Origin: Leucoraja ocellata | Taxonomy: Eukaryota | Assembly: GCA_036785375.1 (NCBI GenBank) | Contig: JAWMAR010000391.1 | Coordinates: forward strand, 1,178,001 to 1,242,000 | Length of the DNA stretch: 64,000 nt | Direction: 5' to 3' | In this document: one piece after another, positions 1 to 64,000 of the stretch | Numbering within the stretch: position 1 is the stretch's first letter | Layout of the letters: every line of letters starts with the position of its first letter | Program-made: the position numbers and the translations under genes | Notes under the pieces: model-generated | Told to the model about the DNA's origin: nothing | Seen by the model: only the letters and a program-made list of their open reading frames with translations | Databases searched by the model: none

Positions 1-1037
1 TGAGTAAAAAATAATATAAATAGTTTCTGTGACATATAGCAACTCAGGTTAGGAGCTGTGAATATTTCTGTCCTGGGCTCTGATAAGTGTTGTTTTTCTG
101 TTTTTACTTCCTCATGACTCTTTGAACAAGGAATATGCAGATAAGACGCGGGCTTTACACTGACTGTAGCCCCAGAGTCATTTGGTGGAGCAGCCCTGGG
201 TACTGTTTTGTTAAGCCCTGTCTTCCCCCTGAGATGGTGTCACATTACCGCAATGATAACACACACACACACTGATGTCCACAAATGACAGTGAAAGGAG
301 AATGGTGATTTGGAGCTTTTAAAAGTTACCAACAAGAGTTGGAAAGTTTTACCCTTAGATCACATCACAACTTAATTTCTACAATTTACAAAAGGGGGGG
401 ATTTTGATTGTAAGCAGCTGAAAATTTGGAGCAAATCTGATTGTACAGCTGTAGTTTCGACCAGGCTTTTGACCCTGCTGGTCAGGCTGACCTCTGCGCT
501 CAGACAGTCTGAGGCCTGCTTGCTGTGTGATGATAGTGTGGGACGAGACACACAATAGAGGATGGAAATTTCTCCCATTGATTGCAGACTGGGGGAGGGG
601 GTGAGGGGAATGTGCAGCCACAGTAACTTCCTCTTGATATGGGGCATGCTTCACTCCAGCCAACCCACCCAAGTGGGAGAATACTTTCAATGTGTCATGG
701 ACAACCAGGAACTGCGGCCAATTTAATGTTTTTGTCTCATTGCCAACCTTAATCCCACCGGCAGCTTTTGGTCTTTGCAATTTGTAGAACACGTGCTGAT
801 TTACTCTGACACTAAATGTGAAGATTCTGCATTGTAATTTATGTAACTCTGCATGGAGAGGGTGCAAGAATAAGCAACCATTATGCAAATGATGGTAATC
901 AGTGTCATGAAGCAAGTGAGGAAAAACCCCTCCCAGATGCTGATGGAGCAGATACTTCCCTGTGCCATAACTGGGGACAAGTAGACAAAGCAACCTATCG
1001 ATCCAAAGGATCTGGTTGGCAGAGTGGCATGAATCCT

Positions 1038-1263
1038 AGGGTCTCGACCCAAAATGTCACCCTATTCCTTTTCTCCAGAAATGCTGTCTGACCCGTTGAT
1101 TTACTCTGGCATTTTGTGTGTCTCTTCGATTATAAACAGTGGCGGACTGGGTCTAAAAATATTGGTTGCCAGGAGACAAAGGGGGCCCACTTGCCATCGG
1201 GCAAGCTGACACCCTGGCCAGTCCGCTACTGGATATAAACCAACATCAGCAGTTCCTTCCTAC
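1038..1263 (+). mobile_element. Penelope-like terminal repeat fragment interrupted by a MITE
   Basis: GGGTCTCGACCCAAAATGTCACC...AGAAATGCTGTCTGACCCG...GCAGTTCCTTCCTAC is the same repeat seen many times in the window. Confidence 0.6.
1137..1231. mobile_element. 95-bp hAT-like MITE
   Basis: TIRs CAGTGGCGGACTGG / CCAGTCCGCTACTG (13/14 match). Flanking 8-mers ATTATAAA and GATATAAA form an imperfect TSD. Confidence 0.75.
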
Positions 1264-1340
1264 GCATAAATCAGGAACTGTTAGTTACAAAGACAGTCAT
1301 ATTAAAATCAAACTTTATTTTCAGTACATCCCACGGTCCT

Positions 1341-1547
1341 GTCACAGGGTGGCACAGCGGTAAGAGTTGCCAGCTTACAGCACCAGAGACCTGTGTTCAA
1401 TCCTAAGTGCGGGTGCTGTCTGTGCGGAGTTTGCACGTTCTCCCGGTGGGCGTGTGGGTTTTTTCATGGTGCTCTGGTTTTGTTCCCACATTCTAAAGAC
1501 GTGCGGATTTGTCGGTCAATTGCCTCGTATCTCTAAACGAAACTGAA
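1341..1547 (+). mobile_element. tRNA-derived SINE (HE1/V-SINE-like), internally deleted
   Basis: A-box-like GGTGGCACAGCGGT, B-box-like GTTCAATCC, central TGTGCGGAGTTTGCACGTTCTCCC, and an AAACT-type tail. Confidence 0.8.
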
Positions 1548-2394
1548 TGAAACAGAATTCAACTTGTTGTCACAAATACTCAAACTTGTGAACTTCAAAG
1601 CAGTAATGGCACCTCACACGGGTAATGCACAAAAGAAGGTTTATTTAGATACTGACATCTGCCTTTGCTGTGCGTTTTCTCTCCAGATAAGCAGGGATGC
1701 CAGTGCATTTATCAGCTATCATCCCACCACCAGCCTCTTTAAATTGCTCCATGCCTGAGCTCCCCAATAAGTCCCAGTGATGAAAGTGATGCAGCTGACC
1801 TGGCAACAGCACTAGAGGTGACCTGAGCTACAGCGGGTTTGAAGCCAGCTGTAGGTTTATTTTCTGTGTTAAATATAACTCCTCTTCAGTGGCCTTTCAC
1901 TTCACCTCAATTATGACCTCTGTGAAAGATCACAGGACACAATCAGGCTGCTAATCTCTTAAAAGCAATGCTTCCTTTCTGTGTATCAATGGCATTGATG
2001 ATGATGCTTTGAATATCCCTGTTATCAGTTCACTAGGACTCGGTCTTGTATCAGCTTACTAACCCTGATAACTAGTGTTGAACCTATGATCCTCTGGAAT
2101 GCCTAATGGTGCCCCTGTTTTACGAAGTTCTTATCCATCTGCAGAATAGTTAAACATTCAGCCAACCAGATGATTCATGCATCAACATTAATTACTGTTC
2201 AATGCTTCATTCCACACACAAGATTTTGCTCTGTAGTATTCCAAAGGAGGTCATCACAAAGAATTTTGTGGTGTTGTTGAGACATTGTTCAGTGCCATAG
2301 AAATGAAAGTCTTTTTTTGAAAGTTTTAAGTTATAAAACATGGTAACCAGTTCGCATCTATGAAATGAAAGACCACTTTCAGATGTGCTGTGAT

Positions 2395-2580
2395 AGCATA
2401 TGATGAGCATATGATGAGCGTTTGACGGCACTGGGCCTGTACTAGCTGGAGTTTAGAAGAATGAGTGGGAACCTCATTGAAAATTACCGAATAGTGAAAA
2501 GCCTGGATAGGGTGGAAGTGGAGAGGATGTTTCCACAAGTGTGAGAGTCTAGGACAAGAGGTCATAGCCTCAGAATTAAA
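2395..2580 (+). mobile_element. CR1-type LINE 3' fragment
   Basis: CTGGAGTTTAGAAGAATGAG...GAGTCTAGGACAAGAGGTCATAGCCTCAGAAT is the typical C-terminal part of CR1 ORF2. Confidence 0.75.
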
Positions 2581-3098
2581 GTTTGGGTCAGTACCCTTCT
2601 TCGGACTAATGGAGTAGAGGGGAGATATTTGGTAGGAGAGGGTTGAGCTGTGGGGCAAGTTTGGCAAGTGACGGGTGGACACGGGCAAGGAGGGTTGATG
2701 GGCAGATAGGTGGAGATAGTGACAAATGTTAGAGGAGAAATGGAGAGAAAGGCACCAAATATGGGAGTAAGAGGAGTGAAATGTAAAGCCAGAGAGAGGA
2801 TAAAGGTGGAAGGGAACAGGGGAAAGATGGGGGATTAAAGGGAAATTCTTGTAATATTACAATCACAAGCAAATTAATCAAAGATTATGAAAAATACTTT
2901 GGAAACAATGGGCAAAGTTGTCTGATTACCTATCATTATATTTTATAGCCAGAAGACTGATTCCTGCAGCTTTGCTGTATGTATGAACATTTTAGTCATT
3001 TTTGATTGTATACACAGGAATTTGAAGGGGGAGATTTGGAAATATTGGCATGGACCAGTTGGGTCATTTGGCCTATTTCAATGCTGCAGATTTAATGT

Positions 3099-3245
3099 TT
3101 AAGAAGGAACTGCAGATGCTGGAAAATCGAAGGTAGACAAAAATGCTGGAGTAACTCAGCGGGTGCAGCAGCATCTATGGAGCGAATTTCCTTCGCTCCA
3201 TAGATGCTGCTGCACCCGCTGAGTTCCTCCAGCATTTTTGTGTAC
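3099..3245. mobile_element. Foldback Penelope-like insertion with 15-bp TSD
   Basis: Direct repeat CTGCAGATTTAATGT at 3084-3098 and 3246-3260. Internal inverted arms 3132-3186 and 3192-3246. Confidence 0.8.
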
Positions 3246-3887
3246 CTGCAGATTTAATGTCCTGTTTCAGTGCTATATATTCCCCGATCAGTTGCACAGT
3301 GATAACACGTGCCACTAATTTTGAATAATCTCATGAAACTGATCATGAGATTGATCATTGCTTTCCCATCTACAGCAGATCTGTAGGACCTAGTAATAAA
3401 ACAAACTGAATATCGAGGGCTGGACTTGGAGAAACTTGTGCTTGAAAAATAATTTAGAAACAACATGGTATTTGGATAGCATATTGATAGGATCAAGATA
3501 AAGTGCTTTAAGATTCTAATTGTGACCATTCGGATTGTATTTGATTAAGCAGCATCCTCGCACGTCTATTATTTCATTCGTGTAAGCTTCAATTTTTAGT
3601 ATATTTAAAATATTTTATAGAGAGGGAAACAATGATTGGATCATGTATATGTATAAAGGTAGAAGGCAAAATATATGTAGAATCCTAACTATATTAACAC
3701 AACAGTTTAAAATAATAAATCTGAGGAAGTTAAGTCTTTACACGTTAAAACATTCCTTTATAGTTGTTCAGGAATTATTATGACAGCATGCCGTTTAAAA
3801 ACTTCCTTATACCGCATTTATAAGCCATGAAATACATCCTGATTCTTTACAATAATGTATTCTACTTTACATTAATTTCAGGCACTG

Positions 3888-4060
3888 TGCTGGAGTAACT
3901 CAGCGTGTCAGGCAGCATCTCTGGAGAACATGGATAGGCAACGTTTCTGGTCCTGACCCAAAACGTCACCTATCCACGTATATAGATGCTGCCTGGCCCA
4001 CTGAGTTACTCCAGCGCTTTGTGTCTTTTTTTGTAAACCAGCATCTCAGTTTCTTGTATT
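3888..4060. mobile_element. Inverted pair of Penelope-like repeats
   Basis: TGCTGGAGTAACTCAG...GCAGCATCT...AACGTTTCTGGTC followed by GACCCAAAACGTC...AGATGCTGCC...CTGAGTTACTCCAGC. Confidence 0.7.
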
Positions 4061-4307
4061 TACATTTCAGTTCCATTGAAAACCATTGCCTGTCAATAGC
4101 ATACATAAAAATCATGGCTGATGAGAGCAAAGTTCTATGGGCTGCCACCACAGTATAATATTTGCTACATTTAGCACTGCTGACTTGAGATAAATCCTTA
4201 GGCATTACCATTTCAGTGGAACTTTGCTGTCAGAATATAAGTGTTGAAGTCCTACTTGTTTTACTAATTCTGCACTACTTTCCTTTGCAAACACGGCTTT
4301 ATATATC

Positions 4308-4626
4308 AGTTTAGTTTAGTTTAGCGATACAGCATGGAAATAGGTCCTTCGTCCCATTGAGTCCATGGCAACCCGTTCACACCAGTTCTATGTAATCCCA
4401 TTTTCGCATCCTCTCCTTACATGCTGGGGGCAATTTACACAGGCCGATTAACTAACAAACCCGCATATCTTTGTGATGTGGGAGGAAGCCAGAGCACCCA
4501 GAGGAAACTCACGTGGTCATAGAGAGAACGTGCAAACTCCACACAGACAGCACATGAGGTCAAAATCGAACCCGTATCTCTGGCGCTGTGAGGCAGCATC
4601 TCTACCAGACGTGCCACTGTGCTGCC
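4308..4626 (-). mobile_element. HE1/V-SINE-like SINE, near full length
   Basis: (AGTTT)n tail on the left, GAGAACGTGCAAACTCCACACAGACAGCAC core, tRNA-like head on the right. Confidence 0.85.
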
Positions 4627-7600
4627 ACTTGTAACTAATAAGTTTCATCGATAACAGTTTTGGGGTTTCTATATTTATATGAACATATAAATTATCTGAG
4701 TTCCTGTTAATTCCACAAAATAATGCTGGTAGTTTCTCTATTTTAAAGCCTCCAGTTCTGAGCCATTATCATTGTGTGTAATGTGTGTGAGAGTTAGTGG
4801 ATAGATGTGACAGATCATGGCACCATCTAGTGGACTCATCTGAGATGACTTTCAGTACCTGGTGCTGCCACTAAATTTGGTCCCCACATTACAAATCCGA
4901 TGAAAAAAGTAATTATTGGGAATTGGTTTTGCATTTCCACCAGTTTCCACCCTTACATGTTTCAAAAATGAAGGAACTTCTTTCTCCGAGAGACTGAACA
5001 AAGCAAATTTTTCATCTCATTTGTGTGAACAGCAAACATCACTGCGACATTATGTTGGAAAACCCGGCAATCGGTTTCTTGCTAGGAGATGGTAATTGAA
5101 GAAGGATGAGGTCCTTGTCACCCAGAGTACAGAGTACAGCTGTAAGTGCAGGAAAAATTATAACGGCAATTGCTGATACAGAGATTAAAAATATTGGAGG
5201 TGATTGGAAAATCTCTTTAACTGAGATACATGACTCTTCAATTCTGGAAATATTGAATGTCCCTTTAGTTACATTATCATGCAAATGTATATCTGAATGA
5301 ACCAACATTTTCTATTAAACTCATTGGGAATAAACAGCTTGATGATCCAATCCATGTTTCACCTTGGTAGATCTAATTGGGCAATGATGTCATACATAAA
5401 AAGGTTCACTTCTTGGGGGAAAGCTATGGGGAGGCCCCTGGGGTGTCGCACGCACACGCACACAACTTTTTTGCTTGTTTATTATATAATTTACAGAGCA
5501 CTATGTTTACATATTCTGTTGTGCTACTGCAAGTAAGAATTTCATTGTTCAATCTGGGATATATGACAATAAAACACTCTTAACTCTTGAGTTCGGCACT
5601 GCAAACTAGGGCAGTGAATAGCATTAAGATCTGGAACCTCAAGCTGATTTTTCCTTCCTTTATCTATCAGCAGTGAAGCTAATTCAGGGGACTTGTAATT
5701 GAGTTAGCAGACTCTCTGCAGAGCACCCCACTGTGGTATCGACATGGCCCTATAGCATCTCTCTGTTCATGCATCCTGAACAGTAATCCGATCATAATGC
5801 CGATCTTCATAACAAAAAGAGTAAACGCACAAAGGGGGACATAACCTTTACTGCTGCGTGCCTTCTCATCTTCTGACCTTCTTTAGACCAGTATTCCACT
5901 TTAACTACCTCAACGTCTGCACCTGTAGCTGCCAAGTATGAACACCAAATCAAAGCCATACAGATTGTTCCAGTAGCTGCTTCATTACTTTATTATAGTT
6001 TCAGATGAGGGTGATGGTTAGATACACATTCACTCACAAACATTTGAGTGAAATGTTAGAAGTGAGCCTGGTGTGATAATTTTTTTTTTACTGAGCCAGA
6101 GAATTGGTTTTGTCAATGCCAATACTGTTGGACTGGAAATGTAGATAATTTTCTTTCAAACTAAACTTTTTACCTGGTAATCAAGAGTCACCAAATGTAC
6201 AAAATATAAAACTTAAATTTAACAGACTTGGATTAAAGTACCAGCTTAGTTTAGCTTAGAGATACAGCATGGAAACAGACCCTTCGGCCCGCCAAGTCCA
6301 TGCCAACCATCGATCACCCACCCATCCTGTTCTACACACTCGGGACAATTTACAGAAGCCAATAAACCTACTAACCTTCACCTCTTTGGAATTCTTGGAA
6401 CCCGAAGGAATTTTCCTTTAAATTCTTAACACTTCTATTAATATAAAGGCCCGTGGTACCTTCTTAAATGCCTTTATTGTTATAGGTATAAAGTCACATT
6501 TACATAGGTAATAACAATACATTTTCTAGATACTTTTGATTCACTGTTTATGCTGAAAAGCATAATTCTGCATCTCCCATGCATAGTACCATTGAGGCAG
6601 ATTATTCCATTGTGTTAAATGGGTTGTGTTTTATACTGAGGATTTAATTCATTAAATTAAAATTAGCATTCAGTAATTATACTTACATTCATTGTTAAAT
6701 AGAAGGGAAATAACTATTCAAAAAATGCAGCATTGTCACAAAGACATAATTAAAGGGGAGAAGGGAATTCTGACCAGGAAAGAGGAGATTAACCCGACAT
6801 TCATGGTATTCTAAAAAAATAAAACACAATTCATGGAATGTTCCCCAGTGCCCATCGAGCAATGCATGCCTTAACACAATAAGCTTTCCCAATTAGAAAC
6901 AGAGCAGTAGAAACAGTAAGATAAGCCTCTCAACATGAGGGAGATTAAGAAAACTATGGCTAACTGAATGCACAGAACTCACCAGGAACCGAACTGCTGG
7001 ATGTACAATTATCTCAGCTATGCAAGAAAGTAATTGCTCTGAAAATACCTATTAAAAGATTAAAGGTTTGGGGCAGCAATTTCAGCACTGAGATGGAATG
7101 GGATATTTTGACAAGCTAGTTATGGATCTTCTGATGTCCCTATGACTCCTCCGTTCCCTTTCACCAGACGTTCACTGCTCTTCCAAATTTTCTGCACCCG
7201 ACATCCACAACCTCCATCCCCATCTCCAATCATGATTACCGGTGTCTCCATTTCTATGTCCCTGTTGCTCTCTAACTATATCTGGGCCTTAATTGCCTGA
7301 CAGAGAAGTCAGCCTGACTGACCGGAAATTGAGTCAAACAATGCTGTTCCTCCAGACTTCTCGTTACCTGAAGGAACATATTTGCCCATGTTTCCTTGCG
7401 CTCAAAGCTGTCTCCCGTCACCATAACCCATCTCTATCTTCAACTATTCCAGCTAATATGACAGATGAATGACAAAAGTTAGGGGGAAATTAACCTGTCA
7501 AGTAAACAAAATCACATTAGACAATGAAAAGAAATCATACATCAAACATTCTTTGGCTTTTGGCTGAAATGCGCCGATGGATTTTTCAAGTGAAATGCCG

Positions 7601-8235
7601 CAGTTGGTTTTGGCTAGAATGCTGTTTGCTATTGTGATTTCAATCAGATACATCAATCATATAAAATGTCCATGGAGTCACTGAGTCAACAGCAGGAAAC
7701 AGGCCATTTGCCCCACCAATTCCACACCAACCAATGGACACCCATGCAGATTAATCCCATTTTCTAACAATAATTCAAACAGAATAAAAGAACAAAGTGT
7801 CCTATGCCTAAGTGAATATCTAGGCCATTAAATGCTGTCAATGCCACAGCTTCCATCACTCACTGGGAGTTTGTTCCAGGTAATCACCACTCTCTGGATG
7901 AAGAATGTTCCCCCTCAGATCTCATCAAATTCTCTTACTCCTTACCCTTAATCTGTGTCCTTATTTGCCTGTAGCATTATTTGTCTTTGATAATGGGAGA
8001 AGTTTCCTGCAGTGTACCCTATCTATATCACTCATAACTTCCTGTACCTCAATCATATCTACTTTTAACCTCTACCACACCACTCTCTCTACTTGGCTCC
8101 CATTGCAGCCAGGGATATATCCCATCCGACCCTGGAGATTTATCCTCCACATAGCGCATTAGAAATTTGAGTAAATCATATTTATATATGGAGACGTGCT
8201 ACAATTTAACATACCCTTTCACTGAATTCTACAGC

Positions 8236-8357
8236 AAAGAACTGCAAATGCTGGTTTAAATCAAAGGTAGGCACAAAATGCTGAAGTAACTCAACGGGAC
8301 AGGCAGCATTTCTGGAGAGAAGCAATGGGTGACGTTTCGGGTCGACCCTTCTTTAGA
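8236..8357 (-). mobile_element. Penelope-like terminal repeat copy with mutated hammerhead core
   Basis: Minus strand reads TCTAAAGAAGGGTCGACCCGAAACGTCACCC...AAATGCTGCCTGTCCCG. Confidence 0.65.
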
Positions 8358-8434
8358 TATAACATTGATGTTCGTGGAACCTTGTTATCTGTAAATTTAG
8401 CTGTTATCTGATTTATAATACTTCTCCGTTGATT

Positions 8435-8800
8435 GTCATCTTGTTGTGGTGGAGAAGCTTTTGTGGTCCTAAGATCCTGAGAGCGATGCCGTCTGGAGCT
8501 ATGCTCCTGGTAGGGCCACCCATGGCAGTACGGTCGAAGGGGAGGACTCAGACGAAGAGAAATCAAACCAAGACCTCAACGGTGGAACAGGCGGAGGATG
8601 ATGGCTGATCTTAGTGGAGCGTCACAACGGCTGGGAAGGCGGATGAAGGCTGCAGCAGAAAAGGGTCTCCGGTCGTCTTGGACTCCATGCCACTGGATCT
8701 TGACCCAGATATGTCAAGGACTATGTGGTGGCTGTCTGTGCACCAGTCTCCCCACGTTAAAGTCACGCACAGGCGTCCTCCAACCCTGGAGACACCCATG
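8435..8800 (+). mobile_element. 5' region of an RTE-clade (Rex3/Expander-like) LINE or derived SINE
   Basis: CTTGTTGTGGTGGAGAAGCTT...GAGCGATGCCGTCTGGAGCTATGCTCCTGGTAGGGCCACCCATGGC...CAGACGAAGAG resembles recalled RTE 5' UTRs. CpG-richer than its flanks. Confidence 0.5.
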
Positions 8801-11329
8801 GTCAGCCATGATCGAGAGGGGCCTAAGATGGATTTATAATGCACCAATGAGAGGAGTGATGGTCCAAAATGATAATCCATTTTCTCTCTCCATGGACTGG
8901 CAGATCTATTGTTTCCTGCATTTTTTTTCTGGTTTGTTTACAAAGCACTTGTTTGGCGCTAAAGTGCTTTGGAAAGTCCTGAGATCTGCAAGTTACTTCT
9001 TTCTCAGATCATGGAGAGAGCAGAGGGCTAAATATCAGCAGTTTAGATTATTAATTAGATTTTGATGAAGGATTTTTGATCTGAAAAGTGAACTCTTGTA
9101 TTTCTTCTGATAGATGTGGCTGAACCTGCTGGGTATATCCAGCATTTTGTATTTTTATTATGAATTAGGTGCTTTGCTGAAAATGCTACATTAAAAAAAA
9201 GCTCAATGTTATTTTGTTGAAAATGAAGAATGCAGAAATATGACTAAGTATGGGAGGCAACAGCAACCCACTGACTGTAAGTACCAGTCTTCCATTCTCT
9301 TTGTCTCTACTATAATTTGTATTCAAAACACTAACTAAGAACTTCCATCTGAATTATGTACGTTACATTGTAATAAACTGAAAGTAATCTAATAATGAAG
9401 CATGACAGAATACTTGACCAGTGTAAGGCATTCAACAGTCCAATCTGAATCAGAAGGGTCAGCAGTTCAGTCCTAACATGATTCTCTGTGTCCGTCAACA
9501 TAAAAACATTAATTGTATTTGAACTTTTGTGGTCCAAGACCACAGATAAGGGTGAAAGAAATAGATGGATTAGCTGTGCATAATATGTGCAGTGGCTATG
9601 ATGCATAGTCACAATACACATGGAGTGAGGGAACATGGTACATTGAGTCATTACGATAAAGTGGTTTGGCTTCTGTTTCAGATGAACGTAATGAAGAATG
9701 TGGTGGCCCAAATAGTCATCTGCCCACGGGTAAAAACTGTGAATGGTCATGCATGTTTCTCCTGATTAACAAAGAGGTTCGGTTCTTTTAAAAAAAACCT
9801 TGGTTTGCAAAAAAATGGCATCAACAGAAGATATTGCAAACATGTCATTTACATGGATGATACCAGTTACCATAACAAGTTACCATGTAAAGAAAATGTC
9901 AGAATATCATCATTCTCTTGCCAATAAGGAAAGGTAAATCTGATGCTGGATTTAACAAGCTGAAAATACAATCCGTAATGTACAAGTCATTCAACCGGGG
10001 GCTATTTTTGGCAGATGGAGGAGCATGTATGCTCCAGACAATTTCCATTCCATTTTAAATGGCTTGTTTATTTCATTGATTATTTCCCATTTACCTAACC
10101 AAGGAGATGTTAAGACAACATTTTTCACTGTATTTTGGTGCATGTGAGAATAATAAACCAATACCATGTTATATTTCACTGGTTTCATGGGCCTGTATTT
10201 GAAAAATTAGTCTCCAACTGAACAAAACAAAAACTCTGATCAGTGATTAATTATACAAAGCCTGGTATTTTAGTGACGATTTGTTCAGTTAATCTGTTCA
10301 TTAATTGGGAGAGACCTTTCATTTATTAGTTCTAACTGTATGTAACTCAATGTGTTCAAACCCACAGTGTGCTCCTTGTTAGACTCTTGATCATCAGGAG
10401 CACATATAATAGTGAGGGAGAATAGATGGGCAGTGCTTAATAGGCGGAAAGCTTGTGAATCTCAGTTGCAATTTGTGTGTGAAGCTGGTGACTTTGGGGC
10501 ATTAAGATTTCGCGAGAAGAGCATTACATCAACATCTCTGGACCATCAATGGTATTGAATCCACAATAATACTCGGTAGTTATATTAATGTGCATGCTTA
10601 TCACACGAAAATAACATACTTGAACATTCTACTCTGTATGCTTACTAAAATGTAAACAATTAGAAACACATCTTGGCCCAAAATAAATTACAGTCACAGA
10701 GTCATACAGATACACAGTACAGAACTGTGCCCTTTGACACATCACTTACATCACAGTCATTCCTTCTTCTATCTTTGTTTAAATCAGGACATTTTGCTGG
10801 TGTAATTTATGTCTCGGAACTTGAAGCTCTCGAACATTTCCATTTCAGCGCCATTGATGCAGACGAGGGTGAGTACTCCACTCGGCTTCCAATATTAATG
10901 GCTAGTTCCTTCATTTTGCTGACATTAAGGAAGAGGTTGTTGTCTTAATACCATGTTACTAAGCTCTCTTTCTCCTCTCTGTATTCCTTCTCTTCATTGT
11001 TCGAGACTGGCCCACTGCACTGTCTATATCTATTGTTTCTCTTTCCCCTGACTAGTCAGAAGAAGTGTCTCGACCAGAAACGCCACGTAATCCTTCTCTC
11101 CAGAGATGTTGCCTGTAACAACGTAAGTTACTCCAGCATTTTGTGTCTATCTTTGGTTTAAACCAGCATCTGCAGTTCCTTCCTACCCACTGCACTGGTG
11201 TCATCTGAAAACGTAAATGGAATTAGAGCAGAATTCCGTCACAGGAAATCAAATTTATTCAGTCTCTCCTCGTAACTGAAACATTCCATCAGAGACAACA
11301 CTTTTTGTGATTCTCCTCTGCATGCGTTT

Positions 11330-12090
11330 GGATAACAATGTTGTTAACATGGTTAGTAAGTTTGCAGATAACATCAAAACTGGTGATACAGTGGACAGTG
11401 AAGAGGGTTATCTAAGATGATAATAGTATCCAGATGACCTGAGGAATTGGCCCAAAGAATGGAGATGAAATTTAACTCATAGAAATGTGAGATGCTGCAA
11501 ATGGGTAAGTTAAATCGGGTAGAACTTACACATTAAATGATGGGGCCCTCTAATGTGTTTCAGAACAGAGAGATATAAGTGTGCAAATACATAGTTCCAT
11601 AAATGTGGCAATGCAGGTTGCAGGCATTGAAAAAGATACACTGGCCTTCTTCCATCAAGGAAATATTGCAGGAGTTGGGATGTCACGTACCAACTGTACT
11701 AGTTGTTTATGAGACCACACTTGGAGTATTGTGCACTGTTCTGGTCACCAAACAGGAATTAAAGTCATTAAGCTGGAAGGGGTAGAAAAAGTTTCACAAG
11801 GATGTTACAAGGACTGGAAGGCTTGGGTTATAGGATAGGCTGGGACTTTTTTCCCTGGAACATAGGAGACTAAAAGGTGACCTTATAGAGATAAATATAT
11901 ACCCGTACTGTATAAAATCATAAGGGGTGCAAATAAGGTGGATGGCCATAGTCCTTTTACAAAGGTAGTAGGCACTAAAATTAGAGGAATAGATTTAAGG
12001 TGAGAAGGAAAAGATTTAAGAGACCTGAGGGACAATGTATTTCACACAGAGGTGCTGGGTATATGGAACTTGCTGCTAGAGGAAACTGGA
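11330..12090 (+). mobile_element. Decayed CR1 LINE RT/3' region
   Basis: AAGTTTGCAGATAAC (KFAD-), GAGACCACACTTGGAGTATTGTGCAC (RPHLEYC), with many stops. Confidence 0.8.
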
Positions 12091-12286
12091 GGTGAGTTCA
12101 AGTTGTACCATAAATATACTTGTTCTTATACTCTTCACGGCAGACCATGAGGCTAATATTCTGCATGCCTTAAAATAAACAAAATGCTGGAGTAACTCAA
12201 TGGGTTAGGCACAATCTCAGGAGAACATGGATAGGTGATGTTTTGGGTAGGGACCCTTCCTTGCATTTTCCTTCCATTTTGTATCT

Positions 12287-12912
12287 TTAGTTCAGTTTAG
12301 TTCAGAGATACAGCATGGAACCAAGTCTTTCAGCCCACACTGACCATCCATCACCCGTTTTACACTAGTTTTATGATATCTCATTCGCTACAAACTAGGG
12401 GCAATTTACAGAGGAAAATTAACTTGCATACCTGCACGACTTTGGGATATGGGAGAAAACTGGAGCACCCGGAGGAAATTCACGTGGTCACTGGAAGAAT
12501 GTTCCCGATGTTGGGGGAGTCCAGAACCAGGGGCCACAGTTTAAGAATAAGGGGTAAGCCATTTAGAACGGAGACGAGGAAACACTTTTTCTCACAGAGA
12601 GTTGTGAGTCTGTGGAATTCTCTGCCTCAGAGGGCGGTGGAGGCAGGTTCTCTGGATGCTTTCAGGAGAGAGCTAGATAGGGCTCTTAGAGATAGCGGAG
12701 TGAGGGGCTATGGGGAGAAGGCAGAAACGGGGTACTGATTGGGGATGATCAGCCATGATCACATTGAATGGCGGTGCTGGCTCGAAGAGCCAAATGGCCT
12801 ACTCCTGCACCTATTGTCTATAATGTGCAAACTCCACACAGACAGCATCCAAGATCAGGATCTAACCTGGGTCTCTGGGACTGTGGTGCAACAGCTCTAC
12901 CTGCTGTTCCAC
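12287..12912 (-). mobile_element. HE1-like SINE split by a young CR1 3' end (+, about 12497-12821)
   Basis: The SINE halves flank GESRTRGHSLRIRG...FFSQRVV.LWNSLPQ CR1 sequence ending CTATTGTCTAT. Confidence 0.85.
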
Positions 12913-14093
12913 TTTAAAGTCTTTCTTTGGCATAATCAACATCTGTAGTTCCTACTTATTACATTTTGTATGCCTTCACTACCTTCCCTACCTGCCTCAA
13001 TGTCCCTCTGTTCTTCATTACCCCCCACAACTACTATTTATTTTGTATGTCCTACCCTAATAGTCCTGTTAAAGTGCGCAACCTCACACTTATCAGGATT
13101 GATTTTCATCTGCCCTGCCCAATTTATCTACTGATCAATATCATTTTAAAGACTGAGCTTATGCTCCCTGGATCAAAACTTTGCTTGATAATAGGAAGGA
13201 AAGGGTGATGGTGCAGGGTTGCTTTTGTGATCGGAAGCATGTACCAAGTGAATTGATGCTGGAGCTGTTAATATTTGTTAAGACATTCATAATTTAGATA
13301 TGAATGTCAGAGGAATTATTTGCAAGTTTGCAGATGACACATAAATTAGTAGTGATTTTGATTGTGTGAAGGATAGTCTTAAGATGCAGAATGCTAGTAT
13401 AATGCTCAGTTGGTAAGATGATCAGAGCAATAGCAGATGGAATTTAGTTTGTGAACGTGCCTTGGATCCCATGGGCTCTAACCTTTTGGACCAGTGTTTC
13501 ATCTGAGACCCTGTGAAAGGCCTTTGTGAGATCTATGTGCACATCATCAATTGTGCTGCCCTCATCAATACATTCTGCTACCTTTACAAAACACTCAATG
13601 AAATTGGTCAGACAGGGTCCCCCTCCCCCATAATCACAACCATCATCAGATAGATTTACATTGAATGAAGCTACAGGTGTGTAAAACAGTGATGTTTTTG
13701 TTTGACAGGAGGAGACCAACTACAGACGTCTTGCCAAGTAACTAACAAACAAAATATGTTGGATACTATGATTTATGTATGGATAATATTTGCTGCTAGA
13801 AATAAGAAAATACAAACTGTACTGTATTACACTATCACGTTAATGAGGACAGACTGTGGGCAGATTAGCACCAGGCAAGCACATTGCACAAAAAGAACTC
13901 TGCAAGGCTTAATTACTGTTTGTGTGTCAGTTAGTTTTGCATGTTAGTTAGTTTAATTTTAAACTTGATTTAATATGGACAAAATCTCGGGCTTTGTGTT
14001 GATGCCTGCCTGCCTGTGATAGATTAGTAAAATACTATGAATGAGAAAAATGTAGATTACAGGTAATGAGAAATGCTGACATTTAATCAAGCT

Positions 14094-14188
14094 GTCTCAA
14101 GGAGGGTCTCGACCCGAAACGTCACCTATTCCTTCGCTCCATAGATGCTGCCTCACCCGCTGAGTTTCTCCAGCATTTTTTATCTACC
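14094..14188 (+). mobile_element. 95-nt Penelope-like mini-element with TSD
   Basis: Direct repeat TTTAATCAAGCTGT at 14082-14095 and 14189-14202. Begins GTCTCAAGGAGGGTCTCGACCCGAAACGTC and ends TCTACC. Confidence 0.8.
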
Positions 14189-15468
14189 TTTAATCAAGCT
14201 GTTGTTAGTATATTGTGATTATCTGTAAAACAACCAGATAATTAATTTTGAGATGAGTAAAATAAGTTATTTTTCACCACTTATTTCTGAAGATATGTTA
14301 AATTTTATTTTTTTTAAATTTTATATTACAGATTTATATGTTGCAGATGGTAATTATCTTTACAATTCAATCACCACAATGTAATCATTCTGTAAATTTC
14401 CTTACTGAAGAGCTTGAACCTTACTGCATCCTGTTTGCACTGTGATAAGCATACAATAGATGCGACCAAGTGGATAACTCTGCCGGTCATCAGTTCTAGC
14501 TAGGAAACAATGCTCGTGCTGCATTTGTATGTTACAGACCTTGATATTGAGTGCAAATACTGTATTGACACTATGAACAGAGAAAGGGTACAGCAGTAGG
14601 GCTTGAGCATTTTGTTTTTACTATAATGTGGACCAAAAGGGTTTTAGAATAAATTTTACCAATGCAATGTCCCCGCAGTGGAATTCGAACCGTAACTTTT
14701 TACTGAGGCAAGCGTGCTACTAACAACTTTAACTCCTTGTCTTTGAGATTAATCTGTGAAAGATATTCTAATTGTGTTTTGCATCAACGTGTTGTTGTTT
14801 TGCAGTTTTTTTCCTTTTTACTCTCTTGTCGAATGTTTTGTGTACTTTGTGTATAATTAATGTTTCTGTGTGTTTAATTTGAGTCTATACTTGTGATTTC
14901 ACTACAAGCATGATTTTCAGTGTACCTGTACCTCACCGTGCTGTACATTTGACAATAAACTCAACATGACTTGAACACTAATTCAAAGCCATGATTTGCT
15001 TTGTCTGCAGTCCACCCTATCTATATCACTCATAACTTCATACAACTCACTGATTTCCCATTTTAACTACTACTGCCCCTAAACCGCACCGCTCTCTTTA
15101 CCTGGCTCCCATTGCAGCCAGGGATATATCCCATCTAGCCGTGGAGATTTATCCACCATATAACGCATTAAAGCATTGAGTAAATCATTTTTATTTGTGG
15201 AGACTTGTGCCACAATTTAACCTACCCTTTCACTGAATTCTACAGCTACAAAGTTATTTTCTTTTGTGAACATTATTCATTTCAGATCTTGCCTACACCT
15301 TCTGGTTTCACACACAGATTACCCCTGTTGTCCCTAATGCTCCTACTTTTACCCTGGCTACCTGATCTACCCTACTCCTGTATAACATTGCTGTTTCTAG
15401 AGTCATTGTTACCTGTAAATTTAGCTGCCTGCTGAATACAGAGGTGGAGTCAACAACTTTGTTGAGTG

Positions 15469-15563
15469 GGTACACAAAAAAGCTGGAGAAACTCAGCGGG
15501 TGCAGCAGCATCTATGGAGCGAAGGAAATAGGCAACGTTTCGGGCCAAAACCCTTCTTCAGAC
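15469..15563 (-). mobile_element. 95-nt Penelope-like mini-element with TSD and intact hammerhead core
   Basis: Direct repeat ACTTTGTTGAGTG at 15456-15468 and 15562-15574. Minus strand reads GTCTGAAGAAGGGTTTTGGCCCGAAACGTT...GTGTACC. Confidence 0.8.
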
Positions 15564-15587
15564 TTTGTTGAGTGATGTGGGCTGAAT

Positions 15588-16338
15588 CACCTGCAGCTCA
15601 ACACCGACAAGAATAAGGAATTAGTGGTGGACTTTAGGAGGAGAGGAACACCCCTGTCCCCTGCCTCCATCAATGGTGTGGATGTGAATTTTACCAAGGA
15701 GTACGAATACCTTGGAGTGTACCTGGACATTAAACTGGACTGGTCCAGGAACCCTGAGGCCTGTACAAGAATGGACAGAGCCGGTTGTACTTTTTGAGAA
15801 GGCTCCGCTCCTTCAAAGTCTGCAGCAAGATGCTGTAGATGTTCTACAAATCGGTGGTAGCCATCTTCTTCGCTGTTGTGTGCTGGGGTAGCAGAAGCGA
15901 AAGCCGCGGACACCAACAGGATTAACAAACTCATCAGGAAGGCTGGCTTCGTCCAGGGGGTGGAGTTGGATTCATGGGAGGTGCTCTTGGAGGGGAGGAT
16001 GCTCCTCAAACTGCGGAGCATCTTGTACAATACAGCTCACCCCCTCCATGATACACTAGTCACAATCTGAGGAGTACCTTGAGCAACAGACTGATTCCAC
16101 CAAGATGCAGTACGGAACGCCACTGGAGATCCTTCTTCACAGTGGCTATCAAATTCCTCCCTCTTCTGTCCTGGGGTAGACTGACTCCCCTCTTTCTCCT
16201 CCCAAAATATTTGTACATCCCCAATCCTTTCCATTTGTCACTTTAATTTTATGTGATGTATCTTCTTGTATTTTCATGACTGTTGGCAGATTAATTTCCA
16301 TCCTGGGATAAACAAAGTTCTATAGTATCGTATCGTAC
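15588..16338 (+). mobile_element. Rex1/Babar-like LINE 3' fragment
   Basis: HLQLNTDKNKELVVDFRR...YEYLGVYLD...RLYFLRRLRSF; frameshifted; ends in an (ATCGT)n tail. Confidence 0.8.
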
Positions 16339-16399
16339 ATTTAAAAACATGTAATTAATTGTCTCTCTCTTCAATAACGTGCTATAATACACCCCCTTG

Positions 16400-16561
16400 C
16401 CTTGTCTGAGTCAGTGATGAGGGTCCACAGTAAACTCTCTCCATCACTCCAGCAACAGCAAACTTGTCCCGGAAGTACAATTCAAGCAACAACCGGATGT
16501 GCTGGTCCCTAGCAACCGAAGCCGCATCCTAGCAACGGGCGGGCGGGCGGCCACGGGTAAA
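16400..16561 (+). promoter_or_regulatory. DNAAF4 proximal promoter with RFX X-box-like, ETS and GC-box motifs
   Basis: Two CCTAGCAAC X-box-like sites (16503-16516, 16524-16536), ETS cores CCGGAAGT (16469-16476) and CCGGATGT (16493-16500), tandem GGGCGG from 16537, and TGAGTCA (16407-16413). Local CpG enrichment. Confidence 0.65.
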
Positions 16562-16684
16562 ATGCCGGTGCTGGTCAAGGATTACACCTGGGAGCAGGCG
16601 GAGTCCCAGGTCTTTATCACCGTGCCGCTGAAGGGCGTCGTTGCCGGGAAAGCGGACATCTTCTGTGCGGAAGATTATTTAAAG
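16562..16684 (+). CDS. DNAAF4: DNAAF4/DYX1C1 coding exon 1 (start of CS/p23 domain)
   Basis: ATG at 16562 gives MPVLVKDYTWEQAESQVFITVPLKGVVAGKADIFCAEDYLK, similar to the human DYX1C1 N-terminus (MPLQVSDYSWQQT...TENYLK). Donor AAG|GTGAGG; 123 nt. Confidence 0.95.
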
Positions 16685-18703
16685 GTGAGGGGAGGCACAC
16701 TGAAGGAAACTGCCGGCGGCAGATAGGGTGGGGGGAGGGGGAGGGGGTTGGAGAGGCGTCTTGAGGAGGAGGGGCAGAGGAAGGAAGGAGACAATGATTT
16801 GGAGAGAGGGAGGCGAAGGGAACAAGGGGGACAGATCAACGAAGAGGAGGGGGAGGGAGCTGAACGAGAGGCAGAGTTTGGACATTCAGTATACTCAAAG
16901 GCTGATCTTTTACCTCTTTTACCATAAATATATATTTATATTTATATATTCAGTCTTGCACTATATATCCCCACATACCACTGACATATATTAAATCATG
17001 CCAATTCCATTAATATCCGTCTTGAATATTCTCAATGATTTAGATTAGTTTGTTAGAGGATATGGGCCATACATGGGCAAACGAGACTAGCTTAGATGAG
17101 GTATTTTCATGAGCATGCATGAGTTAGGCTGAAGGGCCTATTTTTGTGGTGTATGACTATCAGCAGCAGTAGCCTGGAATGGTCTTGAGGTTAATGTGAG
17201 ATTCACTCATCCTCACAGGCAAAGAGGTTGGGCAACACAATGGCAGTTAAGTGGGCTGATGCCTCACAGCAGCAGCATTCTTTGTGCAATTCTAACCCCA
17301 GTGCTGTCTGTATAGAGTTTTCGTATTCATCCTGTGACCACGTGGGTTGCCTCCAGGTGCTCCAGTTTCCTCAAAAGATGTTTGGTAGATTAATTGGTCA
17401 CTGTAGATTGCTCCTAATGTGTAAGTGAGTGGTAGAATATGGGGAGAGTTGATCAGAATATATGGAGGAAAATGTCAAGGAAAAGTAACAGTACAATGTG
17501 ATTGGTCTGTGAGCCTGTGTAGACTCGATTAGCCAAATTACCTCTTTCATAAAGAAATGTCGAGTGTCAAGGTATGCACATGAGATAATGGTGGAGGATT
17601 GCAGGAAGTTATAGATTTCCCATGTCTGGATACCACACGTATCATGTGATCCTTACAAACTTCTACGGATGCACCATAAACGGCTCTGCCCAAGACCATC
17701 AGAAATTGTAGAGAGTTGAAGATGTAGCCCATTCCATCACACTGACAAAAATGCCTCTTTCCCCCCCCCCCCCCTCCCCCCCTCCCCCCCTCCCCAATCT
17801 TGAAAGTGGGAACTACCAGACTCGCGAGTAGTTTCTTCCACTCTTTTATCAGGCTTCTAAATGGCCCCCACCAGCTAGGCTATTGTCCAATTCACCTCCA
17901 ACCCATTGCAGACATTGTCTATGGTACTGGTTTGCTACGTTCTGAGAACTACATTCTGCACTGTGTATCTTCCCCTTTATTCCACCTATTATACTTGAGT
18001 TTGACTCGATTGTATTTATGTATTTATTTATCTGATTTGATTAGATAGCTTGTAAAATAAAGCTTTTTACTGTACCTCGGTTTACATGACAATAAACCAA
18101 AACCTAAAATCTCAAGTGATGTGAAAGAGTGCAGTTTTGGGTTTTGACCTCTAGATGGCACATTCTCAGGGAATGAGGTTTTAAAACCATGTTCTGTGAG
18201 TAAATAAGAACCAGTGAGTTTGAACATTTCACAGGCGATAGAGACATTTTTCATACTGCTCTATTGTTGATGCCATCTATGGTGAAAAACGTGCTAGGAT
18301 AAACGGAAATCTCGTGAAAAAAAATCAGATGTCAATTTTTCTTTTAGTGGGTACTAAAATACCCTGGCATGTTTATAAAACTGCTCAGTTCTGGATTAAG
18401 GTAACTTTTCAATCACACGGCACTACTTTGTGGAGTTGTACAAAGAACTTTCTCAGCCCATGTCCTTGCACTGTGGTTATATAAATCATTTGAATGTTCA
18501 GGCCAGATATTTGAGTCATTTATGTAATAGAATGAACATGGTAATATTATACACCTGCAAATCGTTTCAGAAAATTGTTGGTATGATCTTGTGATTTTTT
18601 TAGATTTTGACAAAAATTTGAGATTTGATTTACAATGTTCATTTGTTCATTGGACATCTGTATGTGCCTGCAGGTAGTGATTTTTTTTAAATTATTTCAA
18701 AAG

Positions 18704-18851
18704 GTGAACTTCCCTCCATTTCTCTTTGAAGTGCTGTTATTTGCTTCTATTGATGAATCAAAAAGCTCAGCTAAAGTTGGCAATGGTGTTGTCATTTTCA
18801 CATTGTACAAAAAAGAATCTACAATGTGGGAACAACTTACAACAGTTGAAG
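18704..18851 (+). CDS. DNAAF4: DNAAF4 coding exon 2
   Basis: [52 protein letters not shown] acceptor, G|GTGAGG donor; 148 nt, phase 0 to 1. Confidence 0.95.
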
Positions 18852-19471
18852 GTGAGGGGAGTATTAACTATTTTTCTTCGTACATAGAAAATAAAACAGT
18901 ACAACATGGAAGGCCTTTGCCTCACAATGACCGTGTCCAAAATGATGCCAGTTTAAATTAACCTCCTCTGCCTGTACATGATCCATATCCCTCCATTCCC
19001 TGCTTAGCCATGTGCCTATCTAAAAGTCTCTTAAACACCACTATCATATCTGCCTCCACCACCGCGCCTGGCAGCACATTACAGATGACCACCTCTCCCT
19101 ATCTGTGTAAAACAAAACTTGCCCCACATATCTTTAAACTTTCCCCCTTTCACCTATGCCCTCTAGTCTTTGAAACAAGATTTTGACTGTGTAATCTATC
19201 TATACCTCTCATGATTTTATATACTTCTATCTGGCCTCCTCAGCCCCCAATGCTCCAAGTTTGTCCAACCTCTCTTTGTACCTCATAGCCAAGAGTCAAG
19301 AGTGTTTTATTGTCATATGCCGATAATAAATATTACTTGCTGCAGCCTCTAATACCCTCTAATCCAAGTAGCATGTAGACTTCGGATGAAAATAAATTTG
19401 TGTGAAACACAAAAGCTGTGTTGATTATTAAACCCTGGTAACTGTGAATCATTTTGACTTTGCTTTGATAG

Positions 19472-19605
19472 TTGATAAGGAAAAGTTGCGAGAAAAGCGG
19501 GAGCGAGCCATTCTTTCTGCTCAAGAGAAGGCACAAGACGCTGTAAAAGAAAAAGCAGTTAAAAAGCGAGAAAATGAGAAGTACTCATTGGAAAAGATGA
19601 TGAAG
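19472..19605 (+). CDS. DNAAF4: DNAAF4 coding exon 3
   Basis: (V)DKEKLREKRERAILSAQEKAQDAVKEKAVKKRENEKYSLEKMMK. TAG acceptor, AAG|GTGAT donor; 134 nt. Confidence 0.93.
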
Positions 19606-20662
19606 GTGATATTGTTGAACAAGTCAAATATTTCTTTTTTCCCATTATCGACAGGTACATTGATGCACAAGAGGTCAGTCAAGAAATTTGTACGAACTAC
19701 TCGTTTCATTAAAATTCAAATAAAACATGCAATTTAGCAAACACAAATAGTAACGCTTTAAGTGTACTACTCAAGATGGTTGGCCACAAAGTAGATCTGT
19801 AATATAGAAAGCTGAGAAAAACAAATCCATTCTGCCACCTAAAAATTTCACACATTTTCTGTTCTAGTTATACCTTGTCATACCTTGTCATATAACAGCA
19901 GGTTAAGAAAATATAAAATTAAAAAAATTGTAGTGTAAAGTGGTACCAATGCTACTAACCTGGTTCAGCTGTGGAAGATGCCAGTTCAAACAGCACAATA
20001 AGATGACTTAAAAGAAGGTAAATGAAACTATGATGCAATTGTGACAACGACACTTTTTGTCCAGTTTTGTTGATGGTATTGTTAAAAAATGACCACCTAA
20101 TCAAAACGTAACTGGAAGCAAAGGACAGGCAGCTGGATTTCCAGATTCTGTCAAAACTTTGCTCACAGTTGTCTGATTGTTTCCAGCATTTTCTGATTTT
20201 ATTGCACTTACTGTTTTAGTTGCTGCATTTCCCTGTGTTTAAATTGATCAAAACTGAAAACTCTGATCACTTTATAAAGGGGAAAAATGCAGCTATTTAT
20301 TGTTCCCAGTCCAGCCAGTCTTTCTACCATGTCTCCAAACAATTGATCTGCATCCACAAAAGTCAGCAATAATATATTGTGGCTGTGGGCTTCTTGTGGT
20401 GCATGCAGATGAAAAAGGCTCTTGTTCGAATTTCACTGTACCTTAATTGGTGTCTGTGACAATAAACTGATCTAGATGCTAGATGCATCTAAACCTTATT
20501 TCAAAATTAAAGAATGATGTTATTTGTTGTCAGATGAAACTCAATTTTAACTTTGAATGTGCATTTTAAGTCCATGGGATGGTTGCAAAATATAGAAAAT
20601 TGGGATTGGATGCCTACATTAAATTGTGTTAAGAATTATGCATTTGTGCTAAAACGTTACAG

Positions 20663-20915
20663 ATAGAGGACAAGAATAGAGAACAGATTGAAGAATTGAA
20701 AAGACAAGAGCAAAGAAAAGCCACTGAAGAATTAGAAAAGTGGAAACTTCAGAAGTGTGAAGAAGAGGAACTAAAGAGAAAAGTGGAACTAAAGAGAAAG
20801 GAGGAAATAAAGATTGCAAGGCAAATAGCTGAGGCAGAACAAAAGAAGAAGAAAAGCGAAAATAAAGTACAAAATTCTGCCTCTCAAGCACCACACAAGC
20901 ACTCTCTCAAAGGAG
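20663..20915 (+). CDS. DNAAF4: DNAAF4 coding exon 4 (charged coiled-coil)
   Basis: IEDKNREQIEELKRQEQRKATEELEKWK...HSLKG. CAG acceptor, G|GTAAG donor; 253 nt, phase 0 to 1. Confidence 0.92.
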
Positions 20916-21839
20916 GTAAGCCTATTTCATATCAATGATAAATACAGAGGCAATCTAAGTTCTTAACCAGATTGCTGGCTGTTGAGTTTGCCTCACCCAC
21001 AGAGAATCAATAAAAATAATTAAACATTTTTTTCTCAAAACCACTAATAAAAGATGGTCCTATGAGCAGTAAAGTGATCTAATCCACATTTAGTTTCCCC
21101 AGTGTTAGGAAGTCTACATCACGAGGAGATTTACAAGTAAAAGGTTTACATCATTGTGAGGTTTACAAGTAAAAAGTTCCTTCAAGTGAAAATAATTTCA
21201 GGCCCCTGGATGTTGTAAATAGAGAATGTAAACGGATAGATGTTGCATTACACAAGAAAGTGCCTTGTGTAGGACAATGGTTATTAGATGAGAAGAAATA
21301 GGAGTAAAGGAGTAAAAGGGGGTAACAATCTGAACATCCGAAGCAGGGGCTCTCCCCACCCCCTCCTCCTCCCACACCTCCTGCTGCCCCAACTCCCCTC
21401 TTCCCCCTCTCCCCCCCCCCCATCTACATCCACAGACTCTAAGCACAAATTCCTTATTTTATACTTGAGCATTCCTACCTTCCTCCGATTACCCTCTTGT
21501 GCCTGAAATAGATCCAAAGAGCTTTGTGATTTTCTTTAATCAGACTTGCCAAAGCTAATTCATGGCCCCTTTTGGCCCTTCAAATCAGCCGCTTAAGTTA
21601 TTTCCTCCTTTCTTTACATTCCTCAAAGGTCCTCTCTGATTCCATCCTCTTCCTTTCAAGTGCTTCCTTTTTCTTTGGTTATCCAAGGTTTCCTTACTTT
21701 GCCATCCTTTTCCCTCCTCCTTACTGAAACATGTTTGTTCTGAATGTCAATGAACTGGCCTTTAAATGACTTCCACGTGCCAAATGTGGACTTGCCCAAT
21801 AATAACTGCGCCCAGTGTATGCTCCCTAACTCCTGCATA

Positions 21840-21934
21840 GTCTGAAGAAGGGTCACGACCTGAAACGTCACCCATTCCTTCTCTCCTGAGATGCTGCCCG
21901 ACCAGCTGAGTTACTCCAGCATTTTGTGTCTACC
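21840..21934 (+). mobile_element. 95-nt Penelope-like mini-element with TSD and intact hammerhead core, nested in an antisense CR1-like fragment
   Basis: Direct repeat CCTGCATA at 21832-21839 and 21933-21940. Begins GTCTGAAGAAGGGTCACGACCTGAAACGTCAC. Confidence 0.8.
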
Positions 21935-23209
21935 TGCATAACAATGTTGTAGTTTGCCTTGTTCCAATTTATTTCTTCCTGCAAGACCAACCCCCCCCCC
22001 CCCCATCCCATCCCTCCAGTTCCATCTTCCCATTATCCCCTGCTCACTTGCTCCATCTATCACCTCTCACTTTGTACCAACAATTTTTCCTGTTCCCTCT
22101 TAGTTCCGATACAGGGACTTAACCCAAAATGACGACATATACCTTTGTCTTTCATAGATGCTGCTGGACCTGCTAAGTTGTCCTAGCATGCTGTTTTAGT
22201 TCTGCCTTATCTAACCTTGGTTAAATAAGGTAGCTGATAATAGTTTCTTGGTACAATTATGTTGAAACCACTGAAAACCAAAGTAACACCTAAATCTTTA
22301 AAATTCTTGTACAGGTTTTGAAATGTTTCCGAGGTTTCACTTATTTTTACTCCTGATCTCTAGTCCTAAAACTCTCTGAGATCTCTGCAGTCTTACATAT
22401 CTGGTCTCTTGAATTATCCCATCCCTGGCAGTTTGCCAGCTTCTAAACTCTGGAGTTCCCCCCCTGCCACAAACCTTTCTGCCTTCCTTTCCTTCTTTAT
22501 GACACACCTTTAACGCTACCTTTTTGACTGAGCTTCTTGTGTTTAGTGCCCTTGGGACATGTAATGGCATTGAATTTGTCACCACTTTATAAATGGTGGT
22601 GCTATTGGAGTTTTGCATGCTTATTCTGATCATTGTTGTCTCCTGCTCAAGTGCTATCCTGGTCACTGCCACCCATTGTTGCTCTGGTTGATTCCTTTCA
22701 AGTTGTCCAATATTCATGGCATGTCGGATAAAGCTGCTTGCTAAATGAGCAGAATAAATATTTGTGTTGTCAGCGAATGTTTCATTAAGAGTTCTGGTGC
22801 CAGAAGTCCTATATTTGTCAATTTTTCAGGCAATCCAGTAGGCAGAGAGTGCTGCCTAGATCTAACAATTTGGCTCTCTTCCAATTTGGCTCTCTTCGTC
22901 TAATTAGGATTTATCAGCTTCTTGGATGTGGTCAATGTTTAACTGAGTTTGAATGTCAAGAACACATTATCAACAAAGATTAAATAGGGCTGTAAAAGTA
23001 GCTCTAGTTTTATACATAGTATAAGCAGATCCTATTGCTTGATATTTAAATCTTAAGCAGATGAAAGAGATTATTTCTTGAAATATCTATACCAAATGGA
23101 AATATGTTGCCCTTTGTTTATTTTATAGATCGCATGATTTTTTTTTTAAAAAGGTCAAATTTGCAGGATGGTATTCGATGATAAACTTCTAATCAGGATT
23201 TCATTGCAG

Positions 23210-23352
23210 GCAATGCTGGCGATATATTTACTGAAAACACGAAGGAAAAAATCATACCATGTCCACGTTCACCGGGCACTATACAAATACATTTCACACC
23301 ACGGGTTTTTCCGACTGCGCTGCGAGAATCCCTCATTGCTGAGGAAGAGGAG
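23210..23352 (+). CDS. DNAAF4: DNAAF4 coding exon 5
   Basis: (G)[47 protein letters not shown], with the conserved [13 protein letters not shown] motif. CAG acceptor, GAG|GTAAGG donor; 143 nt. Confidence 0.95.
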
Positions 23353-23879
23353 GTAAGGATTCTGTGAAAATGCTTCAAACACATGAAGTGGATTTCAGGA
23401 AAACTTGTGTTATTAATCCACAGGTTTTGAAACATTTGTTTGTACATAGTTAATCATGTCCATTTGGAAACTGATATATTTGATTAAGGTATTGATTTTC
23501 AGATGACTGTTCAAATAAAATGGAATAAATGGAGATTACTATTTTCTGTTAATTTCTATAAAAATCTGTCATTTTGCAAAAAGGGAAGTAAGTAAAAGAA
23601 AATGTAGCATTTCAGAGTATGAATCGAGATGGAACAATGTGTGTAACTGATTATTTTACAGTTTGGTTACCTTTTTTGTCCCTCTTTTTGAATCCACATG
23701 CAATTTCCCATCCACAGCACAAGAAGCGAGACTGTTCTGGGCCTTTGCTGGTGCTGGTATCTGGTGGCCCTGGGAAGATATGCAGGAGTGCTATAATTAA
23801 ACTTGCACACAAATGTTTCTTTCATCTATTTCACATCTCACCGTTGCAAATAATCTTCTCAATAATTTGGTTTTGAATG

Positions 23880-24820
23880 TTAGTGTTCTGATTATTAAAT
23901 TTGCAGATTATATGAAAATTGGCAGTGTCGTTGACAATGAGGCAAATAGTCATAGGCTACAGGATGTAATTGATCAGTTGGTAGAATGGGCAGTGCAATG
24001 GAAGATTAAATGAGAGGTGACTGCAGCTTGCAAGGACTAATAAGGTGCCTCCTCAAAGCATAGGAGGCGCTTGTGGTGGAATAATGAACGGGGAGTCTTT
24101 CTAGGCAAGTTCAAGGATCTCTGAAGGCAGCAGCACAAGTAGATAAAGTGGTGAAGAAGTTGCTTGGAATATTTGCTTTCAATGGCTGTAGCATATAATT
24201 TAAGGGCAGGTAGGTTATGGTATAACTTTTGAAAACAATAGTTAGGCTACAGCTCGAGCACTAAGTGCAGTTTTTGTTGTCACACTATAGGAAGGACTTG
24301 ACATCAATGGAGTAAGTGCAGAGGAGATTCACAAGAATGTTAGTCACAAAATGCTGTAGTTACTCCAGCATTTGTGTCTATATTCGGTATAAACCAGCAT
24401 GTGGAGTTCCTTACTTTACAAGAATGTTGCCTGGGGTGAAGCATTTTAGGTATGAGCCAAGACTGTATGGGCTGGTTTTATTTTGCTGGAGCAGAGCGTG
24501 ATGGGAAACCATGTAAATGTATACAAAGTTATGGAAGTATAGGTAGGATAGGTACGAGGAAACCTTTCCCCATTACGGTGATTTGAGGAGATTGGAGAAG
24601 GAACTTCTTTCACCCAGTGGGTGATAATAATCTAGAGTGCACTGCCAGTGGGGACAGTGGAGACAGATACTCTCAGAACATTTAAGATATATTTGAATGA
24701 ACAGTTTAATTGCCAGAGCATGAAAGGCGACAGACCAAATGGTGATACATGGGACTAGTATAGATGAGAACTTGATGGACAACATGGACATGGCGTGCTG
24801 AAGGGCCTGATTGTGCGCTG
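23880..24820 (+). mobile_element. Decayed CR1 LINE 3' region
   Basis: IIKFADYMKIGSVVD...LQDVIDQLVEWA, VQRRFTRM, and a 3' tail resembling GCTGAAGGGCCTG. Confidence 0.75.
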
Positions 24821-24912
24821 TGAATTCATGATTATATTTAATTAATAATCTGAATGATCCATGGCAGTTAAGATCCATTGGTCATGAACTATTTTTCTTT
24901 TTCTATTTACAG

Positions 24913-25022
24913 TGGCTAAGAAAACAAGCAGAAGCTAGGCGAGCCAATAATGCAGATGCCCCTGACCTTAAAGATTTAAAAGAGGAAGAAAAAAATCCAG
25001 AATGGCTGAAGGACAAAGGGAA
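24913..25022 (+). CDS. DNAAF4: DNAAF4 coding exon 6
   Basis: [36 protein letters not shown](N). CAG acceptor, AA|GTAAGT donor; 110 nt. Confidence 0.95.
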
Positions 25023-25994
25023 GTAAGTTATGAAAACATTTTTACTTATGTCCTCATACCTACAATACCTGGCCAGGTGTATCAAAGTGAGTTAAATAAG
25101 TCTTGGATGTCCCAGAAAAAATCCCAGACTTTGCTGATAAAGCTACCTGCTCTTACCCAAGCTGACCTATGGGGAGTCAAAAAAGAGTTGTTATAACTTT
25201 GAATTGCAAAAGGGAAATTATCCAGAGTTTCTTCTTTTAATCACTATACAGCAAATCTTACCCAAACTGCATGCCTGAAGATCATATGAAGATATGCTGG
25301 GCCCATAACCTTCCACCTTAGGCAACAGTACCACTGATAGACTATATTGAAATATAAATATACACCACTTTCCAGATTTTCCACTGTTATTTTTTCTGTC
25401 TGCTTGATTAAAATCACTCATGATTAAATTCTATCATTTCCACAGGTTTTATTTGTGACCTACAGAAAAGTTGAGACATATACAGTAGAAATGACAAATA
25501 CTTGGCCACAGGTATAAACTGAGAGGGGGAAAGTTTAAATGCAATTTACTAGGCAAATACTTTACACAAAGAGTGATGGTGCCTGGACACTGCAGCCAGG
25601 ATAGGTGCTAGAAATAGATATGATAGTAATGTTTAGGAGGCCTTTAGACAGACACCTGAACAGCCAGGGAATAGAGGGATGCAGAGCATGTGCAGACAGA
25701 TGTGATTAGTTTAGATTAGCATCTGGTTTGTACAGGCATGGTGCGCTGAAGAGTACTATTCTATGTTCTGTGATGGTGCCAATCCTTTACAAGAATGATG
25801 ATCTGGCTATTATATGTGTACAGTCAAAAAGACACTTGGGGACACGGGGATTGTAGTTTGCTATTAACTAGTGAAATATCACTTAATTTATATTTGGTTT
25901 CCTTTTTCTGATCTATGAGGATCTGATTAACTGTTCTGCAATGAACTATAGATCAGCTTATCATGGTTGCTCAAACATTGTCTTCCTTTTTCAG

Positions 25995-26148
25995 CAAGCT
26001 GTTTGCTTCAGGAGATTATCTCGCAGCTATAAATGCTTATAATTTGGGAATAAGATTGAACAACAAACTTCCAGCTTTGTATCTAAATCGGGCTGCAACC
26101 CACCTTAAGCTAAGAAATTTACACAAAGCCCTTGAAGACTGTTCCAAG
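25995..26148 (+). CDS. DNAAF4: DNAAF4 coding exon 7 (TPR)
   Basis: [51 protein letters not shown], a TPR segment. CAG acceptor, AAG|GTTAGT donor; 154 nt. Confidence 0.95.
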
Positions 26149-27553
26149 GTTAGTTCTTGCAAATCAGATTCAGAAAAATAGCAAAGATTAATCATGATTC
26201 AGTTCCTATTTAAATTTAGAATCCTGCTCTGTCAACTGAGTTTTCGATTTTGGATTGGTCACAAAAACCCAAGGTTCCTGCATTATTCAACAAAATAAGA
26301 CAGTAAATTTGTTATGCTTTTTATGCTTTTCTGCTCATTTATTTTCCCTTTTGTGTGTTTGTGAATTATATTTCTTTCTCATAGAGGATAGCCTGTAGAT
26401 AACCTATTCATTCCTTCTCATTATGCAGCTCACTACATTGTAAGTGATAATGGCTTCCAGGCAAAAGTGGTCAGGTCCTCTTTAAAATTTGCAGATTAAG
26501 TTCCAATTATGTCAACGGGGCCAGATTTGCTATTTTAACCAGCAGCCTGAGTGTGGGAACAGTAACAAAATATTTGTCAGGTCAGAGAGGAAGAATTGCT
26601 GCTCATAAGAGGCCTGGGAAAGTAAATTCAAAAACATCTTTTACTGTGATTTCTTGCTGACCAAATGGGGCAAAAATACTTATCTGGGTTCCACAAAATA
26701 TTCAGAATCCTTCTAACTACCCATGTGTGCTGAGGCTGGCAATGTTGAATGCTACATGTTAATGGGATTTATCTTTGAAGTGATGCAATACTCTCTGCTC
26801 CTACACATGGTATGACAACTAGATTATTTACAATGCTACATTGCTGCAAGTAAAAACAACTGCTATGTTTGAGTTATTCTGTACAGAAATATCCTCCAAA
26901 AGATAATGCTGGTCGTTGTTGTATATCTTAAAGATGATGAAATCATAAATGTATTTATTGGTTCATTATTATTGCCACACGTGTGATATATATTGAATAA
27001 CTTTATTTTGCATGATATCCAGGCACGAGTACATGAAGTGTAAAAGAGAAAATAAACAGTGCAGAATATACAAAGAACGTGCATATTTATTTTTTTTAAG
27101 TGCAGGGGCCACAGTGTGATAGTTTGGAAGATTGGGAATTCATCCCTAGCAGATACGAGGTCCGTTTAAGCGTCTAATAATAGTGGGGAAGACGCTGTTC
27201 TTGAATCTGGTAATATGTGCTTTCAAGCTTTTGTATGCAATGCCTGATGGGTGAGGGGAGAAGATGGAATGACCGGACACTGAATGGTCCTTGATTATGT
27301 TGGCTACATTCCCAAGGCAGCATGTGAAGTGGCGATTAAGTCAACAGGGGCAGGCTGGTTTGCATGATGGACTGGGCTGCATTGACTATACTGCAATTTC
27401 TTGAAGTCTTGGACAAAGCAATTATTTAAACTCTACCATTCTTCTCTCAAGACTTAAAAAATTAGAAATTTAGAAAATAAATTTTTGAAACTTTAAAAGC
27501 CATCTATTTCTTAGCTCCAGTTTAAATTTTGAATAGTTTTTTCTTTCTCATAG

Positions 27554-27659
27554 GCACTTGATTTATTAACTCCTGCAGTTCCAGACAATGCTGATAGCAG
27601 ATTGAAGGCCCATGTTAGAAGAGGGACAGCATTTTGTGAGTTGGAATTGTATGTGGAGG
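27554..27659 (+). CDS. DNAAF4: DNAAF4 coding exon 8 (TPR)
   Basis: [38 protein letters not shown] acceptor, G|GTAAGA donor; 106 nt. Confidence 0.95.
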
Positions 27660-28102
27660 GTAAGAGGATCTTTTTTAATTTAAGTGTATTAAATTTGTGT
27701 TGACATATTCAGTTAGAAATATTGGATACTACCGTAAACATTTACTTGCATTAGTGATCACTTTTTCAATAATTTTTCCTCTTTACCTTTCCTTTTATAA
27801 AGTAGTGTTGTAACTTGTGAGGACTAATGTCTGTGAGGATGATAGATGTGACATAGCCAAGGTTTAATGTCATTGCTGAGTGACAATGGAACGCATCTAT
27901 CTGGGGCTGCTTGTTGAACTAGAAATGTAACCCAGATTATTTTTTCCCTTTTCCTTGCCCAAGATGACTGAAGCTCCCTCATTATCAATAATTGGTTTTG
28001 TAAGCGAGTCTATTCTAGTGATCCAAGGTCGACGGTTCTTGAAGTCTTGGTATATACATTATTTTTATTTTTCAGCTGATGCTTTAATTTGTACTTTGAC
28101 AG

Positions 28103-28212
28103 GTCTTCAAGATTATGAAGCAGCTCTCAAGATTAAGCCAAGCAACACTACAATACGAGCGGATGCAGAGAAGATCCGTCGAGTGATTCAAGGAAATCCT
28201 CCTGAACCGTGA
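28103..28212 (+). CDS. DNAAF4: DNAAF4 last coding exon
   Basis: (G)[35 protein letters not shown]-stop. The nine exons sum to 1281 nt (426 aa plus stop) with consistent phases. Confidence 0.95.
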
Positions 28213-28868
28213 AGGCAATATGAAAAATGCCTCGGATTAATAGATAGTTAACTATCATATTTCTATCTTTTTCATTTTTGTTAAGACTTACAAAGATTTG
28301 TAATTCATGACAGCATCAAAACCAGGCATCTTTTGACTTTCTCAGACAATAATGTTTAAATAAGATGGTCAGCATTCAATATTGGTGCTATTCTACTTGC
28401 ATGAAGTAAAGTTGAATGCTATTTTGGATTCAGGAACATTCATTTGCGAGCTGAGCATTGACTAGGTAGAGTGAAGGAGATGTATTTCTATTCCTTTATC
28501 TAAGTAAGATTGCCGGTTACCATGTTGCCACCAAAAAACAAGTTTTTTAAGAATAATCACACATTTTGTTACACTTTCCAGATCTCAGATTTTCATGCAC
28601 CGGGGACCTTATTTTTCACTCTTCCAATGCACAGAGGAGGAATTATTTGTTTTCTCGGTCAATATGTTGCACAAGAAACTTACTACAGAAACTAGTTCAG
28701 CACTTTTTGGGACCAAATAAGACCTGGGTTCAATCATGACCTGTCTGTGAGGAGGTTGCACGTTCCCCCTTTGACTTCCTGGTTTCTCCCGGTGTTCCAT
28801 TTTCCTTCCATCACTCAAAAACGTACAAGTTGGTTGGTTAGTTGGTTGCTGTAAATTATCAATATTGT

Positions 28869-29088
28869 GTAGACAAAAAATGCAGGAGTAACTCAGCAGG
28901 TCAGGCAGCATCTCTGGAGAAAAGGAATAGCTGGTGTTTTGGGTCAAGATCCTTCTTCAGATCCTGATGAAGAGTCTTGACCCAAAACGTCACCTATTCC
29001 TTTTCTTCCGAGATGCAGTCCGACCTGCGGAGTTACTCCAGCATTTTGTGTCCGTCTGCAGTGTAAACCAGCATCTGCAGTTCCTTCT
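28869..29088. mobile_element. Inverted pair of Penelope-like repeats joined at their hammerhead-like ends, downstream of the DNAAF4 stop
   Basis: A minus copy ending CCTTCTTCAG abuts a plus copy CTGATGAAGAGTCTTGACCCAAAACGTC at 28964. Confidence 0.7.
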
Positions 29089-31524
29089 TGCGCCTATTGT
29101 GCAGTATAGGTGTAATAAGTAGAATTCTATTGAGTAGAATCCGAGGGTAGAGAGGGCTGATTGGATTTTGTAGAGAATTAAATACACTAGGATTAGTAGA
29201 ATTGGGTGCTTGGTGGTTGGCACAGACTCAATGGGCCAAAGGGTCTGTTTCTGTGCTGTGGCTATTTTACCCTAAGAGTCAAATCGTTAATGTTTCCTGT
29301 TCATTTTTGGCATTTTTGTGAGCAGTCTAAGATGCTTCTGATATTTGCCAAACAACAATAAATGTTCATAAAGTTTTGGAATACCCTATAATTTGATATT
29401 TTACCACCCGAGAAATTGAAATAGATGAATAATGCAACAATGGCGCATTTAGTAAATTTGAATAATTCAACTAAATGCAAACTATATTTAAGTCGTATAT
29501 TATATTTTAAAATAAATAAATGTTATAAAGTCTTGAAAGATGTTGCAAAGTCTTTCTGAAAATACCCACTCAGTATACTTTGGAATGGGTAAATGGAGAA
29601 AGATACTGTCTATAATATATTGTCATGTTCTTTTAGGAGTCTTTTTAAACACAAAATGTTAAATCAATTAAATATTTATTTTGTTTGAAAGGAGAATCCT
29701 GTAATATATGAATGAATATAAATAGTAAAACAGTGTTAAAAGACAAGGATAGAAGACTGAAATTAACTCAACTGTCAGCTATGTTTTCGACACGATAGAA
29801 GTATTCGATAAGCAATAAAAGCATTGCGGACAAATAGTTGAAGACGTAAATTAAAGGTTAGACCAACACCAATGCAGACAATATAACTCTTGGTGGATTT
29901 AAGGTGTTCAGGCTTTATTTTAAAATAATCTATTAATAGTCAAAATGCCATAATGGCCCTGCATTTTTCAAAAGTATATCCAAGATATAACCTGAAGTAT
30001 TTTATTGATAAATATAATTTTATATTGAACTGAACCAAAAAAAAAATCATGATTTGGTAATATTACAATAAACTATTATGTAAGAATTGCACTTTCAGTA
30101 CCTCCTGTCAGACAATGTTAATGGAAGCCAACCTTTCCTTTGCAGCCATTTTTGAATATATTGTTTTAGTTAATCTCCTTTTAAACTGAGAAATATAAGG
30201 CAACAAAAAATACATTGCTCCAAAAAAATTATTGGAGCCCTTACAATAACATCAAAGAGTTGGTTCTTAAACCATAAAATGCTGTAAACACTTGGCAGCT
30301 TAGATTGCATCAGTGGGAAAAGAAACAAGAGCTAGGTTTCATGTCAGAGACACTTCATCAGAACTGGTAAGGAGACAAAAGAAGTTTGTTAAGTTGGGGG
30401 GGGGGGGGGGGGGCAGGGAGACATATCTGATAGCATAAAACTAGAGTGACCATGGGGATAAACTGTAAACACGGTTATCTGGCCAATGAGTCAACGAGAA
30501 TAATTAGAGAATTACCGCATAGACAAAAGAATACAAGAGTTATAAAGAGTTAGTGCTTGGACTCGGTGATGAAGCTCCTTTTGTTGGGAAGGCAAAGTTC
30601 TTTATTTCTCGGTAGGTTGAGTTGCATTGCACTCATGCGATTGGCACTAATCTGAAGCCAGAGGCTGCCATGTTCCTTAATCCAAACTGGACATTTTCAC
30701 TTGTTTTTACCTCAGAAAAGGTTCAGCATACAACTGCAGAGGCACTTCTTCAGGATTAAAAGTTTCAAATCTTTGGAGAATGCCTGGCCAAAATATGCAG
30801 CTGTCTAAATCAAATTGACATAGTGATTCACTCAAAATCACTATGGCAATTTATGTCTAACTTTGAAATCACTGGAATCCACGCCAAGAGAATTGGGAAC
30901 TGCTATAAAGCTATACCGTTTGTTTTGTTGCAATTTTGCAGTGTGAATGATAGATGGAATTAGAAATCAAACACTAAACAAATGGCTGGAAAAGGCAGAA
31001 GAGCAATAAATGACAGTCAGCACACTTGGCTCTGCTCCTCTTGTCAGGTGTAAGAGACCAGATTTGTAGCCATGTCCCCCTGACGACTGTTTGCAAGAAA
31101 GATGTCCAACTGTAAGCCCCTCTCAGAACACGTGGAAGAGCAAAAAAAAAAAAACGCCCAGGAAGTATTGGAAGTACTAGGACAAGAGGAGAGTGATAAA
31201 TATTTTACCATTAAAGTTTGATCATGATCTGGAACTCACTACCGGGAAGGATAGCAACTTTTATCGTATTTAAATGTCCTTGGACATGTGCCAGGAGAAC
31301 CTGATCTCAAGGCAAGAGACTAAAGGATGTACTGAAGGATTCGACTGATGAAAAAGACGCGCTGAATAGCCTAGGGTTTTAAATTTTCCATGATTCGATT
31401 CGTTTATCTGCAAATGTAAAATGCTAAATGCATGCAAATGGAAAAAAAAGTCACAGTAAAGGTCTGAAATAAAAACTATATTATAGACGGGCATATTACC
31501 ACAGAAAATTATTTTTAAATAAGC

Positions 31525-31793
31525 NNNNNNNNNNNNNNNNNNNNNNNNNNNNNNNNNNNNNNNNNNNNNNNNNNNNNNNNNNNNNNNNNNNNNNNNNNNN
31601 NNNNNNNNNNNNNNNNNNNNNNNNNNNNNNNNNNNNNNNNNNNNNNNNNNNNNNNNNNNNNNNNNNNNNNNNNNNNNNNNNNNNNNNNNNNNNNNNNNNN
31701 NNNNNNNNNNNNNNNNNNNNNNNNNNNNNNNNNNNNNNNNNNNNNNNNNNNNNNNNNNNNNNNNNNNNNNNNNNNNNNNNNNNNNNNNNNNNN
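31525..31793. other. Assembly gap (269 N)
   Basis: Run of N about 100 bp downstream of the PIERCE2 stop. Confidence 1.
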
Positions 31794-31899
31794 GTTATAT
31801 ACCATTCTCTTCCAAAATCTGCCATTGAAAGAAAAAGGGAACATTTGTCTTCACTGTCTTACTATAGTAACTAATACAGAAATGTACGGGGGCAGAAAG

Positions 31900-32868
31900 T
31901 CAAAGCGCGAGTAAATCGTGAATTCTCTTCTTATCCGACGTAGTGTTCAGGGAGCCGTTACGATACATCCCACCGGCTTGGAGCGCCTGCGAGAACGACT
32001 GCGACAGCGGTTTGTAGACAGAGGGTGCAATGTCACAAGTCGGCTCATTGGATCCATAATCGGCAGAGGTTGTTCTGAACAGCGGATTCTGGGGTTTCAC
32101 GAATGGAGCCGGGGATTGTGGCGACGTTGGGATCTTTTCCATGCAGGAAAAGACAGGGTTTCCAGGGTTCGCACAGGGAATCCACAGCTTATTTTTATCC
32201 TTTGTCGTTGGAGGGCGGACGGGAATAGGATCGTCGCATCTCGTTTCCTTTTTATCCTCAACATGTGGAGCATAGGATTGCGTGAGATCACCACTTGCGT
32301 CTTTGCAATCAAGGCCTGGTTTTACGTCGTGACATATGGAATCCAATGGAACTATTAAAGAAGTGGAAGGGTTGAAATCATCACGCAACGTATCTCCCAA
32401 AGGCTCCCCTGGAGTGAAACAGTAGTTGTCACAGATGGAGTCCTTAATGCAACCAACAGCTGGAGCGATAGGTGTGCTGAAGTCGTCGCAGACTGAGGTT
32501 CTAAATCCATCCATTCCAGTGTTTGGCGCACAGGGATCATCATACGCGGAGTAATCGAACTCCGCCTTTGGAGCAACGGGTCGATTGTTCGCTTCGCACT
32601 CTTCAGATTCATTATTTGGGATGGGTAGCGGGTTTTGACCATCACAAGTCACAGCATCAGAATCGGGCTTTGAAGCGATGAACTGGTTGAGACAGTCGAA
32701 CTCGCTGTCCTGAAGCAGGGCCGTACGAGTCGGAGATGAATTGAGATCCTTCGGCGGCTCATTAGATTCCGGCTTTGGAACAAAGGGCTGCTTGAAGTTG
32801 AAGTCGTCACATTCTGGTTCTTTGAACTGGACCCTTCGAGCAGGCGATGGGACGTGACAGTCAGCCAT
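31900..32868 (-). CDS. PIERCE2: PIERCE2/C15orf65-family protein (piercer of microtubule wall), single coding exon, 322 aa with long N-terminal extension
   Basis: First ATG at 32868 sits in a strong Kozak context (ACCATGG). The C-terminal ~92 aa (PCANPGNPVFSCM...KPQNPLFRTTSADYG...YKPLSQSFS...GMYRNGSLNT) match recalled C15orf65 motifs. It lies tail-to-tail with DNAAF4 and head-to-head with CCPG1, as in human. Confidence 0.88.
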   Translation of the reverse strand: MADCHVPSPARRVQFKEPECDDFNFKQPFVPKPESNEPPKDLNSSPTRTALLQDSEFDCLNQFIASKPDSDAVTCDGQNPLPIPNNESEECEANNRPVAPKAEFDYSAYDDPCAPNTGMDGFRTSVCDDFSTPIAPAVGCIKDSICDNYCFTPGEPLGDTLRDDFNPSTSLIVPLDSICHDVKPGLDCKDASGDLTQSYAPHVEDKKETRCDDPIPVRPPTTKDKNKLWIPCANPGNPVFSCMEKIPTSPQSPAPFVKPQNPLFRTTSADYGSNEPTCDIAPSVYKPLSQSFSQALQAGGMYRNGSLNTTSDKKRIHDLLAL

Positions 32869-33015
32869 GGTGATGCGGTGCGATCTTCTTCTCTTACCGA
32901 GGGCTTTCTCCGGCGCCCTGCCGACCACAGGCGGGCCAGTGGGTTCCCTCGCCGAGTAATGGCTCCTCACTCCGGCGCCTCTGTCCCTAATTGCCCCACT
33001 TGCTCCGTTCTAAGC

Positions 33016-33075
33016 TCCCACTCTCTGTCCCACTCTCTGTCCCACTCTCTGTCCCACGCTCTGTCCCCCACTCGC
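33016..33075. repeat. 12-bp minisatellite (TCCCACTCTCTG) x4-5
   Basis: Three exact units followed by degenerate ones, between the PIERCE2 ATG and the X-box. Confidence 0.9.
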
Positions 33076-33299
33076 TCCCCCCCCCTGCTTTGTTGTGGCA
33101 GCATTGCCTTGGTAACCACGCCGGATTGGGTTGTTCGAAGGCGACGTGTTACGCTGCGGACGCGCCGCGCGCTGCATTCTGGGCGGCGCAGTCCGGTGAC
33201 GCGGCGGCCCCGGCGCTGACCAAAGATCTTTGGCGCTGACTTCGAGACGCGGGACTACAAGTCCCACAATGCGGCGCGGCCTCGTGGTGCTTGTGTTGA

Positions 33300-33411
33300 C
33301 GCTTCGCTCGGCGTCGTCACTGCTCGTCAGTCAAAACATCACAAGGGCCGGGTGTGGATGGTGGTTTTAACCGGTACACAGCGTGAGGCACCTCCGGCTG
33401 AGGGGAGGCAG
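33300..33411 (+). other. CCPG1: Probable CCPG1 non-coding first exon (start approximate)
   Basis: Strong donor CAG|GTAAGG at 33411/33412 inside the CpG island. The ATG-containing exon has its own acceptor at 42593, which requires an upstream UTR exon. Confidence 0.6.
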
Positions 33412-35522
33412 GTAAGGCCGCCGCCTCCGGGCGTCCGGGGGCCCCGCGTGCAAACGCGTCGCTGTCCATCGGGGCGGACAGTCCAGCGATGTCCCGGGGC
33501 CGATCGCCGGCGCTGCCCCTGGATGTGAATCGCAGCCGGGCAGGGCAGGGCAGGGCCTCTCGTCTACATGTCCAGCCTTCGCTCTTGTCCTTGCCACCCT
33601 CTCAGCCCAGGGGGCAGGGTGTTTCCCCAACAGCTTGACCCCCACCTCTCCACAGTGCGACCCTGCCCACACCGGCCACATTTGTCAACCGGTGTTATTT
33701 GAGGCGGAGGCGAGGACTTCCGAGCTCCTGGCGCACTCACCGTCAATAGCGCTGTGGGTTGCGCAGGTTCTAATACAGCAATTATTGATGGATCAGGATA
33801 TTGTCAAAAATTAGGAAATCAAGCATATTGATAGTGTATGTTATCAAGGGTGTTGCTCTGAGCGCAATCCTTTGCGATAAGGCCAAACTATGTGGCAATA
33901 ATAGGCATTTATCTTATAGTATATCTTTGTTTCAAATGTTAAGTACGGTACATAGAAAGAACGATTTCCGCATTTCATAATTTTTTTAAGCCAGCGTTAT
34001 TGGAAATAAGCTATTGCATTATCTATTTCTGCAATCCACAGCTCGCCAACGAAACTTCTTCATTAACACTTTTCCACCTGTAGTTTAGCAATATTTATAT
34101 TTTCCACAATGGCACAATTGAAATTGATAAATGGAGTCAAAGATTAGCTATGTGAATTATCTCCATGGACTGGTGGCGGCGAGATATTATCTCGTTATTT
34201 TGATTTTTTGCCCAGACTGAGAAAAGTCTGGTTGGCATTTTCATTTTCATGGTCTTCAGTCCTGCCAACAACAAATCCATATTTGGTTTTCTTTTACACA
34301 ATTAGATGACTTATTTCGCTGGTTAAAACAATTTAACCAACTTCACTGTGTTACTCAAATTTCCTGCATTGATGCTGCAAAGTAGGTATAAATTAACAAT
34401 GTTGAGTATATGTATATGTATATATTCAGGGCTAAGATGGAAGTTTGGAGATTTAAGGATGTTTGTGTGATAAGGAAAGAACTTGGATGAGTTAGAACAT
34501 CATTTTGAAGAATGGCAAAGAAGGCTTTCAAAAACCTGTGGCCTATTGTTTTGATTTGTAATATTGTTGTTTTAACAGTAAACAGTTTTCTTAGTTTACC
34601 TTGCTCATACCTTCCTTCCTTTATCATTTTAGAATCCTAATCCCTATTCTTTTGTTTTGTTTGGGATTTATAGAGATTGTAATTTGCATATAACCATAGA
34701 GCTACCTGTACCATAATATAAGTTAATGCAAGAAACGTTCCTCCATAGTAGAGGTAGGTAAAATTAGAGGACACATACTTAGTCAAAAAACAACCTGCTT
34801 GACGAACTCTGGGCCAGACAGCATCTGTGGAAGGAATGGAAAATGATTTGGGTCAGGTCCCTTAGTAAGGGGGAAGAACACTGGAAAAGTGAGGTGGGGA
34901 GGGGCAAAGCCTGAGAAGTGATAGGTGGATACAGGTGAGGAGAGTGATGGGCAGATGAATGGACAATGGATAGATGTGAAAAGGAGACAAAAGGATATCG
35001 GATAAAGAGGAGGTGGTGAAAAATGTGAAGCGGGAGGGAGAAGGATATGGATGGGATGGGGAAGAGGAGTGAAAGTAGGTGGGTAAAAAGAAAATGTGGG
35101 ACTCGGAGATGGGAGATGAAGGTGCCTGGATGGGCTTCCTCTGTCCCCACTCTGGAGTGCACACATTTCTCAACCCCGTCTCTATGCTCATTTGGAAATG
35201 GGAGCAATGTTTTTATTTAAAAAGCAAGGCTGATCATTGGAGGAAACCAACTTTAAAAACAGGCACACTAGTGAAAAGTTAGAAAAATGCGGATGTGAAA
35301 AATGAAGACCATACAAGACAAGAAATGAAACTAGAATTTAAAATGCAGTTTTAATTTTAAAAGAAACCTATTGACACATTGATGTTCTGTACTTTAATGC
35401 CCATTTTTAGTTTTTATTCTATTTTATATTCTCATTTTGACTTGTTTGTGTTTCCTTCACCCTCTTTTGTGTTTTTTCTGCTTAATCCTTCGATTCACTT
35501 AGTGGTTGAGAACAACTTTTAG

Positions 35523-36380
35523 AATAATAATAATAATAATAATAATAATATTTATTTATATAGCACTTTTCAACAAAACCAGTATTTGAACCAAAGTGCT
35601 TTACAGAGATTGATTAAATTAATTGAACAGATCAATGCAATAAATCCATACAAATCAAAAAAAGAGAAAAAAGAGAAAAAGAAAAAAGACACAGAAACAG
35701 TACACTATAGAAATCAACATGAAACGTCCCCCCACAGCAGAATTCACTGTGAGGGAAGGCACCAAAAATATCCAGTTCTCCCCCTCATAGACCACCCGAG
35801 GTCGGGGCCTATATCTGGCCTCCTCAGCCAACCCGGTATCTTCAGGCCCTCTTGCCGCGAAGCTGGATCATCGGCGTCGGTGAACGTCCATCAGCGGCCA
35901 GGACTGAAGCGGCCGCTTCCCCCCCGAAGACTGCAACGACCAGAGTTCACAGGCCGCGCCGGCCGAACCCGATCTCGGATCCCAGGCTCCGCGGTGCCGT
36001 CGACGGTCACAGTGCCCCGGAGCTTACCGCAAGGCGACCCGGTAAGGCATCGCCCGCTCCTTGTAGATGTCCCAGCATCTACACCGCCGTCGAAGCTGCA
36101 GTCCCCGCAGGAAACGCCGCTCCAGCGCTGCTCCAGTTCGACTAGGCCGCACAGAGAGGACGAAGATGCGGTTCGGAGAAAAACCGCATCTCCGACCAGG
36201 TAGAACTGGGGTTAAAATAGTTTCCCCCTTCCCCTCCCCCACCCACCACATAAAAGAAGACCTCCAATAAACATTTCATACGAACAGGACTAAAAATAAA
36301 AATAAAAAAGGGTGAAAGGACGGACAGCAGGAGGAGCGGCCATACACAACGGCGCATCACCCCCGCTGTCCGCCATCTTG
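35523..36380 (-). mobile_element. Young non-autonomous LINE-derived retroelement with (TTA)n tail
   Basis: Minus strand starts CAAGATGGCGG, has a CpG-rich body, and ends AAAGCACTTTGG...GTGCTATATAAATAAATATTATTATT. No RT coding sequence seen. Confidence 0.65.
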
Positions 36381-37271
36381 AATACTGGGACCTTTGGTCA
36401 TGTGATGCAATCAATTAAAGATTTTAGTTGCACATCATTGTGATTTTTAAACAAATAAAAACTACAAAGAAAATTGAAAATGATGATTGTGTTAATATTG
36501 TTAGATTTAGATTTCGGGCATGGTGCACTGTAATTTTTAGGAGTAAATGAAGGTTTTTTTGTATCCAAGTTGAAAAGCTAAGCACAATGCTATTCAAATG
36601 TATATATTTTGAATTGAAAAAAAACCTTCCATTTTTGTGTGGTAATGCAATAATTTATGAAATATGATACAATTTCTTGTATTTCTAATCTGATTGGCAA
36701 GATTGACTTCTAAAGTCAAATTTTAAAATAACATATTTCCACTGTGCTTTGAGACATTGCAAAGTTAAATCCAGAATTATTCCTTTCATTGAAAATTTAT
36801 AAGGCAGAGCAAAGATTTTAAGAGCCTTTTTAATCTATTGAAACTATTCCAATATAGAAGATTGATAAGGAAGGTTAAGAGGGGTAATGGCCAAATGCGA
36901 GCAAACAACACTAGCTTGGATGGGGCAATTTGGTGAGATTGGCCTGTTTCTGTGCTCCGGCTCTATGACAACTGTCTCAACATATAATTAAAATATCTTC
37001 AATAACGTACATGGCAATTTTAGTGTAATCAGATAAACATTATAACTTAGCAAAACATCACAGCAATGTGCAAAATAAGTATTCTATTGAAAGCCATAAA
37101 TTATATAAATTATGAGCATTTGATGTTGCACTCATGTCATATAAATTGATTTTAAAACATTTTTCATATAATTATACTGAAACATGTTTTGCTAGCAGTG
37201 GTTCAAAGTAGATGAACTGCAAAGAAAATAGAGATGGCTTTTTGAAAACAAAACCTTATTTTTAAACTGTT

Positions 37272-37540
37272 TAAGAAGGAACTGCAGATGCTGGAAAATC
37301 GAAGGTACACAAAAAAGCTGGAGAAACTCAGCGTGTGCAGCAGCATCTATGGAGCGAAGGAAAAAGGCAATGTTTCGGGCCGAAACCCTTCTTCAGACTG
37401 ATCGGGGGCGGGGGGGGGGGGGGGGCGGGGAGAAGAAAGGAAAAACGGAGGAGGAGCCCGAAGGCTGGGGGATGGGAGGAGATAGCAGGAGGGCTGAGGA
37501 AGGGGAGGAGGCAGCAAGGACTAACAAAATTGGGACAATT
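37272..37540 (-). mobile_element. Penelope-like 3'/terminal repeat fragment
   Basis: Minus strand has a pyrimidine-rich body, then CAGTCTGAAGAAGGGTTTCGGCCCGAAACATT...AGATGCTGCTGCAC...GCATCTGCAGTTCCTTCTT. Confidence 0.7.
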
Positions 37541-38077
37541 CAATGTTCATTATTTTTTGTTTTTTATTTCATTTATTTCAATGTTCACCTTATTTTTAAA
37601 CCTTTGGTTTGAATATGTGAGGGGAAAGATCATTTTGGGAGAAGCATAGCAGTTGCATGTGCATGTAATTTGCAACTTTTCCTTGAACTGATACAGCATG
37701 GTTGATATTCCATATAAAAGGCCTTCTCATTTGGCTGTTATTACTATACATAGAACACTGTTTCGCCATTTTCATAATAATTCATAGCACAGAGGGAAGC
37801 AATTTAACCCACTGTTATGGTAGTAAATCCTTAATTGGATGTATTGAGTGCAGTCTTTCTCCGTGGAATTTTTTCACATTTATAAATTCAAATTCCCTTT
37901 TAGATAAAACAAAGTATAAACTTTGGTAGTCTATAGTGGTTAAAGATTCCATTTACTAATGGTTGTTTGTGTGGGAAGAAAAACTCTTTCGATATGCCCC
38001 GATAGCCTACTGACGACAGTCCTGACATAACTGATTTACCAAGCAATTAAAAACAATTCAATCTCATGTATAATTTC

Positions 38078-39146
38078 ATAATCCTGACAGACAGGAAGCA
38101 GCATGTGAGGCTGGGAAAGCACTTCTCGGACCCGCAGACCCTCAGCTTAGGAGCACCGCAAGGCAGCGTACTCTCACCCCTCCTTTACTCTCTCTACACC
38201 AACGACTGCACCTCCACAGACTCCTCTGTCAAGTTTCTCAAGTTTGCGGATGACACAACCCTGATTGGACTGATCCAGGATGGGGAGGAATCTGCCTACA
38301 GACAGGAAGTGACACAGCTGGCGTCCTGGTGCCTTTGTAACAACCTGGAGCTCAATGCTCCGAAGACAGTAGAATTGATAGTAGACTTTAGGAGAGCTCC
38401 CCCCTCCCCTCCCCCCCCCCACCCCCTCCCCACTCACCATCAACAACACCACAATCACACCTGCGGAGTCTTTTAAGTTCCTTGGAAACATCATCTCCAA
38501 GGACCTGAAATCATCGACCCCATCATCGATTCCACAGTCAAAAAGGCCCAACAAAGGATGTACTTCCTGCGGCAGCTGAGGAAACACAATCTGCCACAGG
38601 CAATGATGGTCCAATTCTATACTGTGATCGTAGAGTCTGTCCTCACCTTCTCCATCGTGGTCTGGTTTGGCTCAGCCACCAAGCACAACATCCGGAGACT
38701 GCATTCGAATCGTCCGATCAGCTGAGAAGGTTGTTGGCTGCAACCTTCTCCCCATTGACAAACTGTACACTGCAAGGGCCAGGACGTGAGCGGGTAAGAT
38801 CATCTCTGACCCCTCTCACCCTGGCCACAAACTCTTTGAAGCACTTCCCTCTGGAAGGCAACATCGGACTGTCAAAGCCGCCACAGCCAGATATAAAAAC
38901 GGCTGTTTTTCCATGAGTAGTAGCTCTACTCAATAACGAAATGTCTGTAGCCTCATTTTGCCCAGGTATTTTATTTCATTCACATGTTTAAACTGTAATG
39001 TTTTATTATTAATGTTTAATGTTATATGTGTCATTCTTAATTGTTACTGTATGTCGTGTTGTTACTTACGAGCAGAGCACCAAGGCAAATTCCTTGTATG
39101 TGTACATACTTGGCCAATAAACGTATTAATTAATTAATTAATTCAT
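38078..39146 (+). mobile_element. Rex1/Babar-like LINE, 5'-truncated RT fragment
   Basis: GAPQGSVLSPLLYSLYTNDC...KFADDTTLIGLI...NNLELNAPKTVELIVDFRR. Frameshift at a C-run; AATAAA followed by an (ATTA)n tail. Confidence 0.88.
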
Positions 39147-39487
39147 TGTAACATTTTATTGGAAGTTAACCTTGTAAACTTTCATCTCAATTGAGTGAGC
39201 ACATCTTGAATTAGTAACAATTATATGAAATATATGCAGGAAATTATTCATTAGAGAGCCTTTTTGTATATAGCTTGGTTAATGTTCCACTGACAGTCCT
39301 GAAGTGGAATTCAAAATTTTCCTGATCTTATTGACTTTGGTACGATATTCCTGAAAATTCACTGCATGGGTACTTAGAACACTGTTGTTTTCATTGCTTC
39401 AGGTAATTTGCAAATCTGTAATCCATATATCTTCCTTCTGACATGCTAATGTGAATGTATGTGTGTTGTAAAATATAGAACAATTTA

Positions 39488-39803
39488 CAGATACTGCATG
39501 GAAGCAGGCCCTTTGGCCCACCAAGCAAGCCTACACCACCCAATGTTCACACTAGTTCTGTTATCCCACTTTCTCATCCACTCCCCACCCACTAGGGGCA
39601 CTTTATCGCAACCAATTACCCTACACACCCATACATCTTTGGGATGTGGAAGGAACCGGAGCACCCAGAGGAAACGCATGTGGTCACAGGGAGAACACGT
39701 GCAAATTGAAAACGTGGACAGGGAGAACACATACATCACCCAAGGTCAGGATTGAACCCGGGTCTCTGGCACTGATGCAGCAGCTCTACCAGCTGTGCCA
39801 CCC
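39488..39803 (-). mobile_element. HE1-like SINE
   Basis: AGATACTGCATGGAAGCAGGCCCTT...GGTCACAGGGAGAAC...CAGGATTGAACCCGGGTCTCTGGC. Confidence 0.8.
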
Positions 39804-40076
39804 CTAATCTTGGCTGGTTGCTGGGGATAGCAAAACATAGGTGACATCAAAGTTTTTGTTCCCAATTTAGTTTCATAAGGCAGTAACATGCAATTTTATA
39901 AATACCTTGAACAGATTTAAATTGGCAGCAGCATGGTATCATTTTGTTATTAATGGCATGAGATAATAGAAAGCTTAATGTTTTCCAAACTTCAATGTTA
40001 AGTATTGGAATATTTTTAAACCTTTACGTGCACAAAGCTTAAAGCTTTGTATTGCATGGTAAGTGGTATGACTTTG

Positions 40077-41340
40077 TATATGGGTGTTTCTGTAAATTAG
40101 GGTACCAACCTGTGACATGGGTGGCCAATTTTGAAAGTATTAAATTATAACAAAATACCACAGCATTAAAAATGGGCCTACCTATGATCCTTTTGAGCTA
40201 ATTTGTGATCAAAATCGACCACAATTTGAACAAAATTTGAAAAAAAAGAGAAAAAATGTATTTATAAATTAAAAAAAAAAAAAAAATACACATAAATGAG
40301 AAAAATATATAGAAATCTTTCATCGTTTTCGATGTTAATTTACTAGAATTTTGCCCGGAACCAAAAGCATCTGTATGGGAAGGAACATTCTTTCAACCAT
40401 AATACATGGCGTTATCTGGAACCCGATTCCCTTCATTATAGTGCACACACTTTACAACACCATAGCAACAAGCACTGAAAGTTTAACAGAATTTAAATAT
40501 TTCTATAGTAAACTAGAAGCAACATTTACAGGAAAAGAACGAAAAAGTGCAAAAAGGTTTTTACTAACCAATGATTCCAAGCAAAAAAAAAAGTGAACAC
40601 AATGTTCTTCTGAGCTCAGAATGCCCACGACGTGACCATTTGGACACTGTCTCTTATACTGATTTCTAAGCTCACTTGCAAAATGTCAGCACGTAACCCA
40701 CCACGAGGCCCGTAGTTCAGGTCAGGGTCATTACAAACGCGTTGTTTGAATTTCTTTTTTAATCGCACCGAGTGCCAAAAAAATCTTTATATCATCGACG
40801 AGGTCAGAAAACGGGAGGGACAACAGAATTAGACCGATAAAATAGGTGAGCAAACTAGATTTTTATTTCATGATTTTCTATTCATTATTAAGTATTTCAA
40901 TGGAAAGCTTGAACACAGATTATAAACAATTAAAAAGAAACAATAAATATAAAAACAGTTACACTGCCATTAAATCACACTTTTCACATGTGACCAAATG
41001 GGCTGCTACTCGCGTTTTGCTGCAAAAATGTAGGCATCAGAAAACGATCAAATCAGGTGATGAATGATAAAAATCATGAACATAATCAGAATTTGGCTTA
41101 TATAGTTATTTAATTGCAAAATTAATGTGATTCTTCTGGTATAATTTAGCCTAAGGATTTGATGAAATCCTGCTTGAAAAATGTCCTCATTATTTTGGCT
41201 ATACACCATTATCTATACTACTTAAAATACAGGATATGAAACAATGGGATTATTACATTAAAAAAACAGGAAAATAACCTGGAAGTTTGGAGACCTTCAT
41301 TTTCACTACTGAGTGCTGTATTTACGGAAACACCCATATA
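40077..41340. mobile_element. Non-autonomous DNA transposon (about 1.26 kb) with 21-bp TIRs
   Basis: TATATGGGTGTTTCTGTAAAT (40077-40097) and ATTTACGGAAACACCCATATA (41320-41340) are 20/21 inverted. CpG retained in the interior. Confidence 0.75.
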
Positions 41341-42609
41341 ATGAAAACTCAATAGGCAGGCTTACTTGCATTTCTCCTGTTTTAGAAGTGGCATTGTAAC
41401 CTTCCCATATGGTTTACATTTTTAATAGATAAGGACATTGAAATAAAAATAATCGGAACATGTTTTATCTGACCAAAGATATTTGGACCAGAACAGTTAA
41501 AAAAAATGAATTGGGAATGGAACACATTACATTTAAAACAAAGCAATCGATTGTCTTAAAGCTTCAAATCCAGAATTGGTAATGGTAATTGCTGGACTGT
41601 AGTTTTAGCTTGTGATTGGCCTGGATTAATTGTTTACCAGCAAGAAAGATTGTGCTGAAAGCTCCTCTTTCATTTTAAGCTAACTTTGTGTGTGCAGCTG
41701 TTTATGAACAGGGTCCTTGCCTTCTAGATAAGAGGCAGCTTGGAAAGATGGGTCACATGGTTGCCAGAACAAAAACATCCTTCTTTTGCAGTATCATCAA
41801 TTATTTATCCAAAGATTTCTTTACTAAAATTTAAATTATTCAAATGTACAAACTAAACAGTTTTAACCAGGATTATTTTAACTTCATTTCCCACAAATTT
41901 AAGAATTGGTTTGCATTGACAGAATCTGTATTTTAAAACAAAGTCCCAGAATTAATGACCACTAATGACATCATTAACAAATGACCAAACAGAATAACTC
42001 TCGCATTACCCTGTATTAGGCGGAATGATTGCTGTATTGAAATCTGTTGACCACAATTTAAATTGCAATCTTAGAAATACAAAGTACCGCATAGACTGAT
42101 CCTAACAACCCACCTGATGCATGCCAACTGTGATGCCCATCTACACGAATCCACATGCCCCCATATCGCCCTCTTCCTTTCCTTTCCTTTCCAAGTATCC
42201 ATGCATATGCCTTTTAAATGTTGCAGTAGTATCTGCCTCCACTACCTTTCCTTTTCAGCTTCTTGTGTAAAACACACTTCCAATGTCTTTTACATTTCTT
42301 TCCTCTCACCTTCTAGCTCGAGATACGCCAGCCCAGGGAAAAATACTTATCTTTGCCCCTTGTATATCTAGCCTATCCAATCTCTCCTTAACTACAGTCT
42401 TTCATTCAAGGGAATGTTTTTGACAGCCTCTATTACTGATATTGTCTTCCTGTAGTATGACAACCAGAACGGTACACAATGCCCTTAAGTGCGGCACAAC
42501 CAATGTTTATACAGCTGCAACATGACATCTCAAGTCTAATATTCAATGCTCAATTGATTTTTAAATTAACATGAATATATCTTTGTTTTGCAGTTACGTG
42601 GGCTTGAAG

Positions 42610-42669
42610 ATGTCAGAGAATTCCAGCGATAGTGAATCCTCTTGTGGTTGGACCATAATTAACCATGAA
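42610..42669 (+). CDS. CCPG1: CCPG1 first coding exon (contains LIR WTII)
   Basis: MSENSSDSESSCGWTIINHE versus human MSENSSDSDSSCGWTVISHE. Acceptor TTGCAG ends at 42593; donor GAA|GTAAAC. Confidence 0.93.
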
Positions 42670-45600
42670 GTAAACTATTTTTCTCCAGTTTTATCTCTTT
42701 AACTGTATAAATAATACTTAAGCGTGTGTCAATTCGTACCTTTAAAGAACTGAACATTTTTTAAAATAAAAGGAAGAAAAACATTACAATTTTATTGCAC
42801 AAAAAGGAATTTCCTTTGTGTACCAATAATCGTCTCATCATCTCGGTCTTTACTAAATAGATGTGCTATTTTAGTGCATGCAAGTCGAAATGGAAAATAT
42901 TTTCACACTGCCTTTCCAAGTTGGCCATTTTTGTCTTCATAGAGTTGGTGTTGATATTGAAGTCAGGCCAACATTTAACTGACTAAACTTAATTACTGGT
43001 GAGAGGTAATGGGTTACTTTCTTGAACCTCTGCAATCAATGTAAATAAGGTACCTCATTGTGGTGTTAGGTTGTGTCCTCAAAGATTCTGATGGGTAATA
43101 ATAAGGAATTGACAGTATATGATACTGATACCGGGTAGGGTTAGTATGAGGAAGGATAGGACAAGTGCTTTGAACCATGTATTTGTTATTCTTGTCTGGA
43201 TAATAGATGACATCTTATATTTTATACATCTTGCTGTCATGATAGGCAGAGGATGGGGGTTGTAAACATTACACATGTTGCATGAGGTGCCACTGAACCG
43301 ATTGTGAAACTATTGAACCTCTTAAGTGTTGTTAGATTTGCAATTGCAGGTTAGTCAAGAATATTTTGCACTCCTGACTTGTATCTGGTGAATGATTGAA
43401 ATATTAAGGAATATGATGCACTCACTGCAGGACATCCAGTCATGGTTATGATTTTTTTTTACCAACTTTCTGTAATCTCAGCCTCACTTACATCACCTTG
43501 GGAATTCAGATATTTTCTACTTTATGGCGAAATGCTTCCTCTGCCCTAATAACTGAAACTGGGATGCATTCTTCTATCCGTTGGACTGATGAAACCCTTA
43601 CCCAGTGTCAGTACCTCATCACGATACCTCCAATAATTACAATGTGAAATACTTCTGCACCTCCCCAGGCTACTTATTTATCTGTGGATCTATTTACTTC
43701 AGTTTAGTTTAATTACTGGTATTGAAACCAACATTGGAAATTGTACTACATTACCAACTGAAATTAGTAATTTCTTGGAGATATTCTGGATTCACACTAA
43801 GGAAACTTTACAAGAATTCTGAACTGAGGAGACAAATATGTAAGTTGGTGAGTGTCGCTGCCAATGTCTGATTGAAAATGAATACATAATTAAACTAAAT
43901 GGAAGTAAAGAGATCAACAGAAATAGATAATCAGAGATTGAGATTTACAGGTTATCTATGTTCACTAGGATATCTATTTAATCTGTTGTTTCATGTCCCA
44001 CATTCCCAGTTCATCTAGATCCCATTGGAATCTGAGATAGCAGCCACTGTCCACAGCATCACTAATTTTCACAAACTTGACATCCGCCTACAATGTTGTC
44101 ATCCAAATCATTAATATGGATGAAAACAACTATGGACCCAGTACTGATCCCTGAGGCACATCATTGGTCACTGATCATTAATGTGAATAGCAACACACTG
44201 TTTATCTCTCCCCCCATGATAGACAGGCAGAGACACAAACAGACACACAAACTCTTGATTCCTTCCACTAAGCCAAGTTTGTGAATGTCAACCATAAACA
44301 TGGTTGGTGACATCTATTTGTGATTTAGCAGACAGGCAATTCTCTGAAAGTTAAAGAATTGCAAATGCTGAAAAGTTTATTATCTTTTTGCATCCAGCAT
44401 CTGTATTTCTCTGGGGGTTTTCTTTCCCTGTAACCTTGAAAGTGGCCGCTGTGGTTGTGGCTTCATTCCAACAGGACTGTGTGCTGTTCACAATCAGTAT
44501 TTGTAAACATTCCTTTGAAGAAATGTGAAGTGTCTTTGAAAATTTTCTAAACTTAATTTTTGGGCAAGTATTTTTAGCATTATTTTAACTGGGAAAAGAG
44601 GGTGAGGCATTTTTTAAAGCAGTTGGGCAGAAGTTTGATCTGTTCGGCATATCAAGACTTCTGATGAAGGGTCGCAGACTTGAAACAATGATTGTTTCTC
44701 CTTCCATAGCTGCTGCCTGACCTGTTTCTTTTTTTTTGTTTTTTTTCTTCTCACTATTTTAGTGTTTTTGTTTCAGATTTTCAAAATGTTTGATTTTTTT
44801 CATATCAAAATGTGCGGCAGTTTATCTTATAATGCAGAAGATCTATAGGCTCATCGAATTCATGGAAGCTCTCAGCAGACCAACCCGGTCAATCTCATTT
44901 TCCCCCTCCTTTTTTTTCTGTACCCCTTCGATTTTTTTTGTATGCCCAATGAATCTTCTTTAAATCTGTTAGCACTTGCCGACATTAACGGGAAACCTAC
45001 TGTAGCTAATCAACCTGCGGGTGCATTTTTCAGGGTAACCCCCTGGCCACAAACCCCACACAGATAGATAGCATCCAAGGTCAGGATTGAGCCAAGCCCC
45101 TGGAGTTGAGATAGCAAGTGTTAACCACTGCACTACTCTGCCATCTGTTTCAAACCAATCTCTCCAGCTACAGATTACACAAAATGTTGGTAAGAATCTT
45201 ATGTGTATGCACTGCGATATTAAAAAAGCTTAAACCATAAAAGATAGACACACAGCTGAGGATGAGATGTATTGACTACAATATGCAGATGTGGAAATAT
45301 TCTGAATACAACAGATTATGGTGTCCTAAAAAGCTTTTGCAAATATAAAAAAATACAATTAATTTAGAGGAAGTGAGTCACTCTCGTAAAATCAAACTTG
45401 CCAACCGAGGGTCCTGGTACATTTTCAATTCTGGAGCTAAATTTCCAGCTGTTCAGGCCAGTCTGCTGTGCCTAACATTTACATTCTCTGTACTTTTGCA
45501 AACAGTTAAGCTGTGTTAATGAGGTAAGTGGGATATTACCAGATGTGAATCAGGAGGCTGTTTGTGCAACACAAAACAGTACGACACGGGATCAGGCCTT

Positions 45601-47228
45601 TCGGCCCACAATATCTATGCCGACCATGATGTCAAATTAAACTAATCCCTTCTGCCTGCACATGATCAATTTCTCTCCATTATGCCTACTCGTGGCTATC
45701 TTAACAGTATCTTAAACACCACCACCATATCTGCTTCCATCAGCACCCCTGGCTGCCCATTCCTGATACCTGTCGTCCTGACCCCTACCTTACCTTTGCT
45801 CAATTATTTCATAGATTATTCTATGATAGAACAATTTCTTTGCACAGAGGTTCTGGGGTAAACATTTTAAAATCACTTTGGTATGCCCTGATCATTCAAT
45901 AATTTGATAGTCTTGCCCCAATCAATTATTCCGGGCACTCAGTTTATTCAATGTGTTCTGTAAAATGTTAAAGTTCTGTGATGTCTTCCAGTGAATAGAA
46001 ACAAAGTTTCTTTATGTAGACTAAAACATTGATGAGGCATGAGTACATTTCATTTCATGAGTCCAGTGGTAAATAAACCTTTTTTTTCACCTAGTTTTCT
46101 TTACATATTTTTAAGATGTTCAAAAAGTTGATTAAAATAAACACTCTCGAAATTAGTTAATGTATGTTTTTTGCTCATGTTACAAAATAAATTATATATA
46201 AAATTATACACATATTAAGACAAAAATTACCAAAAAAGATAAGAACATTTAGGCAAGGGTGAATTAAATTTTGTGATAGACTCAAGGGTGAATGACACTG
46301 AAATAGTTTAAGAAGCACTGCTATAAACCATCCAATATACTTTGTAGATGCAGCAATTAGATTGTTCATGCTGTGTATATGCTATGGTTAAATATGATTG
46401 TGGTCAATGCTTTTAATATTGTATGTAAATCACAAATCCTCTTCATTTCACATGGCACCCATTTTTAAGTTATTTATAGGAAATGTGTATCATTTATTAT
46501 GTTGATATGCAAAAGAAATACAGGAGAAATGGGAACCACTGGGCTCTTTCACATGATCTTTGACTCTCCAATTACCATGTTTCAGTTTGACTAGTATTTC
46601 AATCATTTGGAAAATTATGGGAAATACTGTTTATCATTTTATTTTTATTCTGGTGTATCTTTACAAATATTTTAGTAAGGAGTTTTCTTAAAGCATCTAT
46701 CACACAGAATGGGGGAGTGGGATCAATTGTCCAGCAGAAGGATTGGACCGACTGAACCTCATGTTTGTGCAATTCAAATCAGAACTAAGATGATGTTTTA
46801 AATTATCTAATTATGATGAGAGAATGTTAAGAAGACTGCTGTTACTATTTTAATGTGTTGCTTAGAAGACTAAATGCACTAAATTATTTTGTGCTGTTCA
46901 TGTACTATATTTATATAGTCTGGGACTTTACTGCTGTATCTTAAAGTATGTTCACCTTATCGCTTAAAGAGTACAAAGTCAGATAATCGTGTGTGACGCA
47001 ACTGATTCTGATTTGGTCGAGTTCTTTGACAATTTGAATATTCCCGTAATTATTGTGTAGTTAAAAATGCTCTCTTGGTAGTAGAAAATCTGAAGGGCTG
47101 TGTAGGTAGAGATTTTTATGAGCATTACATTCAAGCATAGAATATGCATATCATCAAGTTAAGAGTAAACATAACTTTTGGACTTGCTTGAAGTGATACT
47201 TGATAACTGATGATCTTCCTTTGGATAG

Positions 47229-47328
47229 GGTTCTGACGTGGAGGTACTCAATTCGGACAAGGGAGAGGCGGAATGCACTTTGCAGCCTTTAACAAATCAA
47301 CAAGTTGACCAATCATGTGAAATACAAG
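47229..47328 (+). CDS. CCPG1: CCPG1 coding exon 2 (FIR1-like SDVEVL)
   Basis: GSDVEVLNSDKGEAECTLQPLTNQQVDQSCEIQ. TAG acceptor, AAG|GTAAGC donor; 100 nt. Confidence 0.9.
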
Positions 47329-48675
47329 GTAAGCAAAATAGCCAATGGAGATTCTTTTCATTTTCTGCTAAAAAAGTATATATATGCAGGTATGTAAAGC
47401 TTATGAATGCCTAGTTTATAACTCCCACCTCCTTTCTTGAAAGTGGTGCAGTGACTGGGGTTCAATCCCTACCTTGGGTGTTGTCTGAGTGGCGTTTGTG
47501 CGTCAATTTCCTCTCACACCCCAAAAATGTGCAGCTTGATTGACTGCTGTAAATTGTACCCGAGTGTAGGTGAGTGATAGAATCTGAAGGGCAGTGAATG
47601 AAAAATGAAATGGATTAAAATATGATTAGTGTAAAAATGGATGCCTGATGATTGGTGTGGACTCTGACTCAATGACTTCCTTGCCTTGACTTCTCCTGCA
47701 TGGATACAGTTTGTGAACGTTGATAGCCATTGTCATCCTGCTCGGGTGACAGATTACCAGTTTCACAGGCACCAACTAGGTTGTTAGAATTTTGTTGTCT
47801 TGCTAACTAGGATAAGTTAATGGTCAGAAGATGGGTCCCCACCTAATTTGTCCCTTTTGTTTTCCTCTGCAGCCACACCTTCTGACATTAGTCAAAGTTA
47901 AGACAGATTCTGAGTATTTGTTGGTTCAGTGGCTGAGATGTTAAGTTGATGACCATTTTATTCCACTGAGCCTTGTTGCATCAGTCAAAGCTAAATGCTA
48001 GAGAAAAAAACTGTTCAATGATCTGAAGTTTCCACTTCAAATACATGATTTTCCAGTGTAGATTTTTTTTTCCTGCCATAATGGAATCGTTAACTTGTTT
48101 GCTTTCCTTATAGAAACTTTCCCAATTTATAAGTAAAGTCCGTTCAGTTCTATTAAATGGTTAATTTCTATGCTGCTTGGATTAACTGGTTTCCCTTTAA
48201 TCAGATAGAATGTGGAGTCATAGAAGCTCAATTATTTCCCTTTCCTGTTATTCGACCGAGAATTGTTTGATTTATCAAGCACAAGATTTTCCATCTGTAG
48301 TCTGTGGAGGATCATTGACAGCAGCTTTGGGAATTTTGTACTAAACCTCAAGCTTGAAAATCTTTCCATTTTAAGGGGCAATGTTGATGGTTTTGGTGTC
48401 ATTGTAATATTAAAATCTGGACCAGTAAATCAGCTGTGAGTCATTTATTATGGATTTTCTTTAAATGTGAAAGCTAATTTGTATTTGTTGACTCTTGCTA
48501 TGTATCTCTGTAATAGTGTTTTCCTGAAAACTGGCCAGATTGCTGACTCTGGTATAGAGAAGAAATAAACATTGTTGAAATTGCAAAATTACTGTTTCAA
48601 TGACTTAATAGCTTCTTGTTCTTCATAAATTTTTCAAACTTTGCAACATTTTATTCTCTGTAATTTGCTTTGCAG

Positions 48676-48758
48676 CAAAAGACAGCGAGCACATAGAGCC
48701 CAAAGTGGAAAATCTCAGTGCTTCAATTGTGTCTGAGGAAACGGAATTGGTATCTAAG
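48676..48758 (+). CDS. CCPG1: CCPG1 coding exon 3
   Basis: (A)KDSEHIEPKVENLSASIVSEETELVSK. TTGCAG acceptor, AAG|GTGAGC donor; 83 nt. Supplies the phase 1 to 0 change needed between the flanking exons; sequence poorly conserved. Confidence 0.8.
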
Positions 48759-50217
48759 GTGAGCTCCTAGTCAAATTGCCTTTAATGAACTTGCATTTGC
48801 AGTATTCAATTGGATGGTTGGTTGGTAATATCTGGTTACTCTTTAAATAATAAAGTTGGAATCATTAACATTTGTAAAGTGTCGTCAGAAATGTGATTCA
48901 AACATAAAGAAATAATTGGATTGGCTAATTAATTATGAACCCACTGCTTTTCTAATTTACACAAACCTTAATGTTCCTTGTAATATTTGATTTCATCAGA
49001 AATTATTGTGTATATAACCTTTTCGTCACAGCCTTTCTCTTTTGGAGCTATTTTCTTTGGTGTTGGCTTTTGGGGCATTTTCGGTGGCCTAGAAATTCTA
49101 ATGGGTAACACGATGCTTTCTAATTATTAAAAATTTGATGTCTAAACGTGTGAATGCTTAGTATTCTGGATTTTCATTGAATATCCTTGGTGTACAATAT
49201 TGTTTTGTGCAGATGAGACCCAATCAATATCATGGACCAACATGACAAATGATTAGTACAGGTGTCAGAGGTTATAGTGAGAAGACAGGAGAATGGTGTT
49301 AGGAGGGAGAGATAGATCAGTCATGATTGAATGGCAGAGTAGACGTGATGGGCCAAAGGGCCTAATTCTACTCCTATTCCTTATGAACACACTAAAGCAA
49401 ATTTGAGTTGAGATCAGGCCTGCTTTGACATAATTAAAAATGAGGCAACAGGGAGACAGAATTATTCATTTTATCCATTTGCTTCATATTTATCGGTGGA
49501 ACGGTGTGTTCTTGTCACCTGAGCTGTAGAGAAAGCCATTTATGCAGTATGGATTTGAAGGCTAATCTATATTTAAAATTTCAGAGGCAAGAAAATGTGT
49601 TTAATTGATGAATACAGGAGCCAGCTTGCTGCCAAATAATCATTGAAAATGTGGAAAACCTCGGTTGTATTTCATGTTTTTTTTAACTTTCTTATTCAAG
49701 AGGTAAAGATTTATTTGAGATAATCAATAGAGAGGTTTAGGTGCACATCTTCTAACTGGACTGAAAACTATTTTTATCTTGATGTGTTTTTTTCAGCACA
49801 GGATACTATTGAAAATCACTTAATATCTTGAACTCGCAGCCATCTATTTCCAATGCAGTTTTGGAATTCCACTCAACCTTGGGAATCACCTATCGCTTCA
49901 GAAATCAAAGCATTCTAAATTGGATTGGGTTTAAAAAATTGCTATTTTACTGAAAATAGGGTTAACCTCTGGATATAAAACTCTTGGACATTTTGAGGGT
50001 AGACAGTAAAACCTTGTTGAATGCCAAAATCTTTATAATGTATTTCAAATTTACTTGATATAATTTCTGAGAAACATTCCTAATTGTGAAATGTGCACTT
50101 TTGGTGTAGGTTGCATTTTATGGATTTGACTTGCAAAAATAAATTGCCATGAAAACTTAATTTTTCCTTTTTTAAAAACTAACAGGGCACCCTTGTTTCC
50201 ATGTTGTTTTTAACTAG

Positions 50218-50428
50218 GCACCAAAAGAAGAATTGGCTGATGACAGTACTTTTGTTGGTGCAACCAGTGATGATTCAGATATTGTTACCCTTGAGTCACC
50301 ACCTGTGGAAGATCTTCAGACTATTCAAGAAGCAACTGAAGATGCCGAAGCAGAACACATAAATGACGATGAATTGAACCTTGGCTCGTCCTCCAGCAGC
50401 CAGTATACTTTTGCCCCTCCCGAAACAG
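50218..50428 (+). CDS. CCPG1: CCPG1 coding exon 4 (FIR2-like SDDSDIVTL)
   Basis: APKEELADDSTFVGATSDDSDIVTLESPP...LNLGSSSSSQYTFAPPET. TAG acceptor, CAG|GTAAGA donor; 211 nt. Confidence 0.93.
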
Positions 50429-53221
50429 GTAAGAACAGGTTATTTAAAGTGCAGCTTGAGTGCAAGGTAATGATTTCTCTCGTCAATAAGTTAAATCTGC
50501 ATTGAAGATGTTTGAGTAGGTGTAGATTTCACAATTTTAACATCAATTCATAACTTAATTTATTAAATACTGTACCCATTTATTGAGATTAAAAGACAAT
50601 TGCTTTATTATTCTAACAACAGATACTTTACCTTTGACATTCAAACTAATGGTAATTCTGTACACATTGAATTATAAGGATCTTTGAATTGACAACTTTT
50701 TAAGATGATTGACCAAAACTGAAGCTAAGCATAATGAATGCTTGAAAACCGATTTATAAGCAATCAAAAAAAAAACCTTGTTTGTAAATTCACTGTTATT
50801 GAGGTGAATGTGACAGCTATGCCAAGCTTCACTCCCAGAGCTGACCTGAATACAGATTTATATATTTTCTCCCTTTGTTCTGGGTCACCGAGCATAACAA
50901 AACATTGCCTCTATTGGTCCTATTGTTTAGTTTGATGTTATGCTAAAACCACTGCTTTCTACCGGTATATTTCTTCAGGCTAAGTTCTTGGCAATAAATA
51001 CAAATGTCTGTTTTATGCAGATTCAAATACACTTGCTTATTTCCTAATGGACACCCTGTTTTATTCCTGTCATTTCTAACTTCTGGGAGCTTATGAACAT
51101 TTATTTCTAAAAAAAAGCAACGTGACCTCTGAATTGCCACAGTGTACTTCAAAAGTAGGGGAGTTGTTAAGTTGTTAGTATTATGTCAGGATGCTTTGCC
51201 TAGCTGCTTGAATGACTCCCATGCTGAGTTATCGACACCTTGGTTGGTGCCAAAGCTTATGGCAGGTAATGTTGATATTTCTTATAGTTTTATATTTGCA
51301 TATATTCTTACACCAGAGGGAGTCTTTTGATCCACTAAGTCTAATAAGGCTTGTGGATCAAAAGGCTTTAAAAACAATCATATTAATCCCACTCTCCCAC
51401 TTGGATCCCTGTAACCTATTCTATTTTACGAGCTACCTATAATAGGGCTATTTTACAGTTGCCAATTAATGTTACATCCAAACACTGGGTTTGGAAGAAA
51501 ACTACAGTATTCGTGTGGGGAACCCTGTCGTCACAGGGAGAACATGCAAATTCCACACAAACAGCACCAGACGTCAAAATCAGACCCTGGTCACGGGAGC
51601 TGTGAGACAGATGCACTACCTGTCACATCTCTATGTTACTCTGTTGAGGAAGTTTAGTTAGAAAAGTACACAGGAAATAAAAGATACACTTGCAGTCTAA
51701 AGAAGGATCCTGACCCAAAACATTTTCTGTCCATTTTCCTCCACAGATGCTGCCCTACCGGCTGAGTTCCTCCAGCACTTTGTTTTTTACTCAGCATCTT
51801 GGCTACCCCAGCTTATCTCATCTTATGAACAAATTGGTTGAAGTGGACAAATATTTTGTAATATGCTCTAAATTGCTGATCTTATGCTTTTTTTTTAGTG
51901 ATCTATCGTTTCAGTCCTATAATCTTCCAACCTCATCCACTTAACGTATCCATCCCTTTGCTCTCACACCCAACTAATAAATGTCATGCCTTTGTTTACA
52001 AATGATCTTGGTGCATTTGCATCGTAATAATTGCTGTGCTGTTTCCCATCAAGCCCCAGGGATCCATCGTGCATTGGAAAACCTTGTGCTGTCAACTTCG
52101 GCACTTTGCAATTTGTTCCAATAATCCACTAGCCGTTTCATATTAATTTTGAAATTTCCCTTTGAAACTTACTTTTGAGACCTATCTATCTTGGTCCGCT
52201 TCACCTAACTTGTCTATTAAGCCAGCCACTGTGTAGTTTGATACTTCAAATCTTCAAATCTGTAATTATAATTCACTCCAACCACCATCACCACAACAAC
52301 CCCTTCAAATCTTTTAGAGGGCAAAGTAAACCACTGGAGGAAGGAAATTCCTTTCCTCAATGGATGTGCTGCTTTGTTGCTTATAAAAAAAAAGTTGTCA
52401 AATATTTGCTCCCATGCAAATTTGTAGTAAGATATTTAGTCTAAATATTTTTTCTTGTATTATTGCTGTTTCTTAAAGAGCATTTTGTATGTAAGGTGAA
52501 AAGGGGGAAACATTTCCAGATTTCTACATTAAAAAAGAAATCAAAGAGGCTGGTTAAATAATAATAATAATAAACTTTGTTACGGACTCGAGGTCCAGAC
52601 AACATATAAAATACATATAAAATCTTAGTATATCACATAAAAGCATCATAAATTATATTAAAAAACACAATACATGAGTTAAAAATCCAGATTAAAAGAA
52701 GGATCAATGTCCTACAATGAGACAACGATACCAGTGTCTCCACAGCTGGGATTCGTAGCGTGCAGTGCTAACCCTTATGTTTGACAAGGCCACAATAATT
52801 ACATTTTTAGAGTCATGTATCCTGCAAATGAATTTATCTAGTCGTTTTTTTTTTGCAGTGGTGTGCACATAAGTATCCCTTTATTCTCTTCTGAATGACT
52901 GGCTTCTAAAAGGTCTGGTTCACAGTCGACTAATACAATGACAACCTGATCCAACATGTTACACATAATCTTCATTAATCTCTTTCATGGAGTGTTGGGT
53001 TAGGTTTGGAATCAAATAGAAGTGGAGTCTTTTTTTCCCCCTTCATATCGCTTTTTATAAAAGGTAGGAGCAGAAATAGGTCATTCGGTCCATCGAGGCA
53101 GCTCATGGCATATCTTTGTATTGTTTCATTAACTTGTCATAAATCTTTAATAATCATAGATGCACTATAATGCACAGATTATAAGAGGACTTATAATCTT
53201 TATAATGTTTTTCTATTTTAG

Positions 53222-53467
53222 TATCTGCATTGGAAGGAAGCATGAATGAATCGAGTAGCGATGAAACCAGTGGTAATTCCAGCCCAACTCTGCGGAGACG
53301 ACGCATTCGAAAAAGAACCCTATCTTCTTCTGAAGCAGAGGAAAAACCAGAGGAGGATGTGGTGGATGGAGAACAGCAGCAGCAGCATCGATTCAATACC
53401 ACTCTGAATAAATGCATTTTACTTGCACTGGTTATCGCTTTCAGCATGGGATTTGGGCACTTCTATG
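53222..53467 (+). CDS. CCPG1: CCPG1 coding exon 5 (basic patch and transmembrane helix)
   Basis: (V)SALEGSMNESSSDETSGNSSPTLRRRRIRKRT...[21 protein letters not shown](G), matching CCPG1 [22 protein letters not shown]. 246 nt; donor G|GTAAGT. Confidence 0.94.
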
Positions 53468-53569
53468 GTAAGTTCAACTTGTTACTTTGTCTGTGCATAG
53501 CTCCTTCTTCCATATAGTTGGTGCCTCAAGGTGCTTCTCAGAAGAGAAAATGGGAAGAGAAAGAAATTG

Positions 53570-56352
53570 TTAAGATTAAAATTTAAACTAGAGAGACAGT
53601 AGGATGGGCACCAGAGTATTAGGTTAGAAATTGGAGAGAGTTATAGGAAGGTAGAGGTTAGGACCAATAAGTCTTAAAAGGAAGGATAGGCAGGGAGAAG
53701 CAGGGATTGGAAAGAATATGGAGATGCTGAAAAGCTGAAGTGTGTTTATTTCAATGCAAGGAATATTGCAGAGAAAATGACTAACTTAAGAGCCTAGGTT
53801 AGTGCTTCAGACAATGATGTTGTAGCCATTGCAAAAACGTGGTTGCAAGAGGGACATGACTGGCAGCTCAATGTTCTGGCATTTCGTCGTTTCAGCCGTG
53901 ATCGAGAGGGAGGCAAAGAGGTGGAGGATTTGCAGGAAGACTTTCATGTCAACACTTAGAGGAACTGGAGAGTTTATCCGCTGAGGCAGTATGGGTAGAG
54001 CTTATAAATAAGGAAGGTGCAAGCACACTAATGTGATTGTACTATATGCCCCCCAATAGCAAGAGGGAGACGGGGGAACGGATATGCAAACAAATTATGG
54101 AAAGATGCAAAAGCAACAGGGCCTTGGATGGGGCACAATATGTGAGGTGTATCAAAGAGTTTCTTGAAACAGTATGTGGATAGCCTAACCTGACAAGGGA
54201 AAATATCGGACCTTGAGTTGGCAAATGAGCCTAGCCAGGTGACTGGTGTTTTAGTGGAAGAGCCTTTTGGGTATACTGATCACAACTCCATTACTTTTAT
54301 GATTTTTTTGAATCTGGAGTAGCTGAAACTAGCATGTGTTAAATTACCTAAATTGGAGTAAGGTAAACTACAATTTTATAGGGCAGGAGTTCTGGTGAGT
54401 ACACTGGGAGCAATTGCTATTGGGCAAGTCTATATCTGACGTGGGAGTCATTTAAGACCAGTTGGTCGAAATTCAGAACCGGCATGTTCCAGTAAGGAGG
54501 ATATATTTTGTCAAAAGGGGCCATGAAATGCCTTTGGCGAGTTGGATTAAAGAAAATCCCACTGCTTTTTATACCTATATTACAAACAAGATGGTAATCA
54601 TGTAGAAAGTAGGACCGTTCAAGGATCAAGAAGGGAATTTGTGCGAGGTGTCTGGGGAGGGAGGTGAGGTACTAAATGGGTACTTTGTATCGCTTTTTAC
54701 CAATAAAAAGACTTGCAGGGTAGTGTGATAAGTGCAGAGAATAGATTAATTGGGCTCCGTAAATTGCCCCTAGTGTGTTGGGATGCGAAAGTGAGATAAT
54801 ATAGAACTAGTGTAAATGGGTGATAGATGATTGCCGTGGACTGGATTGGCCAATAGGCATGTTTCCATGCTGGGTTTTTTTTCCTATCAACTTTTTAATC
54901 AATATTAATATTCAAGGGCATCTTGAGATTAAGGTGGTGATGTTAGTGTGCTTAAACCATTAAAGTGGTTAAATAACTAGGACCTGATATATCCTAGATT
55001 ATTGAGAGAGGCAAGAGAGGAAATTGCAGAAGCCTTGACGAAGATCTTTGCATCTTCTCTAGCCAGAAGTGACATACTGGAGGACTGGAGAGTAACTAAT
55101 GTTGTTCCTTTATTTAAGTAGGGAAAATCCAGGGAATTATAGGTCAGTGAGCCTCAAGTCAGTAGTTTTTGCTTTTGGAGAAGCTTTTGGAGAAGATTGT
55201 TTGGGATAGGATTTACTCGGAATATAGATCAGCTACAGAAACAGCTGAGGAAATGGCAGATGGACTTTAATCTGAGCAAGTGTGAGGAATGATATGGGGG
55301 CTTTGGAAAGGGTGCAGAGGCAGTTTACCTGGATCAGAGGGTATTCGGTTCAGGGAGGGGTTGGGCGGTCATGGTGGCGCAGCAATAGAGTTACTGCCTT
55401 GCAGCGAATGCAGCACCGGAGACCCAGGTTCGATCCCGACTACGGGTGCTGTCTGTACAGAGTTTGAACGTTCTCCCCGTGACCTGCGTGGTTTTCCCCG
55501 AGATCCTCGGTTTCCTCCCACACTCCAAAGACGTACAGGTCACAGCTTAAGGATAAGGGGGAAATCCTTTAAAACCGAGATGAGAAGAACTTTTTTCACA
55601 CAGAGAGTGGTGAATCTCTGGAACTCTCTGCCACAGTGGGTAGTTGAGGCCAGTTCATTGACTATATTTAAGAGGGAGTTAGATGTGGCCCTTGTGGCTA
55701 AGAGGATCAGGGGGTATGGAGAGAAGGCAGGTACGGGATACTGAGTTGGATGATCATATTGAATGGCGGTGCAGGCTCGAAGGGCCGAATGGCCTACTCC
55801 TGCACCTAATTTCTATGTTTCTATGTTTGTAGGTTAATTGGCTTGGTAAATATAAGCATTGTCCCTAGTGGCTGCAGGATAGTGTTAATGTGCGGGGGGA
55901 TCGCTGGTCGGTGTGGACCCAGTGGGCTGAAGGGCCTGTTTCCGTGCAGTATCTCTTATAACTAAACTAAAACCTGGATTGTTTTCTCTGGAATGCCTGA
56001 GGTTGTGGGGAGACCTTATAGAGGGATATAAATTGAAAGGCATAGCTAGTGGAGACAGAATCTTTTTCTCTGGATGGGAAAAATCAAATACTAGCTTTAA
56101 GGTATGAGGGGCTAAGTTTAAAGGATATCTGTGGGGCAAGTTTTTATTTTCACACAGAGGGTGGTGAGTGCCTGGAACGCACTGCCAACGTTGGTGGTTG
56201 GCTGATATGTAAGTAGAATTTCAGAGACTGGATATGCAAGGAATGGAGGGATATGGATTATGTACAGGTAAATAAGACGTGGGCTTGACGTCGTGTTCGA
56301 CACCGACATTGTGGGCCGAAGGGCCTGTTCTTGTGCTGCACTATTCTATGTT
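53570..56352 (+). mobile_element. Fragmented CR1 LINE (endonuclease to 3' end) with nested SINEs and a younger CR1 3' end
   Basis: FNARNI, EAVWVEL and YMPPNS endonuclease-like remnants; EDWRVTNVVPLFK and NPGNYRSVSL RT-proximal motifs; tail GGGCCGAAGGGCCTGTT...CTATTCTATG. Confidence 0.8.
55363..55952 (+). mobile_element. HE1-like SINE interrupted by a CR1 3' end (about 55536-55826)
   Basis: GGTGGCGCAGCAATAGAG head, GGTTCGATCCC B-box, core sequence, inserted GHSLRIRG...LWNSLPQ with a (TTTCTATG)2 tail, then the SINE tail (AAACT)n. Confidence 0.85.
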
Positions 56353-56813
56353 CAACGTTTTGAAAAGGGTTTTGAAAGCAGAGAATTAAAGATGAATGGA
56401 GAGAGGTTTAGTGTAAACTCAGTTGAATACTTTTACAAAGTGAATTGAGGGAGCGGGAAATAGAGAAATTGTACTGTAGCCTTGGATAGTTCAGTCTTGT
56501 TGCATTAGTTTGCTATTCATTTCTTAAGTTTATGGTATCACTGACTGAGCTAATGCAAACTATTGTTTTTGATTCTGCTACATTCTTTTCGGCGACCATT
56601 ATAACCTCTGCTCCCTGTCCACCTAGGAAGTATGAGAGCTATATTTAAAAATTACTTAAGATAGACACAAAAAGCTGGAGTAACTCATTACCTTGTTAGT
56701 TCAATGAGAACGCTGGAAATAAGACAACATTATGGTTTGTAAAAGCGTATGCAGAAGGCACTCATTGTTTAGAGGTAGGATTGGTATGACTTGTCAGAGA
56801 GAACTATACTGTA

Positions 56814-57353
56814 CAGTAAACTCTCGTTTTGACAGACCTTTTTATAATGGATTTCAGTTATAGCAGTCGACCTACCGACGGCTGCCTTGGCTCACACAGC
56901 CTCCCCTGCCGCTTGCCTACAGACCGGGCTGTCCATGTCACCCCTGGCCCCCACCCGCTCTCCAGCTGCTTCCAGGTGTTTGCTGCTACCGCCGACCTGT
57001 GTTACGACTGCCTACAGGCCACGACCATTGACTCCACCGATCCCCGCCCCTCCCCTGGCCGCCAGCAGGCCAGGGCCGTCAACTCACTTGGATTCCAGAC
57101 CCTGTTCCAGACTGCGAGTCTGAAGAAAGGTCTCGAAACGAAAAGTCACTTATCCATGTTCTCCAGAGATGCTGCCTGACCTGCTGAGTTACTCTGGCAC
57201 TTTGGGTTCTTTTGTGTATTAACCAGCAACTGCAGTTTTTGGTTCTACTACTTATGCAATGATAATATCATACTTGGTTATAGCCGACATTCAGCAGTAA
57301 CGGACAGCATTCCGCCCCCCCTCCCCATGGTCCATTATAACAAGGGTTTGCTG
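56814..57353. mobile_element. Tc1/mariner (Tigger-like) non-autonomous element containing a Penelope-like repeat (about 57118-57250)
   Basis: TA|CAGTAAACTCTCGTT...AACAAGGGTTTGCTG|TA, i.e. imperfect TIRs with TA on both sides. Confidence 0.65.
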
Positions 57354-57784
57354 TATTTTGTTATGTCTCAGCTGTCGTTGGTTACCAAAATGAATACCCA
57401 TCATGAGGAATTTAAAAATGTAGAAGTGAAAGTTAGACTACAAACTGGTGTGCAGAGGACTTGTTATTTTTTTCCTTGGTTCTTGAAGCCATCTGTTGGC
57501 GTATGCTTGTTTTATTACCGATAGGTCACATAAAGAGAAAAGGCAATGAAAATGCATGCTTTCAGAACACATTACCACCTTTCAATCCTGAGATTAAACA
57601 GTAAATTGAACTGCCAACTGTCACGTGCTCATTCTTACGAATTTGGGGAAATGAGCTTCCAGACCTCCCATGCGTGTGTTATTGATGTAATGCATTTGGT
57701 TTAAAGGCCAGTCTGGTGTGAAGTAACGTACAGTTTTTTTGTTCTGTATTGTGGCTTATGGTTAGTTTTTTATGTTTTTTTCAG

Positions 57785-57796
57785 GTGAATTTGAAG
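57785..57796 (+). CDS. CCPG1: Candidate 12-nt CCPG1 microexon (GEFE)
   Basis: Long U-rich tract, then TCAG|GTGAATTTGAAG|GTAAGA. Frame-preserving in phase 1. Confidence 0.55.
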
Positions 57797-58607
57797 GTAA
57801 GAATGGCAGTGAGTACAACAACCAAAGCCATAAGAATTGTGTGGAAATATTTTATCAAATTTACATGCATTGCACTGGTTACTAGAGACTCTGAACCTGC
57901 CTTGACACTGCAAGCTTTATTGCTCTAAATTCTCTCAGATTGTAAATGCCAAGATAGTCTTAGTTTTGTATATTTTAAAGGAAAATTGGTAATTTGCTTT
58001 TATTGAAAGCTGTTTAAGTACATGTAGTACAGAAGTTGTAACTCATGTCATACAACATGGAAACAAGACCAATGGTCCACCAGCTCTGCCCATCAACTAC
58101 CCATCTGCACCAATTCCTATTTTCTTCTCATGCATTCCCTTCAACAACCCCTAGATTCTACTATTCACTTGCACGCTTAGGTCAATTTATAGTGACAAAT
58201 TATCCTGGGATCTGGGATATGAAAGGAAACTGGACAACCTAAGGAAACTCACAGTCTCATAGGGCGAGTGTACAAACTCCACATAGTCAGAATGAAACCT
58301 GGGTGCTGGAACTGTGAAATGACAGCTCTATTAGCTTCACCATTGCCACTGCTGTTTTTATTTGTAGATTTCATTTTTATTTGTGTATGTTTGGAGAAAA
58401 CAAACAATGTACTAAAAATGTTTTGAATACTAGCATTTTTGTGATGCTGTTTCTGGGTTTATGAAGATTTTTAATGCACCCTTCACAAAAGGAAATCTCA
58501 GTTTTCAACTTAATAGCAACTGGAACAGGTGTGATCAGGTCTAAATCCCAACACTTCGAAGCATCAAAGTGCTTCATCAAGTGTACTAAATACAGGATTG
58601 TCTACTT

Positions 58608-58905
58608 TTAGTTTAGTTTAGCAATACAGCTCGGAAACAGGCCCACCCAGTCTGCGCCAACCAGCGATCCCCGTACACTAACACTACCCTAGAGACAATT
58701 TACAGTTTTTACCGAAGCCAATTAACCTACAAACCTGTACGTCTTTGGAGTGTGGGAGCTCCCGAGGAAAACTGGAGCTCCCGAGGAAAACCCACGTGGT
58801 CACAGGGAGAACGTGCAAACTCCATACAGACAGCACCCATAGTCAGGATCGATCACGGGTGTCTGGGCTGTAAGGCAGCAACTCTACATCTGCCACGTGG
58901 CGCCC
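58608..58905 (-). mobile_element. HE1-like SINE
   Basis: (TTTAG)n tail, GGAGAACGTGCAAACTCCATACAGACAGCACCC core, and an internal GGAGCTCCCGAGGAAAA duplication. Confidence 0.85.
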
Positions 58906-60249
58906 ATGTTTTGTTTTAACAATAATATGGTTTTAACGATACGTTTCCATTTGAGCTAACGATAATGCGTGCAGTAGTTAAGACAAGGTTTCTTCATATT
59001 GAAATTTGGATTTGAGTCAGCAGCATTCAGAGCATGTGCAATTTGGTTTAATATTGGTTGGCTATGTAAACTAAATGCCCCTAACACTTTTTTCAATTTC
59101 CATTGTTTCAGCATGTACATATTTATTGAAATTCGTTGGTGCAATGTACAACATTTAGAATCTTTTATTTCTTGTAGCATGCAAAAAATCTTGATCGTTA
59201 GATTGCAATTTTGATGCTAAGTTTTGATCATTTACTTTAAATATATATGCATGAACGTTTAGAAAAAATGTGCTTTGGTGAATGCAAAAATACAATGCAT
59301 GACCTTTAAGAATGGAAAATGCTTTTGAACATTTGCATTACTTTTTTTTTTGGGGGGGGGGGAGGAGAGAGTGAAAATGAACTTGAAATATCCAAGTACA
59401 AATAATATAAGCATGGACCAATATAATATTCCTGTCCACTATGTTTCACTTGGATTTATTGCATATGTTTTTATCGTTTGAAAGTCTTTGTATAATTTTA
59501 TTGTGACATCCCTAATTGAGGTTTGTTAAGCTGTTTATAGAAATGGAAAGGTATACCTATTCAATGAAACCCTACACATAAGCTACAATGTGAATCAGTG
59601 CATGCTCAGAAAAGATGTATGCCAAGAAGAGAAAATGTCTGAACTGTCTAAAACGATCTTTATATTGTTGTTTTAATTGTTTGAACACACATTTGGGTTT
59701 GTCATAGTTGTAAGGATAATTTATTTTGTTTATATATCGTATATCCTCCACATTGAGTTGCATTTGCCATATCTAAATACTCGTCCAACTAATCATCGTC
59801 TCTTTTGTGGGCACAATTACAAATAATAGCAAGCTAAATATATATTGATATTTCATTTTGGTAATCAAATATAGAAGCAGTGAAATAGAATACATTATAA
59901 ATGGTAAATCATCAAATCCACGAATGAAATGCCACGTTATTAAAATGTGATCCATAGGTCATGTTTTACAATGCCACACCATTCGAAATCCCCTTATGGC
60001 TGTTTACCTTTGATCATCAAACAGGGCCAGAATGTGAAGTGTAATGGTAAATGAAGCTGCACTGCCACACTTTCAGTTGTCTGTCATGTTGCCTAAGGCA
60101 GTAGTGTCTGTTTATATGTGTATACACACATAGCTGATTGTAAACCTGCGCATGTACTTGCATTTTTTAGTATTTGTATCGTCTCTGTTGAAATACATGC
60201 ATTTGGGGTTGAGACTAACCTGCGAATTTAATACTTGATCCCTGTTTAG

Positions 60250-60288
60250 GAGACTTTCAAGATGGCAGCCAGTTGCCTCTGAAGAGGG
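60250..60288 (+). CDS. CCPG1: Candidate 39-nt CCPG1 cassette exon (GDFQDGSQLPLKR)
   Basis: Branch-point-like ACTAAC at 60214-60219, TTTAG acceptor, GGG|GTGAGA donor. Open and frame-preserving in phase 1. Confidence 0.4.
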
Positions 60289-62746
60289 GTGAGACGAAGC
60301 TCATTTGAAATAATGGGGAGTATGAGAAGGCCATCCTTGCTCTTGATAGCCCCCATTAAACTTTTTCTTTAAAAAAAAAAAATGCTTTAAAATGTATATT
60401 TTAAGTTTATACTTAGAATTTCAAAAAGATAGAGTACATATGGGGATTGCTTATTACTTGGAACAATACTAAGTTAGTGCTCTTAACTGTACACTTTTAC
60501 ACTCAATTCCGCTCGCACTTCTGGCTTGTTAATTTTCACCTTAATGAAGTGATCTCTCTCTGGTGTAGCAATATTTAACTACTGCACTGGTTCTCCCCCA
60601 GCAATTTGAATTCATGCTCACATTATAGACACTCGTGAAGATCAGCTTTTTAAAAAACATGTTCTCCAATGTATATAAAGTTGTGGCTCTTTTGATTTGT
60701 GCACTTCATGTATACCAGAAGCTGGTATTGATTGGCCATTTCTTTATTAAATAAGCCTCTTGAAATTAGTCGAAGATGCTTCTGGCTCAAGAGAACCAAC
60801 TAGGATCCTCTATCTGTGCGCTATATTGTTGAAATATTTCTGAATAGAGGATACTTTTTACATTATTTTGGTTTCTTTTGAACTAAAAGTAACTCGTTCG
60901 AAAAGAATATACACAGTAGTCAGTGCTAAATTAGGAAAGATAATGATCAAACTGATGCGGCCTAAATTCACTTGTCTCCAATATTCCTAATTTTTTATGT
61001 TATTACATATTATACTTTTTATGTTCCCATTTATTTCCTTGCCCTGTGCTTCAATAATTGTTGTTAGCTCTATGGGGTAAGGCTAAATCTGGCACTCCTT
61101 CGGTTTTATGCATCTGAAAACCAATTTCAGATCTTCTAGGCTACATGGCTTTGAGCTTTGTCTAAGGATATTTTTGTTCATTAGACGATCAAGAAAACTG
61201 CCGAACTGTTCTGATCCTCAATTGCAGATATAATCTAAATGCAGTTCTTGCTTGAACTTGTGAATTATTTGTTTAGGTTTATTTGTGAGTTGATACTTCA
61301 CTGTATTGGCCATTTACTTTGTGCATGTCCACTGAATCTCTTTTCCTCAACATGCCAGTGTGAGTGACACTAAATCTGAGGAAAATGTATCTGCATTATT
61401 GAATTGAATCAGACAACGGCATGTATACACAAAAAATGATTGTTCAGTAGTTACTGTTGAGGTGACTTTTCCAGGTGTCACCAATTTATTTGAAATTTCA
61501 AGAGCTACAAGTGAAAATTTGAACATCAAGATGGGTTTTGTAAAAACAAGATTATACTTGCATTTTCAAATGCCATGCAAACCTTCAACTATTGCTCTCC
61601 CATGTAAATATAACAATATTTAGAGGACCCAACTGGCTACATTAATAAGCATTAAAAAATAATCAGGCACAACAGTGCTATGAACTAATGCTTAAAAAAA
61701 TTAAGAGCAGGGATGAGAAGTTTGCCTCCTGGGTTATCTCTTTTGAAAGTGGACCAAAGGGTTTAGTTGGTGGCTGCCTGGAAATTGGCAGTAGAAAATA
61801 TAAATTAAATTGACTGAAAAAAAAGTGTTGTTTACATTGGGAGAAACTACATGAATTAAGGTGCTTCTTTTCAAAACAAAAAACGAATATTTAAAAATCA
61901 AGAGAAAAAGAACACAATTTTTGTAAATTCTAGTTTAAAAAATTGAGCGAGCATAGGGGAGCATGTGATTGGATGGATTTTACCTTTGCCAGTTAAGACA
62001 TTATGTACGGGGAAAATTGGTTCTCCTCCTCAGAGGACCACACGGCAGTTGTAATAGTGTTGTACCTAAAATTTAAGTAAAGAAAATTGGATAAGTGAGT
62101 AGTTTTGAATGTAATTTTGTGTACATATACTAATTAATAGGATTTTGTCAATCTAAAGTAAAACAATGTTGGCAACTTTCTGGAAATCCGGCCTCATCTG
62201 CAGAGTTGCTTTTTCATCCTGTGAATAATTTAAAGCACTTTCGTGTTTGTAGCTTAATATTGGCCTGCTCATTGTTTTAGTGGGTCATCGCTTTATTTCT
62301 AGACTTGGATGATCTGCAAAAGTGAAAGCTCAAAGAAAATTGCTTTATTCTTGCAAAATCTTTTTTAACTCGTGGAAATGATCATTTGTTAATGTGCAAA
62401 ACATGTACATTTATGTGCACAAAATAGGGTAAACATTCATTTTCAATTGAAGCTGAAGAAAGTGAAGAGTTGAATGCTTGTTTAAAGTATAAATGAAATG
62501 ACTGCTACAGCTAATGAAATATCAACCGTCACATTTATATAAAGGACTCTTTAGAAAAGTGTGGTTATAGATATTCTTTTGGTTGTATTACTGCATTGAT
62601 ATCACAAATCATTATCTAATCACTTACATGTGTATAGTAAATCTTCCATATTTATCAAGTAACCATCCAGTAATGCACTGGTAAGATAATATCCAAAAGT
62701 CTTTTTTTGATAGTGCGATGGTACGTTTTGTTTTGGATAATTGCAG

Positions 62747-62868
62747 GGACGACCCAAATACAAGAACTGCAGAAAATGGTAAAAAGAATCCATGAAGAAG
62801 AACTGAATGATATGAAGGATGATCTCTTTCAGTGCCAAAATGATCAAGACTCCTATGCGGACAGTATG
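62747..62868 (+). CDS. CCPG1: CCPG1 coding exon 6 (start of luminal region); gene continues beyond window
   Basis: (G)TTQIQELQKMVKRIHEEELNDMKDDLFQCQNDQDSYADSM versus human GTIQIQKRQQLVRKIHEDELNDMKDYLSQCQ. TTGCAG acceptor, ATG|GTAGGT donor; 122 nt. Confidence 0.92.
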
Positions 62869-62915
62869 GTAGGTCATTAAATCATTGTTTCACGGACACA
62901 AGGCCTACCTTGTGT

Positions 62916-63017
62916 AATTTTATTGGGAGATTATTTATTTTGGCTGGGAAGGAGGGACACAAGGCTTACCTTGTGTCCCTCCTTCCCAACCAAAATAAAT
63001 AATCTCCCAATAAAATT
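62916..63017. repeat. Near-perfect inverted repeat (49-bp arms, 4-nt loop)
   Basis: Arms 62916-62964 and 62969-63017 are complementary at 48/49 positions; loop CTTA. Confidence 0.95.
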
Positions 63018-63810
63018 GTAAAATAAAAAATAAGTAATTAAAAAAAAATAATGTATATTCGAATTCGGTATGTCAAGAAGCAAAATTGATTAGTCTCCTG
63101 AGGAACAATTTCTGAACACGTCAATTTCTGAAAAGTGTTGAATACTCTTTTGTGTGGCCTTCACTGTTATGCAACTTTCAAAATGTGTGTATTTGTTGAG
63201 ATTAATTGATGAGCAGGCCCTTTGAAAATCTTTAGGAGAAAAATTGCTAGATTTACCTACACTTTGTCTTTTGGGCATTTTTCAAGCATTCTTTTCCAAT
63301 TCCTGGCAATTCGATTGTTTAACTTATTGACCTTGCTTCCCAGATTGACCATGCTCTCTGTCTAACCATTAACAGTTCGTGCAAACATATTTATCACCCC
63401 CTCTAGGTTGGTGCTTGTACAGTCCTCTTTCACCACCAGATTCTCCCCACCACTACCACAATCGCCCAAATTCAACTCCAAAATTATTAAGAACTCTTGA
63501 ATTCTGGTCTAGCACATTCATGATTGGTTGAATCGGAGCGTAGCATTGGTGTTTTTCTCTTTGAGCAAGGTTGACAATTCCAGATTCTGTAACTTGCAAA
63601 ATAGTTTTCCCGTGGCATGTTTCTGAAATAACTGTAGTTTTCCTCATTCAGATTTGCTTATCAAAGCACAATTGTCCTGAGTTGACTTTACCGAGTTCTG
63701 CAACTATCCTCCCTCAAGTATAATATGTTTTGTTTAGAGATACAATGTGAAAATGTGTTTGAACGTTTCATGCAGAATATTGATCATGCATATTAAAATA
63801 CTTGGATAGT

Positions 63811-63838
63811 CTGAAGAAGGGTCTCAACCCGAAACGTC
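63811..63838 (+). ncRNA. Minimal hammerhead-ribozyme-like motif (Penelope-associated)
   Basis: CTGAAGA-A-GGGT-CTCA-ACCC-GAAAC-GTC has the CUGANGA and GAAA cores, stem II and a palindromic ACGU stem III. Stem I is very short. Confidence 0.5.
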
Positions 63839-64000
63839 GCAATACATTTTCGTATTCGATATCCCTTATTTTCTTAGGAAATTGGATGTCCTGTAGACGT
63901 CTGGGCACCTGAACTAAAAGGACCCAAAGGCCAGGGTTTCAGGATCAGCAGAGACTGCCGCTCCCTCATGACCCTGTCTGGGGAAAATAGAAATTTGCTT

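Follow-up and report, generated by a model that had tools for sequence, protein, structure and literature searches.

A 64,000-nt stretch of Leucoraja ocellata DNA (assembly GCA_036785375.1, contig JAWMAR010000391.1, positions 1,178,001 to 1,242,000; hereafter the window) contains three short insertions of equal length that begin with a hammerhead ribozyme motif. Are these copies of a discrete mobile unit or recurrent products of a longer element, and what sets their ends? An earlier note on this DNA had described three 95-nt copies with common ends, flanked by direct repeats of 14, 13 and 8 bp that overlap the unit by 2 nt, and a minimal hammerhead core that is intact in two copies and mutated in the 14094 copy. 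Coordinates, length, ends and repeats were all confirmed, as were the core assignments by pattern scan (Table 1). The overlap lies on the 5' side in the 14094 and 15563 copies and on the 3' side in the 21840 copy. Repeats of the same geometry were rare at about 20,000 random window positions (0.28% for at least 8 bp, 0.02% for at least 13 bp), in a chance control that covers these three copies only. Pairwise identity among the three is 81-87%, and the 15563 copy splits an old LINE reverse-transcriptase frame, three codons of which are duplicated on either side.

A profile built from the three copies gave 28 matches with E<=1 in the 64-kb window, including 23 with E<=0.0011; two weak matches (62179 and 47823) were left out of the counts. 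The family comprises 26 arms at 22 loci, about 5% of the DNA, and occurs as solo copies, upstream-extended copies and head-to-head pairs with one tailed arm. The three discrete units described earlier are thus real, but their longer, shorter and inverted relatives had been missed. Duplication-bounded insertions that hold sequence of the 95-nt unit were also 76, 147, 163 and 319 nt long. Clear target duplications of 8-15 bp were present at 7 of the 22 loci, around inserts of five different lengths. No duplication of at least 7 bp was found for 8 of the 19 zones searched, and 7 more zones gave only doubtful ones of 7-8 bp.

Table 1. Members of the hammerhead-bearing family in the window, in order of position.
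Feature	Position	Strand	Target duplication	Remarks
Old copy	1038..1135	+		partial tail; starts at unit position 10
Hammerhead 5' part	2581..2860	-		long upstream pyrimidine tract ending TAG; weak match (E 0.24); bounds approximate
Head-to-head pair	3099..3245	.	15 bp, 3084-3098 / 3246-3260	both arms without hammerhead; left arm only tailed
Head-to-head pair	3875..4058	.	possible 8 bp (weak)	arms start at unit position 11-12; right arm only tailed
Solo copy with tail	8230..8358	-	not found	starts at unit position 1-2
Very old copy	9060..9157	+		sister subfamily; profile match and tree
163-nt insertion	11023..11185	+	12 bp, 11011-11022 / 11186-11197	32 nt of pyrimidine tract, unit, tail
Old solo copy	12172..12266	-		starts near unit position 1-6
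95-nt solo copy	14094..14188	+	14 bp, 14082-14095 / 14189-14202	untailed; hammerhead core mutated
95-nt solo copy	15469..15563	-	13 bp, 15456-15468 / 15562-15574	untailed; intact core 15534-15561
95-nt solo copy	21840..21934	+	8 bp, 21832-21839 / 21933-21940	untailed; intact core 21842-21869
Old copy	21975..22200	+		upstream pyrimidine tract ending TAG; bounds approximate
Very short head-to-head pair	24342..24417	.	11 bp, 24331-24341 / 24418-24428	right arm only tailed; weak E-values (0.068, 0.21)
Head-to-head pair	28868..29094	.	possible 7 bp (weak)	both arms start at unit position 1-3; right arm only tailed
Old copy	30267..30400	-		upstream pyrimidine tract ending CAG; bounds approximate
Old copy	34783..35100	-		long upstream pyrimidine tract; bounds approximate
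319-nt insertion	37268..37586	-	15 bp, 37253-37267 / 37587-37601	A-rich filler 37551-37586; pyrimidine tract ending CAG 37398-37520; unit 37304-37398; 36-nt tail 37268-37303
Very old partial copy	44659..44730	+		profile match
Old solo copy	51695..51790	+		starts at unit position 0-1; about 70% identity
26-nt 3' fragment	56662..56687	-		unit positions 68-93; profile match
Solo copy with tail	57118..57245	+	not found	starts at unit position 0-1
Intact-hammerhead-only fragment	63809..63840	+	not found	similarity ends at most 2 nt from predicted cleavage site

The 3' ends of the family fall at two places 36 nt apart, unit base 95 and base 131, the second being the end of a 36-nt tail common to 8 of the 26 arms. 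In all four head-to-head pairs only one arm is tailed, and the solo copies 8358 and 57118 have the start of the 95-nt copies, yet carry the tail. A tail of 30-40 bp on one arm of head-to-head pairs has been described for Penelope-like retroelements (PLEs; PMC3846280; PMC8557442), and in the anole element the tail is the stretch between two start sites of the reverse transcriptase (RT; PMC11167929). Region 37200-37660 was covered by 38,351-60,095 contigs in four sequencing runs with four organism labels. In every run the tail end, 37268, ranked first among the loose ends listed (420, 481, 422 and 470 contigs), with unrelated A-rich flanks, and the tail and upstream tract of the 37398 copy were repetitive. 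This analysis left out 37397-37443 as repeat, and contig depth there is no copy number. Among the loose ends listed, 37301 appeared in one run (86 contigs) and 37304, which corresponds to base 95, was absent; the 95-nt 3' mode therefore rests mainly on the window. The insertion anatomy, with duplications of 8-15 bp, an optional tail and head-to-head pairs, points to Penelope machinery. The 36-nt tail, the pairs with one tailed arm and the variable duplications are published PLE hallmarks that all occur here. The 95-nt unit is the commonest short insertion of this abundant family, which probably represents a PLE's terminal repeat (pLTR).

The 5' ends are a different matter. Twelve of the 26 arms begin within 8 nt (positions -1 to 6), at the hammerhead's first bases, while 8 begin inside the unit and 6 upstream. 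This edge cluster exceeds what uniform ends between -1 and 70 would give (P ~0.001, corrected for window choice), also with pairs counted once, and the shared 5' end claimed earlier is thus beyond chance within the window. Among the 12 edge arms, however, are four old ones (63-75% identity) in which an upstream tract may have decayed beyond recognition. Position 0 is an A in 5 of 7 well-resolved solo arms. The pyrimidine-A-G-T bases at the unit start fit a splice acceptor as well as an initiator-like context. An earlier caveat was that the 5' boundary lies upstream of the predicted cleavage site (30/31). None of the 26 arms has its start at that site (position 31), and ends set by ribozyme cleavage were rejected on this count. 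The sharply fixed 5' start is the one odd feature; neither such an end nor this family was found described in the literature searched (Repbase, Dfam and some supplements lay outside that search).

The best overall explanation, which we consider fairly probable, is a recurrent pLTR product, with run-off proposed for its 5' end. By analogy with the anole and fly elements, a GIY-YIG endonuclease would nick AT-rich DNA, reverse transcription would begin inside the RNA at unit base 95 or base 131, and the RNA copied would be uncleaved, so that the hammerhead would be carried along and would not set the ends. That cleavage-site starts are absent agrees with the in vitro dominance of uncleaved RNA as template (PMC11167929). 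We further propose that cDNA synthesis would run off a putative RNA 5' end, located at the A that immediately precedes the unit in an initiator-like context, and that 1-3 nt of microhomology would serve to join the cDNA to the target. First-site priming on an ordinary transcript, followed by run-off, would thus produce a solo copy of 95 or 131 nt, and priming at the same site in a downstream repeat would give longer, randomly truncated copies. After insertion the motif would decay, the core being intact in 3 of the 26 arms. That the 95-nt copies are a recurrent PLE product, remade by the element's own enzyme rather than copied from a SINE master, seems to us quite probable; that the 5' end stems from cDNA run-off at the RNA start has, over all readings, somewhat less than an even chance.

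The 5' end could also reflect a splice site, with the same PLE origin. Here, RT on unspliced RNA would stall at the pyrimidine tract and bound splicing factors, leaving (A)G plus the exon. All six upstream-extended arms are indeed pyrimidine-rich upstream (fraction 0.70-0.87; background probability of at least 0.73, 0.044), and five of them carry CAG or TAG directly before the core. In the 37398 copy, a GT donor-like hexamer at 37520-37525 overlaps the presumed stop codon and would define a 128-nt intron. Moreover, PMC4209133 reports that the D. virilis Penelope intron ends at the 5' end of hammerhead helix I, in a motif whose 2-bp helix I and palindromic 2-nt insert match those found here. 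However, the G or AG that splicing would take out is still present in the discrete copies, the solo arms share no first exon, and a protein block is not obviously the source of ends so sharp. We regard this stall as rather unlikely. A spliced template with a shared first exon was rejected, since no such exon was seen upstream of the solo arms.

The equal length of three clean insertions with duplications might instead suggest one or a few self-contained 95-nt masters, whose transcripts PLE proteins would copy in trans in the way LINEs copy SINEs. For mobilisation in trans, the terminal repeats of a PLE are enough (PMC3846280), and butterflies are mentioned as having short Penelope elements that are non-autonomous (PMC6685494). 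However, the discrete copies do not form one lineage. In a tree of 15 of the 26 arms over 96 columns, a small sample whose bootstrap had not settled, the three 95-nt copies formed one branch in 0% of 200 bootstrap trees and needed 3 label changes, at least 2 of them forced by starred branches. The 15563 copy grouped with the 319-nt tailed copy 37398, to which it is 96% identical (support 100/98). Several masters from different subfamilies would likewise yield a mixed tree. The shared start of the two tailed solo copies also speaks against self-contained masters. A- and B-box patterns had no match on either strand of 4 copies, neither a tRNA part nor an Rfam match was found for the 95-nt unit, and the window holds no head-to-tail arrays of it. 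The earlier proposal of a ribozyme-bearing SINE-like element moved by Penelope machinery therefore stands as to the machinery, on the anatomy, but not as to a stand-alone unit, given insertion lengths of 76-319 nt and the mixed tree; the lack of polymerase III boxes and of a tRNA part, and the top listed end at the tail end in four runs, tell further against it. Self-contained masters appear quite improbable.

Searches for a protein link gave little. The 26-codon frame that starts in the unit, searched as two translations, returned 55 candidates among longer proteins, none with E<=0.01, and had no match among 1.84 billion representative proteins; a query of 26 residues is weak in both searches. 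No PLE domain (RT or GIY-YIG) was found in the 17 long stop-free ORFs of the window. In the 319-nt copy, 37521-37550 may hold the last nine codons and the stop of a reading frame; these nine codons loosely resemble, in alignment rows, the end of Neptune endonucleases, over a very short stretch. The pattern of the 3' part had 0 matches in viral, metagenome and prokaryote contig collections, and the hammerhead pattern 0 in metagenome and viral ones.

The motif CUGANGA-N13-GAAACGUH occurs three times in the window and in none of 100 shuffles. Besides the two cores listed earlier (15534-15561, minus strand, and 21842-21869, plus strand), a third at 63811-63838 on the plus strand had been overlooked. 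The core boxes in order, helix II and the palindromic helix III are present, and helix II is 83% paired over 13 arms. The hammerhead reading is thus supported, as a Penelope-type minimal type I motif predicted to be self-cleaving. An Rfam search of the window returned 14 matches with E<=1, with no hammerhead among them and none on this family. Helix changes were one-sided only and the covariation score was not above shuffles (275 of 500), in decaying copies of few subfamilies. Predicted folds favour an alternative hairpin: the stem II bases pair with downstream bases, and the stem II pair probability is about 0 in three of four sequences. Predicted monomer folds were no stabler than shuffles (z -1.6 to +0.1), two-copy folds did not give the hammerhead dimer, and in the consensus fold alignment columns 51-58 paired with 81-88 as a 3' stem that shows no real covariation. 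An RNA cut out by dimeric hammerhead cleavage, perhaps circularised, and then reverse-transcribed would suit the intact core and palindromic helix III of three arms, the 63809 fragment that stops at the predicted cleavage site and the PLE derivation of animal non-LTR retrozymes (bioRxiv 10.64898/2026.07.22.740005), but it is very improbable, because cleavage would put ends at 30/31, the folds disfavour stem II and the dimer, covariation does not exceed shuffles and no tandem copies lie in the window; a tandem retrozyme was rejected on this last ground.

The closest known motifs are the hammerheads of metazoan PLE pLTRs (PMC4209133; Cervera and de la Pena 2014). The nearest, from D. virilis, has the same core boxes with an extra base before helix II, the same G-C first pair of helix II, a palindromic helix III with a 2-nt insert and a 2-bp helix I; helix II is 4 bp here versus 6 bp with a bulge there. 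Most metazoan PLE hammerheads lie scattered as single copies, which are regarded as remnants of truncated PLEs, and they are likewise dispersed here. Cartilaginous fish and a fixed-length solo unit are both absent from the accessible text of that paper. In the green anole's Poseidon element PAc (PMC11167929; Frangieh et al. 2024), two ends likewise come after the hammerhead, within about 100 nt, and delimit an optional tail. Its AT-rich targets and uncleaved RNA template are also proposed here. The PAc ORF begins inside stem II, whereas here such a start codon is lacking and the sole open frame opens near unit base 53. The accessible text on PAc mentions no fixed 5' end, in contrast to the 12 of 26 arms found here. 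Penelope families of Adineta vaga and EN+ PLEs (PMC3846280; PMC8557442) share the head-to-head repeats with a 30-40 bp tail on one arm, duplications of 8-10 bp, 5' microhomology joints and solo pLTRs, and in EN+ PLEs the pLTR and tail contain the first ORF codons. The A. vaga families are of low copy number, whereas most copies here are 30-320 nt long without an ORF and the family makes up some 5% of the window. The non-LTR retrozymes of animals (PMC7229834; bioRxiv 10.64898/2026.07.22.740005) and the hammerhead SINE-like elements of schistosomes (PMC6765202) are likewise short and non-coding, with a type I hammerhead, and PLE-related or retroposed. However, retrozymes form head-to-tail tandems of 150-450 bp units (PMC7229834), of which the window has none, and in the schistosome elements the ribozyme is preceded by a promoter of their own (review PMC6765202); no such promoter was found here.

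Altogether, the class of element is already known, since published work describes Penelope terminal repeats with hammerheads as well as their solo copies, tails and inverted pairs. A bolder reading, which we think unlikely, takes the 95/131-nt piece as the smallest self-sufficient unit with which a vertebrate Penelope moves. Its RNA would begin with the hammerhead's first base and stop at the internal priming sites of the enzyme, and it would have been inserted hundreds of thousands of times as a run-off ('strong-stop-like') cDNA that can seed further rounds in trans. If true, this would account for the vast excess of solo hammerheads over whole elements in animal genomes, and the DNA itself would mark where the element's RNA starts and what its minimal cis signal is. 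For the question of how PLE insertions acquire their 5' ends, this family is a very large natural sample that allows counts of a sharp 5' end and of both 3' priming sites. Should the 5' mode be confirmed across the genome, either the RNA start or a block at a splice site would be pinned down, and the ribozyme would not be what defines the ends of the unit.

Both the positions and the length of the three 95-nt copies described in the earlier note were borne out (mutual identity 81-87%), as were their flanking duplications, which rarely occur by chance at random positions. A strict hammerhead pattern matched the two copies for which an intact core had been reported. It gave 3 matches in the window against 0 in 100 shuffles, the third being a fragment at 63811. 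An old reverse transcriptase (RT) frame is split by the minus-strand copy (the 15563 copy), with three codons present on both sides of the insert; on sequence grounds, this copy is a clean insertion. The fragment consists of an intact hammerhead alone and stops at the predicted cleavage site. No target duplication was found around it; it may have been inserted as a 5' cleavage product, or a deletion may have shortened it later.

A profile built from the three 95-nt copies gave 28 matches at E≤1 in the window. The two weakest were left out, giving 26 arms (single copies of the family) at 22 loci. With bounds set by hand, these arms take up approximately 3.1 kb (5% of the window). A shared 36-nt tail follows base 95 in eight arms, and a partial tail in one more. 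Pyrimidine-rich DNA lies upstream of six, with CAG or TAG immediately 5' of the core in five of these. Head-to-head pairs occur at four loci, the tail being confined to one arm in all four; no tandem arrays of the unit were found within the window. Four other insertions are also bounded by duplications, and the 95-mer thus represents three of seven well-bounded events. Duplications of these four were sought in wider zones, and chance rates were computed for the three 95-mers only.

Features of the window and their positions (n.t.: nucleotides of the window)
Feature	Position (n.t.)	Strand	Target duplication	Observation
95-nt copy	14094-14188	+	14 bp (chance 0.015%)	
95-nt copy (15563 copy)	15469-15563	-	13 bp (chance 0.02%)	
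95-nt copy	21840-21934	+	8 bp (chance 0.28%)	
319-nt insertion (37398 copy)	37268-37586	-	15 bp, clear	
163-nt insertion			12 bp, clear	
147-nt inverted pair			15 bp, clear	
76-nt inverted pair			11 bp, clear	
A-rich filler, 319-nt insertion	37549-37586			at 5' joint
Unit and tail, 37398 copy	37268-37398	-		
Donor-like GT hexamer	37520-37525			overlaps stop codon
Acceptor-like CAG	37398-37400			128 nt from hexamer
Hammerhead fragment	63809-63840			
Solo tailed copy (8358 arm)	8230-8358	-		
130-nt repeat, direct copies	8069-8198, 15078-15207			84% identical
Second short repeat family (D8, D10, D12-D15)	4308-4618, 6243-6392, 12289-12913, 39472-39717, 51506-51632, 58607-58866			abundant
Second-family copy and arm	12266-12289			back to back
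Inverted repeat	62914-63019			near-perfect, 100 nt
CS domain match	16421			weak, E 0.0017, under cut-off
369-codon open frame	31900-33009	-		in GC-rich island, 32-34 kb
LINE-type RT fragment	38051			Pfam

The first 10 nt of the filler of the 319-nt insertion duplicate the start of the element itself, such as template slippage would produce, and GC-box-like runs lie directly upstream of the unit in the same copy. The tail of the 8358 arm runs into one of the two 130-nt repeats. The second short repeat family, one copy of which adjoins a hammerhead-family arm, is presumably of the shark/ray SINE type. The inverted repeat scored against several microRNA models, always below threshold, and is likely a small DNA-transposon remnant or a fold-back insertion.

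Twelve of the 26 arms have their start between unit positions -1 and 6; in another eight it lies deeper in the unit, and in six it lies upstream. This clustering, assayed on the eight best-resolved edge arms against eight inside arms, gave P of about 0.001 after correction for the choice of position interval, unchanged with each pair counted once. Both arms of one inverted pair begin at position 1-3, and A occupies position 0 in 5 of 7 well-resolved solo arms. Position 31, the predicted cleavage site, is the start of none of the 26. The fixed 5' end would result from cDNA running off an RNA start at unit position 0. A block at a splice acceptor is a close rival: the bases at the unit start suit an acceptor, as they suit run-off, and the 37398 copy carries both donor-like and acceptor-like motifs.

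By analogy, published work on Penelope-like elements (PLEs) would explain the 3' side. In an anole element, reverse transcription begins at two internal sites, the tail being the stretch between; targets are AT-rich, insertion does not need hammerhead cleavage, and cleavage required the protein (PMC11167929). PLE insertions typically show inverted arms, a tail of 30-40 bp on one side, duplications of 8-10 bp and joints with microhomology (PMC3846280, PMC8557442). In the 37398 copy, unit and tail share an 8-nt word, which allows one strand near unit base 50-58 to pair at either of two places: immediately ahead of base 95, or within the tail. These two alternative stems, as modeled, may set the two priming sites.

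Family copies were absent from the viral, metagenome and prokaryote contig collections searched by pattern. In four of 24 sequencing runs, with different organism labels, contigs were compared with 37200-37660 at 88% likeness, skipping 37397-37443, and 60,095, 57,694, 48,856 and 38,351 contigs matched. The top loose end among those listed was the tail end, 37268, in all four runs (420, 481, 422 and 470 contigs), with unrelated A-rich flanks. Among the loose ends listed, with 876 further rows outside that listing, one lay near base 95 (37301, 86 contigs, run X10), which is compatible with either the presence or the absence of a second peak. Summed depth, which is not copy number, was 9-14 million on the tail and 15-28 million on the core; it fell to about 1-2 million across the upstream tract, and the flanks had 20-90. 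Thus, the tract belongs to the repeat, yet is much less represented at 88% likeness. Opposite-strand joints from 37268 to 37303-37304, with zero letters between, were present in runs X1, X3, X6 and X10 (11, 24, 9 and 16 contigs, respectively). In these joints the two priming sites are fused tail to tail, and the element may therefore use its own end as a target or as a primer.

The proposal that the 95-mer is a stand-alone SINE-like unit was not supported: equal lengths with duplications favor it, but the copies form no single lineage. In a mostly unresolved tree of the 15 arms (of 26) spanning most of the unit (96 columns), the three copies were set apart from all other arms by a branch in 0 of 200 bootstrap trees, and the 15563 copy grouped with the 37398 copy (96% identity, support 100/98). 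Even so, the tree shows that more than one subfamily gave rise to the short form. Several short master elements are a possible source; PMC6685494 mentions Penelope elements of butterflies that are short and non-autonomous. A chondrichthyan is among the cases of retrozymes derived from PLEs (bioRxiv 10.64898/2026.07.22.740005, PMC7229834). The copies showed no polymerase III boxes and no tRNA match, and the family no Rfam match.

Minimal hammerheads are mostly single dispersed motifs, and in a D. virilis variant helix I has 2 bp and marks the end of an intron, and the 2-nt insert is palindromic (PMC4209133). These features answer both earlier caveats, namely the 2-bp stem I and the 5' boundary upstream of the cleavage site. 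That intron lies 46 nt past the transcription start (PMC2377424), and dimer cleavage is covered by a review (PMC6765202). Predicted folds favor a hairpin hiding helix II, and no covariation signal for the hammerhead helices was detected among the window arms. The hammerhead is therefore a putative ribozyme, predicted from its motif.

From its sequence content, the window is animal DNA containing introns and old retroelements, and is probably the DNAAF4-PIERCE2-CCPG1 region; its repeats would fit a cartilaginous fish. Pfam matched the last 70 residues of the 369-codon frame to PIERCE1/2, the frame being far longer than the domain. The defining PLE ORF was not found among the long ORFs of the window (Pfam) or in protein searches with the short frame starting inside the unit; therefore, the family is assigned to the PLEs by four structural hallmarks. 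Upstream of 37398, nine codons followed by a stop bear a loose resemblance to aligned Neptune endonucleases at their ends. Neither the family nor its fixed 5' end was found in the literature searched, repeat databases lying outside that search. Altogether, the family would join the already known class of hammerhead-bearing PLE repeats, and its sharp 5' end is the aspect worth a census.
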